Below are positions 1 through 64,000 of a stretch of 64,000 nucleotides of DNA, one piece after another. Location: assembly GCA_035509435.1 (NCBI GenBank), contig DATJLR010000002.1, forward strand, positions 133,774 to 197,773. The letters run 5' to 3'. Position numbers and translations under genes: made by a program. This DNA comes from Minisyncoccota bacterium. GTDB lineage: Bacteria; Patescibacteriota; Minisyncoccia; UBA6257; 2-01-FULL-56-20. Below the pieces are notes generated by a model, which saw only the letters and a program-made list of their open reading frames with translations, was not told the origin of the DNA and did no database searches. Numbering within the stretch: the stretch's first letter is position 1; each line of letters starts with the position of its first letter.

Positions 1-765
1 CCGTTCATGATCATGGAAGGCGCCCCCGCGACATCGACGCTCACGCCGCCGCCGCTCACCGTGCCCTCGAACATCGCGGAAACATTTGATGAGATCAATA
101 TGCAGCTGAACGTATCATGGTCCACCTCCACCGATCCTGACTGGCCGGCGAACCCGCTCCGCTATCAGCTGGACTATTCCACGTCCACGACCCTCTCCGA
201 TTCCGGCTGGACGGATCCGGGTCCGATCCCGCTTGCGATGGGCAATACCTATCTGATCGGCGTCCGCGCGCTCGACGGATACGGCGCCATATCTGCCGTG
301 GCGACGGCGACGTGGAATTTTCCTGCAGGATTTTCGCCCTATCTTTTGAGCCCCGAACTCAGCTATGCGTATCAGTATTTCACCGTGTCCGTAACGTCCA
401 CGCTCAAAACCATAGGGCTCTTTACCGCAAATGTCCGGGCGGCGTCGCAGCATCCTGACTGGTCCTCATGCTCGTTATCGCTCTTTGATGAGTACAGCCT
501 CTCTTCTCTCGGGATGATCGCAGACGACAGCGACCTTGGCGGATATTCGTGCGCGGGTGATCCCATATTTTCTTTTGCGTCCTCGTCCTTCGTCCTCTAT
601 CCCGGCCACACCTATCATTGGGTATTTTCCGGGGACGGTGGGGCGCTCAGCGTGCAGTTCTATGGCGCTGCCGCGGATACTGCAGGCGGCACATTCAGCG
701 ATCCTTCGCTTGCCAATGCGAAGTTTACCGTGACGGGCGACACGGGGGTGCTGTTTTCGAATTGA
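1..765 (+). CDS. hypothetical secreted protein, C-terminal part (5' end outside window)
   Basis: Open frame runs from the window start to the stop at 765; Ser/Thr-rich, no recognisable family motif. Confidence 0.45.
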   Translation, partial: PFMIMEGAPATSTLTPPPLTVPSNIAETFDEINMQLNVSWSTSTDPDWPANPLRYQLDYSTSTTLSDSGWTDPGPIPLAMGNTYLIGVRALDGYGAISAVATATWNFPAGFSPYLLSPELSYAYQYFTVSVTSTLKTIGLFTANVRAASQHPDWSSCSLSLFDEYSLSSLGMIADDSDLGGYSCAGDPIFSFASSSFVLYPGHTYHWVFSGDGGALSVQFYGAAADTAGGTFSDPSLANAKFTVTGDTGVLFSN

Positions 766-804
766 TTAACAGCGATGCCCCGGGCGGGGTAATATATAGG
801 GCAT

Positions 805-1326
805 ATGGAACTCATCGTCATCGCGCACGACATCCGGAGCGTCCACAACGTGGGCTCCATCTTCCGCACCGCGGATGCCGCGGGCGTCGCGAAAATATAT
901 TTGTGCGGCATCACGCCGTCGCCCGTGGACCGCTTCAGGGCGGTGCGCCCCGACTTTGCCAAGGTCGCGCTCGGCGCGGAGAAGTTCGTGCCGTGGGAAT
1001 CGGCAAAGACAACGGCAGGCGTGATCAAAAAGCTAAAAGCGGAAGGATATGAGATCTTTGCGCTCGAGCAATCAAAGCGCTCCGTTCCGTACTACGATGC
1101 CGCACGGGCGATGCGCGCCGGCGCGCGCGTGGCGATCATCCTCGGCAATGAGGTAAAGGGACTGCCGCCGTCCATCCTGCGTTCCGCCGACCGCATCCTC
1201 GAGATCCCGATGATGGGCGAAAAGGAATCGCTGAACGTGGCCGTCGCCTTCGGCGTCGTGGCGTTCGGCCTGCGCTTCGGGAGGGGTGGCGATGGTGCCC
1301 ATACCGCCCGCGGTGGTAATATATAG
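805..1326 (+). CDS. TrmH/SpoU-family RNA 2'-O-methyltransferase
   Basis: SpoU methylase motifs (NVGSIFRTADAAG, ILGNEVKGL, ESLNVAVA); 173 aa. Confidence 0.75.
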   Translation: MELIVIAHDIRSVHNVGSIFRTADAAGVAKIYLCGITPSPVDRFRAVRPDFAKVALGAEKFVPWESAKTTAGVIKKLKAEGYEIFALEQSKRSVPYYDAARAMRAGARVAIILGNEVKGLPPSILRSADRILEIPMMGEKESLNVAVAFGVVAFGLRFGRGGDGAHTARGGNI

Positions 1327-1330
1327 AGTA

Positions 1331-1951
1331 ATGTCCCGGAGTAAGAACATGGTCCTCTATATGATAGGAGCAGTCGTCGTCTTTGCCGTCATCGTCGCCG
1401 TCTGGTGGAAGGTGTTCTTCGGCACGCCCAACCCGCCGCTTCCCACGGCGACCGTATCCGTTGCGAGTTCGACCGCGTCGGGCGCCGCGAGCACGACGGT
1501 TGCGAGCACGACCGCCGCGCCGACGTCTTCCATCGACCAGTCGCTTGTTGACGGCGAGAACCCGCCGCTTCCCACCGAACCGTTCGCTGTCGACGGCGCC
1601 ACATTCACCGTTGAGCTTGCGACCACCACGCTCAACCAGTCGCGCGGGCTTTCGTACCGCCCGTCGCTCGCCGCGAACGCGGGCATGCTTTTCATATTCG
1701 GGTCGGGCAGCGTGCAGACATTTTGGATGCAGGGAATGAACTTTCCGCTCGACATGATCTGGATCAGCGGCACCACCGTCGTCGGCGTTTCGCAAAATGT
1801 TCCCGCGCCCGCCCCCGGCACCCAGCCCTGGGAGCTGCCTGTCTATAGTTCGCCCCCGAACACGGACAAGGTCCTGGAGGTGAATGCCGGCACTGCCGCA
1901 AAATATAATATAAAAACGGGGGATACGGTGACGATCGGCGGCGAGCAGTAG
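1331..1951 (+). CDS. DUF192 (COG1430) domain protein with N-terminal TM anchor
   Basis: C-terminal GMLFIF..FWMQGMNFPLDMIWI pattern typical of DUF192; ATG at 1331 chosen within ORF 1286..1951. Confidence 0.65.
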   Translation: MSRSKNMVLYMIGAVVVFAVIVAVWWKVFFGTPNPPLPTATVSVASSTASGAASTTVASTTAAPTSSIDQSLVDGENPPLPTEPFAVDGATFTVELATTTLNQSRGLSYRPSLAANAGMLFIFGSGSVQTFWMQGMNFPLDMIWISGTTVVGVSQNVPAPAPGTQPWELPVYSSPPNTDKVLEVNAGTAAKYNIKTGDTVTIGGEQ

Positions 1952-1981
1952 GGATTGCCCAGCTTGTTCATGAAATAAAAA

Positions 1982-2005
1982 GTGCCACACTCTAGGGTGT
2001 GGCAC
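1982..2005. terminator. bidirectional hairpin terminator between convergent genes
   Basis: Perfect 9-bp stem GTGCCACAC/GTGTGGCAC with a 6-nt loop, A-run upstream and T-rich downstream; sits between the stops at 1951 (+) and 2045 (-). Confidence 0.6.
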
Positions 2006-2044
2006 AGGTTGTTGGAATTTTTGCACAGGACTGTGGGGATATTC

Positions 2045-2335
2045 TTATCGTCCCCGCGGCCCCGTATAGTGATCGCACATCGTGCAGACGTACGAAGGTC
2101 TCAAGTAGCCATAGCCGATCTCGGGACATTCGTTCTTGATCACCACCACCTTCCACATGGGCCGTCCGCAGTGCCAGTGAAACAGTCCCTTGGTGATCCT
2201 TTTTGCGGGCGTCGGGGAGGGCGGATCCAGGTATATGTGGCGTTCCTGTTCGATGATCCGTCGAATGCGCATCGTGTTTTCGTCGAAGACTGGTTTGGTC
2301 GCGTCGAAGCTACTATCAAGCAGCATATCCAACAT
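2045..2335 (-). CDS. hypothetical small Cys/His-rich protein
   Basis: ATG at 2335 preceded by AGAGGA; HWHCGRP and CTMCDH motifs. No family assigned. Confidence 0.4.
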   Translation of the reverse strand: MLDMLLDSSFDATKPVFDENTMRIRRIIEQERHIYLDPPSPTPAKRITKGLFHWHCGRPMWKVVVIKNECPEIGYGYLRPSYVCTMCDHYTGPRGR

Positions 2336-2614
2336 AATAGATCCTCTCAAAGTGCGGAAGCACTGACATATAATATCATATTATATATTATAATGTCAAG
2401 TTTAGGAATGGGGCTATATTTTGCCCTAAAATCATTCGAAAATCTGGGAGTTGGAGCTATACTATTAAGTATAAGAATCATTTTTATGAAGATTGAAGGG
2501 TCGAATCGGGCAAGTTCTTAAAAGCTACCGCCCGGCGGCATAACGCTATATAATAGAGTAAACGGTCATCCCATCACATAAATTAAGGGGTTTTAATAAA
2601 AATTTAACAAAAAG

Positions 2615-3646
2615 ATGGCAAACATACGGGTTGCGATAAACGGGTTCGGCAGGATCGGTCGGTTGTTCTTTAAGGCGGCGTTCGAGACGCCGGGCATCGA
2701 TATCGTCGCGTTGAACGATCTTGGCGATGTGGAAAACCTTGCCTATCTCTTGAAGTACGACACGGTCTATCGCCGGTTCGACAAGGAGGTGAAGGCGGAC
2801 ATGGCGAACGGCAAGCTCATCGTGGACGGAAAGGAGATCGCGTTCCTTCAAGTGAAGGATCCGACGCAGCTTCCGTGGAAGGATATGAATGTCGACATCG
2901 TTGTGGAGTCCACGGGATTGTTCGATGAATATGAAAAGGCGAAAGTGCATCTTGCGGCGGGCGCAAAGCGCGTCGTGATCACGGCGCCGGCAAAGGACGA
3001 GGACGGCGAGGCCGGACAGACCGTGCTCATCGGGGTGAACGAGGACAATTTCAAGATCGCGCCGATCACATCGAACGGCTCGTGCACGACGAACTCCGCG
3101 TCGCCGGTCATCCAGATCTTGAGCGAGAACCCCGGCATCGTAAAGGCGTCGCTCTCCACCGTGCATGCGTATACCGCGACGCAGGCGATCGTGGACGGCC
3201 CGATCCGCGGCGGCCATGACTTCCGCAAGGGCCGCGCCGCGGCGATGAACACCGTTCCCGAAACGACCGGCGCCGCGATCAGCGTTGCGCGCGCGATCCC
3301 GGAGCTTAAAGGAAAGTTCGACGGGCTCTCGTTCCGCGTGCCGAACATCACCGGTTCCATCTCCGACATCACATTTATCGCAAAGCGGCCGACGACCGTG
3401 GAGGAGATCCGCCAGATCCTCACCGCCGCCGCCGCGTCGCCGCGCTGGCAGGGGATCCTGCAGGTGACGAACGACCAGCTCGTCTCGTCGGATATCATCG
3501 GCCAGCCGTACGGCGCGACGGTGCCGCTCGACCTCATCAAAGTGATCGACGGCGACATGGTGAAGGTGCTCTCGTGGTACGACAACGAGGCGGGCTACGT
3601 GAGCACGCTCGTGAAGCACGTGCAAAAGGTGGCGGCATTACTATGA
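2615..3646 (+). CDS. gap: glyceraldehyde-3-phosphate dehydrogenase
   Basis: NGFGRIGR NAD-binding motif and SCTTN catalytic Cys region; 343 aa. Confidence 0.9.
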   Translation: MANIRVAINGFGRIGRLFFKAAFETPGIDIVALNDLGDVENLAYLLKYDTVYRRFDKEVKADMANGKLIVDGKEIAFLQVKDPTQLPWKDMNVDIVVESTGLFDEYEKAKVHLAAGAKRVVITAPAKDEDGEAGQTVLIGVNEDNFKIAPITSNGSCTTNSASPVIQILSENPGIVKASLSTVHAYTATQAIVDGPIRGGHDFRKGRAAAMNTVPETTGAAISVARAIPELKGKFDGLSFRVPNITGSISDITFIAKRPTTVEEIRQILTAAAASPRWQGILQVTNDQLVSSDIIGQPYGATVPLDLIKVIDGDMVKVLSWYDNEAGYVSTLVKHVQKVAALL

Positions 3647-4098
3647 CCATCTATATCGGCGCGGATCATCGGGGATTTGCGCTCAAGGGAATGATCGCGC
3701 AGGCGCTCGCGGCCGAAGGCCGCGGGGCCGTTGATGTCGGCGCCGTCGCGTACGACCCCGCGGACGATTATCCCGATTTTGCGCGGGTGGTCGCGGAGAA
3801 GGTTGCGACCGGCGGCGCGGGCGCGCGTGGCATCGTGATCTGCGGGTCGGGATTCGGCGTGGATATCGTTGCCAACAAGTTCAACGGGGTCCGTTCAGCG
3901 CTCGCGATGTCGCCGGAGCATGTCACTGCCGGCCGTCATGATGACGACGTGAACGTGCTGAGCATCGCTGCGGACCTCATGACACCCGAAAAAGCGCTGG
4001 AGATCGTGCGGGCGTTCCTCAACACGCCGTTCGAGGCGAACGAAGAGCGTTACGTCCGGCGCCTTCAAAAAATATCCGCAATAGAGAGCGGACAATAA
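3643..4098 (+). CDS. rpiB: ribose-5-phosphate isomerase B (RpiB/LacA/LacB family)
   Basis: MTIYIGADHRGF..ICGSGFG motifs; ATGA overlap with the gap stop. Confidence 0.8.
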   Translation: MTIYIGADHRGFALKGMIAQALAAEGRGAVDVGAVAYDPADDYPDFARVVAEKVATGGAGARGIVICGSGFGVDIVANKFNGVRSALAMSPEHVTAGRHDDDVNVLSIAADLMTPEKALEIVRAFLNTPFEANEERYVRRLQKISAIESGQ

Positions 4099-4099
4099 C

Positions 4100-4741
4100 A
4101 TGAAGGTCGTCCCGGTGATCAATTGTCCGGACGTTGAATGCGTCAAAAAAAAGATCGCGATCGCGCAGACGTTCCTCGCGCCCGGCGATCTTCTCCACCT
4201 TGACGTTACGGATGGTTCGTTCGCCGCACACCGGACATGGGCTGATCCGATGGAATGGCCGAAGCTCAAGTCGCCGTTCGGGCTTGAGGTGCATCTGATG
4301 GTGGATCAGCCGGAGGAATATGCGGACAATTGGCTTGCTGCCGGCGCGCGGCGGCTGATCGTGCATTTGGAATCGGTCAACCGGCATTCTTTGCACGAGT
4401 TCGTCTCCACCGCGGCGCGATACCATGCGGACATCATGATCTCATCGCGGCCGGAGTCGCTCCCCGAGGATTTCCAGCCGTTCTTCCGGAACTTCCGCGA
4501 GTTTCAGGTGCTTGCGGTGCAGCCCGGACCCGCGGGCCAGGAATTCCTTCCCTTCGTGGACGAAAAGGTGCGATTTTTGAGGGAAGAGCTTCCGGATGCT
4601 ACAATTGAAGTGGATGGGGGAATGAATCCCGACACGGCACGGCGCGTCAAAGAGGTCGGTGCCGACACCATTGTTTCCTCGAGCTATATCTTCAATGCTG
4701 CCGATCCCGGGAAGGCCTACGAAGAGCTGAGCGCTATTTGA
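4100..4741 (+). CDS. rpe: ribulose-phosphate 3-epimerase (divergent)
   Basis: LHLDVTDG, HLMV, DGGMNPDT motifs of the Rpe TIM barrel. Confidence 0.8.
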   Translation: MKVVPVINCPDVECVKKKIAIAQTFLAPGDLLHLDVTDGSFAAHRTWADPMEWPKLKSPFGLEVHLMVDQPEEYADNWLAAGARRLIVHLESVNRHSLHEFVSTAARYHADIMISSRPESLPEDFQPFFRNFREFQVLAVQPGPAGQEFLPFVDEKVRFLREELPDATIEVDGGMNPDTARRVKEVGADTIVSSSYIFNAADPGKAYEELSAI

Positions 4742-4751
4742 TATTTTTTAA

Positions 4752-5612
4752 ATGGAACCCCTAAGCGAGAAAAAACTGAAAGAGATGGAGCTCGTGGCCA
4801 ATCGTCTGCGCGAGGACGTCATCAAGATGGTCTCGCATGCCGGATCGGGCCACATCGCCGGACCGCTCGACATGGCGGAGATCTTTACTGCGTTCTATTT
4901 CCATATATTGAACCAGGACCCAAAGAACCCGGCGATGCCGGATCGCGACCGTCTTGTGCTTTCGAACGGGCATATCTGTCCGATCCAATATGCCGCGCTT
5001 GCGCATGCCGGCTATTTCCCGGTCAAGGAACTGGATACTCTGCGGCAACTAGGCACCAGGCTTCAGGGTCATCCGCACCGCGGTGTCTTGCCAGGCATTG
5101 AGACCACGTCCGGGCCGCTCGGCTCGGGTATTTCGCAGGCGTCGGGCATCGCACTCGCGGCCCGCTTGGATTCCAAGAAGTATCAGGTGTACTGCATCAC
5201 TTCTGACGGCGAACACGAAGAAGGCAACACGTGGGAAGCGGTGATGTTCGCAGGCAAGAACCGGCTGAGCAATCTCACGGTGATCGTGGACCGCAACAAT
5301 ATCCAGATCGACGGCTTTACGGAGCACATCATGCCGCTCGAACCGTTCGCGGACAAGTATCGCTCGTTCAACTGGCACGTGCTCGAGATCGACGGGCATA
5401 ACTTTGAGGAGATCGTCGCCGCGGCAGCGGAGGCGCGCGCGGTGCACGAGCAGCCCACGGTGATCATCGCGCACACGATCCCGGGCAAGGGCGTGGACTT
5501 CATGGAGAACGATTACCTGTGGCACTCCAAGCCGTTCAAGCCGGGAGAGGCAAAGAAGGCCCTCGATGAGCTGCGCACGCTCCGCGGAAAGATACAAAGC
5601 GAACATCAATAA
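4752..5612 (+). CDS. transketolase, N-terminal (TPP-binding) subunit
   Basis: GSGHIAGPL..SNGH..GSLGSG TPP-binding motifs; 286 aa, split-type transketolase. Confidence 0.85.
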   Translation: MEPLSEKKLKEMELVANRLREDVIKMVSHAGSGHIAGPLDMAEIFTAFYFHILNQDPKNPAMPDRDRLVLSNGHICPIQYAALAHAGYFPVKELDTLRQLGTRLQGHPHRGVLPGIETTSGPLGSGISQASGIALAARLDSKKYQVYCITSDGEHEEGNTWEAVMFAGKNRLSNLTVIVDRNNIQIDGFTEHIMPLEPFADKYRSFNWHVLEIDGHNFEEIVAAAAEARAVHEQPTVIIAHTIPGKGVDFMENDYLWHSKPFKPGEAKKALDELRTLRGKIQSEHQ

Positions 5613-5644
5613 AAGTCGCGATAAGTAATTTATTTAAAAAAAAT

Positions 5645-6175
5645 ATGAAAGTGGTGAATTTTGTGATCGGGCTTGCGACGGCGGTGATCCTGGGGGCGCT
5701 CATCAATCTCGGCATCAAGGCGTTCTATCCGGAACCGGTCGCGCCGACGTATCCCAGCTATCCGGTCGCTGCCGCGCCGTGCGCATCGAACGATACTGCA
5801 TGCCAAAATCAGCAGTCGGCGATCGCCACCCAGCAAGAGGATGCATTCAACCAGCAGGAGACGTCCTATGAGGACGCGATGAAAGTGTACGATAAAAACC
5901 TTTTCATCATCGCGAACATCGTGGGCATCATCGTGTTCGCGGCCGGTTTTTGGCTGATCTTCGGCGGCGTGGCGCTGGCGTCGAATGCGGTGCCCATCGG
6001 CATGATGCTCGCCGGACTGTGGAGCATCATCTACGGCTATGGCCGCGGATGGGGGAGCGTTGATGACCAGCTGAAGTTCTTTATCGGCCTTGTTATCGCC
6101 GCGATCGTGATCGGCGGAAGCATGTGGCTCATGCAGCGCTACCAGAAAAAACGCGGTGCCGCGGAAACAAAATAA
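5645..6175 (+). CDS. hypothetical integral membrane protein
   Basis: Multiple hydrophobic helices; lies between the two transketolase subunit genes. Confidence 0.5.
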   Translation: MKVVNFVIGLATAVILGALINLGIKAFYPEPVAPTYPSYPVAAAPCASNDTACQNQQSAIATQQEDAFNQQETSYEDAMKVYDKNLFIIANIVGIIVFAAGFWLIFGGVALASNAVPIGMMLAGLWSIIYGYGRGWGSVDDQLKFFIGLVIAAIVIGGSMWLMQRYQKKRGAAETK

Positions 6176-6195
6176 TATCATAGAGAGCGAGAACA

Positions 6196-7188
6196 ATGCT
6201 GAATCCCGAGGCAAAATTGAATCCGCATATCTTTGATGATGATGTCGCGCAGGCGCCGACGCGCAACGGCTATGGCGAAGGGCTCGTCATCGCGGGCGAT
6301 GCCAACCGCAACGTTGTCGCGTTGTGCGCCGACCTTACGGAGTCCACGCGCGCGGAAGCGTTCGCCACAAAATATCCGGAGCGGTTCTTTGAGGTCGGCG
6401 TTGCCGAGCAGAATATGGCAACGGTCGCCGCGGGCCTCGGCGTCACGGGCAAGATCCCGTTCATCTCGTCATACGCCACCTTCTCGCCGGGCCGCAACTG
6501 GGAACAGATCCGCACGACGATCGCGTACAACGACGCGAACGTGAAGGTGGCGGGACATCATGCGGGCATCTCCGTCGGCCCCGACGGCGCGACGCATCAG
6601 GCCACCGAGGATATCGCCATCATGCGCGCGATTCCCAACATGAAGGTGATCGTCCCGTGCGACGCGATCGAGGCGCGCAAAGCCACGGTCGCCGCGGCGC
6701 AGATCTATGGCCCGGTGTATCTTCGTTTCCAGCGTGAGAAAACGCCGGTCATGACGACGGACGATACGCCGTTCGTCCCCGGCAAGGCGCAGGTGTTCTG
6801 GCAGTCAAAGAAGCCGGAGGTGCTGATCATCGGCTGCGGCGGCCTTCTTTATAATGCGCTGCTCGCCGCGCGCGAGCTGGAGGAAAAGGATGGCGTTGGC
6901 AGTATCGTGCTCAACGTGCATACCATCAAGCCGATCGACGACAAGAAGATCGCGGAGCTCGCAAAGAAGATCGGTGCGGTCGTGACGGTGGAAGAGCATC
7001 AGGTCCAGGGCGGCCTTGGCGGCGCGGTGGCGGAGGCGCTTGCAAAGCACGCGCCTGCGCCGGTCGAGTTCATCGGCATGCAGAACGTGTTCGGCGAGTC
7101 CGGCGCCCCGGCCGAACTCGTCAAAAAATATTGCATGATGCCGAAGGACATCGCCGCCGCGGCAAAGAAGGTAATTCGGAGGAAATAG
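6196..7188 (+). CDS. transketolase, C-terminal (pyrimidine-binding) subunit
   Basis: GVAEQNM..GPDGATHQ motifs; 330 aa. Confidence 0.85.
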   Translation: MLNPEAKLNPHIFDDDVAQAPTRNGYGEGLVIAGDANRNVVALCADLTESTRAEAFATKYPERFFEVGVAEQNMATVAAGLGVTGKIPFISSYATFSPGRNWEQIRTTIAYNDANVKVAGHHAGISVGPDGATHQATEDIAIMRAIPNMKVIVPCDAIEARKATVAAAQIYGPVYLRFQREKTPVMTTDDTPFVPGKAQVFWQSKKPEVLIIGCGGLLYNALLAARELEEKDGVGSIVLNVHTIKPIDDKKIAELAKKIGAVVTVEEHQVQGGLGGAVAEALAKHAPAPVEFIGMQNVFGESGAPAELVKKYCMMPKDIAAAAKKVIRRK

Positions 7189-7259
7189 CAGTGAACAAAA
7201 GATTAAAAAAAGCTAAAAAGAAATTTGCATCACCGCGCAAAAAGCGTAAGGTGAAGCAT

Positions 7260-7478
7260 ATGAAGAAGATCGAATTGGTAAGCGCGGTGTGGCGGGAGGG
7301 CAAATATTATATTGCTCAGTGTTTGAATGTGGATGTTTCGAGCTTTGGTGAGTCAAAAGCCATTGCCCTTAAGAATCTGCGTGAGGCTTTGGAACTATAC
7401 CTTGAGGATGTTCCCGCATCTCACATCGCAAAGATTCATCAGCCCGGGCTCCAGACGCAGGAGCTGATGCATGCCTAA
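7260..7478 (+). CDS. hicB: HicB-like (UPF0150) antitoxin
   Basis: YYIAQCLNVDVSSFGESKAIALKNLREALELYLE matches the HicB/UPF0150 N-domain pattern. An in-frame GTG at 7191 would add a Lys-rich extension. Confidence 0.6.
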   Translation: MKKIELVSAVWREGKYYIAQCLNVDVSSFGESKAIALKNLREALELYLEDVPASHIAKIHQPGLQTQELMHA

Positions 7479-7692
7479 ACTCCCTTCGTCAAAGGCGATT
7501 GTGTCCGTCCTTCTTAAAGAAGGATTTGTTTTTGTTTCCCAGAAGGGCAGCCATGCAAAATATCGAAACAGCATGGGCGGAAGGATGATGACCGTGATCG
7601 TACCGATGGGGCAAAAAGAAATACCATGGGGCACGGTGAGATCCATTATTCATCAATCCGGACTGCCCCGGGAGCGATTTGTGCTACAATGA
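7471..7692 (+). CDS. hicA: HicA (YcfA-like) mRNA interferase toxin
   Basis: KEGFVFVSQKGSHAKY motif; 73 aa; 8-bp overlap with hicB. Confidence 0.7.
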   Translation: MPKLPSSKAIVSVLLKEGFVFVSQKGSHAKYRNSMGGRMMTVIVPMGQKEIPWGTVRSIIHQSGLPRERFVLQ

Positions 7693-7696
7693 AATC

Positions 7697-8695
7697 ATGA
7701 AACAAAAATACGACGTGGTGTGCATCGGCGACGTGGTGATGGATGCGTTCATCACGCTCGAAGAGGCAAAGGTGGAATGGGACAAGATGCACGAGCATCC
7801 GGAGCTTGAGATGCCGTTTGCCACAAAGATCCCGTACGAGTCGCTCACGGTCGCGACCGCGGTGGGAAACGCGTCGAACGTCGCGGTCGGTTCCGCGCGG
7901 CTGGGGCTCAACACGGCCATCGTCACGTCGATCGGCGGCGACCATTACGGCACCGAAGTGCTTGATCACTATCATAAGGAGGGCGTGAGCACGGAGTATG
8001 TGAAGATCAACAAGAGCAAGCCCACCAACTATCATTTTGTGCTCACGTACAAGGCGGAGCGTACCATCCTCATCAAGCATCAGGAATATGAATATTTCGA
8101 CCCGCGCAAGCTGGATTCCAAGACCGGCTGGATCTATTTTTCATCCATCGCGGAGCACACGCTCCCGTTCCATAAGAAGGTCGCGGATTATCTGAAGAAG
8201 CATCCGGATGTCAAAATGGGATTCAACCCGGGCACGTTCCAGCTCCGCTTCGGCGCGGAAAAGTTGCGTGAGATCTACAAACACACGTATGCGCTGTTCG
8301 TGAATCGCGAGGAGGCGGCGCTCATCCTGCGCACTAAGAGCGAGGACATCAAGATGCTGTTCAAGGGCCTCCACAAGCTTGGCCCGAAGGTGGTCGTGAT
8401 CACGGACGGTCCGGCAGGCGCGTACGCGTCCGACGGGATGAACCAGTATTTTATGCCGCCTTATCCGGATCCCAAGCCGCCGATCTCGCGCACCGGCGCG
8501 GGCGACGCCTTTTCCACCGGATTTTTCTGCGGCCTCGTTTATGGTCTTTCGGTGTACGACGCGCTCCGCTGGGCCCCGATCGAATCCATGCACGTCGTCC
8601 AGTTCTTCGGCGCGCAAACCGGCTTGCTCAAGAAGTCCGCGCTCCTCGCGCTGCTCAAGAAAGCGCCAAAAAATTATCGCCCGAAGACGATATGA
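7697..8695 (+). CDS. PfkB-family carbohydrate kinase (ribokinase-like)
   Basis: N-terminal VVCIGD and C-terminal TGAGDAF PfkB signatures. Confidence 0.8.
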   Translation: MKQKYDVVCIGDVVMDAFITLEEAKVEWDKMHEHPELEMPFATKIPYESLTVATAVGNASNVAVGSARLGLNTAIVTSIGGDHYGTEVLDHYHKEGVSTEYVKINKSKPTNYHFVLTYKAERTILIKHQEYEYFDPRKLDSKTGWIYFSSIAEHTLPFHKKVADYLKKHPDVKMGFNPGTFQLRFGAEKLREIYKHTYALFVNREEAALILRTKSEDIKMLFKGLHKLGPKVVVITDGPAGAYASDGMNQYFMPPYPDPKPPISRTGAGDAFSTGFFCGLVYGLSVYDALRWAPIESMHVVQFFGAQTGLLKKSALLALLKKAPKNYRPKTI

Positions 8696-9570
8696 AAACC
8701 CTCCGTGAAGCTTTAGCCGATGCCGATTCCCGCCATGTTGCCGTGGGGCATTTCAATATTTCCGACCTCGCGGCGCTGAAGGGGATCTTTGCGGCTGCAC
8801 AACAACTTCAACTGCCGCTCCTGATCGGCGTTTCGGAAGGGGAGCGCGAGTTCATTGGCGTCAAGCAGGCCGCCGCTCTTATCAAGAGCCTGCGCGACGA
8901 GTACGACTATCCGATCTTCCTCAATGCCGACCACACGCATTCGCTCGACAAAGTGAAGGAAGCGGCGGAGGCGGGATTCGACGAGATCATCTTTGATAAC
9001 TCATCGTTGCCGATGGAAGAGAACATCGCGAACACGAAGGCCGCGGTTGCCGCGATCCGCGCGATCAACCCCGCGATCGTGATAGAAGGCGAGATCGGTT
9101 ACATCGGCGCGAACTCGGAGGTGATGGATGCCGCGCCGACGGGCATCGCGCTCAGCACGCCGGAGGAAGCGGTGCGCTTTTGCGCCGAGACCGGCATCGA
9201 CGTGCTCGCGCCCGCGGTGGGGAACATGCACGGGCTTTTGAAGACGATGGTGGCGGGCACCGCGCACAAGGAACTCGACATCCCGCGCATCGGCGAGATC
9301 AAGGCGGCGATCGCGGCGCAGACCGGCACGAAGTTCATGACGCTGCATGGCGGCTCCGGCACCGAGGACAAGATGTTCACAGAGGCCGCCCGCGCTGGCA
9401 TGACGATCATCCACGTTTCGAGCGAGTTGCGCCTTGCGTGGCGCCGCGGCGTGGAGGAAGGGCTCAAGAATCCCGACGAGATCGCGCCATACAAAATAGC
9501 CGCACCCGCGGTCGTCGCCATCCAAAAGATCGTGACCGACCGCCTGAAGCTTTTTAACGGAATGGAGTAG
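8692..9570 (+). CDS. fba: class II fructose/ketose-bisphosphate aldolase
   Basis: HFN..D, LNADHT and LHGGSG class II aldolase motifs; ATGA overlap with the upstream gene. Confidence 0.85.
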   Translation: MKTLREALADADSRHVAVGHFNISDLAALKGIFAAAQQLQLPLLIGVSEGEREFIGVKQAAALIKSLRDEYDYPIFLNADHTHSLDKVKEAAEAGFDEIIFDNSSLPMEENIANTKAAVAAIRAINPAIVIEGEIGYIGANSEVMDAAPTGIALSTPEEAVRFCAETGIDVLAPAVGNMHGLLKTMVAGTAHKELDIPRIGEIKAAIAAQTGTKFMTLHGGSGTEDKMFTEAARAGMTIIHVSSELRLAWRRGVEEGLKNPDEIAPYKIAAPAVVAIQKIVTDRLKLFNGME

Positions 9571-9642
9571 GGCTGGTCAATTAGGTGCGGGTGTGGTATT
9601 ATCTTCCGAGGCGTTCGAATCAGTAAAACGGGAGAATCAGAC

Positions 9643-9993
9643 ATGAAATCTGCAGTTTTGGTGGTGCTGGATTCCGGCGTAGCTGCTGTCGGGCTTCTGT
9701 GTTACATTCAGCAATGCTTTCCGGTTGCGGATTTTCCTCCAACCGACCATCCGGCGTATCGCGAGCTGGCCCATGCCATGCGCTTTGACGACGAATTTCA
9801 GGGATCGTTCCAGGGCAATTTCAACCTCAAAGCGGCGCTCGACAAGGCCGCGGAGGTCGATCTTAAAACGAAAAGGATCAGGATGAGGCCCGGTGGGGTG
9901 GAGGGCCGGTTCCTCGGGGAGCGTTTTCCCAGTTTAGCGCATTCGCTGTTCAGGCTGGCCCTCGAGATAAGGGGTCTCGTTACCTTCGGGTAG
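9643..9993 (+). CDS. hypothetical small protein (uncertain; may be non-coding leader)
   Basis: ATG preceded by GGGAG at 7-nt spacing; central part has codon bias similar to neighbours; no family. Confidence 0.3.
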   Translation: MKSAVLVVLDSGVAAVGLLCYIQQCFPVADFPPTDHPAYRELAHAMRFDDEFQGSFQGNFNLKAALDKAAEVDLKTKRIRMRPGGVEGRFLGERFPSLAHSLFRLALEIRGLVTFG

Positions 9994-10011
9994 TCGAAAG
10001 AAAGAAGAAAT

Positions 10012-10040
10012 GGACCGCTTCCTGGGAAGCGGTCCTCTTT
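10012..10040 (+). terminator. rho-independent terminator
   Basis: GGACCGCTTCC..GGAAGCGGTCC stem followed by TCTTT. Confidence 0.6.
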
Positions 10041-10079
10041 ATACTTGCCATTTCCCGCTGGTTTGCTATACTTTCGCTT

Positions 10080-10736
10080 ATGGAATTGGCGGTCAAAACA
10101 CGCGACGTATTGGGCAAAAAAGTGAAGGCGCTCCGCAGGGAGGGCCTTATTCCCGCAGAGCTCTATGGGCACGGCTTTGAAAATATACACCTCGCGCTTC
10201 CGACAAAGGAATTCAATAAGGTTTTGAAAGAAGCCGGCTCAACGTCCGTCGTCACGCTCGTGCTTGGCAAGGAAACCAAGCCTGCGATGATCCACGAAGT
10301 GGCGCGCGATGCGGTGACGAGCGAGATCATCCACGTCGATCTGCACCAGGTGCGCATGGACGAGACGGTGAAGGCGCACGTGCCGCTCGAGTTTGTCGGC
10401 GAAGCTCCTGCCATCAAAGCATTTGCCGCTGTCATCAACAAGGCGATGTCCGAGATCGAAGTGGAAGCATTCCCGCAAAACCTCCCGCACAGCCTTACCG
10501 TCGACCTTTCTGTGCTCGACGAGATGGACAAGACGATCTACGTTAAAGATCTTGTGATCCCCAAAGGGGTGACGGTCCTCGTCGACGAGGAGATGGCGAT
10601 CGCCACCGCGACCCCGCCCGCTCCGGAAGAGGTTGCCGCGCCGGTGGAAGAAGTGGATGTCTCCGCGATCACGACCGAGGGCGAGGAAAAGAAAGCCGAA
10701 CGCGACGCCGCCAAGGAAGAGAAAAAGGAGGAATAG
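10080..10736 (+). CDS. rplY: ribosomal protein L25 / general stress protein Ctc
   Basis: L25/Ctc fold pattern (EL.G.GF..I.L); acidic C-terminal tail. Confidence 0.8.
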   Translation: MELAVKTRDVLGKKVKALRREGLIPAELYGHGFENIHLALPTKEFNKVLKEAGSTSVVTLVLGKETKPAMIHEVARDAVTSEIIHVDLHQVRMDETVKAHVPLEFVGEAPAIKAFAAVINKAMSEIEVEAFPQNLPHSLTVDLSVLDEMDKTIYVKDLVIPKGVTVLVDEEMAIATATPPAPEEVAAPVEEVDVSAITTEGEEKKAERDAAKEEKKEE

Positions 10737-10738
10737 GA

Positions 10739-10770
10739 AAAGCGCTTCCCAGAGGGAAGCGCATTTAATT
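10739..10770 (+). terminator. rho-independent terminator after rplY
   Basis: GCGCTTCCC-AGA-GGGAAGCGC perfect hairpin followed by ATTTAATTT. Confidence 0.65.
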
Positions 10771-10794
10771 TCAAATCCAGTCCGGTGCCCCTTG

Positions 10795-10867
10795 TGGACC
10801 CGCCCGGAGTTGCGCCGGGATCTCCCGATTGTCAAAAGCGGGCGCTCTACTGTTGAGCTACGGGCCC
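10795..10867 (-). pseudogene. degenerate tRNA-like element (Ala-like acceptor G3:U70/A73; aberrant anticodon and T loops)
   Basis: 73 nt with 7-bp acceptor GGGCCCG/CGGGTCC, a D arm GCTC-AACAGTA-GAGC and a T stem CCCGG/CCGGG. The anticodon region is a 4-bp stem with an 11-nt loop and the T loop is CGCAACT instead of TTCGAAT. Confidence 0.4.
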
Positions 10868-10969
10868 GGATCTTTTGGGGGCGTAGCCAGATTAGCAAAT
10901 TATCGATTAAAACTATCTTGAACAAAAAAAGAGCCATATAGGGCCCTTTTTTTGTGACAATCGGGAGAT
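10820..10969. repeat. 15-bp perfect inverted repeat (ATCTCCCGATTGTCA / TGACAATCGGGAGAT) flanking a 120-bp segment
   Basis: Arms at 10820-10834 and 10955-10969; the first arm is the anticodon region of the tRNA-like element; the spacer contains an A7/T7-flanked palindrome (10921-10950). Confidence 0.7.
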
Positions 10970-11104
10970 GGTCCGCAACTCATGCGGAGCGTCCGCTTCG
11001 CCTATTATCATATGCCGTCCATAAATAAAGTCAAAAACTTTTTAATCAAATTTTAATCTTTCACTGGCATCTCTTCGTCCCTAATAAAAATAACGCACGG
11101 GGTG

Positions 11105-11182
11105 CCTGGCGGATGCGGGTACGTTGTTGAGCGAGTGGACGTTCCGACGTCGGAGCGAGACAATGTGCCCGCATCCGCCAGG
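11105..11182. repeat. 17/18-bp inverted repeat with 42-bp spacer upstream of the SLT-domain gene
   Basis: CCTGGCGGATGCGGGTAC ... GTGCCCGCATCCGCCAGG; the spacer itself contains a CGACGTCG palindrome; a TATAAT box at 11209-11214 follows. Confidence 0.6.
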
Positions 11183-11220
11183 TAACTCTGCCTTTCTTTT
11201 TGCGTTATAATAAAAGAGCA

Positions 11221-12729
11221 ATGAAAAGGCCTTTGAAACCGAGGGTCCTTGGTGATATTTCGCGGAAAAGCGGAGACAGTCGAAGCTGGAGCGCGTTCGG
11301 TCCGCTCGCCGCGCGGGTGAATCTCGCGGAAGAGCGCGTGCTCCGGGTTCCGCTCACCAAAACCCTCCGGGTCGGCATCATCGCTTCGGCGGCGGTTTTT
11401 CTGCTGTTCGGTTCGGCCCTTGCGCCGACGTTGTTCACGAAGGCTTCCGGCGATGGCGCTTCGGCAACGAGCACCGACCCCGTCGTCCAACGTACCGCGC
11501 TTGAGACCCAGCTTTCCCAGCTGGAGGGGCAGATAGACCAGTACCAGGGGCAGATCGCGAGCTATGCAACGCAGGGAAAAACCCTGAGCGGGCAGATCGC
11601 GATGCTGAACGACAAGATCGCTTCGATCAGTTTGCAGATCCAGGCCACGCATCTTACCGCCCAGCAACTGGATAGCGACATCGCGCAGACCCAGGCTGAG
11701 ATCACGGCGACGCAGACGGATATCGCGGGGAAAAAAGCGGCGATGGGTGCGCTCATGCAGGAACTGTACCAAAACGACCAGACGCCGCTCATTCAGACCT
11801 TCCTTGAAGACCCCCAGGTTTCCGATCTTTGGAACGACACCCAGGACATAACGCTCGCGGAGAGCGACCTTCGCCTGACATCCCAGCAGATATCCGGCCT
11901 TCAGTCCCAATTGCAGAACGAGGAATCGCAATTTCAGGCATCGCAGTCCGATGTGGCAAGCGCGGCGGCATATCAGCAGGCGCAGACACAGGAGATCGCG
12001 GATACAAAATCACAGGAAGCACAGCTGCTTGCGGAAACGCAGGGACAGGAATCAAAATACCAGGCGCTCCTTGTGCAGACGCAGGCAAGCGCGGCGCAGA
12101 TCAGGAGCCAGATCTTCCAGCTGCTCGGCGGCGGCCAGCTTTCATTCGAGGATGCGTACCAATATGCATCGCTCGCGTCCAATGCGACGGGCATTGACCC
12201 CGCGTTCATCCTTGCGATCCTCGATCGCGAATCGGCGCTCGGCCAGAATCTCGGACAGTGCAATTATAAGAGCGCGATGAGCCCGTCCGACCAGCCGCTT
12301 TTCCTTGTCATCACGCAGTCGCTTGGTCTGGACCCGAACGAGATGTTCGTATCATGCCCGAATACGGATGGTACGTACGGTGGCGCGATGGGACCGGCCC
12401 AGTTCGAACCGTCCACGTGGAATGCCTATGCTTCCACGGTCCAGAAGATCACGGGCAGCGATCCGCCATCGCCCTGGAACGATGCCGACGCGTTCGTTGC
12501 CGCGGCGCTGTATCTGAAGGACAGCACGCCGGGATGCCAAAAGGCGTACGCGACCGTGATCGGAGAGGAGCGGTGCGTGGCGGCGAAGTATTACGCGGGC
12601 AGCCGATGGCAAAGCTATCTCTGGACATACGGTGAGGCGGTGGTGGAGCAGGCGCAGACGTTCGCCTCCGACATTCAGACGATCACGGCGGGCGCCGGTA
12701 GTGGCGGAAGCGGCAACGGCAACACCTGA
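11221..12729 (+). CDS. membrane-anchored coiled-coil protein with C-terminal lytic transglycosylase (SLT/MltB-like) domain
   Basis: N-terminal TM, Gln-rich heptad region, C-terminal AILDRESALGQN and GAMGPAQFEPSTW motifs; AAAGAG before the ATG at 11221. Confidence 0.7.
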   Translation: MKRPLKPRVLGDISRKSGDSRSWSAFGPLAARVNLAEERVLRVPLTKTLRVGIIASAAVFLLFGSALAPTLFTKASGDGASATSTDPVVQRTALETQLSQLEGQIDQYQGQIASYATQGKTLSGQIAMLNDKIASISLQIQATHLTAQQLDSDIAQTQAEITATQTDIAGKKAAMGALMQELYQNDQTPLIQTFLEDPQVSDLWNDTQDITLAESDLRLTSQQISGLQSQLQNEESQFQASQSDVASAAAYQQAQTQEIADTKSQEAQLLAETQGQESKYQALLVQTQASAAQIRSQIFQLLGGGQLSFEDAYQYASLASNATGIDPAFILAILDRESALGQNLGQCNYKSAMSPSDQPLFLVITQSLGLDPNEMFVSCPNTDGTYGGAMGPAQFEPSTWNAYASTVQKITGSDPPSPWNDADAFVAAALYLKDSTPGCQKAYATVIGEERCVAAKYYAGSRWQSYLWTYGEAVVEQAQTFASDIQTITAGAGSGGSGNGNT

Positions 12730-12755
12730 GCCTTTTCGCCGTATTACCTATTTCA

Positions 12756-14030
12756 ATGAAATATACAAAAAAGACCACATTGAAGAACGGCTTGCGGATC
12801 GTGTTCGTCCCGCAGCCATCCAATCTCGCCGCCACGGTGCTCATTTTGGTGCGGGCGGGATCGGAATATGAGGCAAAGCGCGAGAACGGCGTATCGCACT
12901 TTTTGGAGCATATGACGTTCAAGGGGACGGCCGACCGTCCGGAGCCGGGGATGATCTCCCATGAGCTCACCGCGCTCGGCGCGCGCTTCAATGCGTTCAC
13001 CGGCGAGGAATATACCGGCTATTACGCGAAGGCGCAGGCGGCAAAGCTGCCGAAGATACTGGAGATCATGTCCGACCTCTATCTGCACCCGCTCTTCAAC
13101 GAGAAGGAGATCGAGCGCGAGCGCGGGGTGATCATCCAGGAGATCAATATGTACGAAGACGACCTTCCCGCGCGCGCCCAGCAGATGTTTACCGCGCTTG
13201 TCTATGGCGACCAGCCGGCGGGATGGGATGTGGCCGGGGAGAAGCCGATCATCCGCCGGCTCTCGCGGCGCGATTTTGTTGCGTATCGCGACGCGCGGTA
13301 CGTCATGCCGGGGACGGTCATCATCATTGCGGGGAAGTTCAACGAAAAGGCGGCGCTCGCGCAGATCAAGGAATATTTTGCCGCGCTTCCGCGCCGCCGC
13401 GCGCCCGCAAAGAAAAAAACGGTGGAGCGGCAATCCGCGGCGCGCGTAACACTGCAGTTCAAGGAAACGGATCAGGCGCATCTTGTGCTCGGCTTCCGCG
13501 CGTTCGACATGTTCGACGAGCGGCGCTATGCCCTGCGCGTCGCGGCCGACCTTTTGGGCGGCGGGATGAGCTCGCGGCTTTTCACGCGTATCCGAGAGCG
13601 GATGGGCGCGGGGTATTACGTGTGGGCGAGCGCGGACCTTTCTCTTGACCATGGCTTGTTTTCCGTTTCTGCCGGCGTTGACCGCAAGCGGACGGAAGAG
13701 GTTGTCCGCGCGATACTCGAGGAATGCCGGGCCCTGCGTGATGGCGTCGTTCCCGAGGCCGAACTTCAGCGCACCAAGGATCATATGATCGGGGGATTGG
13801 TCCTCGGGCTTGAGACATCCGACGATCTGGCAAGCTTCTATGGCGGCCAGGAGGTGCTTGGCGGAAGGACTTTGTCTCCGGACGAGTTAACGGATAGAAT
13901 AAGGAAGGTAACAGCGGAGGATGTGCGCCGCGCGGCGGCGGCGATCATGAAGGATGACCGCCTCAATCTGGCGATCGTGGGACCCTACAAAAACAAAGCG
14001 CAATTCAAGAAAATTTTAACGATCAACTAA
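12756..14030 (+). CDS. M16-family zinc peptidase (insulinase-like)
   Basis: HFLEHM (HxxEH) zinc-binding motif; 424 aa. Confidence 0.85.
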   Translation: MKYTKKTTLKNGLRIVFVPQPSNLAATVLILVRAGSEYEAKRENGVSHFLEHMTFKGTADRPEPGMISHELTALGARFNAFTGEEYTGYYAKAQAAKLPKILEIMSDLYLHPLFNEKEIERERGVIIQEINMYEDDLPARAQQMFTALVYGDQPAGWDVAGEKPIIRRLSRRDFVAYRDARYVMPGTVIIIAGKFNEKAALAQIKEYFAALPRRRAPAKKKTVERQSAARVTLQFKETDQAHLVLGFRAFDMFDERRYALRVAADLLGGGMSSRLFTRIRERMGAGYYVWASADLSLDHGLFSVSAGVDRKRTEEVVRAILEECRALRDGVVPEAELQRTKDHMIGGLVLGLETSDDLASFYGGQEVLGGRTLSPDELTDRIRKVTAEDVRRAAAAIMKDDRLNLAIVGPYKNKAQFKKILTIN

Positions 14031-14043
14031 CCGCACCGGCACC

Positions 14044-15072
14044 GTGAGCGCCAACGAAAAAACAACGTTCGAGATATCGTGGGTGACGCTGTGGCGCATT
14101 CTCGCGTTCATCGCGCTTGTCGCCGTGCTGTACGAGGGACGGCAGATCGTCCTCGGCGTCTTTCTCGCGATCATCATCTCGTCGGGACTTGAGGGCGTCG
14201 TGGATACGCTTGAGCGGCGCATTAGTTTGCCGCGCAGCGTGAGCGTCATTTTGATATTCCTCGCGGCGCTCATCGCGTTCGTCCTGATCGTGTACACCGT
14301 CGTGCCGTTCCTTCTCGTGGAGCTCAACACGATCTTTTCGGGCGTCAACACGGCGGACCTCGGCGGATGGGGGATATTGCTCAACCTTCCGGCGACGCAT
14401 TCGGTGAGCTCGCTCGTCGGAAAGGTTTCCACGCAGGTCATCGCGAGCAACTCCTCGCCGCTCGGCCTCTTCTCCGCCGCGCTTGGCAGTTTCGGCCTTG
14501 CGGCCGCGGTCCTCGTGAGCTCGTTCTACCTGAGCCTGAGCCATGATGGCGTAGAGCGGTTCCTTGCGGTCGTCATCCCGCCGGACTATGAGGAGACGAC
14601 GATGCGCATCTATAAGCGGTCGAAGCAGCTGATCGGCGCGTGGTTCCGCATGCAGGTGGTCCTGTCCGTCATCATGGGATTCGCAGTGTGGGGAGGGCTT
14701 TCGCTCCTCGGGGTGAAGTACGCGTTCCTGATCGGTGTCCTTGCCGCGTTCTTCGAACTCGTGCCGTTCCTTGGCCCCATTCTCTCCGGCGCCGTGGCCG
14801 TCATCGCGGCGCTTCTTACTTCGACGACGCTCGCGTTCTGGACGCTCATATTCTTCCTCATCGCCCAGCAATTCGAGTCGCACGTGCTTGTGCCGCTGCT
14901 TTCCCGCCATTCGGTGGGACTCCATCCGGTGATCGTCATCGTCGCGCTCCTTATCGGCGGAGAGATCGGTGGCATTTTGGGCATCATCATTTCGGTGCCC
15001 GTGGCGGCCGTTCTGCAGGAGGTCGTGCAGGATTGGTCCTCAAAGCGCCGGGCCGCGGCGGTTGCGCGGTAG
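14044..15072 (+). CDS. AI-2E family transporter (PerM/UPF0118)
   Basis: 8-TM profile and AI-2E family pattern; GTG start. Confidence 0.7.
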   Translation: MSANEKTTFEISWVTLWRILAFIALVAVLYEGRQIVLGVFLAIIISSGLEGVVDTLERRISLPRSVSVILIFLAALIAFVLIVYTVVPFLLVELNTIFSGVNTADLGGWGILLNLPATHSVSSLVGKVSTQVIASNSSPLGLFSAALGSFGLAAAVLVSSFYLSLSHDGVERFLAVVIPPDYEETTMRIYKRSKQLIGAWFRMQVVLSVIMGFAVWGGLSLLGVKYAFLIGVLAAFFELVPFLGPILSGAVAVIAALLTSTTLAFWTLIFFLIAQQFESHVLVPLLSRHSVGLHPVIVIVALLIGGEIGGILGIIISVPVAAVLQEVVQDWSSKRRAAAVAR

Positions 15073-15097
15073 GGGCAAATAATAGTAGTCTTCCTCT

Positions 15098-16546
15098 ATG
15101 TACTCGAACGGAGAATTTTATATCACGACGCCCATCTATTATATAAACGGCGTGCCGCACATCGGCAGCGCATACACGACGATCGTGGCCGACACGCTCG
15201 CGCGGTGGCGCGAGGCGCAGGGGGAGGTCGTGACATTTTTGACGGGCACCGACGAGTTCGCGCAGAAGACGCCGGACGCCGCGGAAAAAACGGGGGAGGA
15301 GGTGCACGTCTACGCGGAGCGCATGGCGAACGCCTGGATGGAAACATGGCACAAGCTCGGCATCTCGAACACCGACTTCATCCGCACCACGGAGGAGCGC
15401 CATATCGACACGGTAAAGGATTTTTGGGGCCGCCTGGACGCCGCGGGCGATATCTATAAAGGGCAGTACGAAGGATTGTATTGCAAAGGGCACGAGGCGT
15501 TCATAAAAGAAAGCGACCTCGTTGACGGGCTCTGTCCGGAGCACAAGACGGCGCCCGAGCGCGTCGTGGAGGAGAACTATTTCTTCAAGCTTTCCAATTA
15601 TCAGCAGCGCCTTCTGGAATTTTACGAGGCGCACGGCGATTTTGTGGCGCCCGCGCACCGCTTCAACGAGGTGAAGGCGTTCGTGGAGGACGGCCTCGAA
15701 GACATCAGCTTCTCGCGCGAGCGCAAAGGCAATCGCGTGCAGTGGGGCATCCCCGTGCCGAACGATCCGGGCCAGGTGATATACGTGTGGGCCGATGCGC
15801 TCGTCAATTACATCTCCGCGATCGGCATCGAAAAATGGGAGGAGCATCCGGCGGACATCCATACGGTGGGAAAGGACATCCTGCGGTTCCACGCCGTCAT
15901 CTGGCCGGCGATGCTCATGTCGGCCGGGTTGCCTTTGCCGGGCCAGATCATCGCGAACGGGTTTCTCACGGTGAACGGCACAAAGATGGGCAAGTCGCTC
16001 GGCAACGTGATCGATCCGCTTGAGCTCACGTCGCGATACGGCAATGACGGCCTGCGCTACTTTTTGCTCCGCGAGATCTCGTACGGCGACGATGGCGATT
16101 TTTCGGAAGAAAAGATGAAAGAACGTTACAATGCGGACCTCGCGAACGGCCTCGGCAACTTTGCCGCGCGCGTGCTCACGCTTGCGGAGAAGGAGTCCGT
16201 GCAATTTGGAAGGCTTGATGCCGAGTTCGAGGCGGCGATCCGCGACGCAAAGCGCGCCGTGCAGGAAAAAATGGCGAACTTTAAATTTTCCGACGCGCTC
16301 GCCGCGATCTGGGCTGTGATTTCGCTCGGCGACCGTTACGTGAACGAAAAGAAAGTGTGGGAGATCAAAGATGCCGCCGCCCGTTCGCAGGCACTTTTCA
16401 ACCTCGTCTCGTTTCTTGATAATGTCGCCGCGATGCTCGTGCCGTTCCTGCCCGAAACGTCAAAAAAGATCACCGCCGCGATCGCCTGGAAGGACAATGT
16501 TTTAGATGTAAAAAAGCCGGAAATTCTTTTCCCGCGGATAAAATAG
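15098..16546 (+). CDS. metG: methionyl-tRNA synthetase, short form
   Basis: PHIGSAYTT (HIGH-type) and KMGKS motifs, Zn knuckle CPEH; 482 aa with no C-terminal tRNA-binding extension. Confidence 0.85.
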   Translation: MYSNGEFYITTPIYYINGVPHIGSAYTTIVADTLARWREAQGEVVTFLTGTDEFAQKTPDAAEKTGEEVHVYAERMANAWMETWHKLGISNTDFIRTTEERHIDTVKDFWGRLDAAGDIYKGQYEGLYCKGHEAFIKESDLVDGLCPEHKTAPERVVEENYFFKLSNYQQRLLEFYEAHGDFVAPAHRFNEVKAFVEDGLEDISFSRERKGNRVQWGIPVPNDPGQVIYVWADALVNYISAIGIEKWEEHPADIHTVGKDILRFHAVIWPAMLMSAGLPLPGQIIANGFLTVNGTKMGKSLGNVIDPLELTSRYGNDGLRYFLLREISYGDDGDFSEEKMKERYNADLANGLGNFAARVLTLAEKESVQFGRLDAEFEAAIRDAKRAVQEKMANFKFSDALAAIWAVISLGDRYVNEKKVWEIKDAAARSQALFNLVSFLDNVAAMLVPFLPETSKKITAAIAWKDNVLDVKKPEILFPRIK

Positions 16547-16623
16547 CGTGCCCGATATGCATTTTGAAATCACAGATTATGATTTCAAAATCAAGCCACG
16601 CATGAGCGCCTGCCGCCCCGCTG

Positions 16624-17220
16624 CTATCGCACCCCTTGGTCAAACAAACTTTCGTAGACGCGATTAATGTCGCGTTCGAAGTGCTCCACATCGTCGTAGT
16701 TGTTCTCAAGAACGATCTCGGCGCGGCTGCCGATGTCCGGGATATCCACTTCGGTGCGTACCTTTTCCTGCTCCATGAATTTTTCCCACGTCGTCGCGCC
16801 TTCGCCCGAGCGGTTCCGCGCAAGGAGCCGTGCATGGCGCACTTTCGGATCGGCTGAGATGTAGATCAATATGGTTTTGATCCCCTCATCGTTCAATCCG
16901 CGGATCATGCGCTCGTCGCCGAGCCAGCGTACGCCGTCGAGGATCGTCACGTCGGCGGTGTCGCCAACCAGCCGGTGGCGCATCGCCCGCGAGAGCGCCC
17001 CGTCGCCGAAGCCGGTGTCCGCGTTCATGACGATCGCCATCTTTTGCTCGTTGTCGCGCCCGCGCGGAATGCCCCACAGGTCGAGCGTCTCCTTCAATAT
17101 TTCCGAGAACGTATGCCGGCTCACCGTGTATCCGTCCTCCACGAGCAGTTTCTCGAGCGTGTTCGCGCACGTTTCCTTTCCCGCGAGCGGCGCACCGACG
17201 ATGCCGATGACGAGTTTCAT
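16624..17220 (-). CDS. P-loop NTPase, putative nucleotide kinase-like protein
   Basis: ATG at 17220; Walker A GIVGAPLAGKET. Confidence 0.5.
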   Translation of the reverse strand: MKLVIGIVGAPLAGKETCANTLEKLLVEDGYTVSRHTFSEILKETLDLWGIPRGRDNEQKMAIVMNADTGFGDGALSRAMRHRLVGDTADVTILDGVRWLGDERMIRGLNDEGIKTILIYISADPKVRHARLLARNRSGEGATTWEKFMEQEKVRTEVDIPDIGSRAEIVLENNYDDVEHFERDINRVYESLFDQGVR

Positions 17221-17675
17221 GAGAGTGCTTTGAGCGCCTCGCGGGCGTAATATTTGACGCGTTCTTTTATGCCGAGCGCCGGATCGTCCAGTTCTGCCGA
17301 GGTGAGCCAACGGATGTCATCGCTGATCTCCCGGTTGCCTTGTTTGATGACATCGCTCTTTGATGTGGCAAAGTAAATAAAATCAACGTGCTCGTGGGTC
17401 TCATTAATCCGGTGGCGATCTATAAAACGCGGCGTAAGCACTGTTTTTGCGTCGTCAAATTGTTTCAGTGGCGCAGCGGGCACCAATTCAATATCGAGAT
17501 TCACTTCCTCCTTTACTTCGCGGATAGCAGCTTGTGGCGGATCTTCGTCCAGCTCTATATGGCCGCCTGGCGGAAGCCATACATGATATTTATCGTGTTT
17601 GCGGAGGAGGACGCGCCCCTTATTTACAATATATATGTCAGTGACGAAGTCGACTTTCTCGTGGATGTGCGGCAT
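17217..17675 (-). CDS. NUDIX hydrolase
   Basis: Nudix box GGHIELDEDPPQAAIREVKEEVN; 4-bp overlap with the downstream gene. Confidence 0.8.
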   Translation of the reverse strand: MPHIHEKVDFVTDIYIVNKGRVLLRKHDKYHVWLPPGGHIELDEDPPQAAIREVKEEVNLDIELVPAAPLKQFDDAKTVLTPRFIDRHRINETHEHVDFIYFATSKSDVIKQGNREISDDIRWLTSAELDDPALGIKERVKYYAREALKALS

Positions 17676-17714
17676 GGCTCGTGGTCGTGTCTCTATGATA
17701 GAATAACTTCATCT

Positions 17715-18596
17715 ATGCCGCAATCTCATTTCTTTGATGCCCACACCCACGTGCAATTCTCCGGCTTTGACGACGACCGCGAGGCGGTGATCCGCCGCGC
17801 CGCGGAGGCCGACGTGCGGATGGTGAACGTGGGCACCCAGCGTGATACGTCCGCCGCGGCCGTGGCGCTCGCGCACGCGCACCCCGATGGCGCAATGTAT
17901 GCGGCGGTGGGGCTCCATCCGGTGCACACCAGCCGCTCGTTCCACGACGCGCAGGAACTCGGCGCCCCTGCAGACGGCGCCGCGGCAAAAGGATTCACCT
18001 CGCGTGGCGAAGTGTTCGACACGGACTATTATAGAGCGCTCGCGCTTGATCCTGCGACGGTCGCGATAGGCGAGTGCGGCCTGGACTACTTCCATTTTGA
18101 CGAGAGCGAGCCGCGCGACGCGCAGATCGCGCGCCAGAAGGACGCGTTCGCGGCGCAGATCACGCTCGCCAAAGAAATTAAAAAACCATTGATGGTCCAT
18201 TGCCGGAACGCGTTTGCGGACGTGATAGAGATGGTCCGTCCGCACGCGCACGAACTTGTGTCCGGCGTCGTTCACTTCTTTACCGGCACGCCGGATGACG
18301 CGCGCGCGTTGTTCGAGCTTGGATTCTCGTTCACATTTGGCGGTGCGATCACGTTCCCGCCGCGCAAGGGCATGACGGAGGGCGCATACGACGAGGTCGT
18401 GAGGATCATCCCGATCGATCGCATCATGTCGGAGACCGATGCGCCGTACGTGGCGCCCGCCGCATACCGCGGCAAGAAGAACGAGCCGGCATATGTGGTG
18501 CATGCCGTCGCGCGCCTTGCGGAGCTGAAAGGCGTTTCGCCGGAAGAGATGAAGGCGCAGATCTGGGAGAACGCGAAGCGGATCTTTGGAATTTGA
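17715..18596 (+). CDS. tatD: TatD-family metal-dependent hydrolase/DNase
   Basis: FFDAHTH, GECGLDY, ETDAPY motifs; ATG at 17715, divergent from the NUDIX gene. Confidence 0.85.
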   Translation: MPQSHFFDAHTHVQFSGFDDDREAVIRRAAEADVRMVNVGTQRDTSAAAVALAHAHPDGAMYAAVGLHPVHTSRSFHDAQELGAPADGAAAKGFTSRGEVFDTDYYRALALDPATVAIGECGLDYFHFDESEPRDAQIARQKDAFAAQITLAKEIKKPLMVHCRNAFADVIEMVRPHAHELVSGVVHFFTGTPDDARALFELGFSFTFGGAITFPPRKGMTEGAYDEVVRIIPIDRIMSETDAPYVAPAAYRGKKNEPAYVVHAVARLAELKGVSPEEMKAQIWENAKRIFGI

Positions 18597-18657
18597 AAGT
18601 GTTAAAAAATCGTTAAATTTTATTTGCTTTTTGTTTTTGTGAGCGTATCTTGGTAGT

Positions 18658-18957
18658 ATGGAATGGATGAAGAAATTATTGACGGAAGCAAATTTGCCGG
18701 TCATCTTCTTTAAAGAAAGAGGGCAATTTGTGGCGTACACTCCTGCGCTTGATCTGTCCACTGCCGGCAAAACGCTTGGCCAGGCGGAAAAGCACTTTAA
18801 GGAAGCGGTGGGGCTCTTTTTTGAAGAATGCCACAAGATGGGAACCCTCGACGCTGTCTTGCGTGATTTGGGATGGGAAAAGAGTCGTACCGGTTGGGTT
18901 TCCCCGGTTGCTGTTGTTCAGGGATCGCGGACGATAAGCGTTCCGCTTCCTGCGTAA
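18658..18957 (+). CDS. hicB: HicB-like (UPF0150) antitoxin
   Basis: VIFFKERGQFVAYTPALDLSTAGKTLGQAEKHFKEAVGLFFEE pattern. Confidence 0.55.
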   Translation: MEWMKKLLTEANLPVIFFKERGQFVAYTPALDLSTAGKTLGQAEKHFKEAVGLFFEECHKMGTLDAVLRDLGWEKSRTGWVSPVAVVQGSRTISVPLPA

Positions 18958-18965
18958 GTGCACGC

Positions 18966-19196
18966 ATGACGGGACTGCGTCAGGTCTCGTGGAAAGAATT
19001 TGAAAAATTTCTCATAAAGATCGGCTGTGTTTTTGTACGTGAAAAAGGCGACCATAGAGTTTGGAAGCGGCGAGGATTGAGGCGACCCATCGTTTTGCCG
19101 AGAGTAGATCCGCCTCCAATCTTTGTGGTCAGAAACAATCTTCGCCTGTTGGATGTTTCAGTCGAAGAATATTTGGAAGCCGTTAGGAAACATTGA
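18966..19196 (+). CDS. hicA: HicA (YcfA-like) toxin
   Basis: KEFEKFLIKIGCVFVREKGDHRVWKR ... PRVDPPP HicA pattern; ATG at 18966. Confidence 0.65.
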   Translation: MTGLRQVSWKEFEKFLIKIGCVFVREKGDHRVWKRRGLRRPIVLPRVDPPPIFVVRNNLRLLDVSVEEYLEAVRKH

Positions 19197-19232
19197 GAAA
19201 ACGGGCGCAAAGGCTTAGAATGGGTAAGTACT

Positions 19233-22121
19233 ATGCCCGCTTACGACCCGAAGAAAATAGAGGAAAAGTGGAACAAGAAGTGGCTGGCCGACAAGGTTTT
19301 TAAAGTTGCCGACGATTCGCCGAAGCCGAAATATTATCAGCTGGAGACGTTTCCGTATCCGTCGGCGGCCGGGTTGCACATGGGGCATCCAAAAGGGTAC
19401 ACCGCGGAAGACATCCACGCGCGCTATATGCGCATGCGCGGATACAATGTTTTGTACACGATGGGATGGGACGCCTTCGGATTGCCCACGGAAAATTATG
19501 CCATCAAAGTCGGCAAAAATCCCAAGGAGATCGCGGTGACGAACACCGACAACTTCCGCCGGCAGGTGCAGATGTTCGGCTTTTCGTACGATTGGGATCG
19601 CGAGGTCGACACATCGTCGCCCGAATATTACAAGTGGACGCAGTGGATATTCATCCAGCTTTACAAAAAAGGATTGGCGTACCGTGCGAATGCCAAAGTG
19701 AATTGGTGCCCGAAGGACCAGACCGTGCTCGCGAACGAGCAGGTGATCGACGGCAAGTGCGAACGCTGCGGCAGTGAGATCGAAGAACGCGACATGGAGC
19801 AGTGGTTCCTGAAGATCACCGACTACGCCGAGCGGCTGCTTGCGGACCTGAAAGGCCTCGACTGGCCGGCGGCGACGATCAAGCGTCAGGAGGATTGGAT
19901 CGGCAAGAGCGAAGGCGCGGAGCTGGAATTTTCCGTCACGAACTCCGCTCTGCGCATAAAAATATTTACGACGCGGCCGGATACATTGTTCGGCGCCACA
20001 TACTTGGTGCTTGCGCCAGAACATGAGCTGGTCGAAAAGTTAAAAGAAAAGCTTTCCAACAAGAAAGAGGTTGAGGCATATGTGGAGGCGGCGTCGCACA
20101 AGACCGACCGCATGCGCCAGCAGGAAGAAAAGGACAAGACCGGCGTGGAACTGAAGGGCGTGATGGCGATCAATCCGGCCACAAAAGAAGAGATCCCGAT
20201 CTGGGTGGCGGATTATGTCTTGGGTTCGTACGGCACCGGCGTGATCATGGCCGTGCCCGCGCATGACGAGCGCGATTTTGAGTTTGCCAAGAAGTTCGGA
20301 TTGCCGATAAAACAAGTTGTCGCCCCGCATCTCGTCAATCGGGAACATCCGCCGCTTCCCGGCAAAGAAAATACAAAACGGGACATCATTTATGCATTCG
20401 TGAAGCATCCGACGGAGAATAAATTCATGGTATTGCGGTCAAAGAAATATTCCTGGCTTGTGCCGATCTCGGGCGGCATTGAAAAGAACGAGACGCCGGA
20501 AATGGCGGCGCGCCGGGAGGTTGCGGAAGAGACGGGATATAAAAATATGCGATTAGTGAAGGAGATGCCCTTTGCGATCTTCGCGGAGTTTTATGTACCT
20601 CATAAAGATTTGAATCGCGCGGCAACTTCCCGTGCGTTATATTTTGAACTCACCGACCTTGAGCGTGACCCCGTGAGCGAAGAGGAGGCGGCATTGCAGG
20701 ATGTGGAATGGGTCGATGATGGAGGCCTTGATACGCTTGACCCGCTCGTTGAGCGACCCTATATCCTAAAGTGGTTGAGGCATGGTGAGTATCCATTTAC
20801 GGAGGAAGGTATCGTGATGAACTCCGGGCAATTCACCGGGATGGACTCCGAAAAAGCAAAAGCTGAGATAACAAAGTTCGTCGGTGGCACGATGAAGACG
20901 CAGTTCAGGATCCGCGACTGGTCCGTGTCGCGCCAGCGGTATTGGGGCGTGCCGATCCCGATGGTCCATTGCGCTGCGTGTCGCGCCGCGGGGCGCGGGG
21001 ACGGCATCGTGCCGGTGCCGGAGAACGAGCTGCCGGTGGTATTGCCCGACCTTGAGAATTTCCGGCCGCAGGGGATGCCGCCGCTCGCGAGCTCGCCCGA
21101 CTTCATCAACGTGAAGTGCCCGGTGTGCGGCGGCGATGCCAAGCGCGACCCGGAGACGCTCGACACGTTCGTGGATTCGTCGTGGTACTTTTTGCGCTAT
21201 CCCGATCCGCACAATGCGACGGCAATTTTTGATAAGGAAAAAGTGAAAAAATGGATGCCGGTGGACCTTTATGTGATCGGGGCGGAGCATACGGTTTTGC
21301 ACCTGCTCTACTCGCGCTTCATCACGAAATTTCTGCAGGACGAGGGATGGGTTTCTTTTGCGGAACCGTTCATAAAATTGCGGCACCAGGGGCTCATCAT
21401 GGGCACCGATGGCGCAAAGATGTCCAAGAGCAAGGGCAATGTCGTGAATCCGGATGAGATCGTGGGGGAGTTCGGCGCGGACGCCACGCGCTTGTACCTC
21501 ATGTTCATGGGGCCGTTCGCGGACTCGACGCCGTGGGACCCGAAGGGGATCCTGGGCGTTGAGCGCTTCCTGAAGCGGATGTGGAAATACTGCAGCGACG
21601 CGATTGGGCTTATGGATGTAAAAAAATCGGCAACGGCGCCTGCAAATGTGCAGGAAAAGCCATCCGCCCGCGCCGCGCTGCATCGCGCCATCAAAAAAGT
21701 GGGGGAGGACATTGAGGCATTCAAATTCAACACCGCTATTTCCGCTCTTATGATACTCTTAAATGAGGTGGAGTCGGCCGCGCCGCTTGGCAAAGATGAT
21801 CTCGCGTCACTCGTAAAGATCGTCCATCCGTTCGCGCCGCACATGGCGCAGGAATTGTGGTCGATCATGGGCAACGGGAGCTATGTGGATTTTGAGCCGT
21901 GGCCGGCGTACGACCCCGCGCTTGTCGCGGAAGAGAAGGTCCTGCTCGTATTGCAGGTCAACAGCAAAACGCGCGACAGCGTTTCCGTGGATGCGGCGAT
22001 CGGCGAGGATGCCGCAAAGGAGCTCGCGCTCGCGAACGAAAAGGTGAAGGCCGCGCTCGCCGGCGCCGCGCCGAAGCGCATCATCTACGTTGATAAAAAA
22101 CTGGTCAACATCGTGATCTAA
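19233..22121 (+). CDS. leuS: leucyl-tRNA synthetase carrying an inserted NUDIX hydrolase domain
   Basis: HMGHPKGY class I motif, AVPAHDERDFEFAKKFGL (end of CP1/editing region) and KMSKSKGN. About 140 extra residues containing a Nudix box (GGIEKNETPEMAARREVAEETGY) lie between the AHDxRD region and the RDWSVSRQRYWG region; 962 aa. Confidence 0.9.
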   Translation: MPAYDPKKIEEKWNKKWLADKVFKVADDSPKPKYYQLETFPYPSAAGLHMGHPKGYTAEDIHARYMRMRGYNVLYTMGWDAFGLPTENYAIKVGKNPKEIAVTNTDNFRRQVQMFGFSYDWDREVDTSSPEYYKWTQWIFIQLYKKGLAYRANAKVNWCPKDQTVLANEQVIDGKCERCGSEIEERDMEQWFLKITDYAERLLADLKGLDWPAATIKRQEDWIGKSEGAELEFSVTNSALRIKIFTTRPDTLFGATYLVLAPEHELVEKLKEKLSNKKEVEAYVEAASHKTDRMRQQEEKDKTGVELKGVMAINPATKEEIPIWVADYVLGSYGTGVIMAVPAHDERDFEFAKKFGLPIKQVVAPHLVNREHPPLPGKENTKRDIIYAFVKHPTENKFMVLRSKKYSWLVPISGGIEKNETPEMAARREVAEETGYKNMRLVKEMPFAIFAEFYVPHKDLNRAATSRALYFELTDLERDPVSEEEAALQDVEWVDDGGLDTLDPLVERPYILKWLRHGEYPFTEEGIVMNSGQFTGMDSEKAKAEITKFVGGTMKTQFRIRDWSVSRQRYWGVPIPMVHCAACRAAGRGDGIVPVPENELPVVLPDLENFRPQGMPPLASSPDFINVKCPVCGGDAKRDPETLDTFVDSSWYFLRYPDPHNATAIFDKEKVKKWMPVDLYVIGAEHTVLHLLYSRFITKFLQDEGWVSFAEPFIKLRHQGLIMGTDGAKMSKSKGNVVNPDEIVGEFGADATRLYLMFMGPFADSTPWDPKGILGVERFLKRMWKYCSDAIGLMDVKKSATAPANVQEKPSARAALHRAIKKVGEDIEAFKFNTAISALMILLNEVESAAPLGKDDLASLVKIVHPFAPHMAQELWSIMGNGSYVDFEPWPAYDPALVAEEKVLLVLQVNSKTRDSVSVDAAIGEDAAKELALANEKVKAALAGAAPKRIIYVDKKLVNIVI

Positions 22122-22140
22122 CCCGTTACCTATCACTGCC

Positions 22141-23109
22141 ATGGGAGGAAAGATCGGATTCATCCTTATTCTCATCGTCGCGCTCGGCGTCGGCGTGTAC
22201 CTGTACAGCTCCGGCGCGTTCACGGCCGGCCTCGCGGGGCTCGGCTCGCTCGCGCGTCTTCCCGGATCATCTTCCTCCACCGCCTCGTCTTCGGGCCTCG
22301 GCAGTTTCTCGTTCTTTGATTTTGGATCGTCCACGATCGTGCAGGGGCCGCCGCCGCCGTCCGGATCGTCGGGATCCGCAGGGGGTGCTCCCACGCAGCC
22401 CACGCTTGGCAATGCCATCGTGCCTACCTCCAGCATTCCCGCCGGCTTCACTGCGGCAGAGCTCTCGCCCTACTTCGGGCAGGTGCGGTTCGGCAGCGTG
22501 TCGGCCGCGTCCTATTACAGTTACGGCACGATCACGCTGAACACCGCTTTTCCATATAACGCAACGGGCACGATCGACGTGACGGGTTGGCAGATCCGCG
22601 CCAACCATGGCGATGAATATATCCCGCAGGCGGTCAACCTGTATGACCCGACGGGCCTCGCGCCGGCGACCGACATCCAGATGAAGAACGGGGATACGCT
22701 GTATCTCTATTCTTCGTCCGCGCCGTTCAATCTGCGGCTCAACGAATGCATCGGATACGCCGCGCATGTGGCGAACTTCACGCCGCCGCTCCCGCTCACG
22801 TGCCCGTACGTGGACCAGTCACAGATCCAGGGATTCAGCGGCGCATGCCAGAACTTCATCAATTCGATCGGGGCATGCCAACAGCCGAACTATTCAAGCG
22901 CGCAGTTTCCGCAGAACGATTATTCCTGCACCCAATACCTGGAGAACAATTTCACTTATCGGTCGTGCTTTGACCAACACAGCAATGATCCGAACTTCCT
23001 GAGCGATCAGATATGGGTATGGACAGGCGCGAACCCCGTCGACCCGTATCACGATCAGGTGGAATTGCTCGATAAACAGGGGCTTTTGGTGGACCTGTAT
23101 ACCTATTAG
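22141..23109 (+). CDS. hypothetical membrane-anchored/secreted Cys-rich protein
   Basis: N-terminal TM, Ser/Gly-rich linker, C-terminal domain with 6 Cys. Confidence 0.55.
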   Translation: MGGKIGFILILIVALGVGVYLYSSGAFTAGLAGLGSLARLPGSSSSTASSSGLGSFSFFDFGSSTIVQGPPPPSGSSGSAGGAPTQPTLGNAIVPTSSIPAGFTAAELSPYFGQVRFGSVSAASYYSYGTITLNTAFPYNATGTIDVTGWQIRANHGDEYIPQAVNLYDPTGLAPATDIQMKNGDTLYLYSSSAPFNLRLNECIGYAAHVANFTPPLPLTCPYVDQSQIQGFSGACQNFINSIGACQQPNYSSAQFPQNDYSCTQYLENNFTYRSCFDQHSNDPNFLSDQIWVWTGANPVDPYHDQVELLDKQGLLVDLYTY

Positions 23110-23175
23110 TGGCTAGGTTGCCAGGAGGATATTGATATAGTAGGATACAGGCAGAACATTGCCAGAAAGGAGGGC

Positions 23176-23418
23176 GTGATGGGGTGTGAGGAACTCCAGC
23201 AACAGGCACGGGTCCAGTACGTGGACGTTCTGATGTACGAAAGGAGCGCCGCGATCGACGAAAGAACACCTCCATTCCCTTCCCTGGACAAAATCAAAGA
23301 ATTAACGGAGCATGCCAAGGAATGCATCGTGTGTTCGAGATTTTTGGAACATGGCCTGATGAGGCCGCTTCAAAAATCTGAGCAGACGATGCTTTGGGAG
23401 GGGGCTGCCCGCGCATAA
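23176..23418 (+). CDS. hypothetical small protein
   Basis: Strong SD (AAAGGAGGG) 5 nt upstream of the ATG; 80 aa; CIVC motif. Confidence 0.45.
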   Translation: MMGCEELQQQARVQYVDVLMYERSAAIDERTPPFPSLDKIKELTEHAKECIVCSRFLEHGLMRPLQKSEQTMLWEGAARA

Positions 23419-23440
23419 TTTCGCGCGGGCTTTCATTTTT
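23407..23440. terminator. bidirectional terminator hairpin
   Basis: GCCCGCGC-ATAATTTC-GCGCGGGC followed by TTTCATTTTT; sits between the small + gene and the stop of htrA (-). Confidence 0.6.
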
Positions 23441-23447
23441 AAATAAT

Positions 23448-24464
23448 TTATTTCCGTTCCGTGAGCGTCGCCTTTACGCTGAACTGCTTTCCGTCGCGGA
23501 GGACCAAAAGTTCTATCTCGTCGCCCACGTTCGCGTCCTCGAGCAGGTCCTGGACGGGGTGGTCATGGTCCAGTTTCTTGCCGTTGATCTCGAGCACGAT
23601 GTCGTTCTCGCGCACGTCCGCTTTTTCCGCCGGACTGTCCGGGACGACCGCCGCGTCGTGCTGGGTCTCGCGCATCACGAGCGCGCCGTGGTCAACGGAG
23701 AGGTTCATCTTCTTCTGGAGATCGCCGTCCACCATCACATAGCGGAGCCCAAGGAGCGGCCGGCGGATGCGGCCGTATTTTTTTATGTCATCGATGTCGC
23801 GCCGCGCGGCGTTCACCGGGATCGCGAAGCCGATCGATTGCGCGCCGGAGACGATCGCGGCGTTCACGCCGACGACGAGTCCGTCTCGGTCCACGATCGG
23901 GCCGCCGGAATTTCCGGGGTTGATCGCGGCGTCGGTCTGGATGAGGCCGCGCATCTCCTGCGGCGCGGCGTCCGGATCCTGCTGGGCCGTGATCGAGCGC
24001 GAAAGGCCGGAGACGATGCCGACGGAAACGGTGTTGCGGAAGATGCCGAGCGCGTTGCCAATCGCGATGAGCGACTGGCCGAGCTCGAGCTTCGTCGCAT
24101 CGCCGAGGCGGACGCAGGGGAGCCCTTTCGCATCGATTTTTAAAATGGCCACGTCGTTGATAGGGTCGCGGCTCAATATCGTTGCCGGGAATGTGCGGCC
24201 GTCGCTCAAGATCACGGTGTATTCCGCCTTCTTTTCGCTCACCACGTGCTTGTTCGTAAGGATGAGCCCGTCCTCGGCCACGATGAAGCCGGAACCGCCG
24301 CCGGTGGTCACCATGCCGCGGTCGTCGACGGTGCCGTCCGGGATCGTCGGGTTGAATCCTTTCGGAAATTGCTTTTGCAGGTCCTCAAGCTTCTCCGCGA
24401 TCGCGATCGACACGACCGACGGCATGACCTTCTTGATGACCTTGATGACGCGCTTATCGTCCAT
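23448..24464 (-). CDS. htrA: HtrA/DegP-family serine protease with PDZ domain
   Basis: Catalytic triad context (TNKHVV, DVAILK, GNSGGP) plus a C-terminal PDZ. Confidence 0.85.
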   Translation of the reverse strand: MDDKRVIKVIKKVMPSVVSIAIAEKLEDLQKQFPKGFNPTIPDGTVDDRGMVTTGGGSGFIVAEDGLILTNKHVVSEKKAEYTVILSDGRTFPATILSRDPINDVAILKIDAKGLPCVRLGDATKLELGQSLIAIGNALGIFRNTVSVGIVSGLSRSITAQQDPDAAPQEMRGLIQTDAAINPGNSGGPIVDRDGLVVGVNAAIVSGAQSIGFAIPVNAARRDIDDIKKYGRIRRPLLGLRYVMVDGDLQKKMNLSVDHGALVMRETQHDAAVVPDSPAEKADVRENDIVLEINGKKLDHDHPVQDLLEDANVGDEIELLVLRDGKQFSVKATLTERK

Positions 24465-24491
24465 TGGATAATTCTACCATGAAAGGTATCC

Positions 24492-25385
24492 CTATTTTGC
24501 AAATCTCACGTAGATCCCTGACGGCACAACGCAGCCGGAGCCCTTCTCGTTCACTCGCAATTCGCCGAACTCACTGTTTTTGCCGGCCCTGATAGTGCCG
24601 AAGGAGCTTTCCACTGCTTGCACGAGCGATCGCGGCGCGTATCCCGCGGCGTAGCCGTTCAGCAAAAAGAACGAGCCGGGGTTTTGCGCGAAGATCTTCC
24701 GCACGCCGTCGAGCAGGGGAACGATGTCCTCTTCGATGCGCCACACTTCGCCGTCCGGCCCGCGGCCGAACGCGGGCGGGTCAAGGACGATTCCGTCGTA
24801 TGCCGAGCCGCGCCGGATCTCGCGTTGTACGAACGTGAGCGCGTCGTCCGTGATGTAGCGGAGCGTGTCGGGCGGCACGTGCGAAAGCGTTGCGTTCTCG
24901 CGCGCCCACGTGTTGCTTTGCTTTGACGCGTCGAGATGCGTGACAATCGCGCCGTGCTTTGCGGCCACGATGCTCGCGATGCCGGTGTAGCCAAAGAGAT
25001 TGAGGACCTTGGGCTTATCTTTTTCGCCGCCATGCTTTGCAAGCGTCTTCACGCGCTCCGCGATCCATTCCCAATTCGGCGCCTGTTCCGGAAAGACGCC
25101 GGTGTGCTTGAATGACGTGAGCCGCAATGAAAATTTTATATCGTCACGCCACGAGATGGTCCACGGCTCCGGCGTCGATCTCCCGCGCCACGACCCTTTG
25201 TCTTTATCAAATTTAAATTCCGCGTGCGCACTTTTCCAAAGCTCCGGGCGCAGCGGCTTCCAGATCGCCTGTGTCTCCGGGCGGATCAGAATATACGGAC
25301 CGAATCGTTCCAGCTTTTTGTTGTTACCGGAGTCGAGCAATTCGTAATCCGCCCAGCCGTCGGTTGCAAGATCGATATGGTTCAT
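24492..25385 (-). CDS. class I SAM-dependent RNA methyltransferase (RlmI/YccW-like)
   Basis: LNLFGYTG SAM-binding loop and LDPPAF motif. Confidence 0.65.
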   Translation of the reverse strand: MNHIDLATDGWADYELLDSGNNKKLERFGPYILIRPETQAIWKPLRPELWKSAHAEFKFDKDKGSWRGRSTPEPWTISWRDDIKFSLRLTSFKHTGVFPEQAPNWEWIAERVKTLAKHGGEKDKPKVLNLFGYTGIASIVAAKHGAIVTHLDASKQSNTWARENATLSHVPPDTLRYITDDALTFVQREIRRGSAYDGIVLDPPAFGRGPDGEVWRIEEDIVPLLDGVRKIFAQNPGSFFLLNGYAAGYAPRSLVQAVESSFGTIRAGKNSEFGELRVNEKGSGCVVPSGIYVRFAK

Positions 25386-25564
25386 GTGCGTGTATATGTG
25401 GATTATATATCAGAAAATCAAAAACCGCCCTTGCGGACGGTCTTTGGGAAAATTCGGAGTTATTCTCTTGTACGATATCACTCCGTCCAGGCCCGACACC
25501 TAACTATCATTGTACGAATTTTTTCCGATTGGTCAAATCGTATTTAATCTATTTTTAATGATTA

Positions 25565-25591
25565 TGCGGACCGCCGGGGAGTCGAACCCCG
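25565..25591 (-). other. tRNA 3'-half-like fragment (T arm plus acceptor 3' strand), Ala-like
   Basis: Minus-strand CGGGG-TTCGACT-CCCCG-GCGGTCC-G reads as a canonical T arm plus acceptor with U70; no matching 5' half in the adjacent 40 nt. Resembles the 3' end of tRNA-Ala at 28345. Confidence 0.35.
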
Positions 25592-25629
25592 AACTTCCAG
25601 GTGTCGGGTCTGTCTAGGGTAAAACACTA

Positions 25630-26478
25630 TTATTTCCCGAGCGCATCGCCATGGCGCACGCTCCACTGATAGAGCACGACCGCGGCGGACACGGATGCGT
25701 TCAGCGATTCCGCGCGCGAGTCCATCGGGATGCGGAGCGAGACGTCGCAGCGTTCCATTGTCTTCTGGCGGATACCCTCTCCTTCATTGCCGATAATAAA
25801 GAGCGCTGGCGCATCGAATTTTTCGTCGGTGAGCGCCTGCGAGCCGTTCATCACGAGCCCGTACGTGCGGAAGCCGAGCTTCTTGAGCGCGTCCACGGCC
25901 TGGTTCACGTTGCCGATCGAGACGATCGGGATGCGGAACGCCATGCCGGCGGAGGTTTTGACGACGGTGCCCGTGATCGGCGCCTGGTTGTGCTCGGGGA
26001 TGAGCACGCCGGCGGTGCCGAACGCGGCGGCGCTGCGGATGATCGCGCCCACGTTGTGCGGGTCGGTCAGTTCGTCGAGCAGGACGAGCATCGTGCGCTC
26101 GGTGGGGCGCAGCGCCGCCGCGAACTGGCGGAAGTCCACAAGAAGTGCGCCGGGATCGGTGACCGCGATCACGCCCTGATGCGCGGTCTCGCGGCCGACG
26201 ACGCGGCCGATCTCGCTGTTTTTCAAAACGCCAGGCGTAAGGTCGAGCTTTCGGAGGAGCGCGCGCAGTTCGCCGTCATTCACCTCCGGCGACAAAAATA
26301 CTTTGCGCACCGCGTGCGGCGCGTGCGCGAGCGCCTCCATGAGCGCGTGCTTGCCATAGATGTAGATCTTCTCCCGCGAGCCGTGCGCGGAGTAGTGGGG
26401 ACGGACGGGGCGATCGTGGCGCGGGCCCCGCGAAGGCCTCGAAGGACGGGATGGGTGTGAAGAGTGGCGCGGGCGCAT
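25630..26478 (-). CDS. TrmH/SpoU-family rRNA 2'-O-methyltransferase (RlmB-like)
   Basis: IYGKHALMEAL, NVGAIIRSAAAFG, IGNEGEGI, ESLNASV motifs. Start set at ATG 26478 because the longer ORF start at 26538 lies inside a terminator hairpin; Arg/Pro/Ser-rich N-terminal extension. Confidence 0.75.
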   Translation of the reverse strand: MRPRHSSHPSRPSRPSRGPRHDRPVRPHYSAHGSREKIYIYGKHALMEALAHAPHAVRKVFLSPEVNDGELRALLRKLDLTPGVLKNSEIGRVVGRETAHQGVIAVTDPGALLVDFRQFAAALRPTERTMLVLLDELTDPHNVGAIIRSAAAFGTAGVLIPEHNQAPITGTVVKTSAGMAFRIPIVSIGNVNQAVDALKKLGFRTYGLVMNGSQALTDEKFDAPALFIIGNEGEGIRQKTMERCDVSLRIPMDSRAESLNASVSAAVVLYQWSVRHGDALGK

Positions 26479-26527
26479 GGACAGAAGTGATGTTAGGGAT
26501 AATATAGCACATTTTAATAAAGAAAGA

Positions 26528-26560
26528 GCCTCGCGCATGGTGGTGTTGCGCGAGGCTCAC
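26528..26560 (-). terminator. rho-independent terminator of the upstream minus-strand gene
   Basis: 11-bp perfect stem GAGCCTCGCGC/GCGCGAGGCTC, followed on the minus strand by TTTCTTTATTAAAAT. Confidence 0.65.
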
Positions 26561-26571
26561 GGGTAGCCCTC

Positions 26572-27048
26572 TCAGACGCTGAAGTTGGGGTCGTAGAGAG
26601 GAATATAGAATCGATAATGCGGAGTTCCGACGGGGAACGCCCACCACTTGATCTTTGGGTTTCTGAACCCCCAGCCCTCGGTGACCACCACCGCGGGCCC
26701 CATCGTGTAATGCGCGTCGGAATTTTCCGTCGGCACTTGTCGCGGGATCAGAGTGCCGGAAGGCGTTATTTCCGTAAAAACGTAATACTGGCGATCGCGG
26801 TGGAACGAGGAAATCTCCACTTTGTTCAACGGGTAAAGATCCTCCATGCTCCAGCCGAGCACGCAGGCGCCGCAGGCGCCGAGGACGAGCCCGGAAGTGG
26901 CGCAGAGATACGCGGACGTTATTCTTGCGCCGCCGGCGTTCTTGAGGATCGTCGCCGCGCTTCCTGTGAACGGGAAGTATTCTGCCAGTACGGGGAAAAG
27001 GCAACCCAGTATGGCGCCGATCAGCAAACCCAACACAACTGTCAACAT
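26572..27048 (-). CDS. hypothetical membrane-anchored protein
   Basis: ATG at 27048 with GGAGGAAGAG SD 7 nt upstream; N-terminal TM helices. Confidence 0.55.
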   Translation of the reverse strand: MLTVVLGLLIGAILGCLFPVLAEYFPFTGSAATILKNAGGARITSAYLCATSGLVLGACGACVLGWSMEDLYPLNKVEISSFHRDRQYYVFTEITPSGTLIPRQVPTENSDAHYTMGPAVVVTEGWGFRNPKIKWWAFPVGTPHYRFYIPLYDPNFSV

Positions 27049-27119
27049 CTCTTCCTCCGATCTGTCTTGCGGTACTGCGGAAGTTCTGTTATCAGAATAC
27101 AATTATATTGATGTTTTGT

Positions 27120-27677
27120 CTAGCGATGAAGCCCTTCGGTGCCCCATGGAACGCCGAGACGGGGGAGCAGCCATCGGTCGATGCCGAGCCAGCCGGCATT
27201 GCGCCACGCGAGGATCAGGAAAAGTTCGATGAGCAGCAGCAACGGATTCACGCTTACCGTTCCCGCGAACAAATAGTTGAAGTTCATGAACGCGCCGAAG
27301 AACGCGGCGATGCCGGTGAATGCGCCGAGGATCAGTCCCGCTCCGACGGCGATCTCGCCGAACGTGACGATATAAGAAAAGAGAACGACATGAGGAAGCG
27401 CCACCGCATTGATGAACCATGCGTACCAGGAGGACACTGCCGGATTCGCGCCCGTCGCTTTCGCGACCGCGCCTGCCAGAAATCCATGAAGCGCGGTGCC
27501 GGCGTTCGGGCCGAGCCACGCGCCACCCGTCGCCTTTTCCCATCCTGCCATGATCCACGTGTATCCCACATAGAGCCGGAGCAAAAGCCACACCCACGCT
27601 ACGCGCGTGTCCCCGAACAAAAATTCCGCGAGCGGGGGATCCGGGATGACGACCGCTGTATGCGATGGTTCAGCCAT
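27120..27677 (-). CDS. DoxX-family membrane protein
   Basis: 4-TM DoxX pattern (LRLYVGYTW..G..K). Confidence 0.7.
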   Translation of the reverse strand: MAEPSHTAVVIPDPPLAEFLFGDTRVAWVWLLLRLYVGYTWIMAGWEKATGGAWLGPNAGTALHGFLAGAVAKATGANPAVSSWYAWFINAVALPHVVLFSYIVTFGEIAVGAGLILGAFTGIAAFFGAFMNFNYLFAGTVSVNPLLLLIELFLILAWRNAGWLGIDRWLLPRLGVPWGTEGLHR

Positions 27678-27699
27678 TGCTATTATTGTACCAAATTTG

Positions 27700-27784
27700 C
27701 GGAGGGTGCAGGACTCGAACCTGCAAGTCCCTTACGGGACCCCGGTTTTCAAGACCGGTGCCTTGCCATTCGGCGCAACCCTCC
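27700..27784 (-). tRNA. tRNA-Ser (anticodon TGA)
   Basis: Acceptor GGAGGGT/ACCCTCC, anticodon loop CTTGAAA, long variable arm, T loop GTTCGAGTC; CCA not encoded. Confidence 0.85.
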
Positions 27785-27955
27785 TCTTGGATTTTATACC
27801 ATCAACTTATAATGTTTTCCAATCCAGCTCCTGGTGAGATAATGTTCTTCAGAGTGACAATTAGGACAGATCAATTCAAGATTATTCAATTCATTATTAT
27901 TTCTATTTCTGTCCTTATGGTGTACGTTCAAAATTTCACGCTTATTATAACCACA

Positions 27956-28288
27956 TCATTCGCATTTTCCACCCCGGATTTCAATCAGTCGTATTTTTAA
28001 GAGTCCAGTAGAAACGATTTTGTCTTTCAGCCTGCGCCCGGTATATTTTATACCCGCCCTATTTCTATTTGCACAACTTCTGCTGCATGTCTTTTTATTG
28101 AATCGCGCAGCGATGGGCTTTCCACGGATCGCACAGGGATGCTCTTTGAGGATAGATTTGCCGTAACAACTTGAACTGCAAAAGACATTTCCTTTATTGC
28201 CGGATATTTCTTTTGGTCTTCGATAGATCGGCCTCCGACAAATTTTGCATTCAATATTAGGGTTTCTCTTATACGCTTTCATCCACAC
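27956..28288 (-). CDS. hypothetical Cys-rich (zinc-ribbon-like) basic protein in AT-rich islet
   Basis: CKIC..x17..CSSSC plus a further C/H cluster; local GC much lower than surroundings; low confidence that it is expressed. Confidence 0.3.
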   Translation of the reverse strand: MWMKAYKRNPNIECKICRRPIYRRPKEISGNKGNVFCSSSCYGKSILKEHPCAIRGKPIAARFNKKTCSRSCANRNRAGIKYTGRRLKDKIVSTGLLKIRLIEIRGGKCE

Positions 28289-28344
28289 ACTTTACTGCCA
28301 AGCAAAATTGATTTCAAGAAAAATTTTAGAATTTTTTAATCTTG

Positions 28345-28415
28345 TGGACCCACGGGGAATCGAACCCCGACCTCCTCCATGCCATGGAGGCGTAATACCA
28401 TTTTACTATGGGCCC
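28345..28415 (-). tRNA. tRNA-Ala (anticodon GGC)
   Basis: Acceptor GGGCCCA/TGGGTCC with G3:U70, A73, anticodon loop ATGGCAT, T loop TTCGATT. Confidence 0.85.
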
Positions 28416-28502
28416 TTTATATTTGCAGATTTTCAGAACGGCCTTGCCACTCATTCTATATATATTGCGACCGATGCGTCAATCGTCTATAGTGTCTTCA
28501 AC

Positions 28503-28574
28503 GCCCTCGTAGTTCAACGGATAGAACCGACCCGTCCTAAGGGTAAGATCGAAGTTCAATTCTTCGCGAGGGCA
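28503..28574 (+). tRNA. tRNA-Arg (anticodon CCT)
   Basis: Acceptor GCCCTCG/CGAGGGC, D arm GTTC-AACGGATA-GAAC, anticodon loop GTCCTAA (27:43 mismatch), T loop TTCAATT. Confidence 0.7.
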
Positions 28575-28581
28575 CAACCAA

Positions 28582-28617
28582 AGGCGGATTTATCCACCGC
28601 CGGACTTTTCTTTTTTT
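28582..28617 (+). terminator. rho-independent terminator after tRNA-Arg
   Basis: GGCGG-ATTTATCCA-CCGCC hairpin followed by a T-rich run (CTTTTCTTTTTTT). Confidence 0.6.
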
Positions 28618-28619
28618 AT

Positions 28620-28961
28620 GGGAGTGCTATGGTAATGGGAGTTGCTTCCAAGTTTCAAACCAGGGATTTGGAGGCACATCTCAGACCCAAAAGGAAACGA
28701 TATATGCCCGTTGTCACGGTTCGCAGTGACTTGCAGCCCACAGGAGTATTTGTCCCTGGGCTGAACCCACCCAAACTAAACAGCGTATGCGTCAGCCCTG
28801 ACGTTGCCAATACGCTGGTGCCCCGCTTCATCGCTTCCCGTCGCGGAGGCCTGAAGCTTTCGAAGCCCGACTTTGCGAAACTCAAAGGCCATGCACTCGG
28901 AGAGAACGGCCAGCCCGGCTGTCTCTGCTGCCGAACGGCTCTCAATTGGGGTCTTTTCTAA
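28620..28961 (+). other. unassigned 340-bp element inside the tRNA cluster: candidate structured ncRNA or small basic ORF (28629..28961, 110 aa)
   Basis: GC-rich, several local hairpins; the ORF has a GGGAG SD at 4-nt spacing but atypical codon usage (gta, aga, agg, cga, cta). Confidence 0.25.
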
Positions 28962-29086
28962 CCCCGCTTTTCCCAGATCTGATTTTTCCCCAAGTACGCG
29001 GCGCTGCTCCTTCCCCAAGGAAGCAGCGCCTTTTTTATTTCCTGACCCTTGAAAAGGGTCCGCGTTTCTGTAACTATAGAGCGAAG

Positions 29087-29173
29087 GGAGAGGTGGCTGA
29101 GTGGTCGAAGGCGCCGCACTCGAAATGCGGTGTGCTCGAAAGGGCACCGTGGGTTCGAATCCCACCCTCTCCG
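29087..29173 (+). tRNA. tRNA-Ser (anticodon CGA)
   Basis: Acceptor GGAGAGG/CCTCTCC, anticodon stem-loop CCGCA-CTCGAAA-TGCGG, long variable arm, T loop GTTCGAATC. Confidence 0.85.
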
Positions 29174-29263
29174 CACCGGTGCGGATCACACGAATATGTT
29201 GCGCGATTGCCGTTTTTTCGCTATATTTTCTTGGAGCAGCGCGCCGCCGGCGCGCGTGACGGC

Positions 29264-29336
29264 GCCACCTTAGCTCAGTTGGTAGAGCAGTGCTTTCGTA
29301 AAGCAAAGGTCCCCGGTTCGAATCCGGGAGGTGGCT
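29264..29336 (+). tRNA. tRNA-Thr (anticodon CGT)
   Basis: Acceptor GCCACCT/AGGTGGC, discriminator U, anticodon loop TTCGTAA, T loop TTCGAAT. Confidence 0.8.
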
Positions 29337-29362
29337 CAAAAGTGATATAATAAGAACAATCT

Positions 29363-29572
29363 ATGAACCCCGAGAAAATTGACGGTCGGAACGGGTCGGA
29401 GGTCCCTCTGCAAATGGATTTCGACTTTGACGAAGCGGCAGTGAAGGCCAGGGCAAAAGAACTGCGGGATAAGCATGGTTGGACGGAACCCTACGCAATG
29501 AGCGTTGCGAAACGGGAATTTGAACGAACCGCACGCGAGGAACGATCCGGCGGAAAAGAAAAAGTTGATTAA
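29363..29572 (+). CDS. hypothetical small protein (69 aa)
   Basis: ORF immediately after the tRNA cluster; no SD; TATAAT-like box just upstream. Confidence 0.3.
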   Translation: MNPEKIDGRNGSEVPLQMDFDFDEAAVKARAKELRDKHGWTEPYAMSVAKREFERTAREERSGGKEKVD

Positions 29573-29578
29573 TTTTTT

Positions 29579-30641
29579 ATGGACCAGAACGAATCACTGA
29601 AGGAGCTTTCGGAGGAAGCCCGCCGGCTTGGCGGGCGGCTTTGACCTCGACGCGAAACGCAAACGGATCGCGGAACTCACGGCGGAAATGTCATCGGCGG
29701 ATTTTTGGTCTGACCGCGCGAACGCGGACGCGAAGATCCGCGAGCTCGGCGAACTGAACGACGTCGTTTCAAAGTATGAGGACATCATCGCCGGCGTCGA
29801 CGTGCTCGAAGCGGGGTTCGACGAAAATATGTTCCACGACGTCAAGCGCAAATTCCGCGATTTCGAACTGACACAGCTTTTCACCGGCCGGTACGACAAG
29901 CAGGCGGCCGTGCTCGCGATCTATCCCGGAGCGGGCGGCGACGACGCCGAGGACTGGGCGCGGATGCTTAGCGAAATGTACGAGGGCTACGCGAAGCTCC
30001 GCGGATGGAAGGTGCGCGTGGTGGACGACAATCCGCGCTCGCGCACGCTCGAAGTGAGCGGCCCCTACGCGTACGGCTATTTAAAGAACGAGCAGGGCGT
30101 GCACCGGCTTGTGCGGATATCGCCGTTCAACGCAAAACATTCGCGCGAAACATCCTTTGCGCTCGTGGAAGTGATGCCCGATCTGCCCGCGCTCGACGAA
30201 TCAAAGCTGCAGATCCCGGAGAGCGACCTCAAGTTCGAGTTTTCCCGCGCCGGCGGTCCCGGCGGACAGAACGTCAACAAGGTGGAGACGGCGGTGCGCG
30301 TGGTGCACCTGCCGACCGGCGTCGCGATCAGCTCGCGCGCCCAGCGCAGCCAGCAGCAGAACCGCGAGGCGGCGCTCAAGATCCTCAAGGCAAAACTTTT
30401 CCAGCTGATGGAGCAGGAGAAGGTGGAAGAGGTCGGCGCCCTCCGCACAAAAGTGAAGCCGGAGTGGGGGAGCCAGATCCGTTCGTACGTGCTGAACCCG
30501 TATCAGATGGTGAAAGACCACCGCACCGACGCCGAAACGGCGCGTGTGGATGAAGCATTGGCGGGAAACATTGATATGTTTATAGAGGCGATGCTGGAGC
30601 GGAAGGCGAATGACGACTCGGTGCCGAAACTTGACAAATAG
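29579..30641 (+). CDS. prfB: peptide chain release factor 2 with programmed +1 ribosomal frameshift
   Basis: Frame 0 ATG 29579 ([21 protein letters not shown]) ends at in-frame TGA 29642-29644 within CTT TGA C; the +1 frame continues ([12 protein letters not shown]...) to 30641 with SPF and GGQ motifs. Confidence 0.9.
29630..29648 (+). promoter_or_regulatory. RF2 autoregulatory frameshift site (internal SD-like GGCGGG, CTT TGA C)
   Basis: GGCGGGCGG CTT TGA CCT; canonical slippery CUU plus UGA with a C in the +1 context. Confidence 0.85.
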
Positions 30642-30696
30642 GCAATTATATTGTTATAATACCACTGCACCTTCAAAACCAGTGAAATTACTTGGT

Positions 30697-30749
30697 AGTT
30701 ACAGCCTTTAGCGCATATCCGATTGATATTCGTTAAAAGCTGTAACTAC
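30697..30749 (+). promoter_or_regulatory. 11-bp inverted repeat (GTAGTTACAGC / GCTGTAACTAC) in the 5' leader of the DGR target gene
   Basis: Perfect arms at 30697-30707 and 30739-30749 with a 31-nt spacer, 20 bp upstream of the SD and ATG at 30769; TATAAT at about 30653. Confidence 0.5.
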
Positions 30750-30768
30750 ATTTCAAGGGAGAATCGTC

Positions 30769-31359
30769 ATGGCACAGCGTGTCGCAGGCGAAATCTACGA
30801 ATCAGTGACCGGTCAGCTTTTTGAGATCGGCCGTCAGCTTCGGCAACCGAACGGATATCCGTTCGATGCACAGAAGCTCCAACGCGCACTTCAAAACGCC
30901 ATCGAGGGAAAGTTTGATGTCACGTCGGTGGTCCAGCAGTATCTCGTCACCGTGAACTACGACCTTTCGGTTAAGGACGCGATCGCGGCGGGACGCTACG
31001 ACTGGAAGAACGATGACATCACCGCCAAGAACTTCCCGTCGAAGCGTAAGGGAACCGCCGATCTGGAAATCATCCTCGTCAAATTTGACGATGCGATGAG
31101 TTCCGAGGGTATCCTCCGCGAGCTCGACAAGCAGGGACTGCGCGCGGCCGAGTTGCCGGAACTGCTTGCCTTCGGGGAGAAATACCCCGATGTGCAGCGC
31201 GAGTTCCCGGTGGTCGCACTTGGTTCCGTGTGGCGGGGCTCGGTCGGCAACCGTGGCGTGCCGTACCTCCGCGGGTACGCTGGCAAGCGCTACCTGCTCC
31301 TGGACTGGTTCGGCCTCGGGTGGGGCTCGCTCTGCCGGTTCGCCGCAGTCCGCAAGTAA
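30769..31359 (+). CDS. DGR target (variable) protein with C-terminal VR, C-type-lectin-like fold expected
   Basis: 196 aa; the last 45 codons are the VR and end in the invariant CRFAAVRK; AGGGAGAA SD. Confidence 0.8.
   Translation: MAQRVAGEIYESVTGQLFEIGRQLRQPNGYPFDAQKLQRALQNAIEGKFDVTSVVQQYLVTVNYDLSVKDAIAAGRYDWKNDDITAKNFPSKRKGTADLEIILVKFDDAMSSEGILRELDKQGLRAAELPELLAFGEKYPDVQREFPVVALGSVWRGSVGNRGVPYLRGYAGKRYLLLDWFGLGWGSLCRFAAVRK
31221..31355 (+). repeat. DGR variable repeat (VR)
   Basis: 135 bp; 112/135 identical to the TR, and all 23 mismatches lie at TR adenines; 3' 34 bp identical and GC-rich (IMH-like). Confidence 0.85.
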
Positions 31360-31404
31360 TTTTATACCTTAGGCACTGGGTCACTCATTTTTTCTGATCC
31401 TTTG

Positions 31405-31436
31405 TCCCTTCGGCCCCTGCACGAGATTTGGATCTT
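31405..31436 (+). other. GC-rich hairpin downstream of VR (CCCCTGCA..16 nt..TGCAGGGG)
   Basis: 8-bp stem 46 bp after the target stop codon; candidate terminator and/or DGR homing-associated structure. Confidence 0.5.
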
Positions 31437-31709
31437 TTGCAGGGGCTTTCCATTTTCAGCCGGTATGATATTTTGAATTTGGATAGTAGGCTCAAAACAA
31501 GTTGCAGGCTACGGTTCGCAACGGCCGAATTCCGGGATGACTGAATGGAGAATGGTTGCGGGTACGCTTTCGGCCAGAGTTGTTCTCTCATCCCCCAAAA
31601 ATAAAGATACTTGGTGCAAGATATTAGAGGATTAGAATTCCGAGATCCCGAATACGATTCAGTCCCGAGAGTATTCAAGGGGCAGTGGCGCAGGCGATAT
31701 CTTGTACGC

Positions 31710-31844
31710 TGGTTCCGTGTGGCAGAACTCGGACGGCAACCGTAACGTGCCGTACCTCAACAGGAACGCTGACAAGCGCAACCTGAACCTGAACTGGTTC
31801 GACAACAGGTGGAACTCGAACTGCCGGTTCGCCGCAGTCCGCAA
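31710..31844 (+). repeat. DGR template repeat (TR)
   Basis: Direct repeat of the VR; in the VR reading frame it carries 13 AAC codons plus GAC/AGG/CAG codons at every variable position. Confidence 0.85.
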
Positions 31845-31866
31845 CTCTCTTTGTTTTCACGCCGCC

Positions 31867-32193
31867 CTATGCGGCGTTTTCTTTCATCAATTGCCTGTTC
31901 CAGCCGCCGAGCATTTTGCCGATCTCGTTCAACTTTTCCGAGAGATAAATGTATTTCTTCTCGTCCAACCCCTTGATCTCCCAGAGTATTTGTAAAAAGA
32001 ATTTTGCGAGATCGAGCTTGGCTGTTGCTTGTTGGATGTAGGGGAGCTTTTGGTGTTTCCCTAAATAGCTTGCTATGAAAATAAGCTCGGCGGTATCTAC
32101 AAATGCGGTATCGATTTTTGTCCCTAATGTATAGCGCGCGTCTTTCGGTACGTGCGTCAGGAACTCATGCCAGGTTTTGTATGCCGCCACCAA
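31867..32193 (-). CDS. avd: Avd-like accessory variability determinant (four-helix-bundle protein)
   Basis: 108 aa; VPKDARYTLG ... LSEKLNEIGKMLGGW matches the bAvd/four-helix-bundle family pattern (IP.KHG ... EVGRILGSW); encoded on the strand opposite to TR and RT. Confidence 0.65.
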   Translation of the reverse strand: MVAAYKTWHEFLTHVPKDARYTLGTKIDTAFVDTAELIFIASYLGKHQKLPYIQQATAKLDLAKFFLQILWEIKGLDEKKYIYLSEKLNEIGKMLGGWNRQLMKENAA

Positions 32194-32222
32194 GTGTTGG
32201 ATAATGGGAAGTGTAAGGTGTC

Positions 32223-32232
32223 GGGGGGGGGG
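32223..32232. repeat. G10 homopolymer in the avd-RT divergent intergenic region
   Basis: gtcGGGGGGGGGGtta, 25 bp upstream of the RT ATG. Confidence 0.8.
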
Positions 32233-32256
32233 TTAAAGGTGAATTCATAATATAGT

Positions 32257-33213
32257 ATGTTTGAAGAAATTATCAGTGCTGAAAATTTGTTGGCCGCGTG
32301 GGAGGAATTTATTACGGGCAAACGCGCAAAGCGCGATGTGCAGGAATTCCAGCTGCACCTTATGGATAACATTCTAGCGCTTCGCGACGATTTGCGGAAT
32401 GGCGCCTATCGCCACGGCGAATATCAGGCATTCAACATCTCCGACCCCAAACCGCGGAATATCCATAAAGCGACCGTGCGCGACCGCCTGCTCCATCATG
32501 CGATCTACCGCGTGCTCTATCCGTTCTTTGACCGCACGTTCATCGCGGATTCGTTCTCGTGCCGCGTCGGGAAGGGAACCCATGCGGCGATGGACCGGTT
32601 CCGGGCGTTCGGTTATGTCGCAAGCAGGAACAACACGCGCACGTGTTGGGCGCTCAAATGCGACATCAGGAAATTTTTCGCGAATATTGATCATGAAGTA
32701 TTGCTGAAAATCTTCGCGCGGCGGATCGGCGATGAACAACTGCTTTCGTTGTTGCGCGAGATCGTCGAGAGCTTTTCCTCTGTGCGCCCTGGCGTCGGCT
32801 TGCCGCTTGGCAATCTTACTTCACAGTTATTCGTGAACGTCTATATGAACGAGTTTGACCAATTTGCCAAACACGCGCTTCGTGTAAAATATTACATTCG
32901 TTATGCCGATGATTTTGTCATTTTATCTTCCAACCGTGATTGGCTTGGGATCATTTTGCCGGAAATAGATTATTTTTTGCAGGATCGGCTGAAATTGCAG
33001 CTCCATCCCGACAAGGTCTTCATCAAGACGCTTGCCTCCGGCATTGACTTCCTGGGGTGGGTGCATTTTCCTGATCATCGCGTTCTGCGCACCGCCACAA
33101 AGCGCCGAATGTCCAGGCGCGTGAGCAAAGATCCTTCTCTGCCGGTCGTCAATGCTTACAAAGGGATGCTGTCACACGGGAATGCCCATAAGCAAACATT
33201 AAAACTTCCTTAA
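32257..33213 (+). CDS. DGR reverse transcriptase
   Basis: RT motifs: SFSCRVGKGTHAA, ALKCDIRKFFANIDH, LPLGNLTSQLFVNVYMNEFD, IRYADDFVI (YxDD); 318 aa, typical DGR RT size. Confidence 0.9.
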   Translation: MFEEIISAENLLAAWEEFITGKRAKRDVQEFQLHLMDNILALRDDLRNGAYRHGEYQAFNISDPKPRNIHKATVRDRLLHHAIYRVLYPFFDRTFIADSFSCRVGKGTHAAMDRFRAFGYVASRNNTRTCWALKCDIRKFFANIDHEVLLKIFARRIGDEQLLSLLREIVESFSSVRPGVGLPLGNLTSQLFVNVYMNEFDQFAKHALRVKYYIRYADDFVILSSNRDWLGIILPEIDYFLQDRLKLQLHPDKVFIKTLASGIDFLGWVHFPDHRVLRTATKRRMSRRVSKDPSLPVVNAYKGMLSHGNAHKQTLKLP

Positions 33214-33243
33214 AAAGTTTTTGACTTCGTTTTTGCCAAAGCT

Positions 33244-33633
33244 ATGATTGTCGGTATGATAAAAAAGAAAAAGATGACCATAGAAGACCTGGCGGTAAAG
33301 ATCGATGACGTCCAAACGAAGATGGGCGGGTTGGCAACGCATGTCGATGAAAAAATAGACGAGTCCGTTGGTAATTTGGCCATCATGGTCCAGAAAGGAT
33401 TTGCCGAAACGGCAAAACAGGAAGATCTGCTCGCGCTCACCGATCGGGTTAAGTTGATAGAAGAGCGCCTCGATGGGCACGATAAAGAATTCAGAGGCAT
33501 GCATCAGAATTTCGATATGATCTTCCAAGAACTGAAAGCGATCCGCCAAGAAATGAAGGAAGCCGATACCCGCGCCGACGTCGTCGACCTGCAGCTTCGC
33601 GTTGCGAAACTCGAAAAGAAGATCCGTCCATAG
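33244..33633 (+). CDS. small coiled-coil protein (paralog of 54268..54585)
   Basis: 129 aa, charged heptad pattern; shares the N-terminus MI(V/G)(G/V)M and C-terminus L.LRV.KLE with the gene inserted in the atp operon. Confidence 0.5.
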   Translation: MIVGMIKKKKMTIEDLAVKIDDVQTKMGGLATHVDEKIDESVGNLAIMVQKGFAETAKQEDLLALTDRVKLIEERLDGHDKEFRGMHQNFDMIFQELKAIRQEMKEADTRADVVDLQLRVAKLEKKIRP

Positions 33634-33690
33634 CACGCCCATAAAGGCTGCATAATGATTATTTTGTGAGAATGTTGTATCATTAGATAC

Positions 33691-34374
33691 GTGATAGTTT
33701 TTCAGGGAGTTTCAAAACATTATACGGGCCACGGGGTCGCGCTTGAGGATGTTGATTTCCAGATCGATCCGGGAGAATTTGTTTCCCTCGCGGGGCGCTC
33801 GGGCGCCGGCAAGTCCACTATTATAAAATTGCTCATCGGGGAGGAAAAACCCTCCAAGGGGCGCGTCTTTTTCGGCCAATACGAGGTGAACAAGCTGGAG
33901 GATAACGAGCTGCCGGCGTTCCGGCGGCACATTGGCGTCGTATTCCAGGATTTCCGGCTCTTGCCAACCAAGACTGCCTACGAGAACGTGGCGTTCGCGC
34001 TCGAGGTTGCCGGTCGGCCGCAGAGCGAGATCGCGGAACTCGTGCCACAGGTGCTTGACATGGTGGGGCTCGGCGACAAGATGAAGAACTTTCCGAACGA
34101 GCTGTCGGGCGGCGAGCGTCAGCGCGTCGCGATCGCGCGCGCGATGATCCACCGGCCGGAGGTCGTGATCGCCGATGAGCCGACCGGCAACCTCGACCCG
34201 TTCCACACCTTCGAGATCATCAAGCTGCTTGAAAAGATCAATCAGCTGGGCACCACCGTCGTCCTCGCCACCCACGATAAAGAGGTCATTAACAATCTGG
34301 AGAAAAGGGTGATAACATTGGACAAGGGCCGCGTTATCCGCGACGAAAAGAAAGGAAAATATATACTGGTATAA
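33691..34374 (+). CDS. ftsE: cell division ATP-binding protein FtsE
   Basis: Walker A GRSGAGKST, ABC signature LSGGERQR, Walker B VVIADEPT; GTG start. Confidence 0.9.
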   Translation: MIVFQGVSKHYTGHGVALEDVDFQIDPGEFVSLAGRSGAGKSTIIKLLIGEEKPSKGRVFFGQYEVNKLEDNELPAFRRHIGVVFQDFRLLPTKTAYENVAFALEVAGRPQSEIAELVPQVLDMVGLGDKMKNFPNELSGGERQRVAIARAMIHRPEVVIADEPTGNLDPFHTFEIIKLLEKINQLGTTVVLATHDKEVINNLEKRVITLDKGRVIRDEKKGKYILV

Positions 34375-35283
34375 ATGTTCACCATTATCTCACGCATATT
34401 CCATTTTGGATTTAAGAACTTCTGGCGCAACGGATGGCTGTCAACGGCAACGGTCGCGATCATGACGCTCGCGTCCATCGGGTTTTTGGGGCTCATCATT
34501 TTCGGCGTCGTCACGCGCTCCGCGGCCGCGTCCATCCAGGACAAGATCGACATCAGCGTCTATTTCAATACCAATACTTCGGAAGACGAGATCTTGAACA
34601 TCCAGCAGTCGCTCGAAGGGCTCTCCCAGGTGGCAAGCGTCGATTATGTTTCGCAGGACCAGGCGCTCGCGGCGTTCCAGCAGACGCACGCGAACGACCC
34701 GACCGTCAGCCAGGCCATCAACGAGCTCGATACGAACCCGCTCGAGGCGTCGCTCAACATCAAGGCGAAGGATCCGAGCCAGTACGGCGCCATCAACGAT
34801 TACTTAAGCTCGCCGGACCTCGCGCCGTACATCGACACGATCAGCTATTCGCAGAACCAGGATGTCATCAATCGCCTCGCGACGATCGTCCGCGACGTCT
34901 CGATCGGCGGATGGATCGTGACGATCCTGCTCGCGCTCGTCGCGGGCCTCGTCGTGTTCAATACGATCCGGCTCGCCATCTATTCCAATCGCGAGGAGAT
35001 CGGCGTGATGCGCGTGGTGGGCGCGTCGAACAGCCTGGTGCGCGGGCCGTTCGTGGTGGAGGGGATGCTCTGGGGCCTGATCGCCGCCGTCATCAGTTTG
35101 ATCGTTGTGGCGCCCGCGCTCTACTTTACGTCGCCATACCTCAACGAGTTCATTCCGGGTCTCAACATCTTCCACTATTTCTACACGCATATCATCCAGC
35201 TGTTCCTCTATGAACTTCTGTTCGGCGTGGTCATCGGGGCCCTCTCCAGCTTTTGGGCAGTGCGTCGTTATCTGAAGAACTAG
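34375..35283 (+). CDS. ftsX: cell division permease FtsX
   Basis: Follows ftsE; 4-TM FtsX topology with a periplasmic loop. Confidence 0.85.
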   Translation: MFTIISRIFHFGFKNFWRNGWLSTATVAIMTLASIGFLGLIIFGVVTRSAAASIQDKIDISVYFNTNTSEDEILNIQQSLEGLSQVASVDYVSQDQALAAFQQTHANDPTVSQAINELDTNPLEASLNIKAKDPSQYGAINDYLSSPDLAPYIDTISYSQNQDVINRLATIVRDVSIGGWIVTILLALVAGLVVFNTIRLAIYSNREEIGVMRVVGASNSLVRGPFVVEGMLWGLIAAVISLIVVAPALYFTSPYLNEFIPGLNIFHYFYTHIIQLFLYELLFGVVIGALSSFWAVRRYLKN

Positions 35284-35285
35284 CT

Positions 35286-36257
35286 TTGAACGGGATCGAT
35301 CCACAAGCGCCGCCGCCGCCTTCCGTGCCTCCGCCCTCGCCGCACGATCACGACGTGAAAGTCGCATCGCGCCGCCGCACGGCAAGGCGCCGGCTTATCC
35401 TCATCGCGATCATCGTCATCGTGCTCGCCGGCGGCGCGTGGTATTTTGAAAAATCCCTTTCGCTGCCGCTCCAAAACCTTGCCGCGTTCGGGAATTCGCT
35501 CGAATCGTCGGTAACGCAGCAGTTCGGCCAGAATTTTTCAGCGCCGACATCGACGGTCGAGCAGAACGTAAAAACGGCGCCAAAGAAAGCGAACGCGCTC
35601 GACGCGACGGGGGTGATCGCCGAGACGAACGCCGCGCGCGCCGCGAACGGCGGGCTGCCCCCGCTCGCCGAGGACGCCACGCTTGATGACATTGCGACGC
35701 TGCGCCTTGACGACCTGTTCGCGCAGCAATACTTCGCCCACGTCGGCCCGCAGGGCGAGAGCGCCATCACGGTCGCCTCGAGCGTCGGGTATGCCTCCAT
35801 CGCGCTCGGCGAGAACCTCGCGCTTGGCACCTATGCCGGTGACGCTGGCGTCGTTGCGGCGTGGATGGCGAGCCCGGGTCATCGCGCGAACATTCTCGAC
35901 ACGCACTACACGCAGATCGGCGTCGCCGTGCGCGAGGGCGAGTATGACGGCGCGGAGACGTGGATCGCGGTCCAGGTCTTCGGCCGCCCCGCCTCAGCAT
36001 GCCCGTCGCCGGACGCCAATCTCAAGACAAGCATCGACCTTTCCGAGAGCCAGCTTTCCACGATGTCGTCGGAGCTCCAATCCGAAAAAGCGTCCATTGA
36101 CGCGATGTCCCCGCCGTCCGGCCCGGCGTACAACGCGCAGGTGGAGGATTACAACAACCTTGTGGCGCAGTACAACAACCTTGCGGCCGGGACCAAAAAT
36201 GCCATTACGGAGTACGACGCGGAGGTGGACACCTTCAATGCGTGCCTGGCGGATTGA
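35286..36257 (+). CDS. membrane-anchored CAP/SCP/PR1-like domain protein
   Basis: CAP motifs AWMASPGHRANIL and HYTQIGVAV. No ATG lies before the TM segment, so a TTG start at 35286 (or 35253) or GTG at 35325 is implied. Confidence 0.6.
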   Translation: MNGIDPQAPPPPSVPPPSPHDHDVKVASRRRTARRRLILIAIIVIVLAGGAWYFEKSLSLPLQNLAAFGNSLESSVTQQFGQNFSAPTSTVEQNVKTAPKKANALDATGVIAETNAARAANGGLPPLAEDATLDDIATLRLDDLFAQQYFAHVGPQGESAITVASSVGYASIALGENLALGTYAGDAGVVAAWMASPGHRANILDTHYTQIGVAVREGEYDGAETWIAVQVFGRPASACPSPDANLKTSIDLSESQLSTMSSELQSEKASIDAMSPPSGPAYNAQVEDYNNLVAQYNNLAAGTKNAITEYDAEVDTFNACLAD

Positions 36258-36306
36258 GGCATTTGCTATACTTTAAGTGGAGGATCATACCTCCTCAGAT
36301 CTTCCA

Positions 36307-37803
36307 ATGAAGCGCATCACGCCAACAATAAAATTCAGCGGGGTGGTTTTATTTTCGATACTCTTGATCATCATGGTCTTTCCGCCGAGGGGTGGCGTAT
36401 CGATAAAAAAAGCAAACGCCGATTCTCTGGATGTTTATCCCGGGGACTGCTTGGGCGGATGGGAAGACCCTGCCAATGCGGTCGGGATCCCAGACGGAAA
36501 TTCCGCGGTGCTTGCCGATGCCCAATCCCAATTGTTCTGCGGATCGTTCGAGGGGAGCGATCAATCCCAACAGCCCCAGGCGGTCACTCTTTATTTTTCC
36601 TGGAGCATGACGTTCTCTGCGGTCGCGACGACAACAGAGAATCTGAATGGTGGGTCCGGTGAACAATCATGGTCCGGTGTCCTTGATGCAACTGATACGG
36701 CAACGGATGCGCCGACAAGCACGGCATCTTCTACTCCCGATTTCGCTCCGGCGATACCTTCCTCTTCCGACGCCATTCCTGTCTCTACCTCCACGCCCGC
36801 GCTGCCGCTCCCGCCTTCAACCACCTCCACGCCCGCGCAGGACGTTCCCGCTACGAGCACGTCCCTGCTGAAAGAAATATTCACCGACCCGCTTGCGTTT
36901 CTTGTGGAGCGGTCGTTTGCCGACTCGAGCGGGACGATAAGCGGGGAGAGCGACGCGGTGACGGCGGATAATTTTTTGGACGTGAGCTATTCGACCGATG
37001 GCGTGACATGGCAGGATCTTGGGGAGGTGGATGCCGATAACTGGCAAAATTTTTCCGCGACCATTCCCGTAAGCTCGTGGAACGACATCAATTCGTTGCA
37101 GGTAAAGCTGACCCCGCTTCTCACGGCCGATCCGCCGACGATATATCTGGACAGCATGTGGCTCGAGGTGGATTATAATCCTTCGATCTCCGATCTTATC
37201 CAGCAGGGTACCGATGCAACGTTGAACGCCTTAAGCGATATCGGCAATGCGGTTGACAATGCGATCTCTGACATCATACCGGGGAATACGACCGGCACGC
37301 AGCCGGAGGATATTGCGACCGTAACCACATCGTCGCAGCCGCAAAGCCAGACTCCGCCATCGCCGCCCGTCCACCGCTATTCGTTCCAAACAGGCAGCGG
37401 ATTATCGATGGATCCCAAGGATCTGGCCTGGGTGCCCGCGCAGGAGGTTGGGAATTACGACGCAAGCGCCACTGCCTCCGGCCAGGGGCAACTGCCGACC
37501 GTTACCGTCGTCGGCGAGAATTCTCTCCGGGTGGCGGGAACATGCTCGGAGACCTATTACACCATATTGCTTTTTATGAATGTGAATGACTATAAGACGA
37601 ACCCCGCGGCGGCGCTTTTCAATGAAGCCCAGCCGTGCGTCAATGGCAGCTTTGCGCAGACGATAGCGGATTCGGATCTTCCACCCCAATTGGCCTCCGG
37701 CACATATTATCTTGTGGTCGCCAACCAGCCGGCGAAGGGTCCATGGCAGCCGTTCCCGCAGATCTATCCTGTCACGATCGGGAATGCGTCATCATCACAA
37801 TGA
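36307..37803 (+). CDS. secreted Ser/Thr/Pro-rich hypothetical protein
   Basis: Signal/TM segment MKRITPTIKFSGVVLFSILLIIMVF, long S/T/P linker; no family. Confidence 0.5.
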   Translation: MKRITPTIKFSGVVLFSILLIIMVFPPRGGVSIKKANADSLDVYPGDCLGGWEDPANAVGIPDGNSAVLADAQSQLFCGSFEGSDQSQQPQAVTLYFSWSMTFSAVATTTENLNGGSGEQSWSGVLDATDTATDAPTSTASSTPDFAPAIPSSSDAIPVSTSTPALPLPPSTTSTPAQDVPATSTSLLKEIFTDPLAFLVERSFADSSGTISGESDAVTADNFLDVSYSTDGVTWQDLGEVDADNWQNFSATIPVSSWNDINSLQVKLTPLLTADPPTIYLDSMWLEVDYNPSISDLIQQGTDATLNALSDIGNAVDNAISDIIPGNTTGTQPEDIATVTTSSQPQSQTPPSPPVHRYSFQTGSGLSMDPKDLAWVPAQEVGNYDASATASGQGQLPTVTVVGENSLRVAGTCSETYYTILLFMNVNDYKTNPAAALFNEAQPCVNGSFAQTIADSDLPPQLASGTYYLVVANQPAKGPWQPFPQIYPVTIGNASSSQ

Positions 37804-38432
37804 TCACATCGCGGTCGCTGCACAAAAGCAACATCGTGTTCGTGTTCAAGGAGCATACCGTTGCGCCGCCGGAGAACGCCGACATGGTGGGCCTCTACGC
37901 GGGCGAGGCCGGCAGGGGAGCCCAGCTCGTTGACGACCCGATGATGCGTATGAAAGTGCTCGATGTTCCCGCGCGCGGCCTGCAGGTCGCATGGGAGGCC
38001 CGTCGGCTACGCGTGGAAGATATGCGCGCCTCGGATCCGGAAGAGGCGGAGCTTGCCGATGACGCGGTGATGATATATGAAACGATTGTTGCGCCGCGGA
38101 AGATAGTGCTTGACTCGTTCGGCTTCAATTTTGAGACGTACTACCAGACGAAGGACGTCATCCGCATCCAGGACCACTTCAACGAGCTGTCCGCAACGCC
38201 GCTTGCGATCGGCGACGCGGTGATGGATTTTGGATGGCAGTGGACCGTTGCCGCAAAGGACGGAAAAATGCTGCGCGGATATTTTTTGAAGGTCACGGCG
38301 CCGCTCGAGTTCACGATGCACCATAACGCGCACTTTTCCGCGAAGGCGTTGCCGCCAAAAAAGGACATCAAGGATATGTTCCGCAGCGCGTACCTGGCGA
38401 TGCACTCCGTTGCTGACGGGTTGCGGTTATAA
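37800..38432 (+). CDS. hypothetical protein
   Basis: ATGA overlap with the upstream stop; 210 aa, no motif recognised. Confidence 0.5.
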   Translation: MITSRSLHKSNIVFVFKEHTVAPPENADMVGLYAGEAGRGAQLVDDPMMRMKVLDVPARGLQVAWEARRLRVEDMRASDPEEAELADDAVMIYETIVAPRKIVLDSFGFNFETYYQTKDVIRIQDHFNELSATPLAIGDAVMDFGWQWTVAAKDGKMLRGYFLKVTAPLEFTMHHNAHFSAKALPPKKDIKDMFRSAYLAMHSVADGLRL

Positions 38433-38450
38433 TCATACCAACCACGCGCC

Positions 38451-39995
38451 ATGAGCATATCCATAGATCCAAAGAAAGGGGTGCGGCTGAAGACGGTGCG
38501 CAGGCACAGCTTTGGAGTAGCGGCCGTGATCATCGCGCTTGAAGCGGTATTTTCGCTGCTCCTCTATATGTCCCTTGCCGAACGCGTTTTCGTGGTGAAT
38601 CCGGTTTCTGCAACGGCTGGCGTTCCCGAGCTTGTGTCATACCAGGGAATGCTGACCGACACGTCGGGGAATCCCCTGGGAGGCGCGGGTTCCGTGTATT
38701 GTTTCCGCTACTCCATCTGGGATGCTGCGACGAGCGGGAACCAGCTGTGGCCGAGCGGCACGCCGGGCAATTCAACGACGACCGTGATCGACGGCGTGTT
38801 CAGCGACGAGATCGGCCGCGTGGACAGTCTTTCGCCGCTCGACTTTGAATCCACCTCCACGTATTACTTGCAGGTGCAGGTGAGCACGTCGTCTCTTACC
38901 TGCGCGACGGGGCTCGAGACGCTCTCGCCGCGCCAGCAGATCACGAGCGACGCCTGGTCGCAGACCGCGCAGGGCGTGTACGGGTCGCAGCTCCGCACGT
39001 TCAGCTCGAACAACACCGTGCAGATCGGCACCGGCGGCGGCGTGGCGTCCGGCAGCCAGACGCTCCTTTCGCTCGACGTCGTGAACACCGGCGAGTCGAT
39101 CGGCGGCTCGTGCACCACGAACGGCACGCTCTGGTACGATTCGAACCTCAAGCGCGCGCTCGTCTGCGAACAGAACCTCATCGTCCCGATCTCCGAAAGC
39201 GAGACGCTCATAGGGAACGGCATTACGGGCACGAGTACCATCGTAAATCCGGTATGGGCCGCGGATTCGAACATCACTTTCAGCACGAACGGCAACACGA
39301 TCAGCATCGAAGGTGCCGGCGGTGCAGGCGGCACGTTGCCGACGTTTCTTACCTATAACAACCGGCAGCTTGGAGCGTCGTCCGCGTTTGCGATCGTCAA
39401 CAATAGTGTGTGGGTAACGCCATTCAGGGTAAACGGGGGAAATGTTTCCGCAAGCACGCTCCTCATGATGGAATCATTTGCCACGAACGCCTCTTTGACG
39501 AGCAGCAATACCTCGACGTGGGGACAGACGCTCCGGTGGGGAATGTATTCGAATCCTGACAGCAATTCGACGGAAATGGACCTCTATGCTACGGGAAGTG
39601 TCCTGTTGCAGATATCGCATAGCAGTAACACTTCTTATATCGTCAACTATAATGGAGCGACGACAGGAAGCGCAAACTCCGGCCTTATCAACTCGTATGT
39701 GAGCGGAGTGAGGATGGTGACATTCCCATATGGATCGTCAATAACTCCGGGTCTTTATGCATTCGGTTATGTTGTCAGTACGGCAGGTTCCGCAATCATG
39801 GGAAGTGCGGCGCCGGTATTCGATAATCCCCTCAACGCTACTGTAGGGTATCTGCCGGGTGTTGCGACGGCATCCGCCGGTTATGGGGATGCGGGCACCA
39901 TCGGCACGTCCACTTCCATGCCCGCAACATTCGCGCTTACGAATGTGGGTCAGGTGAGCAACCGCGTGCCATATGTTAAGATGGGAGACCTGTAA
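38451..39995 (+). CDS. membrane-anchored Ser/Thr/Asn/Gly-rich surface protein
   Basis: N-terminal TM (FGVAAVIIALEAVFSLLLY), 514 aa of low-complexity beta-rich sequence. Confidence 0.5.
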   Translation: MSISIDPKKGVRLKTVRRHSFGVAAVIIALEAVFSLLLYMSLAERVFVVNPVSATAGVPELVSYQGMLTDTSGNPLGGAGSVYCFRYSIWDAATSGNQLWPSGTPGNSTTTVIDGVFSDEIGRVDSLSPLDFESTSTYYLQVQVSTSSLTCATGLETLSPRQQITSDAWSQTAQGVYGSQLRTFSSNNTVQIGTGGGVASGSQTLLSLDVVNTGESIGGSCTTNGTLWYDSNLKRALVCEQNLIVPISESETLIGNGITGTSTIVNPVWAADSNITFSTNGNTISIEGAGGAGGTLPTFLTYNNRQLGASSAFAIVNNSVWVTPFRVNGGNVSASTLLMMESFATNASLTSSNTSTWGQTLRWGMYSNPDSNSTEMDLYATGSVLLQISHSSNTSYIVNYNGATTGSANSGLINSYVSGVRMVTFPYGSSITPGLYAFGYVVSTAGSAIMGSAAPVFDNPLNATVGYLPGVATASAGYGDAGTIGTSTSMPATFALTNVGQVSNRVPYVKMGDL

Positions 39996-39998
39996 CCA

Positions 39999-40733
39999 AT
40001 GGACAGGCCAACGCCCCAAATAGTCATACCAAGTTACGAAGGCTCCAACAATGCGAACCTCGACGCGTCCGTCGCGCGCCTCGAAACTTCAAAGTCGTAT
40101 CGCGACCTTTCTACGGTCATCATCTGCCCCACGCGCGGCGCGGTCGCCGCGAAAGTGGTGCAGAGCTGGATGAGCCTCATGAAACCGATGAACCAAAAAG
40201 TGCTCGGGCCGCTCTTCGCGATCGGTATGGAAGTAGGGGAGGCATACGACGAGATGATAAACGTCATCCTTGCGAACCCCGTGCTCTCCACATGGAAATA
40301 TATTCTGACGATCGAGGAGGACAATATGCCTCCACCGGACGGCTTGCTCAAGTTGTACGAGGACATGGACGAGTACGACGTCGTCGGCGGCTTGTATTGG
40401 ACAAAAGGCGAAGGCGGCCAGCCGATGATCTACGGCGACCCGAACGGCGAGCCGAACAATTTCATTCCTCAAGTTCCGGTGAAGGATGGCCTGCAGCGGG
40501 CGAACGGCCTTGGGATGGGATTCAATCTTTTCAAAATGGAGATATTCAAGGACGAGCGGATTCCCCGGCCATGGTTCAAGACGTTGCAGGAATTCGACTC
40601 CCAAAAAGGCGGCGCGGCGGCCACGCAAGACCTCTATTTCTATCGGAATGCCGGTCCGCTCGGCTATAAATTCGCCTGTGACACGCGCGTGAAGGTCGGC
40701 CACTATGATGCAGCGATGGATATTGTGTGGTAG
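39999..40733 (+). CDS. putative glycosyltransferase (GT-A-like)
   Basis: VIICPTRG start, acidic EEDN motif, C-terminal YFYRNAG..CDTRVKVGH; assignment tentative. Confidence 0.35.
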   Translation: MDRPTPQIVIPSYEGSNNANLDASVARLETSKSYRDLSTVIICPTRGAVAAKVVQSWMSLMKPMNQKVLGPLFAIGMEVGEAYDEMINVILANPVLSTWKYILTIEEDNMPPPDGLLKLYEDMDEYDVVGGLYWTKGEGGQPMIYGDPNGEPNNFIPQVPVKDGLQRANGLGMGFNLFKMEIFKDERIPRPWFKTLQEFDSQKGGAAATQDLYFYRNAGPLGYKFACDTRVKVGHYDAAMDIVW

Positions 40734-40763
40734 GGCGATATAAAGGATATAATAGATGAAACT

Positions 40764-41273
40764 ATGAAGCTCGACATCGCATGCGGCCAGCGCAAACAAA
40801 AAGGGTTCAAGGGCGTGGACATCGTTCCGGGGCCGGACGTCGATTTCGTGTGGGATTTGGAAAAATATCCGTGGGAGCCGTTCAAGGACCATTCCGTGAA
40901 CGAGGTGTACATCGCGCACTATGCGGAACACACGAATGACCTTATAAAATTCATGGATGAGGTGTGGCGCATCTGCGAGAACGATGCGAAGGTGACGATC
41001 GTGGCGCCCTACTACACGTCGCTTACGGCGTGGGCGGACCCGACGCACAAGCGCGTGCTCACGGAGATGACGTGGGCGTATTTCAGCAAAGGGTGGCGGG
41101 AACGGGAGAAGCTGGACCATTACCCGACGAAGTGCGACTTTGCCGTCGGCAATCCGGTCGTGTTCTTCAATTCGCCGTGGGACAAAAAGTCCGAGGAGGC
41201 GCGGCAATTCGCCCAGCGGCACTATTGGAATGTCATTTCGGAAATGGTCGTCGAGCTGAAGGCGATCAAATGA
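40764..41273 (+). CDS. class I SAM-dependent methyltransferase
   Basis: Motif I LDIACGQRKQKGFKGVD and small MTase fold length. Confidence 0.6.
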   Translation: MKLDIACGQRKQKGFKGVDIVPGPDVDFVWDLEKYPWEPFKDHSVNEVYIAHYAEHTNDLIKFMDEVWRICENDAKVTIVAPYYTSLTAWADPTHKRVLTEMTWAYFSKGWREREKLDHYPTKCDFAVGNPVVFFNSPWDKKSEEARQFAQRHYWNVISEMVVELKAIK

Positions 41274-41286
41274 TGGCGGCGCGACG

Positions 41287-41814
41287 ATGAAGCTTCCGAA
41301 GGAATTCCGCAAACGGGAATATCGCGTGCTCGCGCTCGCCATAGCATTTTTTGCGCTTGGATCGTTCTTTTTCTTCGCGGATCGGTCGTATGTGCCGCAA
41401 GAAAAAACAGCGGCGGGAACCGCTGCTGAAGTCGTTGCCCCTTCCGCAGATGGCGCCCCCATAAGCCCCGCCGAGGGATCCGCATCGCTCAATCCTCAGT
41501 TCTCGGATTACCCGGCTCCCTCCCGATTCCGCACGTTCGCGTTCGCCAACGGAAAGATCGATGACGGCGTGTCGCTTACGGTGACCTCCACCTGCGCCGA
41601 TGCGTACGTGGCGGTGCTTGTATTTCCCGCCTCGGTGGATTACCGGGCGGATATCGATCGCGAGATTTATGACAGCGCCTTTCCGTGCGTTACCACCGGC
41701 GATGTCGCGAGCACGACCATCATTGCGGGCGACCTTGGGAACGCCCCTTCCGGCACATATTATTATTTTACCGCCGATCAGGGGGCGAGCGGCGTATGGT
41801 ATAATCCAAAATAA
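41287..41814 (+). CDS. hypothetical membrane-anchored protein
   Basis: N-terminal TM; 2 Cys pairs. Confidence 0.45.
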   Translation: MKLPKEFRKREYRVLALAIAFFALGSFFFFADRSYVPQEKTAAGTAAEVVAPSADGAPISPAEGSASLNPQFSDYPAPSRFRTFAFANGKIDDGVSLTVTSTCADAYVAVLVFPASVDYRADIDREIYDSAFPCVTTGDVASTTIIAGDLGNAPSGTYYYFTADQGASGVWYNPK

Positions 41815-41816
41815 GC

Positions 41817-42245
41817 ATGGCAATACATGAAGAGGGCGGCTCACGGTGGGGGATCGTTCTCGCGGTCGTCGTCGCGTTGATCGTGGCCGTTCTCATTTTT
41901 TTTGAATTTGATGACGCCTTATCGTGGATGGCGTTCAATGATCCGTTCCAGACGAACTGGGCCGCTGTTCAGCTTGTGGATGGCGAAATGCTGTATGGCC
42001 ATCTCGCGGGCGTATCAGGATCCGTGCTCGGCCTTAAGGATGTGTATCTTCTTGATAAAGTAACGGAGCAGGAAGCCCCACAGGCTTCTTCCACCGACTT
42101 TACTCTGGGCGGAACACCGACGCCGCAAGCGGGACAGGCGCTTGTTCCCGTGAGCTATACCGGCCAGCTGTTCATCGAACGCTCGGCGGTGCTCTACTTC
42201 AAGTTCGTCGCCCCCGGCGATCCCGCGCTCCAATACCTGCGATAG
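41817..42245 (+). CDS. hypothetical membrane-anchored protein
   Basis: N-terminal TM; abuts the previous gene. Confidence 0.45.
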   Translation: MAIHEEGGSRWGIVLAVVVALIVAVLIFFEFDDALSWMAFNDPFQTNWAAVQLVDGEMLYGHLAGVSGSVLGLKDVYLLDKVTEQEAPQASSTDFTLGGTPTPQAGQALVPVSYTGQLFIERSAVLYFKFVAPGDPALQYLR

Positions 42246-42269
42246 GGTAATATAAAACCTATTTTTACC

Positions 42270-44315
42270 ATGAGATCCCGCGTGACGTGTCGCTCCGCCT
42301 TTGGGTGGGGCATTATCGTGGTCGCCACTCTTGTCGGGTCCATTTTATTCGTTCCAAGGGCCTCGGCAGCCGTAACATTCGTCCAGGCGGCAACATCTAC
42401 CGGGAACGCGAATGCGGTATCCAGCACTTTCTCTTCCGCTGTGACGGCGGGAGATACGCTCGTCGTGTTCGCGCAGTGGGGCGATAATACATCGACCCCT
42501 CCCGCGATCTCAAGCATCACCGATACGCGGGGGAATCATTTTGTCGTCGTGACGAGCACGAAGGCCATGCAGATCAGCCCTCCGGATTATTTAACGAGGG
42601 ATATCGCAGAAGAGCTGGCATACGCGACGGGAACTACCGGTGGCGCGGATACCGTGACGATCACCTATGCCGATCCCTCGACAGGCATCGGTTATATGTC
42701 TGTTATTGAAATTACGGCGAGCGTCCTTGACCTCACCTCCGAAGCGACAGGCACCTCGGCAGCGCCGTCCGCGGGAACCGTCACCACCCTGCAGAACGGC
42801 GAGTTCGGCGCGGCGAACTTTTTTCAGGATGACGGCGTCGGTAATCCAAGCAGCATCGGGCCGGGCACGGGATGGACGATGTTTCAGCAGACCGGCGGGG
42901 GGGCGGCGGATGAAGGAGGCGAGTACTGGGCGCAATCCACAGCGGGCGCCCTTACGGGCAATTTTACTTCATCAAATTCGGCACGATGGGCGGCGGGCAT
43001 GGCGGTGTTCGTGCCGCCGGGTTTGTCATCGGCGCCCTGCGATACGTTGCTCACGGATTTCTGCTCAACGGATTTTTTCGTCCGGGGACAGGTGGGAAGC
43101 GTGTTGGGGAATTCCAATTCCACCGATTTCAGTGTGCGATATAGCGCGCAGGTGCTGGCGCTGCCGTTGATGACGTCGGCTGATTTCGAGATAACCTCGG
43201 GCGTCCTTGTGCCGGTATTCAAAGCGGTAAAGCCCGCCTATACTGTTGCCCACTACCAATGGCGTAACGACAACGGCAGCGAGACCGGCGCGACGTCGGC
43301 TACCGGCGGCATTGAGGATTCCGCGCTTACGGGGCTTCAGCAGAGTACCAGCATCCGGCTGCGCATGGAGGTCACGAACTCCGGTGGCACGATCTTTTCC
43401 TATTCGCCGCAATCGTTGCAGCTGCAATATGGCACATTGAGCACGACATGCTCTGCCATATCGTCATGGACGGTGGTGGGCGCCGCTGGCTCAGTGTGGA
43501 GCATGTACAACTCCACGAACCTCACGAATGGCGCGAACACCACGAACATCGCCACTTCGACCGGTGGCGTCGCGGACGCGAACCATACTTTCATCGTTGC
43601 CAACGCCGGAGTGAGGACCACGACAAGCACGGTGGGCGCGATAGCGATCCCGAGCGATTCGTTCATCGAGACCGAATTTGACATTGAAGCGCTCACCAGC
43701 TCGACGCCGAACGGCACCTATTGTTTCCGCCTCACGAATGCCGGCTCTGCGACCAATTTCGTATATTCAAATTATCCGCAGGCTACCGTCGCCTCGGCGC
43801 AATCGATCACGCTTACCCTCAATACTTCCACCGTCACGCTTTCCGGCCTTGCTCCTGGAATCGCGGTGAGCGCGACGACGACGGCAACAGTGAATGTGAG
43901 CGGGGCCACTGACGGATATACCCTTGAGATACAGCGCAACTCTGCGACGTCCACTCTTGCATCGTCCAGCATCACATTCCCGGATTTCGTTTCGTGGAAA
44001 CCCACCAGCACTGTCTGCGCCCCGGGAATAGGAAATGCGGCCACCGCTACCGGCAATACGTTTTCGTTCCGCGTCGCTTCGTCGGGGACCACGGCGAGCT
44101 ATTGCACATTCTGGTGGGGTTCGAACGATTCGGCCGGCACGGCGATGTATGCCGGCATTCCGAGCACCACGCAACCTATCGTGTATTCCACATCGTCCGC
44201 CTCGCAGAACGGTACGACAACGATCTCCATCATCTATAGCGCCAATGCGCCATTAAGCCAGAAGGCGACAGGCTACACGGGAGGGGTTACGATCACCGCA
44301 CTCGCAAACCCGTGA
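42270..44315 (+). CDS. large secreted surface protein with C-terminal WxL-like domain
   Basis: Signal peptide, S/T/A-rich body; the last about 170 aa share a domain with the next gene (QRNSATST..ITFPD ... ANAP..Q.AT.YTG..TITA.A.P). Confidence 0.5.
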   Translation: MRSRVTCRSAFGWGIIVVATLVGSILFVPRASAAVTFVQAATSTGNANAVSSTFSSAVTAGDTLVVFAQWGDNTSTPPAISSITDTRGNHFVVVTSTKAMQISPPDYLTRDIAEELAYATGTTGGADTVTITYADPSTGIGYMSVIEITASVLDLTSEATGTSAAPSAGTVTTLQNGEFGAANFFQDDGVGNPSSIGPGTGWTMFQQTGGGAADEGGEYWAQSTAGALTGNFTSSNSARWAAGMAVFVPPGLSSAPCDTLLTDFCSTDFFVRGQVGSVLGNSNSTDFSVRYSAQVLALPLMTSADFEITSGVLVPVFKAVKPAYTVAHYQWRNDNGSETGATSATGGIEDSALTGLQQSTSIRLRMEVTNSGGTIFSYSPQSLQLQYGTLSTTCSAISSWTVVGAAGSVWSMYNSTNLTNGANTTNIATSTGGVADANHTFIVANAGVRTTTSTVGAIAIPSDSFIETEFDIEALTSSTPNGTYCFRLTNAGSATNFVYSNYPQATVASAQSITLTLNTSTVTLSGLAPGIAVSATTTATVNVSGATDGYTLEIQRNSATSTLASSSITFPDFVSWKPTSTVCAPGIGNAATATGNTFSFRVASSGTTASYCTFWWGSNDSAGTAMYAGIPSTTQPIVYSTSSASQNGTTTISIIYSANAPLSQKATGYTGGVTITALANP

Positions 44316-44390
44316 TCGATGAGGGAGGTCTGAAAGTTATCCACAGAACGGAACTTTTAAATAAAAGCAGTTGTGATATGATGAATTCAA

Positions 44391-45056
44391 ATGAAACATT
44401 TTTTGAGTGGAGCGTTCGGTAGAGCAGCCTCGCTTTTGATTGTATCAACCGTTATCGTTTTGGTTATGGGATTCGGAGTGGAAAACGGCGGTGGTATCCG
44501 ACAAGCTCAGGCTTCCACCTCGACATCGACCACGCAGACCATCAATGTGACAGTCAACCAGGTCATCACGCTTTCGCTTTCTGGAGCAAACCTTAACCTT
44601 CCAACGCTCACGCCGGGAACCGCTGTCATCGCGACATCAAGCGCCACGGTCACCACAAATGCCGTTTCGGGCTGGCAGCTCCAGGTCAATAGGAACAGCG
44701 CCACTTCCACGATAGCGTCGGGAACCATAACATTCCCCGACCAGACGGCGTTCACCGGCAATAACGCGACCTCGGCGGCCAATCTGGCAAACAGCGGCGC
44801 AAATCTTAGCTTCCGCGAATATCAAACCGGCACATCCGCAGGCGATTACAGTTCCGCAACGTGGGGCACTGCCGATACTGACCCGAGCGCATTTTATGCC
44901 GGCTTCCCGACATCAGCGGTAACGTATGCAAGCACGAGCACCTACACGGGTACCGCTCAGACGGTTGTCATGGAGGTTCGGGCGAACGCTCCAGCGACCC
45001 AACAGGCGACAACTTATACCGGAGCGATCACTATTACCGCCGTTGCGCTGCCATAA
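44391..45056 (+). CDS. secreted WxL-like domain protein
   Basis: 221 aa; SGWQLQVNRNSATSTIASGTITFPD ... TYTGAITITAVALP; resembles WxL cell-surface domains (tentative). Confidence 0.45.
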   Translation: MKHFLSGAFGRAASLLIVSTVIVLVMGFGVENGGGIRQAQASTSTSTTQTINVTVNQVITLSLSGANLNLPTLTPGTAVIATSSATVTTNAVSGWQLQVNRNSATSTIASGTITFPDQTAFTGNNATSAANLANSGANLSFREYQTGTSAGDYSSATWGTADTDPSAFYAGFPTSAVTYASTSTYTGTAQTVVMEVRANAPATQQATTYTGAITITAVALP

Positions 45057-45084
45057 GGGCGCCGTCGGTGTTTAAATTGAAAGT

Positions 45085-45993
45085 ATGAAAAAGAACATCG
45101 CCGTCATTTCGTTGGCCTCTCTTGCGGTTTTAGGCGCCGCTTTTTTGTTCCCTTCAACGAGCCACGCGCAGGTGGGCATTTCTCTTTTTCCGATAAAATT
45201 TGACGTTACCGTTGCGCCAGGGCAAACCTATTCTGACACTGTTACCGTCATCAATCCAAACGATTTCCCGATCGGCGTCCAGCCCGAGGTAGAGAATATT
45301 GCGGGCGGCAACCAGGGATCCATTGATCTTACCGATACGGACATCCCACATGGGCTTTCAGCATGGATCTCGCTCAACATGAGCGAGTTCACGCTTGCGC
45401 CGCAGGAGCAGCTTCAGGTGCCGTTCACAATAACCGTTCCGGCGAACGGAGAGCCGGGCGGCCATTATGGTGCGATCCTTTTCCGCGGTCTTTCCGCTAC
45501 ATCCACCGCGAGTTCGAGCGGTGTCGGCATATCCGGCCGCGTGGGAACGGTAATTCTTCTTAATGTCCCGGGAGATTCTTATGCAACGGGCGATATTGCG
45601 AGCTTCGCCGGGCCTGCCTCGTACGTTTCCCATGGCCCGTTCAACTTCTCTTTTACCGTCAATAATACCGGCAATACCCATTTCACTCCGCAGGGGCAGA
45701 TCACGTTGAGCGGTCCGCTTTTTGGAAGCACGGCTATTCCGTTCACGCCAGGCATTGTCTTTCCGGGTTATGACCGAACCTTTACCGCAAGCTGGCCTGG
45801 CCGTTATGCGTTCGGGCCCATGACCGCTACGCTGTCACTTACCATACCCGATGATACGAGCACGATAACCCAGACGATAACATTCTTTGCCTTCCCGTGG
45901 CAGGAAACGCTCGTTATAGTGGTCGTACTTATTGTTCTCTATATCATTTTCAGGACCTGGAGGAAGAACTTCAAAATAGTGAGGGTAAAGTGA
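45085..45993 (+). CDS. DUF916/DUF3324-like cell-surface protein with C-terminal TM anchor
   Basis: Signal peptide, ISLFPIKFDVTVAPGQTYSD start typical of the DUF916 Ig-like domain, C-terminal TM plus RTWRK stop-transfer. Confidence 0.45.
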   Translation: MKKNIAVISLASLAVLGAAFLFPSTSHAQVGISLFPIKFDVTVAPGQTYSDTVTVINPNDFPIGVQPEVENIAGGNQGSIDLTDTDIPHGLSAWISLNMSEFTLAPQEQLQVPFTITVPANGEPGGHYGAILFRGLSATSTASSSGVGISGRVGTVILLNVPGDSYATGDIASFAGPASYVSHGPFNFSFTVNNTGNTHFTPQGQITLSGPLFGSTAIPFTPGIVFPGYDRTFTASWPGRYAFGPMTATLSLTIPDDTSTITQTITFFAFPWQETLVIVVVLIVLYIIFRTWRKNFKIVRVK

Positions 45994-46005
45994 TACCCTG
46001 AGAAG

Positions 46006-47223
46006 GTGAGAAGACCTTTTCTGTATGTAATAGTGTTCGCGATCGCGGCGTCGGCACTTATCGCGAACGCCCAAAGCACGGGAAGCCCCCTGCAACTCAA
46101 TGTTACTGTCGTATATCCGCCGGGTATCCCATCTGGTCTTACGGCAACGACGACCTCGGCTTCTCAGATAGACCTTTCGTGGAACGCGAGCGGGACGAAC
46201 GAGACCGGATTTGAAATAGAAGAAGCGCAAGGGAATGATTCAGTATTTACTCCGATAGACGTGGTCAGTTCAAGCGTCACATCATATTCCCGGACGGGTC
46301 TCTTGCCGAGCACGACCTATTTTTATCGTGTTGCGGCGTATAACGAGGGAGGGTCGAGCGCATTTTCTAATGAGGCGTCGTCAACGACGCAGGCGGCATT
46401 GAACAATGGCGGCGGAATAAACAGCGGTGGCGGCGGCGGCGGAGGCGGCGGTGGTGGCGGTGGTGGTGGCGGATCGACATATGTGCCGCCGATATTTCAA
46501 ACCTCTGCTGATTTTCGCGGCATGGCGTATCCGCTGAGTACCATCACGCTCCTCGAGAACGGCCAGGTAGTTGCGACGACACAAGCGGGGCCGGATGCCC
46601 GTTTTGAGATCGACGTTTCGAACATGGCTCCGGGATCGTATAATTTCGGCGTATGGGCGGAGGATCCGCAGGGAGGCCGGTCGATCACGCAGACATTTTC
46701 TGTAAGCCTTACCGATGGCGCGACGACCATCGTGAGCGGCATATTCTTCTCGCCCACCATCAGCGCGGACAAGCGGCAGGTCAAGCGCGGCGACGTACTG
46801 ACCCTTCTTGGATATGGCCCTCCGGCGACGACGATCACCGTGGTCATCAATTCCGCGAATGAGATATTGCAGCAGGTCACTTCGACCGACAGTGGAGAGT
46901 GGACCTATGCGTTGAATACTGAAGAGTTGGAGTATGGCGATCACACGGCTCACGCGTGGGCCGTGGCGGGCGGAAGCGTGACGCCGGATTCGGACACCCT
47001 CTCGTTCACGGTCGGGACAAGTACGGTCGCCGCACCGGCGTTGTCGCCGTCAACTCATAAAATAGGAGATCTGAACGGCGACGAACGCGTCAACCTTGTT
47101 GATTTTTCCATTCTCGCCTATTGGTACGGCAAACCGAATCCTCCGGCGGCGTATCTTTTGGACGGAAAGCCGTCGGTCGACCTCGCGGACTTCAGCATCC
47201 TAGCTTATTATTGGACCGGCTGA
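46006..47223 (+). CDS. secreted FN3-domain protein with poly-Gly linker and C-terminal dockerin-like repeats
   Basis: FN3 segment (PSGLTATT..QIDLSWNASG..YFYRVAAYNEGG), G16 linker, two dockerin-type repeats GDLNGDERVNLVDFSILAYWYG / LDGKPSVDLADFSILAYYWTG. Confidence 0.6.
   Translation: MRRPFLYVIVFAIAASALIANAQSTGSPLQLNVTVVYPPGIPSGLTATTTSASQIDLSWNASGTNETGFEIEEAQGNDSVFTPIDVVSSSVTSYSRTGLLPSTTYFYRVAAYNEGGSSAFSNEASSTTQAALNNGGGINSGGGGGGGGGGGGGGGGSTYVPPIFQTSADFRGMAYPLSTITLLENGQVVATTQAGPDARFEIDVSNMAPGSYNFGVWAEDPQGGRSITQTFSVSLTDGATTIVSGIFFSPTISADKRQVKRGDVLTLLGYGPPATTITVVINSANEILQQVTSTDSGEWTYALNTEELEYGDHTAHAWAVAGGSVTPDSDTLSFTVGTSTVAAPALSPSTHKIGDLNGDERVNLVDFSILAYWYGKPNPPAAYLLDGKPSVDLADFSILAYYWTG
46426..46473 (+). 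repeat. (GGN)16 trinucleotide tract encoding Gly16
   Basis: ggtggcggcggcggcggaggcggcggtggtggcggtggtggtggcgga. Confidence 0.9.
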
Positions 47224-47224
47224 C

Positions 47225-48112
47225 ATGAAAAAAATACTTCCCATATTTTTCACTGTCGCCGCGCTGATCGTTCCGTGGCGCTCCTTTGCCGCCGTCATTA
47301 CCGTCGGGCCCTCGGGAGCCGATCCGCAAACGGTCGCGATCACGCTCGATACGCAAGGCGAGGAGGTGAACGCGGTGGAAATTCACTTTTCATTTGATAC
47401 AGACCTATTTTCCGTGAAGGGCATAAGTACCGGCGGTTCGGTCATCAACCTGTGGGTGAACGGCCCGTCGTTCTCGAACACGTTGGGTACGGTAGATCTC
47501 GCGGGCATCATTCCGGGTGGCGAGGTGACCGCGAGCGGCACCATTGTGACGATCACCCTGGTGCCAAAATTGCCGCAGGTACGGACCAATTTTACTTTCG
47601 ATTCAGGCCAAGTGCTTTTGAACGACGGGAAAGGGACCCCCGCAGCGCTTTCCGTTGTCATCAATCCGTTCACGCTGGGCGGCGCGGGCAGCGCTCCGCC
47701 GGCAGAGAGCACAAAGGCGCCGAACGCGTTCGCGCCCGAGATCGGGCAGGATCCGGACATTTTCGGCGGCAGCTATTTCCTTGTATTTTCGACGACCGAT
47801 CAGCAATCGGGCATCGACCATTACGACGTCCTGGAGGTTCCCGCAGGAACGAAAGTGACGAGCTCTTCGCCGTGGGTGACCGCTGCCTCTCCGTATCTTT
47901 TGAAGGATCAGGAACTTTCGAGCGATATCTACGTGCGCGCGGTCGACGCGGCGGGGAACTTCCGGACCGAAAAAATTTCAGCCGCACATCCGCGTCCGGG
48001 GATATCCGCTACCCTCTCTATCCTTGAAGCGATCCTCGGGGCGATAGTGGTATTATTGATAGGAGCGGGGATCGTGCGGCGTATCCGTCAATGGAAAAAA
48101 CGAAAGCGATAA
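47225..48112 (+). CDS. cohesin-domain protein with C-terminal TM anchor
   Basis: Signal peptide; cohesin-like beta-sandwich (HFSFDTDLFSVKGISTGGSVINLW..GTVDLAGI..ASGTIVTITLVPK); C-terminal TM plus RRIRQWKKRKR. Confidence 0.55.
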   Translation: MKKILPIFFTVAALIVPWRSFAAVITVGPSGADPQTVAITLDTQGEEVNAVEIHFSFDTDLFSVKGISTGGSVINLWVNGPSFSNTLGTVDLAGIIPGGEVTASGTIVTITLVPKLPQVRTNFTFDSGQVLLNDGKGTPAALSVVINPFTLGGAGSAPPAESTKAPNAFAPEIGQDPDIFGGSYFLVFSTTDQQSGIDHYDVLEVPAGTKVTSSSPWVTAASPYLLKDQELSSDIYVRAVDAAGNFRTEKISAAHPRPGISATLSILEAILGAIVVLLIGAGIVRRIRQWKKRKR

Positions 48113-49548
48113 GGAGGCTCTCGCTGATCTTCGGCACGGCCACCATGCTTGCCGTGGTTTTCGGCGCACATGCCGCGCGCGCGGCGACGCTTTCTTTCTC
48201 GCCGCAGGCGGGAACCTATTTTTCCGGAAGAAGCTTCAGTGTTTCGGTCATTGTTTCTTCGCCCGACCAGGCGATGAACGCCGTGCAGGCGGAGGTCTCT
48301 TTCCCTCCCGACGAACTCCAGGTGCTTTCCGTGTCTGAGGCGGGCTCGATCATCGATCTTTGGGTGCAGAACCCGACGTTTTCAAACGAAGATGGCACGA
48401 TAAATTTCGGAGGAGTGGCGGTAAATCCTGGCTATCAGGGATCCGGGGGGAAAATCGTGACGATCCAGTTCGAGGCAAAGAACCCCGGCACGGCAGCGCT
48501 TTCATTCCTTTCGGGATCTGTTCTTGCGAATGACGGAAAGGGGACCAATATTCTTGCGTCAATGGGCCGCGCGAGCTTCATCGTTGCGCCCCTTTCGACC
48601 GCTCCTGCATCGACGAATCCCGGGACTGCCGGAAGCACGGGGCCGGGCGTTGTCATCATCAATTCCGATCCTGCGCTTGCGAGCGGCCAATGGTATAACA
48701 TTAATAAGATCACATTCAGCTGGAGCGCCCCTACGAACGCCGAAGGCGTTGACTACGCGATATCCCCGAATCCGAACCTTCAACTTCCCGATGTGGGCCA
48801 AGGGTTGGTTTCTCAAGCGTCCTATGACCTTTCTAACTTTGCGGATGGCCCGTGGTATTTTTATGTGAGCTTCAATAACGGGAGCGCGTGGTCGCCCCCT
48901 TCCGTAAAGGAATTTCTTCTTGACCGCACCCCGCCCGATCCGTTCATTATTTCGCGCGAAGGCGCGGATCAGCCGGATTCCCGGCCGGTATTTCAATGGG
49001 TCGCGAGTGACGCTGCTTCGGGGATCGATCATTACGAGGTGAAGATCGGCGATGGCGACTGGTTCGATGCGTCCACCATACAAGCGGGAAGTTCCACATA
49101 TGTGCTTCCGCTGCAGTCGCCCGCTTCCGCGCGGACGCTCACGGTGCGCGCGTTCGACAAGGCGGGCAACCATACCGACGCGACGGTCGATTTTTCGGTG
49201 CCCGGTGTGCCCTGCAATGGTGGCGCGTTCTTCTGCCGGCTTCCGGTGTTCTTTTCTCAATGGGGATGGGTGATCGTCGGTATCCTTGTTATTCTGCTCA
49301 TTCTTGCCTACGGCTTTATTTACCATCTTCTTCGGTGGAAAAAGATCTCGGCGAAAGAGTTGAAAAAATTCGAAGACGAGCTCCGCCACGATCTCGGTGT
49401 CATCCATGAAGAAGCCGAAAAAGCGCGGTCCGGTGCCGTTGATCTGAGGCCATCCCATCTTGCACGCGAAAAGCGTGAGCTTGAGAAAGAGGTCGAGCAT
49501 ATTTCCGAGGATGTGAAGAAGGAAATCAGGGATCTGGGCGGGAAATAG
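48091..49548 (+). CDS. cohesin-domain protein with TM anchor and cytoplasmic coiled-coil tail
   Basis: Second cohesin-like module (VSFPPDELQVLSVSEAGSIIDLWVQNP..GGKIVTIQFEAKNPG), shared SGIDHYEV domain, TM, charged coiled-coil C-terminus. Confidence 0.55.
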   Translation: MEKTKAIRRLSLIFGTATMLAVVFGAHAARAATLSFSPQAGTYFSGRSFSVSVIVSSPDQAMNAVQAEVSFPPDELQVLSVSEAGSIIDLWVQNPTFSNEDGTINFGGVAVNPGYQGSGGKIVTIQFEAKNPGTAALSFLSGSVLANDGKGTNILASMGRASFIVAPLSTAPASTNPGTAGSTGPGVVIINSDPALASGQWYNINKITFSWSAPTNAEGVDYAISPNPNLQLPDVGQGLVSQASYDLSNFADGPWYFYVSFNNGSAWSPPSVKEFLLDRTPPDPFIISREGADQPDSRPVFQWVASDAASGIDHYEVKIGDGDWFDASTIQAGSSTYVLPLQSPASARTLTVRAFDKAGNHTDATVDFSVPGVPCNGGAFFCRLPVFFSQWGWVIVGILVILLILAYGFIYHLLRWKKISAKELKKFEDELRHDLGVIHEEAEKARSGAVDLRPSHLAREKRELEKEVEHISEDVKKEIRDLGGK

Positions 49549-49592
49549 TGTCATCGTTGGAAGCGTGACTCTGCCGCCTTTTTCTGCTATAA

Positions 49593-50348
49593 TTGCCCAG
49601 TATGCTGAACATTTCGCTCGCCGCTGAACCCATCTTTTATATCGGCTCATGGCCGGTGACGAACGCCGTGCTTCAGGCGTTCGTGGTGCTGGTGGCGCTC
49701 ACCATCATCGCCGTTCTCCTTAAAAAGAAGCTTGCGATGGTGCCCGGTATGTTGCAGAACATCGCCGAGATGGTCATTGAGGGCGCGCTCGGACTCATGG
49801 ACTCTGTGCTTGGGAGCCGGAAGGAATCGGAAAAATATCTGCCGCTCACCTTCACTATCTTTATCTTTATCCTGATCTCCAACTGGTCGGGACTGATCCC
49901 CGGGGTCGGATCGGTGACGCTCGGCCGCGGCGCGGACGCGATCCCGCTTTTGCGCTCGCCCGCGAGCGACCTCAACTTCACGCTTGCCCTCGCGCTCATC
50001 GCCGTCACCATGGTGAACGTCTTCGCGACATCCATCGTGGGATTGCGCGAGCGCGTGTCGGTATTCTTCAATTTCTCGAGCCCGATCAAGTTTTTCGTGG
50101 GCATACTTGAGCTTATCTCGGAATTTGCTAGAATTATCTCGTTCACGTTCCGTCTTTTCGGCAATGTGTTCGCGGGGGAGGTCCTGCTCGCCATCATGGC
50201 GCTCCTCGTGCCATACCTGGTGCCCCTGCCATTCATGTTCCTGGAAGTGTTCGTCGGATTCATTCAGGCGTTCATTTTCGGAATGCTCACACTCGTATTC
50301 GTGGCGCTCGCGATCACTCCTCACGAAGGCGAGGAGGCGGGCCATTGA
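49593..50348 (+). CDS. atpB: F0F1 ATP synthase subunit a
   Basis: 5-TM; RLFGNVFAGEVL motif with the essential Arg. Confidence 0.9.
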   Translation: MPSMLNISLAAEPIFYIGSWPVTNAVLQAFVVLVALTIIAVLLKKKLAMVPGMLQNIAEMVIEGALGLMDSVLGSRKESEKYLPLTFTIFIFILISNWSGLIPGVGSVTLGRGADAIPLLRSPASDLNFTLALALIAVTMVNVFATSIVGLRERVSVFFNFSSPIKFFVGILELISEFARIISFTFRLFGNVFAGEVLLAIMALLVPYLVPLPFMFLEVFVGFIQAFIFGMLTLVFVALAITPHEGEEAGH

Positions 50349-50393
50349 CGCCGCGAAGGGAAAGGTCGTACCAAGAAGAACAGAGAAAAATAA

Positions 50394-50645
<252 letters not shown>

Positions 50646-50652
50646 CGTCACC

Positions 50653-51171
50653 ATGCAGCAACTCGTACAACAGCTCGGCGTCAATTGGGAGCTCCTGCTC
50701 AGTCAGGCGTTCAATTTTGCGCTGCTGCTTGTCGTGCTGCGCATTTTCGTCTACAAGCCGCTCTTGAAGCTGCTGCATGACCGGCGCGAGCGCATCGAGG
50801 GCGGCCTGGCGAAAGCCGAAGAGGCCGAGCGCCGGCTCCACGAGGTTGATGAGATCGGAAAGGGAAGGATCAAAGAGGCGGAGACGGAAGCGGTGCATAT
50901 TTTAAAACGCACCGAAGCCGAGGCGAAGTCGCTCGAAGAAAAGCTGCTTGCCCAGGCAAAACGCCACGAGGAAGAGGCGGTGGCAGCCACCGCCACGCGA
51001 TTGCGGTCGCAGGAAGAGGAATCGCGCCGGGCGCTCGATAAAGAGGCGGCGGCGCTTGTGCGTCTCGCCATGGTGAAGACGGTCGAGCTCTCGCCGGAAG
51101 CGGTCGACGATGCGTTGATCGCAAAAGCGGTCGCCGAAGCCAAGAAGTCGGTAAGCGCATCAACCGCATGA
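50653..51171 (+). CDS. atpF: F0F1 ATP synthase subunit b
   Basis: N-terminal TM then a long charged helix. Confidence 0.8.
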   Translation: MQQLVQQLGVNWELLLSQAFNFALLLVVLRIFVYKPLLKLLHDRRERIEGGLAKAEEAERRLHEVDEIGKGRIKEAETEAVHILKRTEAEAKSLEEKLLAQAKRHEEEAVAATATRLRSQEEESRRALDKEAAALVRLAMVKTVELSPEAVDDALIAKAVAEAKKSVSASTA

Positions 51172-51560
51172 AATACCCTCCGCACATTTACGCGAAGGCG
51201 CTCGTAGAGGTCCTGTCCGCGCCTGCCGGGCCGCACAAGCGGTCCGACGACGAGGTGGCAAAGAATTTTCTCGCGCTCGTGCGGAAGAACGGCGACGAAC
51301 GGCACTTGCGGAAGATATTGGAAGAGGCGTCGCGGTTCGCGCGCGGCAAGAGCGGCGTGCGGAAGGTGACGATCGAGTCGGCGCGTCCGCTCGCGCCGGC
51401 ACAGCGAAGATCGGTTGCGCACTTCACCAAGCCGGGGGATGTCGTGGAGGAGCGGGTCGACCCCGACCTCATCGCGGGGATCCGCATCATCCTGAACGAC
51501 GAGATGCAGTTCGACGGATCGCTGAAAACCAAACTGAACCGGGCGTTGGGGAACGCGTAA
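51168..51560 (+). CDS. atpH: F0F1 ATP synthase subunit delta (short OSCP)
   Basis: Position between b and alpha; YAKALVEV..; only 130 aa. Confidence 0.65.
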   Translation: MKYPPHIYAKALVEVLSAPAGPHKRSDDEVAKNFLALVRKNGDERHLRKILEEASRFARGKSGVRKVTIESARPLAPAQRRSVAHFTKPGDVVEERVDPDLIAGIRIILNDEMQFDGSLKTKLNRALGNA

Positions 51561-51575
51561 CGCGAAGAAACTATC

Positions 51576-53102
51576 ATGTCATACGAAATCATCGAAAAAC
51601 TGAAGCGGGATATCGAGGGATATAAAGAGAAGCCCGAATGGGCCGAAATGGGCCGCGTCATCGAGGTCGGCGACGGCATCGTCCGCATCCTTGGGTTGCG
51701 CAACGCCGTCAGCCAGGAGGTTTTAATAATTGAAACGGCGCACGGCGAACGTCCCGCGCTTGCGCTCAACCTTGAGGAGGAGTCCATCGGCGGCCTCGTG
51801 CTCGGCGATTTCCTCGCGATCGAAGTGGGCGACACCGTGCGCCGCACCGGCGATGTCCTGTCCATAGAAGTGGGGGATGAGCTGATCGGCCGCGTCGTGG
51901 ATCCATTGGGAGTCCCGCAAGATGGGCAAGGGCCGATCTTTAAAACGGGTTCCAAGCCCCAGCGCAATCCGCTCGAACAGCGCGCGCCGGGTATCCTTGA
52001 CCGCGAGTCGGTCAATACGCCGGTGCACACCGGCATCAAGGCCATCGACGCGCTGATCCCGATCGGCCGCGGCCAGCGCGAGCTCATCATCGGGGACCGC
52101 GCGACCGGGAAGACCGCCGTCGCGCTCGATACCATTTTGAACCAGAAGAACGATACCGGCCGCCGCACGCCGATCTGCATCTACGTTGCGATCGGACAGA
52201 AGGAATCCAAGGTGGTGCGCATCGCCGAGACGCTCAAAAAGTTCGACGCGTTCAAATACAGCATCATTGTTTCCGCGTCGGCGGGATCGCCGGCGGCCAT
52301 GTGGTACCTTGCGCCGTACGCCGGCGCCGCGATCGGCGAATATTTCCGCGACAAGGGCATGGACGCGCTCATCGTCTACGATGATCTTTCCAAGCATGCC
52401 TGGGCATACCGCCAGATCTCGCTCCTGCTCCGCCGCCCGCCGGGCCGCGAGGCATATCCCGGCGACGTCTTCTATCTCCACTCGCGCCTGTTGGAGCGCG
52501 CAGCGAAGCTTTCAAAAGAAAAGGGCGGCGGATCGCTTACCGCGCTCCCGATCGTCGAAACACAGCTCGGCGACGTGACGGCATACATCCCGACGAACAT
52601 CATCTCCATCACGGACGGCCAGATCTATCTTGAGACGGACCTTTTCAACCAGGGCCAGCGCCCGGCGTTGAACGTGGGCATCTCGGTGTCGCGCGTGGGT
52701 TCCGCAGCGCAGACGAAGGCCATGAAGAAAGTTGCGGGCAAGCTCAAGCTCGCGCACGCGCAGTTCCGCGAGCTCCAGGCATTCGCGCAGTTCGCAACCG
52801 ACGTCGACGAAGCGACGCGCAAGCGCATCCTGCAGGGACAGAAGATCAACGAGATCCTCAAGCAGGACGACCTCGACCCGATGCCGGTGGAAGAGCAGGT
52901 GTGCGTGTTCTACGCCGTGCTCAACAACTACTTTGAGTCCGTTCCGGTGGAGGACATCAAAAAGAAGCAGGACGAGCTCGTGGATTATCTTTCCACGCTC
53001 CACGAAGAGGATATCCTGAAACCGATCCGCGATACGGGATTGTTTGACGAAGCGGTGGAGAACAAATTAAAAGAGGCGCTCACGCACTTTCTTTCTAAGT
53101 AA
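51576..53102 (+). CDS. atpA: F0F1 ATP synthase subunit alpha
   Basis: GDRATGKT Walker A, alpha-specific motifs. Confidence 0.9.
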
Positions 53103-53133
53103 CCGCTAACAAGTAACAAGGTCTACTATTATT

Positions 53134-54069
53134 ATGGAGTCCGGACAGAGCTTAAAGCGGCGCATGAAGAGCGTCCAGAATATCGGACAGATCACGAAGG
53201 CGATGGAGCTTGTCTCTGCCACCAAGATGCGGCGCTCGCAGGAGCTTGCGCTCCATTCGCGCCCGTACGCGTACACTGCGTTGCGGTTGCTTGGCATCCT
53301 GTCGTCGCTCAAGGACGTTCCGACGCCGGTGCTCTTTGAAAAGCGCGAGGTGCAACGCACCGCGTTTCTCTTAATGATGTCCGATCGCGGCCTTGCGGGT
53401 TCCTTCAACGGCGCCGTCGTCCGCGAGTTCGAGCGATACATGAAAGCGAACAAGATCGATATCCTGGATCCGCGCTACTCTTTTATTGCCATTGGGCAGA
53501 AGGCCAAAAGTTACTTTGAGCGACGCCGCGCGCGCGTCATCGCTTCGTTCACGCGCGTGAGCGATGCGAGCAGCATTCTCGACGCCGAGCCGATAGCGGA
53601 TTTTTTGATCGAGGGCTACGCGCGCCATGACTTTGACGGTGTCATCGCGTTCTTCACGACGTTCGTCACTGCGCTCCGCCAGGATCCGGTCGTCCGCGAG
53701 CTCCTTCCGGTGAGCTTCGAGGCGATCAGGCAGTCGGTGGAAGAGACGATCCCGCGCGCCGGCCGCTACGCGGACTACGCAAAGTCGGAAGCCTTCATGG
53801 ACGGGCGCGAGAAAGAATACATTATCGAGCCGTCGCCAAAAGAGGTGCTGGACGAGCTCGCGCCGAAACTTCTGAAGATCCGCCTGTATCACGCCATCCT
53901 CGAAGCCAATGCCTCCGAGCACTCGGCGCGTCGCGTGGCGATGAAGAACGCATCCGACAACGCGTCGGAACTTTCGGAAACGCTCACGATGGTCTATAAT
54001 AAGTCGCGTCAGGCCGCCATCACGGCGCAGATCATCGAGATCACGAGCGGGGCAGAGTCGCTGCAGTAG
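53134..54069 (+). CDS. atpG: F0F1 ATP synthase subunit gamma
   Basis: MESGQSLKRRMKSVQNIGQITKAMELVSATKMRR N-terminus, conserved C-terminal helix. Confidence 0.85.
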   Translation: MESGQSLKRRMKSVQNIGQITKAMELVSATKMRRSQELALHSRPYAYTALRLLGILSSLKDVPTPVLFEKREVQRTAFLLMMSDRGLAGSFNGAVVREFERYMKANKIDILDPRYSFIAIGQKAKSYFERRRARVIASFTRVSDASSILDAEPIADFLIEGYARHDFDGVIAFFTTFVTALRQDPVVRELLPVSFEAIRQSVEETIPRAGRYADYAKSEAFMDGREKEYIIEPSPKEVLDELAPKLLKIRLYHAILEANASEHSARRVAMKNASDNASELSETLTMVYNKSRQAAITAQIIEITSGAESLQ

Positions 54070-54197
54070 CAAAATCATTTTGGATTATCTTTTCGGGGAC
54101 GGGTCGCGTTCTGCTGAACGCGCCCTAACGCTCGGCACCCCCGTGCCTCCGCGATTCCCCTCAAAGACAACCCAAAGTGATTTTGCTACTGCAGCGA
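54058..54197. repeat. 20-bp perfect inverted repeat (TCGCTGCAGTAGCAAAATCA) flanking a 100-bp spacer, overlapping the atpG stop codon
   Basis: Arms at 54058-54077 and 54178-54197; the spacer contains a nested GCGTTC..GAACGC hairpin. Confidence 0.75.
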
Positions 54198-54267
54198 TAT
54201 GCGTTGGAAGTGGTGTAAAACATTAAATTTTGATGAAAAATTATTTGCAATGCTATAATCAAGCTCT

Positions 54268-54585
54268 ATGATTGGGGTCATGGAAGATAAAAAAATATTT
54301 GAACAGTTAGCGTACAAGATCGCCAGGGAAGTGGCTGCGGAAAAAGATCGGCGCCACGGGGTTATTCTGGAGGATATCCAGGGAAAATTTGCCGCTTTGG
54401 TTGAGGGTCAGAATGCAATGGAGAAGAGAATGGACGGATTTGATGGGAGATTAGGAAAGATTGAAGTAAAAATGGAGAAAATGGATGATACCCTTGATGA
54501 GATCAGAGAGGATATACGGGATAAAGCCGATAAAAAAGATGTGGCCACGCTGGAGCGGCGGGTTACCAAGCTTGAACACCTCTAA
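54268..54585 (+). CDS. small coiled-coil protein inserted between atpG and atpD (paralog of 33244..33633)
   Basis: 105 aa; same N- and C-terminal signatures as the paralog; TATAAT at 54253-54258. Confidence 0.5.
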   Translation: MIGVMEDKKIFEQLAYKIAREVAAEKDRRHGVILEDIQGKFAALVEGQNAMEKRMDGFDGRLGKIEVKMEKMDDTLDEIREDIRDKADKKDVATLERRVTKLEHL

Positions 54586-56320
<1,735 letters not shown>

Positions 56321-56340
56321 GCCGCGCGCCGATCGTTATC

Positions 56341-56781
56341 ATGGAACCGTTCGTGAAGTTCAATTCAGAACATGGGCACTACACTGCCGACGCGTGCGTC
56401 GTGTGGTGCTTCGATGACCGTTTTTATAAATTGCTGAAGGCGTTCGGCAAGCAGGAAGGCTTTGGCCACATTGATCTCGTGAAGGTGGCGGGCGGCGCGA
56501 AGGCGCTCGCGTCCGAGGAGGCCGCATCGCCGGAGCGCGATTTTCTGCTCGCCCAGATCAAGACGTCCGCGCGCCTGCATGGCACGAAGCGGGTGGTCCT
56601 CATGCTCCATCGGGACTGCGGCGGATACGGCGGCTCAAAAAGTTTTGAAAGCGCCGATGCGGAGCGCGAGGAACTTATGAAACAATTGCATCAGGCGCAG
56701 GATTTCGTAAAGAAAGAGACCGGCCTTACCGCAGATGCCTGTTTTGCGGATTTTGACGGATTATATATGCACACACTATAG
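56341..56781 (+). CDS. beta-carbonic-anhydrase-like small protein
   Basis: CFDDR (CxDxR) and HRDCGG (HxxCGG) motifs; 146 aa; ends FADFDGLYM. Confidence 0.4.
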   Translation: MEPFVKFNSEHGHYTADACVVWCFDDRFYKLLKAFGKQEGFGHIDLVKVAGGAKALASEEAASPERDFLLAQIKTSARLHGTKRVVLMLHRDCGGYGGSKSFESADAEREELMKQLHQAQDFVKKETGLTADACFADFDGLYMHTL

Positions 56782-56865
56782 TGTTACCTCGCATATTCGA
56801 CAGATCTTGAGTTGTGGAGTATACTTTCCTCCAGCAACTTATTTCGATCAGCGGTAGGAGCATAG

Positions 56866-57300
56866 ATGAAAAGGATAGTGGAACATGAATTTCCGCGCAC
56901 TCATGACCCAGTGCAAACGCTTATCATCGGATGTTCGGATCGCCGCGTGAAGGGTTCACGGGGTATGGCCGGGGAGTATATGGGGGTCGATGAATCGATC
57001 CCGATCACGATCCCCGGCGGTCCGAAGGATCTGGTATTCCCGAGCCATCCGCGGGACAGGGAATCGCTTCTTGAAAAGATCTCCCTGGTGGGAGACAACC
57101 TGAGGCTCATCATCGCTAAAGCGCACAATGAATGTCTTGCGTGCGCCCGGTGCGACGATCCGGCATTTTATGAAGACCTCTTGGAGAAGGCCAGCGAGGT
57201 CCTTATCAGGCGGTTTCCGGGCGTGAAGGTGGCGCCGATCTTCGTGGACTTCGACGGGATCTATCTCGTTGAGAATAGCGTCCTTGTTGGCGTGTGCTGA
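56866..57300 (+). CDS. beta-carbonic-anhydrase-like small protein, divergent paralog
   Basis: CSDRR and HNECLAC motifs; ends FVDFDGIYLVEN like its neighbour. Confidence 0.4.
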   Translation: MKRIVEHEFPRTHDPVQTLIIGCSDRRVKGSRGMAGEYMGVDESIPITIPGGPKDLVFPSHPRDRESLLEKISLVGDNLRLIIAKAHNECLACARCDDPAFYEDLLEKASEVLIRRFPGVKVAPIFVDFDGIYLVENSVLVGVC

Positions 57301-57390
57301 CGGCAGCACGTTCTTCTTTGCAGGGCTGGGAAATTATCCCGGCCCTTTTATTTTTCAGCGCGGCATGTTTTGTAGTATAATGGAACGACC

Positions 57391-58104
57391 ATGCCACCTA
57401 AAAAGAATTTTCTCGGCAAGCGAATTGTGGTCTTTACGGCGCATCCGGACGACGAAGGCCTCGCCGCGGGGACGATGTACGCAAACCACCAGGCGGGCGG
57501 CGAGACGTTCCTGATCTGCGCCACGTACGGCGAGAAGGGAAAGTCCCATTTGGAAAAGCCCGTCTCTGACGCGGCGCTCAAGCGCATCCGCAAAGACGAG
57601 ATGCTCGCCGCCGCGAAGATATTAAAAATAGATGAAGTGCTGTTCCTTGGATTTCCCGACGCGGAGGTAAGGGAGAATTCCCGGAAGCTTTTTGAGATGG
57701 CGCTGCCTATCATCCGGAGGATCGCGCCGGACCAGATCCTGAGCTTCGGCCCTGATGGCGTAAGCGCGCACTGGGACCACATCACTGTCGGCAGCGTGGC
57801 GCTCCGCATCGCAAAGAAGCTCAAGGTTCCCATGGCGGCATTCACGCTTTCCGCAGAGCGGATCGCCGTGATACGCAAGGGTGCAATTCTTTCTCGGCGC
57901 AAGTTTGGCAAATACGCCGGGATCCCGAAGCACCGCAAGGGCGATATTCAGGTAAAAGTGGACCTTCCGATAAAGCGCCGCGCGATGCGGTTGCACGTTT
58001 CGCAATTCGGGGCCAAAGGGCAATTCTCGCTGTTGCCCAAAAACGGCGCCGAAACGGCCTTCAGGTACGAGCATTTTGTTGATGAAAAAATAAGAGTAAA
58101 ATAA
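57391..58104 (+). CDS. PIG-L/LmbE-family N-acetylglucosaminyl deacetylase
   Basis: VVFTAHPDDE motif and a downstream His/Asp pattern. Confidence 0.75.
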   Translation: MPPKKNFLGKRIVVFTAHPDDEGLAAGTMYANHQAGGETFLICATYGEKGKSHLEKPVSDAALKRIRKDEMLAAAKILKIDEVLFLGFPDAEVRENSRKLFEMALPIIRRIAPDQILSFGPDGVSAHWDHITVGSVALRIAKKLKVPMAAFTLSAERIAVIRKGAILSRRKFGKYAGIPKHRKGDIQVKVDLPIKRRAMRLHVSQFGAKGQFSLLPKNGAETAFRYEHFVDEKIRVK

Positions 58105-58376
58105 TGAAAATGAAAAAGATCCCGCCATTCACCCAGCGTGTCTATGACGTCGTCGCAAAGATCCCGCGCGGGAAGACGATGACGTACCGCGAGGTCGCGC
58201 GCCGCGCCGGGCGTCCCGACGCATACCGCGCAGTGGGGAACATCATGCATCGCAATCCGGACACTACGCGCGTGCCGTGCCATCGCGTGGTGCGTTCCGA
58301 TGGCACCCCCGGCGGGTACGCGAGCGGCACGCGCAAGAAGATCGCGATCCTGCGCCGCGAAGGCGCGCTCAAATAA
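58104..58376 (+). CDS. ogt: methylated-DNA-protein-cysteine methyltransferase (MGMT, DNA-binding/active-site domain only)
   Basis: IPRGKTMTYREVA HTH and PCHRVV active-site motif; 90 aa. Confidence 0.7.
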   Translation: MKMKKIPPFTQRVYDVVAKIPRGKTMTYREVARRAGRPDAYRAVGNIMHRNPDTTRVPCHRVVRSDGTPGGYASGTRKKIAILRREGALK

Positions 58377-58427
58377 GGGCGCCGACGGTGGGCGGTCTCG
58401 CGCCGCTGATTTTGTTATAATAGAGGC

Positions 58428-58883
58428 ATGAACGCTTTGACCGCTCTAAAAATATTGGCTGTTGTTTTTGCCGTGATCATCGTCGTCCTGCTTGCGGTGC
58501 TCATCTTTTATCCCGGCCCGGCGAAGGCGCCGACGGTGCCGGCGGGCGTCATTTCCTCCGATGGGCATATGGCAGTGACGTCGCTCAAGCCGGACGGACT
58601 CGTTGCTTCGCCGCTCACGGTAACCGGTGCAGTGACCGGCGGCGGTTGGTTTTATGAGGCGACATTCCCCGTGAAGGTGTTGGATAGCGACGGGACAGAG
58701 CTCGGCGTCGCGGCGGCCCAGGCCCAGGCCGACTGGACGTCCACCGGGACGGTGCCGTTCACGGCGATCGTGCAGTTCTCCGCGCCGCAGGGCGCCACCG
58801 GCACGGTAGTGCTTTCCAAAGACAATCCGTCCGGCGATCCCGCGAATGACGAGTCGCTCAGCATTCCGGTGCGGTTCAAATAA
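58428..58883 (+). CDS. membrane-anchored Ig-like (Gmad2-like) hypothetical protein
   Basis: N-terminal TM; beta-rich C-terminal domain. Confidence 0.4.
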   Translation: MNALTALKILAVVFAVIIVVLLAVLIFYPGPAKAPTVPAGVISSDGHMAVTSLKPDGLVASPLTVTGAVTGGGWFYEATFPVKVLDSDGTELGVAAAQAQADWTSTGTVPFTAIVQFSAPQGATGTVVLSKDNPSGDPANDESLSIPVRFK

Positions 58884-58894
58884 CAAGCAAATTC

Positions 58895-59428
58895 ATGTCA
58901 CGCGAAAATCCTTCAGCGGCCGCGGCCGCGGCGGCGGAAAGCGAAGAAAAAAAGACCTTTGAAGAGGACCATTTTTTTGATAGTACGCTGGAGAGCGTCA
59001 ACAAAGCGGAAGATATCGTGGAAAAGCAGCTTGCCGCGTTCGGATGGCCGGAGGATATTGCTTATCGCTTTTGCCTTTCCGTGCGGGAGGCGATGGCCAA
59101 TGCGGTCATTCACGGGAATTTGGGATTGACGATGGGGAAAGACGAGGACGGTTATTCAGCGCGTATTGCAGAAGCGCAACGGTCGGAGGAAAATAAAGCA
59201 AAGAGGGTCAAAGTATATTATCACCTTACCAAAGATGAGGCGACGGTCCACATAAAAGACGAGGGGAATTTTATCCCGACAATAAAAAGGGATCCGACAA
59301 CCGGCGAGGCATTGCTCAAAGGCAGCGGTCGCGGCCTTTTTTTGATAGATAAAGGCATCGACAACCTCCAGTTCTTTCCGGGCGAGATCATTCTGCATAA
59401 GCAGAACAGGGACGAGGATGCGATATAA
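58895..59428 (+). CDS. anti-sigma regulatory factor / GHKL ATPase (RsbW/SpoIIAB-like)
   Basis: N box EAMANAVIHGN and G2 box GSGRGLFLI. Confidence 0.6.
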   Translation: MSRENPSAAAAAAAESEEKKTFEEDHFFDSTLESVNKAEDIVEKQLAAFGWPEDIAYRFCLSVREAMANAVIHGNLGLTMGKDEDGYSARIAEAQRSEENKAKRVKVYYHLTKDEATVHIKDEGNFIPTIKRDPTTGEALLKGSGRGLFLIDKGIDNLQFFPGEIILHKQNRDEDAI

Positions 59429-59442
59429 AAAGTGAACTCCGC

Positions 59443-59706
59443 CTAGCGATCGCGAGGCGGAGGAAAAGGGAGAACAAGGTTTTTGGCGGCGACGGTGCGC
59501 TGTTTTGCGAGCGATCTTTTTTTTGCGTTCGCCCGATAACGGAGCTTTTGGCGGATGATCCTGAATACATCATTCCGGTCATTCGCCCTCTTAAAGCCGC
59601 TGAGATCGAGCGCACGCCCGATCGCGAAGCCGCGTTCATTTCCTTCATCGAGAAATTCTGCGGCTTTGTCGGTGATCTGTTCGATCAATTTATTGGGATA
59701 GCCCAC
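59443..59706 (-). CDS. hypothetical small basic protein
   Basis: GTG start with GGAAGGAGAG SD; 87 aa, Arg/Lys-rich C-terminus. Confidence 0.45.
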   Translation of the reverse strand: MGYPNKLIEQITDKAAEFLDEGNERGFAIGRALDLSGFKRANDRNDVFRIIRQKLRYRANAKKRSLAKQRTVAAKNLVLPFPPPRDR

Positions 59707-59760
59707 GGATCTCTCCTTCCGTGATCGGTTGTTCGTGCTGATTTCTTTTTAGCACATATT

Positions 59761-60321
59761 TTATTTTATGTCAAACATTACATTATATTCCTTTGCCGCC
59801 CAGACTTTTCCCGCATACTCCACGCCGATGCGCTTTCCCGTGATGATCTTCGTGCGGGGTACCCGAATGCCGCGATCCTCGAACCACAGTCCGTTTTTTC
59901 GCGCAGCGGCCAGCCGGTTTTGGCCGCCGGTGACACCGAGGAATTTTGCGAGGCGTGCAGGGCCGGTCACGTGAACGAGCGCGCCGGTCTTCGGGTTGCG
60001 GTACGCGCCTGCTCGCAGAAGGATCGCCGCCGGATAGCCCTCCGGGCCGGTTACCACGTTCACCATCCAGTGCATGCCGTATGTAAAATAGACATAAAAC
60101 ACGCCGGCGGGGCCGAACATCACGGTGGTCCGGGGGGTGCGGCCGCGAAACGCGTGTGAGGCACGGTCCAGAGGTCCGTCGTAGGCTTCGACCTCCGTGA
60201 TCATGAGGGCGACCGGCTTCCTGCCGTCGCGCCGGCGCACGATATATTTGCCAAGCAGATCCCGAGCTACCAGAAGCGCCGAACGTTCAAAAAAAGAGTT
60301 GGAAAGCGGTTTTCCTGTCAT
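59761..60321 (-). CDS. mpg: DNA-3-methyladenine glycosylase (Mpg/AAG family)
   Basis: VEAYDG..DRASHAFRGRTPRTTVMFGPAGVFYVYFTYGMHWMVNVV family signature; ATG at 60321. Confidence 0.8.
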   Translation of the reverse strand: MTGKPLSNSFFERSALLVARDLLGKYIVRRRDGRKPVALMITEVEAYDGPLDRASHAFRGRTPRTTVMFGPAGVFYVYFTYGMHWMVNVVTGPEGYPAAILLRAGAYRNPKTGALVHVTGPARLAKFLGVTGGQNRLAAARKNGLWFEDRGIRVPRTKIITGKRIGVEYAGKVWAAKEYNVMFDIK

Positions 60322-60337
60322 TTGATACAATTATAGT

Positions 60338-61618
60338 ATGTCATCTGGGAGCCCGGGGCGAAAAGCCTTTACTCTTATTGAACTTCTCGTCGTGATCGCG
60401 ATCATCGCGATCCTCGCTGTCGTTGTCGTTCTTACTTTAAATCCCGCCGAACTGCTTCGGCAGTCCCGTGACGCAAACCGCGTTTCCGACATGGCGACCC
60501 TTGTGTCTGCGGTCAATCTTTATAATACCGACCAGTCGGGAGGTTCGGGCTTTAATCTGGGATCCCCAAACACGGTATACGTATCAATAGCTGACCCTTC
60601 CGCCACAAGCACCGCGGGGGACCAGTGCCAGGGATTGGGCCTCGTTTCCCTTCCGGGCAATTATTCTTACCATTGCGCCGCAAGCTCGACCTACCGCCAG
60701 GTGAACGCAAACGGCTGGATACCGGTGAATTTCCAGGGAATTACTGCAGGAACTCCGCTTTCCTCTCTGCCCGTCGATCCCACTAATAATTCTTCTTCCC
60801 GCCTCTACTATACGTACGCGACGAACGGAACCCAGTTCGAGGTGACGGCTTCCATGGAATCCCAGAAATACCAGCTGGGAGGAAGCGGGGATGTCATTTC
60901 TGGCGACGGGGGACCTCTCGCCTCTGTGTATGAAAAAGGGACCGTGGGCCTTGAGCCGCTTGACGCCGGGGACAACACGCTTCTTTTATTCTGGCCGCTG
61001 AACGAAGGAACCGGAACGGTGGTGTATGACGGGTCCGGCAATAATGCGACGGGAAGCCTCCTCAATGCGCCTACTTGGAACACTTCCCCCTGCAAGCTTA
61101 CCAGTTGTATTTATTTTGGAAGCCTGAGTCCTTACGTGAAAGGTCCGTCCATGACCATGAATCTGAATACCAGCGCGTATACATACTGCGCGTGGTTTTA
61201 TGTACCGAGTTCGTCGTACTCGGTAAGCGATTACGGGGACGTACTTTTGTCGATGGGCTATCCGACGATCGGCATCAAGCTGGGACTTGGTTCAAGCAGT
61301 ATCTCTATCGTAGCCTATGTAAACGGTGGTGCTTATGCGGCGTATGGAACAGCGAGCTATAATCAGTGGCATCAGGGTTGCGTCGTGTTTGCCGGGTTCG
61401 GGAGCTCTCTTAGGACATACTATTTCGACGGAGCGGCAGTGGGAAGCGACACCTCCGGCTCCGTGGTAAGCTCTACCGCCAATTTCTTTATAGGAAATAA
61501 CGGGCTCTCGTGCTGCGGCACCACTAGTAACGGTCCGGACTACTTGAATGACATACGGTTTTATGACCGGGCGCTTACGCCCGCGCAGATAGCTGCACTG
61601 TATAGCGGAGGAAAGTAG
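60338..61618 (+). CDS. type IV pilin-like protein with C-terminal LamG (concanavalin-like) domain
   Basis: Class III signal RKAFTLIELLVVIAIIAIL with Glu+5; C-terminal LamG pattern (LNEGTG..DGSGNN.. DIRFYDRALTPAQIAALY). Confidence 0.7.
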   Translation: MSSGSPGRKAFTLIELLVVIAIIAILAVVVVLTLNPAELLRQSRDANRVSDMATLVSAVNLYNTDQSGGSGFNLGSPNTVYVSIADPSATSTAGDQCQGLGLVSLPGNYSYHCAASSTYRQVNANGWIPVNFQGITAGTPLSSLPVDPTNNSSSRLYYTYATNGTQFEVTASMESQKYQLGGSGDVISGDGGPLASVYEKGTVGLEPLDAGDNTLLLFWPLNEGTGTVVYDGSGNNATGSLLNAPTWNTSPCKLTSCIYFGSLSPYVKGPSMTMNLNTSAYTYCAWFYVPSSSYSVSDYGDVLLSMGYPTIGIKLGLGSSSISIVAYVNGGAYAAYGTASYNQWHQGCVVFAGFGSSLRTYYFDGAAVGSDTSGSVVSSTANFFIGNNGLSCCGTTSNGPDYLNDIRFYDRALTPAQIAALYSGGK

Positions 61619-61628
61619 GTGGTATAAT

Positions 61629-62294
61629 GTGCCCATGATATCCCCGAAAGAACTGCCGCAGTACAAAAAACGCTGGACGAAGATCGCGAAGACCTTGCGC
61701 AAGCTCTTTCCGCATCCCAAGATCGCGCTCACGTTCGGCAACGCCTGGGAACTGCTCGTGGCCGTCCAGCTTTCCGCGCAATGCACGGACAAGAAGGTCA
61801 ACCAGGTGACGCCGGCGCTTTTTAAAAAATACCCGACTCTTGATGCCTACGTGAAAGCGGGTAAGAGCGCGCGCGGGGTGCGGGAGTTCGAGAACGCGAT
61901 CCACGCCTGCGGTTTCTATCGCGCGAAGACGCGTAACATCCTCGCGGCGGCGAAGTACGTAAAAGAGAAGTGTCATGGCAAATTGCCGAAGACGATGGCG
62001 GAGATGGTAAAAGTTCCGGGCGTCGGCCGCAAATCGGCGAACGTCATTCTCGGCAACGCGTACGGCGTGGTGGAGGGGATCGCGGTGGACACGCACGTGA
62101 TGCGCCTTTCGCAGGTGCTCGGACTCACCAAAGAAAAGACGCCGGAAAAGATCGAACAGGACCTGATGGCGATCATTCCGAAGAAGGACTGGTTCACCGC
62201 CACGTATATGATCATCGACTATGGCCGCGCCTATTGCGTGGCGCGTCCGCATGACCATGCGCATTGCCCGCTCACGAAGGTGCTGGAAAAATAA
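61629..62294 (+). CDS. nth: endonuclease III
   Basis: HhH-GPD motif VPGVGRKSANVIL, catalytic Lys/Asp context, C-terminal 4Fe-4S Cys cluster (C..x6..C..C..HC). Confidence 0.85.
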   Translation: MPMISPKELPQYKKRWTKIAKTLRKLFPHPKIALTFGNAWELLVAVQLSAQCTDKKVNQVTPALFKKYPTLDAYVKAGKSARGVREFENAIHACGFYRAKTRNILAAAKYVKEKCHGKLPKTMAEMVKVPGVGRKSANVILGNAYGVVEGIAVDTHVMRLSQVLGLTKEKTPEKIEQDLMAIIPKKDWFTATYMIIDYGRAYCVARPHDHAHCPLTKVLEK

Positions 62295-62311
62295 GCTGGT
62301 ATAATAACGGG

Positions 62312-63502
62312 ATGGTCCATCGCGGCTCACACTCCGCTTTTACGCTCATCGAGCTCCTCGTTGTGATCGCGATCATCGCGATCCTTGCGGTCGTCGTCGT
62401 GCTGACGCTGAACCCCGCGGAGCTTCTGCGCCAATCCCGTGATGCGAACCGGATAAGCGATATGGCAACGCTCCAAAACGCCATCAACCTCTATAGCGTG
62501 GACCAGTCGGGCGCATCATCGTATTCGCTTGGCACGAGCACGGTCGTATATGTTTCAATGCCCGACAGCTCGCCCACGTGCGGCGATCTTGGGCTTCCCG
62601 CGCTTCCCGCCGGCGATTCGTATTCATGCGGATCGGCCACGTCGTCGCGCGCGAATGCGAGCGGCTGGATCCCGATCAACTTTCAGAACATCTCAAGCGG
62701 CGCGCCGATCAGCGCGCTTCCCGTGGATGCCACCAATAATTCCTCATCGTGGCTTTATTACACCTATACGACGGCGGGCGGCAAATATCAGATCACCGCG
62801 CATTTGGAATCGCAGAAATATCTTGCAAGTGAACCGGCGTCCGGCGGCGCGGACCCGCTTCTCTACACCGCGGGCACGAACCTCTCGCTCGCGCCGTTCG
62901 CCGGAGGCATGGCTGCCTGGTGGCCGTTGAACGAAGGTGCAGGCACGACGGCGTACGACGATTCCGGCTTTGGCCACAACGGCACGCTCTACGCGAGCAC
63001 GACGCCGACCGCGTTCTGGACCACATCCGGCTGCAAGCTTGCCGCGTGTCCCGGCTTTTCCGGCGGGAGCCTTTACTTTGTTTCCACCACCTATCCGAAC
63101 GTTGTCACGAATACGAACATTTTCACATGGACAGCGTGGTTTGACATGAACAACACCGGCAACGTCGTCATCGTCGGCAATCGCTACGGCTCCACGTGGA
63201 TGAAGCTCACGCCGAGCGCCTGGGAAGTGACCGGAGGCATCATCGCGAATGTCCTGCCAAAGAACCAATGGGAGCAGGTCGTCATCGTAAAGAGCGGCCA
63301 GAACTATTCTTATTATCTGAACGGCTCGCTCGTGGGTGCCGCCACGGGGCCCAGTACGAATGCCACGTTACCGTTCTACATCGGTTATGATCCCAATTTC
63401 CCGGGTGATGGTTCGATGACGGGACAGATGAACAACGTCCGCATCTATGAGCGAGCCCTCAGTGGAAGCGAGATCCAGGCGCTGTATAACGCGGGGGAGT
63501 AA
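62312..63502 (+). CDS. type IV pilin-like protein with C-terminal LamG domain (paralog)
   Basis: HSAFTLIELLVVIAIIAIL; LNEGAG..DSGFGHNG..VRIYERALSGSEIQALY; ATG 62312 chosen inside the TTG-initiated ORF 62264. Confidence 0.7.
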   Translation: MVHRGSHSAFTLIELLVVIAIIAILAVVVVLTLNPAELLRQSRDANRISDMATLQNAINLYSVDQSGASSYSLGTSTVVYVSMPDSSPTCGDLGLPALPAGDSYSCGSATSSRANASGWIPINFQNISSGAPISALPVDATNNSSSWLYYTYTTAGGKYQITAHLESQKYLASEPASGGADPLLYTAGTNLSLAPFAGGMAAWWPLNEGAGTTAYDDSGFGHNGTLYASTTPTAFWTTSGCKLAACPGFSGGSLYFVSTTYPNVVTNTNIFTWTAWFDMNNTGNVVIVGNRYGSTWMKLTPSAWEVTGGIIANVLPKNQWEQVVIVKSGQNYSYYLNGSLVGAATGPSTNATLPFYIGYDPNFPGDGSMTGQMNNVRIYERALSGSEIQALYNAGE

Positions 63503-63577
63503 GGCCGTATTTTACCGCTATCCCCATTTCCCTTTGGCCCTCATTATGCTAGAATAGATATTGTTAGTTAGAAGAAA

Positions 63578-63620
63578 GACCGCTTTCCGGTGTGAGGCCG
63601 GAACGCGGTTTTTCGTTTTT
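63578..63620 (+). terminator. rho-independent terminator after the pilin gene
   Basis: ACCGCTTTCCGG-TGTGAGG-CCGGAACGCGGT followed by TTTTTCGTTTTT. Confidence 0.6.
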
Positions 63621-63741
63621 GACTCCCCATTAAATTTCGATTAAAATAGTCGGGTAGAGAAAGTTTGGATGAGTCACCCCTATAGCCCCCGGGCAAGGGG
63701 CGCTTTGCACATTTGTCGCGTGGCGCGGCGTATAAAAAACC

Positions 63742-64000
63742 ATGAACCATTTTGAGATCATTTCCGACAACCAGCCCGCGGGGGACCAGCCGAAGGCGAT
63801 CGCATCGCTTGTTTCGGGTTTGCGCGAGGATTTGCGCGACCAGACACTGCTTGGCGTCACCGGTTCCGGGAAAAGCGTCGTCGCTTCTACGCAAGTTCTT
63901 ATTAAGGATGCATTTGGCGAACGCTCCGCTCTTATAGGCGATGTCGTTGATGGTGAGTTTTCGCGCCGAAAGGATCAGATCGCACTGTCTGGGGACACTG
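63742..64000 (+). CDS. UvrB-like protein, N-terminal part (3' end outside window)
   Basis: [11 protein letters not shown]......[12 protein letters not shown] matches the UvrB N-terminus through helicase motif I, but the following 40 aa diverge from the conserved UvrB RPTLVLAHNKTLAAQL block. Confidence 0.4.

Follow-up and report, generated by a model that had tools for sequence, protein, structure and literature searches.

The window, which is the whole 64-kb stretch of DNA that was analysed, contains three consecutive open reading frames (P1, P2 and P3), all on the + strand and at the coordinates reported by the initial annotation. They lie behind three further genes of the same strand, in the following order:

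42270..44315, + strand: upstream gene W_681, large secreted protein with a pilin-like C-terminal domain
44391..45056, + strand: W_221, small pilin-like protein with a predicted signal peptide and an N-terminal extension
45085..45993, + strand: W_302, WxLIP-like protein with two beta-domains and a C-terminal transmembrane (TM) helix
46006..47223, + strand: P1, secreted dockerin-bearing rod protein, 405 aa, GTG start
47225..48112, + strand: P2, short cohesin membrane anchor, 295 aa
48091..49548, + strand: P3, long cohesin membrane anchor, 485 aa

The end of W_302 is 12 nt from the start of P1. The gene overlaps of 8-22 bp described previously came down to a single overlap of 22 nt at the P2/P3 junction, the stop codon of P1 and the ATG of P2 being separated by 1 nt. 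An ATP-synthase operon is located downstream of the trio. In a search of all six reading frames of the 64-kb stretch, the HMM of the P2-family cohesins matched P2 (1e-46), P3 (2.7e-34) and nothing else, and the dockerin HMM matched P1 alone (4e-32); to judge from these scores, the matches are far above chance.

Public gene callers place the start of P1 at window position 46522, giving a protein of 233 aa that misses the signal peptide, FN3 domain and poly-Gly linker; comparison with orthologues supports the long GTG-initiated frame. P1 is a secreted multi-domain rod with a terminal dockerin, and was modelled with AF2 at a pLDDT of 89.1. It contains the following elements:

46006..46071, + strand: inferred signal peptide, residues 1-22, with a hydrophobic N-terminus and an AF2 helix at residues 4-20
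46090..46116, + strand: free N-terminal beta-strand LQLNVTVVY, residues 29-37, candidate donor strand
46129..46386, + strand: FN3 domain, residues 42-127
46426..46473, + strand: Gly16 linker, residues 141-156, a run of exactly 16 Gly
46504..47016, + strand: two tandem Ig/FnIII-like domains, residues 167-247 and 256-337
47062..47220, + strand: dockerin, residues 353-405, at the extreme C-terminus

The FN3 domain and Gly16 linker named in the initial annotation were both recovered. Pfam fn3 matched residues 42-125 with an E of 8e-12, the AF2 model placed strands within residues 43-127, and the PDB matches obtained with phmmer were FN3 domains of titin and contactin; over residues 142-158, in the poly-Gly linker region, the pLDDT was below 50. 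The tandem domains matched Pfam Big_6 (1e-6) and Big_13 (2e-5), contained strands in the AF2 model and gave tandem FnIII proteins as Foldseek matches. The free strand lies outside the Pfam fn3 match, which begins at residue 42, and is coil in the AF2 monomer (pLDDT 58-75). More than 1089 relatives of P1 were found. The parts that stay constant among relatives are the short strand at the N-terminus, the poly-Gly, the pair of Ig domains and the dockerin. Nearly every relative has an equivalent xVxVxV strand after the signal peptide, and runs of at least five Gly are present in 97 of 107 full-length relatives, runs of at least seven in 86 of 107. The FN3 module is variable, being swapped for Cys-rich modules or absent, and in 16 of 94 relatives the N-terminal strand is the sole element before the Pro/Gly linker.

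Two dockerin-type calcium-binding repeats had been proposed for P1, and both are present at its C-terminus, the second with a degenerate loop. Loop 1 (residues 355-366, DLNGDERVNLVD) is intact. Loop 2 (residues 384-395, LLDGKPSVDLAD) carries L and K at positions 1 and 5 rather than D/N and D, and P rather than G at position 6; the form found in most P1 relatives is DLNGDGKVDLVD. Since two ligand positions are lost from loop 2, this copy of the dockerin may bind differently or more weakly. The repeats end in the helices DFSILAYWY and DFSILAYYW (AF2 helices at residues 364-372 and 393-401, pLDDT 92-96); the helix pattern DFSI[LM]AY[YW]W is extremely conserved across the family. Searched against solved structures, the dockerin family profile matched 2y3n_B (1.3e-6, both repeats), 5nrm_B (4.5e-6), 4fl4_A and 1daq_A, with solved dockerins ranging from 1e-6 to 1e-3 and EF-hand proteins appearing only at E>0.28, so the repeats are those of a dockerin and not of a generic EF-hand. 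PF00404 was matched by 36 of 39 P1 relatives, with a best value of 1.9e-16.

P2 and P3 each cross the membrane once, and the outermost module of each has a cohesin fold. Their segments are:

P2 residues 1-22, + strand: predicted signal peptide, N-terminal hydrophobic signal-like segment
47291-47677, + strand: P2 cohesin, residues 23-151
47738-47977, + strand: P2 OmpL47/Ig-like domain, residues 172-251
48002-48076, + strand: P2 TM helix, residues 260-284, followed by an 11-aa basic tail
P3 residues 1-31, + strand: predicted signal peptide, N-terminal hydrophobic signal-like segment
48184-48579, + strand: P3 cohesin, residues 32-163
P3 residues 185-290 (approximate), + strand: FN3-like middle domain
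48982-49200, + strand: P3 OmpL47/Big_13-like domain, residues 298-370
49261-49320, + strand: P3 TM helix, residues 391-410
49321-49545, + strand: conserved cytoplasmic helical tail of P3, residues 411-485, 75 aa, K/E/L/R-rich

The AF2 model of P2 had a pLDDT of 92.8, and its top 35 Foldseek matches in the PDB were all cohesins, with E down to 7e-8 and the cohesin+FN3 structure 2w1n first; the target-normalised TM-score against single-module cohesin chains was about 0.65-0.73. Together with the P2-family HMM match of P3, this bears out the cohesin-like modules recognised in both proteins by the initial annotation, whose shared second domain, signal segments, C-terminal TM anchors and P3 tail beyond the membrane were likewise found. 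By BLASTP the N-terminal modules of P2 and P3 are 31% identical (E 6e-18) and the second modules, containing the SGIDHY...RA.D.AGN pattern, 30% identical (E 1e-5), and from this similarity the two proteins are evidently paralogues. The positions NA, S....W...P, F.G....G..G and NDG.G are common to both cohesin paralogue families. P3 itself scored 3.6e-5 with NF047446 and 0.011 with Big_13, and the P2 relatives matched PF00963 in 19 of 114 cases and NF047446 in 39 of 114. P3 has more than 1030 relatives, many with PF00963, some of which are called 'cohesin domain-containing protein' by NCBI.

The Pfam scans that had been suggested as a check gave a mixed result at the level of the single proteins. 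The fn3 match stood, P1 alone scored 14.5-18.9 bits against Dockerin_1 (gathering cut-off 22.9), P2 alone 15.9 bits against Cohesin (cut-off 24.1), and a Pfam Cohesin search with P3 gave no match. As these values are below the Pfam gathering cut-offs, the domain calls rest on family-level and fold evidence.

The neighbouring genes were examined in the same manner. The last 171 residues of W_681 (nt 43800-44312) form a pilin-like domain paralogous to W_221, with 41% identity between residues 511-681 of W_681 and 57-221 of W_221 (BLASTP, E 7e-25). W_681 matched the PILC HMM of the local survey, and no domain was found in it by Pfam and NCBIfam searches. W_221 contains the N-terminal extension QTINVTVNQ and a domain of about 165 aa, which covered positions 3-146 of the 148 in the NCBIfam CPR_Pam_pilin_C profile at 12.5 bits (E 0.11; cut-off 55). 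An exhaustive HMMER search gave 131 representative relatives of W_221, with the domain either stand-alone or at the C-terminus of proteins of 400-1876 aa. Among 61 small relatives, 24 matched NF058581 (CPR_Pam_pilin_C, best 1e-8), and 11 matched NF058579 (CPR_pilus_PamT, best 2e-14), which suggests that the W_221 domain is remotely related to the CPR Pam pilins. Pfam WxL matched none of 61 pilin-like relatives. The PamT model also matched 3 of 87 P1 relatives (best 2e-7); the P2, P3 and W_302 families gave no match with the NCBIfam Pam models. W_302 passed the cut-off of Pfam WxLIP_PGBD (DUF916) with 34.9 bits against 27.3 (E 1.7e-8), and its family profile (A5, 36 sequences) matched the solved Enterococcus faecium EfmWxLIP1 (9i25_C and 9i1y_A, E 1e-5) across both domains, making W_302 a candidate membrane-anchored chaperone or stabiliser for the pilin-like proteins.

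The strand LQLNVTVVY of P1 resembles the neighbouring pilin extension QTINVTVNQ. Secreted beta-sandwich proteins commonly have short alternating beta-strands at the N-terminus. When P1 strands were scored against pilin lead strands, the mean was 21.25 within the same genome and 19.37 for other genomes, a modest difference (permutation p about 0.01, n=20) in a statistic that ignores shared ancestry.

A relative of P1 is present in at least 569 species-level CPR genomes. The trio was orthologous and adjacent in all five of the first contigs inspected, and 84 loci were then surveyed. The first cohesin gene (COH1) followed the dockerin gene in 72 of 79 loci, and the dockerin gene was followed by two cohesin-TM genes (COH1 and COH2) in 67 of the 70 loci that had enough sequence. 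A C-terminal TM helix was present in 72 of 79 COH1 and 70 of 71 COH2 proteins. The dockerin gene, the short cohesin-TM gene and the long cohesin-TM gene keep this order in hundreds of CPR species. What directly precedes the trio is usually a gene for a WxLIP-like membrane protein together with genes for pilin-like remote relatives of the Pam pilins: in 46 of 72 loci the WxLIP-like gene came immediately before the dockerin gene, and pilin-like genes were detected upstream in 17 of 61, a count that is likely to be held down by HMM sensitivity. The flanks of the trio vary between genomes. In the 21 loci without a WxLIP-like gene the dockerin protein begins instead with a module of about 58 aa, which is also N-terminal in some pilin-family proteins (phmmer 1e-5 to 1e-7). 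An ATP-synthase operon adjoined the trio in 4 of 84 loci. Neither the operon nor any of the 84 loci surveyed contained a glycoside hydrolase, CBM or multi-cohesin scaffoldin.

On balance, it is probable that the trio is a non-cellulosomal cohesin-dockerin anchoring module that makes up the conserved 3' half of a surface-filament operon of the Pam/WxL type in Paceibacteria, ultra-small bacteria of the CPR, with P1 as an adaptor of a pilus or surface complex. As the trio is conserved in hundreds of species as the tail of a pilus-like operon, it is most likely a plug-and-socket anchor and not a cellulose-degrading machine. After Sec export, the P1 dockerin would plug into the cohesin of P2, P3 or both, a predicted pairing that would hold P1 at the cytoplasmic membrane by a non-covalent link, the cell having no outer membrane. 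The N-terminal strand of P1, on its poly-Gly tether, could then enter the last pilin-like subunit (W_221 or W_681) by donor-strand complementation, with W_302 acting as a putative membrane-anchored strand-donating chaperone. The cytoplasmic helix of P3, about 75 aa long, may link the anchor to something inside the cell. The enzyme-free surface scaffold proposed earlier keeps its first part, since with no glycoside hydrolase or CBM attached the description as non-cellulosomal surface anchoring is correct; it is not minimal or self-contained, being the 3' part of a larger pilin/WxLIP operon.

Single cohesin and dockerin modules have been widely noted outside cellulosomes, and Peer et al. reportedly surveyed such non-cellulosomal modules in 2009. 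The Archaeoglobus fulgidus cohesin (2xdh) and Clostridium perfringens GH33 (2vo8) are likewise single modules from non-cellulolytic organisms, and C. perfringens GH84C (2w1n) has the same two-domain arrangement of a cohesin and an FnIII-like domain as P2; the trio differs in being a fixed three-gene cassette of one dockerin and two TM cohesins within a pilin/WxLIP operon. The P2 model has the nine-strand beta-sandwich of the clostridial type I cohesins (C. cellulolyticum 2vn5; C. thermocellum 1ohz/2ccl; the anchoring cohesins of OlpA/OlpC, 3ul4/4dh2). Sequence identity to solved cohesins is 9-22%. Clostridial dockerins, like that of P1, have two repeats of about 22 residues, each with a 12-residue D-x-N-x-D-G...D loop and then a helix, and the two P1 helices are near-identical as in dockerins with a dual binding mode; the degenerate second calcium loop in the window P1 sets it apart. 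Clostridial cellulosomes also differ in their enzymes, CBM and multi-cohesin scaffoldin, all lacking in the trio, in their host, which here is a CPR bacterium, and in anchoring by SLH domains or sortase, whereas P2 and P3 have their own C-terminal TM helix.

The closest parallel for the operon is the Pam pilus of Ca. Mycosynbacter amalyticus (Saccharimonadia), which comprises the pilins PamA/B/E/T, the TM-anchored chaperones PamC/D and the RbmA-like anchor PamR, with an N-terminal strand, two FnIII domains and a TM helix, for which filament termination and membrane anchoring are proposed (10.64898/2026.03.03.709456). Pam is found mainly in Saccharimonadia and Microgenomatia, an ATP-synthase operon adjoins the pam operons, and cohesin and dockerin are not mentioned in the preprint (10.64898/2026.03.03.709456). 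Shared with the window are the restriction to CPR, a C-terminal pilin domain of about 150-170 aa, a two-beta-domain protein with a C-terminal TM (W_302), an FnIII-rich component with an extra N-terminal strand (P1 compared with PamR) and the adjacent ATP-synthase operon. The window differs in its pilin score, 12.5 bits against the curated cut-off of 55, and in its predicted anchor, which has a dockerin protein plus two cohesin-TM proteins in place of a single TM protein; P1 with P2/P3 would stand in for PamR as a 'split PamR' that ends the filament and fixes it to the membrane. The WxL/WxLIP (Csc) cell-surface clusters of Lactobacillales and Bacillales (PMC10599100, PMC1534035) resemble the window in the WxLIP_PGBD and EfmWxLIP1 matches of W_302, in pairing a small domain-only protein with a large one carrying the domain C-terminally, and in having a two-Ig protein with a TM anchor and a predicted strand-donating role. 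They differ in their WxL domain, unmatched among the 61 pilin-like relatives, and in the literature covered no cohesin or dockerin genes are described for the Firmicutes clusters.

It is possible, but rather unlikely, that the trio is a stand-alone adhesin display in which the distal FN3 or other N-terminal module of P1 binds a host cell or substrate, P2 and P3 merely present P1, and the proximity of the pilin-like genes is coincidental or only regulatory. The cohesin and dockerin assignments and the synteny of the trio would stand equally in this case, the flanks vary and the WxLIP-like gene can be absent, and the N-terminal module of P1 differs by lineage (FN3, Cys-rich), as adhesin tips often do. 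An essential dockerin-domain protein of the saccharibacterium Southlakia has also been suggested to target host glycans (PMC10633639). However, about one in six of the P1 relatives carries just a strand of about 10 residues ahead of the poly-Gly and lacks any folded module there, which would leave a display scaffold with nothing to display, and the dispensability of FN3 makes it less likely that display as an adhesin is the main role of P1. The conserved N-terminal elements of P1 are those common to pilin-like proteins, and the WxLIP-like gene lies on the same strand with gaps of at most 12 nt in the window and adjoins the trio in most loci.

More doubtful is a reading in which the cohesin-like and dockerin-like folds are not binding partners, P2 and P3 being envelope or S-layer-type proteins and the end of P1 a calcium-stabilised module for peptidoglycan, a glycan or a host protein. 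Cohesin-like folds are found in proteins that do not bind dockerins, and the sub-threshold Pfam scores and degenerate second loop of P1 are compatible with such a reading. It is opposed by the near-invariant dockerin-cohesin-cohesin order across very divergent CPR lineages, by the high conservation of the dockerin helices and of matching positions in both cohesin paralogue families, and by the presence of exactly one dockerin and two cohesins in the window. That the trio is a true cellulosome-like scaffold for polysaccharide-degrading enzymes is highly improbable, the domain names and weak matches of a few P1 relatives to NCBIfam cellobiosidase and exoglucanase models being set against the lack of glycoside hydrolases, CBM and multi-cohesin scaffoldins in the operon and loci, the single cohesin of each cohesin protein, the one dockerin in the window and the reduced genome of the CPR host. 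The cellobiosidase and exoglucanase matches are taken to be to the dockerin end of those models.

All three reading frames of the cassette were confirmed at exactly the coordinates of the initial annotation, in a window that derives from a Candidatus Paceibacterota (CPR/Patescibacteria) MAG. Three genes precede them on the same strand, separated by tiny gaps, and belong to one unit with them. The features of this unit are as follows.

42270–44315, + strand: W_681, a large protein whose last 171 residues are a W_221-type domain
44391–45056, + strand: W_221, a small protein with a pilin-like domain in common with W_681
45085–45993, + strand: W_302, a WxLIP_PGBD/DUF916 protein with a C-terminal transmembrane (TM) segment visible in the sequence
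46006–47223, + strand: P1, the dockerin-bearing protein, GTG start, 405 aa
P1, N-terminus: hydrophobic and signal-like
P1, residues 29–37: short strand LQLNVTVVY
P1, residues 42–125: FN3 domain (Pfam fn3, E 8e-12)
P1, residues 141–156: linker with exactly 16 consecutive Gly
P1, two Ig-like domains: Big_6 (1e-6) and Big_13 (2e-5)
P1, C-terminal module: 53 residues, two repeats
47225–48112, + strand: P2, the short cohesin-TM protein, 295 aa
48091–49548, + strand: P3, the long cohesin-TM protein, 485 aa

The FN3 domain and Gly16 linker described earlier for P1 were both recovered, while the gene overlaps proposed for the cassette were confined to the P2/P3 junction, where 22 nt are shared; no other junction overlaps, and P1 and P2 are separated by a gap of 1 nt. 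Public gene calls (Logan/JGI) place the P1 start at 46522, giving a protein of 233 aa that has lost the first 172 residues, and leave 46006–46521 unannotated, 516 nt that specify the signal peptide, the N-terminal strand, the FN3 domain and Gly16. Judged from orthologous sequences, the long form is the correct one, and the GC-rich (GGN)16 run may have caused the callers to fail. The practical gain is that a systematic gene-calling error, by which P1 is truncated in public annotations, has been flagged. When the complete P1 model was searched with Foldseek, only generic tandem-FnIII proteins came back, and neither RbmA nor dockerins stood out.

The C-terminal repeats of P1 were compared with the dockerin signature of two tandem segments of ~22 residues, each comprising a 12-residue Ca-binding loop (D1, N/D3, D5, D12) followed by a helix. 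Repeat 1 is complete (DLNGDERVNLVD followed by the helix FSILAYWY). Repeat 2 (LLDGKPSVDLAD followed by FSILAYYW) keeps positions 3, 9 and 12 and has L at position 1, K at 5 and P at 6, so that of the two Ca-binding repeats originally described the second has a degenerate loop, lacking the ligands at positions 1 and 5 in P1 and its closest clade. Both loops are intact in most P1 relatives, whose C-termini are strikingly conserved as DLNGDGRVNLVDFSILAYWY, ~10 residues and then DLNGDGKVDLVDFSIMAYYWTG at the protein end. The PF00404 (Dockerin_1) scores of P1 itself, 14.5 bits for the whole protein and 18.9 bits for the 62-aa C-terminus, fall below the gathering cut-off of 22.9, but the model was matched by 36 of 39 relatives at E ≤ 0.01 (best 1.9e-16). 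More than 1089 relatives were found for the C-terminal half of P1, most of those listed having a precomputed PF00404 match, and one P1 relative bears the NCBI name 'dockerin type I repeat-containing protein'. A profile of 39 C-termini matched the solved dockerin structures 2y3n_B (1.3e-6, both repeats aligned) and 5nrm_B (4.5e-6), as well as 4fl4_A, 1daq_A and 2mte_A. The possibility raised in the initial annotation that the repeats are generic EF-hand motifs was rejected: solved dockerins headed the matches to this profile and EF-hand proteins appeared only at E > 0.28, consistent with the PF00404 matches of the family. The AF2 model of P1 (pLDDT 89) contains two confident helices at residues 364–372 and 393–401. 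The degenerate loop 2 lies at 47155–47190 (residues 384–395, pattern xLDGxxxxDLxD) with its flanking helix intact and is common to P0003, P0004, P0006, P0011, P0012, P0014, P0018 and others of the closest clade of P1 relatives, a lineage that may have switched to a single-Ca or single-binding-mode dockerin.

P2 and P3, which are identical to the NCBI proteins VMA75_01715 and VMA75_01720 respectively, encoded on a 439-kb contig, are paralogues with 31% identity in the N-terminal module (E 6e-18) and 30% in the second module (E 1e-5). In both proteins the N-terminus is signal-like and one TM segment lies close to the C-terminus; these features agree with the signal peptides, membrane anchors and common second domain attributed to them earlier. 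In the PF00963 (Cohesin) scan P2 scored 15.9 bits against a gathering cut-off of 24.1 and P3 had no match, but 19 of 114 P2 relatives matched at E ≤ 0.01 (best 6e-7). PF00963 is also found in many P3 relatives, and several are called 'cohesin domain-containing protein' by NCBI. The AF2 model of P2 built from 114 sequences (pLDDT 92.8) has the nine-stranded flattened β-sandwich (jelly-roll) that superposes on solved cohesins, and the 35 PDB structures ranked highest by Foldseek were cohesins throughout. The best match was 2w1n, the cohesin+FN3 pair of C. perfringens GH84C; 2vn5_A gave an E of 1.6e-7, a TMt of 0.71 and an rmsd of 3.3 Å over 147 columns. Single-sequence and profile searches of the PDB with P2 and P3 returned no cohesin, which was found by fold comparison alone. 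We infer the cohesin module of P3 through its paralogy with P2; the P2-family cohesin HMM matches P3 at 2.7e-34, and conserved positions are common to both paralogue families. The family-level matches and the predicted fold together settle the cohesin-like character first proposed for these modules. The SGIDHY... domain, second in P2 and third in P3, corresponds to an OmpL47-type/Big_13 Ig-like barrel. After its TM segment P3 continues for 75 residues rich in K, E, L and R, with the conserved sequence YHLLRWKK.S.KELKKFEDELRRDLK...VDLRPSHL...EKR.LEKE..HI.EDVK; within this tail, encoded at 49321–49545, the VDLRPSHL motif is conserved. Some P3 relatives are labelled 'TatA' in JGI, and weak NCBIfam matches to ATP synthase subunit b, TatA and PspB were obtained. 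Homology of the tail to these proteins was rejected, the matches reflecting a layout in which an amphipathic charged helix comes after a TM helix.

The genes upstream of P1 were compared with two known systems. A 2026 preprint describes the Pam pilus system of the saccharibacterium Ca. Mycosynbacter amalyticus, with donor-strand-exchange pilins, the TM-anchored chaperones PamC/D and the terminator/anchor PamR, in which an N-terminal strand is combined with two FnIII domains and a TM helix (10.64898/2026.03.03.709456). For the WxLIP protein of Firmicutes, the prediction is that one of its strands fills a gap in WxL domains (PMC10599100). W_302 scored 34.9 bits against Pfam WxLIP_PGBD (cut-off 27.3), and its family profile matched the solved E. 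faecium EfmWxLIP1 at 1.1e-5 over profile positions 50–274, covering both domains; it has two β-domains and a C-terminal TM segment and is a homologue of WxLIP, a protein of the type DUF916-DUF3324-TM. NCBIfam scans, with a library that may contain no Pam chaperone model, matched none to the W_302 family, and they matched no Pam-specific model to the P2 family. W_221 is 41% identical to the C-terminal 171 residues of W_681 (E 7e-25), and an exhaustive HMMER search found its domain alone in proteins of ~200 aa or at the C-terminus of proteins of 400–1876 aa. In contrast to the pilins of the Pam system, W_221 itself reached only 12.5 bits against the curated Pam pilin model, far under the cut-off of 55. 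Among 61 relatives, 24 matched NF058581 'CPR Pam pilin C' (best 1e-8) and 11 matched NF058579 'PamT' (best 2e-14), both at E ≤ 0.01, so that a remote Pam relationship of W_221 is supported by family-level sequence matches. No significant PDB match was obtained with a profile of the pilin-like family.

The gene set resembles the Firmicutes WxL clusters in combining a small domain-only protein (W_221), a large protein that ends in this domain (W_681) and a WxLIP homologue (W_302). It differs from them in that the Pfam WxL model has no match in W_221, W_681 or the 61 relatives at E ≤ 0.01. By eye, a WxL resemblance of W_221 is seen only in GWQLQV and a C-terminal Y..x..T.TA...P. Because the window genes mirror the Firmicutes clusters and include a genuine WxLIP homologue, an evolutionary relationship between the CPR Pam pilus and the WxL/Csc clusters is suggested; such a kinship is stated in neither the Pam preprint nor the WxL cluster paper.

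Across ~107 aligned full-length P1 relatives the signal peptide, a short alternating β-strand, the poly-Gly, two Ig domains and the dockerin are constant, with a poly-Gly of at least 5 G in 97 of the 107. The module between the strand and the poly-Gly is FN3, Cys-rich, or absent (16/94). Display of P1 as a plain adhesin, the view taken in the initial annotation, may still hold, but P1 relatives with nothing to display weaken this view. In the AF2 monomer the P1 strand is modelled as coil (pLDDT 58–75) outside the FN3 domain; a lone strand on a flexible tether is unable to fold alone. The P1 strand resembles the lead strand of the pilin-like proteins encoded in its own genome, and the same holds for relatives: LQLNVTVVY in P1 and QTINVTVNQ in W_221, SVVTVSATV in the dockerin protein and DQVSVSATV in the pilin-like protein of L052, and TTLTVTVVY and AVTLTVTVAQ likewise in L066. 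Strand pairs from the same genome scored 21.25 compared to 19.37 for cross-genome pairs (permutation p ~0.01, n = 20), a modest difference calculated ignoring phylogeny. In 21 dockerin proteins from loci with no WxLIP-like gene, a module of ~58 aa matches the heads of several pilin-family proteins (phmmer, 1e-5 to 1e-7). The PamT model was matched by 3 of 87 P1 relatives, probably through this kind of common N-terminal module and not a pilin C-domain, since the custom pilin-C HMM matched no P1 relative. Taken together, these observations suggest that P1 joins a filament by a pilin-type N-terminal element; for donor-strand exchange and a terminating membrane anchor of PamR type, the free N-terminal strand of P1, its likeness to pilin lead strands and the common 58-aa module are indirect pointers.

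The window contains exactly one dockerin and two cohesins. When one genome was scanned for each species, at least 569 genomes had a P1 relative, spanning Jorgensen-, Wolfe-, Kaiser-, Lipton-, Nomura-, Sung-, Magasanik- and Torokbacteria and others. For synteny, 84 loci were scanned with local HMMs. Among loci with room, the dockerin gene is followed by one cohesin gene in 72/79 and by two in 67/70; the first cohesin protein has a C-terminal TM segment with a median tail of 5 aa (72/79), the second a TM segment with a median tail of 77 aa (70/71). In 46 of 72 loci a WxLIP-like gene is the immediate 5' neighbour of the dockerin gene, and the flanks of the cassette vary among genomes. Retention of cohesin and dockerin folds with no mutual binding is unlikely, as the order of the three genes hardly varies and the dockerin helices are extremely conserved. 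Within the window and the 84 loci, a true cellulosome is excluded: each cohesin protein bears a single cohesin, the six proteins of the operon and the seven ORFs upstream of it have no GH or CBM domain, and neither the window nor the loci contain a hydrolase, CBM or multi-cohesin scaffoldin, in keeping with the earlier remark that no glycoside hydrolase is attached.

A second cassette architecture was observed in the 21 loci lacking the WxLIP-like gene (L004, L012, L020, L023, L025, L029, L032, L034, L037, L042, L059, L061, L065, L069, L071, L074, L077, L078, L080, L081 and L083), where the dockerin protein is headed by the ~58-aa module. The module has the pattern SxSFxL..GG..S.SF.L.SS.GQ...GFL and heads some pilin-family proteins too. 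Four loci with a WxLIP-like gene (L016, L051, L062 and L064) have it on another upstream protein.

The reading put forward here, tentatively and as somewhat more doubtful than secure, is that in Paceibacteria and related CPR classes a cohesin-dockerin plug was recruited as the membrane anchor of a donor-strand-exchange filament of Pam/WxL type, with P1 as a strand-donating terminator/adaptor docked on two TM cohesins. P1 would enter the filament by giving its pilin-type N-terminal strand, or the 58-aa pilin N-module, to the last pilin, and, having no pilin C-domain, would therefore terminate the filament as its terminator/adaptor subunit. The P1 dockerin would then fasten the filament base to the membrane cohesins P2 and P3 through their putative binding. 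Thus P1 and P2/P3 jointly would represent a PamR split at the cohesin-dockerin joint. Docking on TM-anchored cohesins would be reversible and require no sortase, usher or outer membrane, and the cytoplasmic helix of P3 might signal or regulate attachment.

CPR/Patescibacteria depend on host-cell contact, and surface appendages are central to this lifestyle and largely unannotated. If true, the proposed anchor would explain the purpose of the widespread CPR dockerin and cohesin genes and suggest, in concrete and testable form, how a cell that lacks both an outer membrane and sortase holds Pam-type filaments in place. The role of the cohesin-dockerin interaction would widen from enzyme scaffolding to the anchoring of filaments, with the first such pair shown working in pilus biogenesis and a 'split' version of PamR, and three separately described systems would be linked: the cellulosomal Coh-Doc, the CPR Pam pilus and the Firmicutes WxL/WxLIP clusters. 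That cohesin and dockerin modules occur outside cellulosomes is already known, and some of these CPR proteins have been labelled cohesin or dockerin by automated annotation. A dockerin-domain protein is essential in the cultivated saccharibacterium Southlakia (PMC10633639). In the literature on dockerin and cohesin in CPR, no description of the conserved cassette or of a link to Pam/WxL-type operons was found.

An F-type ATP synthase operon (atpB, E, F, H, A...) occupies ~49593–57000, starting 45 nt 3' of P3, an adjacency seen in L007, L009 and the more distant L022 as well. This echoes the neighbourhood of the Saccharimonadia pam operon, which adjoins the ATP-synthase operon (10.64898/2026.03.03.709456). 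A good −35/−10 match precedes the operon at 49565–49593; in the promoter and terminator scan, sites were no more numerous than in shuffled sequences and no clear terminator was found between P3 and atpB. The seven ORFs upstream of the pilus-like operon (36277–42245) gave no informative domain matches. One of them, a 514-aa ORFan at 38451–39995, has an N-terminal region of ~160 residues that is 40% identical (E 1e-27) to the N-terminus of a 1362-aa protein lying immediately upstream of the L004 dockerin cassette, and by this likeness the surface-protein locus of the window may reach further upstream. The ORFans at 36277–37803 and 41287–41814 have a C-terminal motif in common (C..Y.A.L.F...; SGTYY[YL]...G.W) and may be paralogous secreted proteins. 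A tRNA cluster was located at 27699–29337 (Ser-tga, Ala-ggc, Arg-cct, Ser-cga, Thr-cgt), and at 10794–10867 a second tRNA-Ser(tga) call spans just 74 nt, a low figure for a tRNA of class II.

Follow-up and report, generated by a model that had tools for sequence, protein, structure and literature searches.

Results and discussion

The atpG-atpD junction

Few gene arrays in bacteria are as conserved as the ATP synthase operon. In the 64-kb stretch of DNA analysed here (the window), the order at the junction of the gamma and beta subunit genes is atpG, hairpin, promoter block, small coiled-coil gene and atpD, with the following features:

53134..54069, + strand: atpG (F1 gamma, 311 aa; Pfam PF00231, E = 4e-83)
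54052..54202, no strand assigned: Y-shaped hairpin element (minimum free energy -91 kcal/mol; covariance model match of 168 bits)
54058..54077, + strand: perfect 20-nt 5' arm, containing atpG codons TCG CTG CAG and the stop codon TAG
54101..54125, no strand assigned: tip hairpin 1 (helix 4, 5/7 pairs compensatory), with loop motif CTRCTG invariant in all copies
54129..54153, no strand assigned: tip hairpin 2 (helix 5, 4/5 pairs compensatory)
54178..54197, + strand: perfect 20-nt 3' arm, the reverse complement of 54058-54077
54214..54285, + strand: conserved promoter block with UP-like AAACATTAAATTTT..AAAAA (promoter scan; nhmmer E = 6e-18)
54280..54585, + strand: small coiled-coil protein gene (101 aa from the second ATG, as in NCBI; 105 aa from the ATG at 54268)
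54588..54617, + strand: promoter-like site TTTGCA-18-(TG)CTACAAT, ending 10 nt before the atpD ATG and conserved in lineage L036
54628..56055, + strand: atpD (F1 beta; from the ORF list and Pfam families in relatives)
56072..56320, + strand: atpC (epsilon), beta-sandwich domain only (82 aa from the NCBI start, 91 aa from 56045)

An initial annotation had described the junction as interrupted, and comparison with relatives bears this out: the outgroup L038 keeps the atpG stop codon 4 nt from the atpD ATG, with neither hairpin nor small gene in between. In 11/11 related lineages examined, atpD is directly preceded by the small gene or what remains of it (protein identity 47-90%), and the distance from the end of the small gene to the start of atpD-atpC is 35-60 nt in ten of them; in the L001 lineage, a 64-aa ORF lies in between. 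The lineages with the split junction belong to one sub-clade of very small CPR bacteria (Candidatus Paceibacterota). Within the sub-clade the interrupted junction is thus an old resident feature, mostly accompanied by the hairpin; since atpG and atpD are 4 nt apart in the distant L038, it is an old insertion confined to this sub-clade.

The sole Pfam match of atpC is PF02823. Among 304 epsilon homolog clusters found, all 120 of those listed are 80-104 aa long and match PF02823 only. In the delta subunit, about 65 N-terminal profile positions are absent. An 11-nt direct repeat between the hairpin 3' arm and the atpD promoter (GATTTTGCTAC / GAATTTGCTAC) is lineage-specific, and we judged it to be due to chance.

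A Y-shaped hairpin at the atpG stop codon

The perfect 20-bp inverted repeat first noted at this site (TCGCTGCAGTAGCAAAATCA) is present as described, at 54058-54077 (+) and 54178-54197 (-), and it does overlap the end of atpG: its 5' arm begins with the last three sense codons of the gene and contains the stop codon (TAG, 54067-54069). The repeat exceeds these 20 bp, with arms of 42 nt (54058-54099 and 54156-54197, 88% complementary) and weak pairing that reaches out to about 54052-54202. In RNA form, the region has a folding energy of -91 kcal/mol, compared with -45.7 +/- 4.2 kcal/mol in shuffles (z = -10.8). The hairpin is built of an outer stem of 27 continuous pairs, two short runs, a short GGGGA/UCCCC helix and a three-way junction bearing two GC-rich tip hairpins. 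The 3' flank (GAUAUGCGUUGG) contains no U-tract, and the scan calls no terminator-like site on the + strand. Rfam 15, searched in gathering mode over the whole window, has no family for the hairpin and matches only six tRNAs; in E-value mode over 54000-54290, it gives just two chance snoRNA matches (E = 4.6-8.2), both outside the hairpin.

Seven other lineages have the hairpin at this same stop codon of atpG, and an eighth has it with a decayed 3' arm. Pairing is kept in 94.1% of cells across eight copies, and 34 of the 46 pairs show double (compensatory) changes. None of 500 shuffles match the observed level, and slid controls are 41-51% paired. RNAalifold likewise finds compensatory changes in 23/52 pairs. 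Judged by this covariation, the Y-shaped hairpin is shown to be under structural constraint, its pairs being kept by compensatory substitution. The unpaired motifs TTTTCGGGKAC, CTRCTG and CCCCTCAA are also conserved, at a divergence where synonymous changes are almost saturated. L036 keeps an intact hairpin despite the decay of both downstream genes. Conversely, the L013 lineage has no hairpin and L019 has lost the 3' arm, and the hairpin is therefore dispensable.

Diverged copies occur at two further sites, both at the ends of transcription units and one of them inverted. The second copy in L021 lies at the 3' end of atpA, facing a convergent minus-strand gene, while the copy in L026 lies in the gap between a paralog of the small gene (described below) and the ftsE promoter, inverted relative to the flanking genes. 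The inner stem and core are homologous among the atpG, atpA and ftsE-linked copies, but the outer arms are wholly different; being locus-specific, these arms do not form conserved terminal repeats. In a search of viral contigs, the core pattern matched once, inside a phage terminase-like ORF and with no hairpin, and we discarded this match as chance.

Promoter blocks and start codons

The TATAAT box of the initial annotation is confirmed at 54254-54259, and the TG before it makes it an extended -10 element. It is part of a block in which TTGATG-18-TGCTATAAT (54230-54259) overlaps TTGCAA-16-TATGAT (54245-54272). The 57-nt core of this block (54214-54270) is 85-93% identical in all relatives, compared with about 78% for atpG. 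A block of the same type precedes the second member of the small protein family in the window:

33192..33259, + strand: promoter block with UP-like stretch and TTGACT-16-TATGAT (nhmmer E = 2.5e-15)
33256..33633, + strand: distant paralog (125 aa from the second ATG, 129 aa from 33244), directly upstream of ftsE (33691) and ftsX

Both loci share the nucleotide pattern AAACATTAAA-N40-ATGATTG, which has two copies in the window where none are expected. This changes the meaning of the N-terminal protein signature MI(G/V)(V/G)M that was originally noted in both genes: what is shared is a nucleotide block, which is probably not translated. The apparent N-terminus probably represents a -10 box and spacer ahead of a leaderless AUG. 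The mRNA of the small gene would then be leaderless and probably begin at the second AUG (54280), and the 'MIGV' codons would correspond to the TATGAT -10 box and a 7-nt spacer. NCBI places the start at the second ATG in both genes. A TAnnnT hexamer ends 7 nt before the start codon of the small gene and its paralog (counted from the second ATG), as well as of ftsE and ftsX; L026 retains the motif TATGCTTGTTGTATG even though its first ATG is in a different reading frame from the ORF. This spacing suggests that leaderless translation may be widespread in this organism. We found nothing relevant in the literature on leaderless mRNAs in Patescibacteria.

The shared 5' block could be taken as proof that promoter and gene were duplicated together. 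We dropped this idea, as a third copy of the block precedes an unrelated short transcript (11006-11061). The block is thus better read as the strong-promoter consensus of the organism, and the paralogy rests mainly on the protein comparison. Another large hairpin lies in the window about 25 nt from a third promoter block.

The small coiled-coil protein

The 105-aa ORF (54268-54585) is a real gene, as first proposed, with substitutions falling mainly at third codon positions. Between lineages, dN is 0.03-0.19 and dS ranges from 0.3 to saturation (at least 0.6 in 20/21 pairs); by these ratios the gene is under purifying selection, very strongly so on the N-terminal 40 aa. These highly conserved 40 residues are followed by a central coiled coil of variable length and a C-terminus with KADKKD and then RVTKLE. 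In L036 and L037, the gene is cut down to its C-terminal half, with the N-terminal half and the promoter lost, and the small gene is therefore dispensable.

The AlphaFold2 (AF2) model has three helices with a break at A87-D88, within K86-ADKKD. A profile search of the PDB matched trimeric coiled coils, including a fragment of a protein from the CPR group Giovannonibacteria. RhxxhE trimerisation motifs (defined in PMC5940361) are present in every homolog, with one to six per protein, and are represented here by RLGKIE and RVTKLE. The beta-layer consensus, [aliphatic]-A-T-K-[polar]-[DE] in a heptad coiled coil (Hartmann et al., 2016; PMC4786415), is fitted by K-A-D-K-K-D (residues 86-91) at 4/6 positions, and the AF2 helix break falls at residues 87-88. 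From the profile matches, the AF2 monomer and the trimerisation motifs, we predict a parallel homotrimeric coiled coil with a beta-layer-like break. Searches of Pfam, NCBIfam and PHROGs gave only sub-threshold generic coiled-coil matches (FlaC, XhlA, DUF7310 and FliH). A Foldseek search of the PDB with the AF2 monomer found nothing at E < 1, this long-helix model being little informative.

The distant paralog next to ftsE had been claimed on account of its N-terminal and C-terminal signatures. The relationship holds at the protein level (29% identity over 66 aa, BLASTP E = 9e-6; hhalign of the two families, probability 80%, E = 1.4e-5), but the N-terminal signature is the nucleotide block discussed above. 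Orthologs of the paralog carry exact beta-layer motifs (LATKAD/LATKTD). The gene had also been linked to a diversity-generating retroelement (DGR), and it does lie 30 nt after the DGR reverse transcriptase gene. However, the association with the retroelement is incidental, since the orthologs always precede ftsE-ftsX, whatever the state of the upstream DGR, which the window has intact, L026 and L027 have in decayed form (with the reverse transcriptase gene internally deleted in L026 and truncated in L027) and L024/L025 lack. We also rejected the ORF at 33244-33633 as an Avd-type DGR accessory gene; bAvd (PF22296) is a separate gene on the minus strand (31867-32190). The paralog would instead be the equivalent first gene of an ftsEX unit, unconnected with the neighbouring DGR.

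Interpretation of the junction

We interpret the hairpin and small gene as a break in the F1Fo ATP synthase operon that is old, specific to this lineage and by now resident, consisting of a boundary and a separately promoted unit, and put the probability of this reading at about one half. It would have five components: the Y-shaped hairpin of about 150 nt, in whose outer stem the last atpG codons, stop included, pair with complementary sequence further downstream; a gene found in several relatives and lost in the genome of the window, whose product is anchored in the membrane and evolves fast; the strongly conserved promoter, with an A/T-rich UP-like stretch, -35 and -10; the gene of the cytoplasmic coiled-coil protein of about 101 aa; and atpD with atpC. 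The hairpin would mark the end of the atpBEFHAG transcription unit, acting there as an insulator or a terminator of non-canonical kind and as a duplex of the RNase III type that resists exonucleases, and the second unit (small gene, atpD and atpC) would be expressed from its own promoter. That the Y-shaped element is such a transcription-unit boundary is our best guess. All three kinds of site (the atpG 3' end before a promoter, atpA in L021 and the paralog-ftsE gap in L026) are ends of transcription units, and the other large hairpin of the window lies near a promoter block, from which we infer a boundary role. Against this model, the hairpin has no U-tract, though canonical terminators with a hairpin and T-run exist in the same genome (window positions ~10922-10955), the L026 copy is inverted relative to the flanking genes, and both the hairpin and the small gene are dispensable in some lineages.

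The strand on which the hairpin acts bears on this reading. The antisense strand folds 4-26 kcal/mol more stably than the sense strand of the element in 9/9 copies, although these copies are not phylogenetically independent; in the window, the values are -94.4 kcal/mol for the complementary strand and -87.0 kcal/mol for the sense strand. The outer-stem mismatches on the sense strand comprise 16 A.C and 4 G.U, while the count for all helices across the alignment is symmetric (11 G.U and 14 A.C). The greater antisense stability and the excess of A.C would not be expected of a structure under selection on the atp mRNA. Perhaps it is the complement of the atp mRNA that folds into the functional hairpin, as part of an antisense RNA or as a single-stranded DNA hairpin recognised by a protein. 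The position at the atpG stop would in that case have to do not with mRNA 3'-end formation but with a DNA transaction, or with antisense transcription being controlled or blocked. The second L021 copy, downstream of a convergent minus-strand gene, fits this idea, as does L026, where the sense strand of the preceding gene is the one that folds stably. A minus-strand promoter-like sequence (TTGCAA-17-TTTAAT) also points into the window hairpin, but this was read by eye, whereas the promoter scan finds no minus-strand promoter, and any such promoter would be more than 1 kb away in relatives with the extra gene. Mutational bias could also yield the mismatch asymmetry, and taken together we regard action on the complementary strand as unlikely.

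The mobile or selfish cassette of the initial annotation is not borne out for the present day, as the small gene or its remnant stays at atpD in all eleven related lineages examined and the hairpin, where present at atpG, keeps its position with compensatory changes. The hairpin by itself might still be a selfish palindromic repeat (MITE, REP or Correia type) of low copy number, duplicated to stop-proximal sites and nearly neutral, with its stem kept perfect and extended into the flanks by intramolecular template switching in quasipalindromes. Homologous cores do occur at three different sites and in both orientations, and the pairs are almost all Watson-Crick (252 in the outer stem, against the 4 G.U on the sense strand). 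Furthermore, at both atpG and L021 atpA the 3' arm exactly complements the upstream gene's own last codons and stop, which at two independent sites is most easily explained by inverted duplication at the DNA level. Against this, the covariance model finds a single copy in the 64-kb window even with filters off (next best match, 14 bits); of the 14-kb stretches searched in L036 and L038, the former has one copy and the latter none. The 20-mer itself has no third copy in the window, even with 3 mismatches allowed (0 expected from shuffles), and no exact match among 185,579 species-representative genomes. Outer arms are not shared from site to site, and we see no target-site duplication. The element has also been held in place, still pairing and with its unpaired motifs kept, at near-saturated synonymous divergence. 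A selfish origin and upkeep of this kind seems doubtful to us.

As for the small protein, a possible accessory role with F1 is suggested by its gene invariably adjoining atpD-atpC. More specifically, it might be a clade-specific accessory or regulatory F1 subunit, for instance an inhibitor acting in trans that replaces the missing inhibitory helices of the epsilon C-terminus, as zeta and IF1 do elsewhere. The epsilon here is a beta-sandwich only, delta is short at its N-terminus, and the strong purifying selection on the first 40 residues would suit such a role; new small inhibitors are also known from enzymes whose epsilon does not inhibit (PMC9317440). However, short epsilons are far commoner than the small gene (304 vs 11 homolog clusters), and the outgroup L038 has a short epsilon with no small gene at the junction. 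The loss of the N-terminal half and promoter in L036/L037 argues against an essential role, and the paralog sits likewise before ftsE. Profile searches (Pfam/NCBIfam/PHROGs and PDB) and Foldseek detected no similarity to b, b', delta, the epsilon C-terminal domain, zeta, IF1 or AtpI, and a trimer, as predicted, would be unlike any known F1 regulator. We therefore hold this proposal to be decidedly improbable. Literature on CPR ATP synthases and Giovannonibacteria coiled coils yielded nothing relevant.

A more far-reaching combination would make the hairpin a member of an undescribed class of CPR structured elements, which act on the mRNA-complementary strand (as antisense RNA or single-stranded DNA) and colonise gene 3' ends by copying the last codons and stop into their own stem, while the co-inserted, leaderless trimeric coiled-coil protein would be a lineage-specific F1 ATPase regulator standing in for the lost inhibitory epsilon C-terminal domain. 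This joint reading is very unlikely in our estimation.

The stable, clade-wide break between gamma and beta shows how even the ATP synthase operon can be rewired in CPR bacteria. To our knowledge, gene regulation in these bacteria is almost unstudied. The locus provides a new RNA/DNA structural motif that is backed by covariation and absent from Rfam, together with a very clear promoter consensus (UP-like stretch, -35 and -10). It also introduces an uncharacterised family of small coiled-coil proteins, in which each of the two members heads a unit with a P-loop ATPase gene (atpD or ftsE). These findings overturn no current knowledge, but offer concrete handles on organisms that are hard to grow.

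Comparison with known systems

REP/BIME elements and other intercistronic hairpins, such as those of E. coli malEFG and the RNase III-type sites of phage T7, stabilise 3' ends. Like them, the atpG hairpin is a very stable, non-coding intercistronic structure at the end of a unit, placed to decouple the flanking genes. Unlike them, its conserved core is Y-shaped and carries unpaired motifs of specific sequence, the stem takes in the stop and last codons of the upstream gene, it is present in single or low copy in the sequence scanned rather than in hundreds, and its stable strand appears to be the antisense strand. Intrinsic terminators are likewise GC-rich 3'-end hairpins that sometimes overlap the stop codon, whereas the structure here is branched, 150 nt long (about five times larger) and without a U-tract.

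MITEs such as the Correia elements of Neisseria are about 100-150 bp long with long inverted arms, occur in either orientation, are co-transcribed with adjacent genes and can be cut by RNase III. The atpG hairpin resembles them in size, arms and occurrence in either orientation, but is kept at one orthologous site with compensatory evolution. We rejected a MITE/Correia assignment, given no conserved terminal inverted repeat and no target-site duplication at the three site types; the copy number in the sequence scanned is very low. Integron attC sites are imperfect palindromes of 57-141 bp, sometimes branched, that lie at ORF 3' ends and often overlap the stop codon, and their functional folded strand is the one complementary to the mRNA. 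The hairpin shares the branched imperfect palindrome at an ORF 3' end overlapping the stop. However, its borders (TCGCTGCAGTAGC ... GCTACTGCAGCGATATGC) lack GTTRRRY and there are no RYYYAAC/GTTRRRY core sites, and we rejected this assignment too; in contrast to attC, it belongs to no cassette array and follows a core housekeeping gene.

The small protein is most like the beta-layer trimers (PMC4786415) and stalks of the DUF3782/DUF1640 type, in which heptads are broken by A-[TD]-K-x-[DE] (perhaps KADKKD here; LATKAD/LATKTD in orthologs of the paralog) and RhxxhE is present. It differs in being a free cytoplasmic protein of about 100 aa with its own conserved N-terminal helix, with no membrane anchor, endonuclease or adhesin domain and with sub-threshold Pfam matches only. 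Known small F1-ATPase inhibitors include the epsilon C-terminal domain, alpha-proteobacterial zeta and mitochondrial IF1 (PMC9317440). These are also small, charged, helical proteins encoded with or acting on F1, and IF1 similarly combines a conserved N-terminal region with a C-terminal coiled coil. By comparison, the small protein has no detectable homology to them and is predicted to be a trimer, where IF1 is an antiparallel dimer; its gene is dispensable in at least one lineage, and its paralog is linked to ftsEX.

A structured hairpin at the atpG stop codon

The inverted repeat TCGCTGCAGTAGCAAAATCA (54058-54077), with its reverse complement at 54178-54197, carries the atpG stop codon (54067-54069) in its 5' arm and is followed by TGCTATAAT (54251-54259), the small ORF (54268-54585) and the atpD start (54628). 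The perfect 20-bp repeat overlapping the stop codon, the -10-like box and the small ORF reported in the initial annotation are all present in the sequence. The arms reach 42 nt with 88% complementarity, and the region folds at -91 kcal/mol (vs -45.7 +/- 4.2 in shuffles; z = -10.8) into a long stem leading to a three-way junction with two GC-rich tip hairpins. Even with 3 mismatches allowed, the window contains no third copy of TCGCTGCAGTAGCAAAATCA, and the chance expectation is zero.

Among related loci (handles beginning with L), the hairpin is found at the atpG stop codon in L001, L005, L009, L021, L023 and L036; its 3' arm is decayed in L019, and it is missing from the L013 lineage. Stem sequences vary by lineage yet remain complementary, with compensatory changes in 23 of 52 pairs (RNAalifold), and this extends to the C-terminal codons of atpG, which change together with the 3' arm (in L021, 5' GCGGCGGAATAG and 3' CTATTCCGCCG). 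Across an alignment of eight copies, 94.1% of cells are paired, and both sides have changed in 34 of 46 pairs, values matched by 0 of 500 shuffles; slid partners are 41-51% paired. The unpaired motifs TTTTCGGGKAC, CTRCTG and CCCCTCAA are invariant or nearly so, despite synonymous sites being close to saturation. No Rfam family matches the hairpin. Judged by its covariation, the hairpin is a new structured element.

We scanned the window and its relatives with covariance models built from the hairpin sequences. The window holds one copy (the next best match scored 14 bits with filters off), and the models found two additional sites in relatives:

L021:266-416, hairpin copy at the atpA stop codon, with a convergent gene facing it
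L026:4360-4480, inverted hairpin copy between the ftsE-linked paralog of the small gene and ftsE

These copies show that the core was duplicated at least twice. At the atpA site of L021, the 3' arm complements the native last codons (TTCTTGCAGAAATAA), as it does at atpG. These data do not fit a MITE: each locus has its own outer arms, the hairpin sites show no visible target-site duplication, and no exact copy of the 20-mer occurs in 185,579 species-representative genomes. The features are genuine and non-random. Instead of the mobile or selfish cassette first suggested, they make up an old split of the atp operon, conserved and specific to the lineage, and not an active mobile cassette.

Since the atpG, atpA (L021) and ftsE-linked (L026) sites are all transcription-unit ends, our preferred reading is that the hairpin is a boundary element, which would combine a non-canonical terminator or insulator with an exonuclease-resistant duplex. 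Counting against this, the hairpin has no U-tract, and a canonical hairpin-plus-T-run terminator is present in the window at ~10922-10955. A strand asymmetry points either to the complementary strand being under constraint (antisense RNA or single-stranded DNA) or to mutational bias. The complement of the element's sense strand folds more stably by 4-26 kcal/mol in 9/9 copies, and the outer-stem transition mismatches on the sense strand comprise 16 A.C against 4 G.U (252 pairs are Watson-Crick). However, the count over all helices of the whole alignment is symmetric (11 G.U vs 14 A.C), so we keep complementary-strand constraint as a rival and not as a conclusion. Template switching in quasipalindromes would account for both the copying of native gene ends by the 3' arm and the scarcity of G.U intermediates.

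A small gene resident at the atp locus

The small protein is identical to NCBI entry VMA75_01755, from a 439-kb contig of a Candidatus Paceibacterota (CPR) metagenome-assembled genome. Homologs (47-90% identity) traced to contigs lie directly upstream of atpD in every case, followed by a short atpC and then a Pro_CA_2 gene. Most substitutions are at third codon positions (3/2/20 differences by codon position between the window and L001); dN is 0.03-0.19, and dS ranges from 0.3 to saturation, with 20 of 21 pairs at 0.6 or above. In these comparisons the small gene counts as resident at the atp locus. In L038, a more distant relative with a 66% identical epsilon, the atpG stop and the atpD ATG are 4 nt apart with nothing between; because of this junction, we place the atpG-atpD module as an insertion gained by a sub-clade, not phylum-wide. 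The proposed insertion into the ATP synthase operon is thus borne out by the outgroup, but the inserted gene has settled. It is dispensable, since L036 and L037 have lost its promoter and N-terminal half.

In several relatives atpG is separated from the small gene by an additional gene, which the window genome lacks; its product has an N-terminal membrane anchor that is conserved, and diverges fast over the rest of its length. In these relatives, a short A/T-rich palindrome lies directly 5' of the promoter block (L001:3880-3913, L009:3852-3911 and L023:3380-3413, minus-strand matches), and may be a terminator of the additional gene or part of a bidirectional promoter. The closest relatives (L001-L004, 87% protein identity) also have a 64-aa ORF between the small gene and atpD (L001:4427-4621) that is absent from the window.

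A shared promoter block and the start codon

The 57-nt core of this promoter block (54214-54270), directly 5' of the small ORF, is 85-93% identical in all relatives, vs ~78% for atpG. It runs from an A/T-rich UP-like stretch through TTGACT or TTGCAA and 16 nt to TATGAT. The block also precedes the paralog ORF at 33244 (the window has two occurrences of AAACATTAAA-N40-ATGATTG against 0 expected), and a profile search of the window found a third, minus-strand copy (11061-11006).

The TATGAT contains the 'ATGAT' of the supposed Met-Ile codons, and a second ATG follows 7 nt downstream. Because a TAnnnT hexamer likewise stands 7 nt before the start codons of ftsE and ftsX, the first ATG of L026 is out of frame with the ORF while the motif is retained, and NCBI annotation starts both the small gene and the paralog at the second ATG, we infer that the N-terminal MI(V/G)(G/V)M, initially taken as a shared protein signature, is a -10 box plus spacer before a leaderless AUG. 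The atp copy additionally has an upstream extended -10 (TGCTATAAT), from which a start would instead give the small gene a 14-nt leader. A -10-like hexamer ends exactly 7 nt before several starts among ftsE (33691), ftsX (34375), the small gene (54280), the paralog (33256) and most atp genes. A Shine-Dalgarno motif is missing from most atp genes, and initiation in this organism may commonly be leaderless or SD-independent.

Other elements in the window are as follows:

10935-11061, minus strand, third promoter block (ATTAAAATTTGATTAAAAAGTTTTTGACT-N16-TATGAT), then ~80 nt GC-rich and the canonical hairpin-plus-T-run terminator, ending just upstream of a tRNA (10795-10867); a candidate for a small RNA or a tRNA leader, matching no Rfam family
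11086-11201, 116-nt hairpin with 42-nt arms, ~25 nt from the third block and immediately 5' of a 509-aa gene encoding an SLT_2 transglycosylase domain; the + strand folds at -72.4 kcal/mol (z = -8.6), far more stably than the minus strand (-50.7)
30695-30749, another large boundary hairpin, with 25-bp arms, between prfB and the DGR target gene (-28 kcal/mol, z = -7.7); T-run not obvious
34001-34018 / 34179-34196, perfect 18-bp inverted repeat with 160 nt between arms, wholly within the ftsE coding sequence

The paralog and the retroelement

The small protein shares 29% identity over 66 residues with the paralog (E = 9e-6), and the two families align with an hhalign probability of 80% (E = 1.4e-5). 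Orthologs of the 33244 gene always precede ftsE-ftsX-CAP. In relatives this run abuts atpB (L024, L026); ~13 kb (36257-49593) lies between CAP and atpB in the window. Upstream of the paralog, an intact retroelement is inserted between it and prfB:

30769-33213, DGR with a 196-aa target gene, template repeat (~31700-31830), bAvd (minus strand) and reverse transcriptase (RVT_1)

With its final codons, the reverse transcriptase gene overlaps the paralog's UP-like promoter stretch. L026 (3703-3926) has reverse transcriptase fragments with an internal deletion, L027 (258-906) has a truncated fragment, and the DGR is absent from L024 and L025, where prfB adjoins instead. Because orthologs keep the ftsE side while the DGR is intact, fragmentary or absent, the paralog's association with it is, on gene order, incidental. 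Of the initial annotation's paralog beside the DGR, the distant homology stands and the retroelement link does not.

A probable trimeric coiled-coil family

The small protein matches no curated protein family. An exhaustive profile search returned 1960 clusters at E <= 1e-3, of which only ~12 match over the full length and the remainder share the coiled-coil part.

Two of the F1 subunits encoded here are short. Epsilon (56045-56320) is the N-terminal beta-sandwich domain alone (the 120 homolog clusters listed of 304 found are all 80-104 aa), and delta (51168-51560, 130 aa) is without ~65 positions at the N-terminus of the OSCP profile; the two point to a minimal F1 for the clade. With subunits this short, it is tempting to see the small protein as a surrogate inhibitor of F1, like IF1 or zeta (PMC9317440). 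Against such a role, short epsilon occurs in 304 related clusters, L038 combines it with a junction free of the small gene, the small gene of L036 is without its N-terminal half and promoter, and the paralog is linked to ftsE.

In the PDB, the profile best matches trimeric coiled coils, namely reovirus sigma1, GCN4 fusions carrying beta-layers and a fragment from Giovannonibacteria, and every family member has RhxxhE motifs, known for trimerisation (PMC5940361). We regard the small protein as a new, probably trimeric coiled-coil family. Its AF2 model has three helices (pLDDT 74), with a break at A87-D88 within KADKKD, which resembles the [aliphatic]-A-T-K-[polar]-[DE] consensus of beta-layer coiled coils (PMC4786415).
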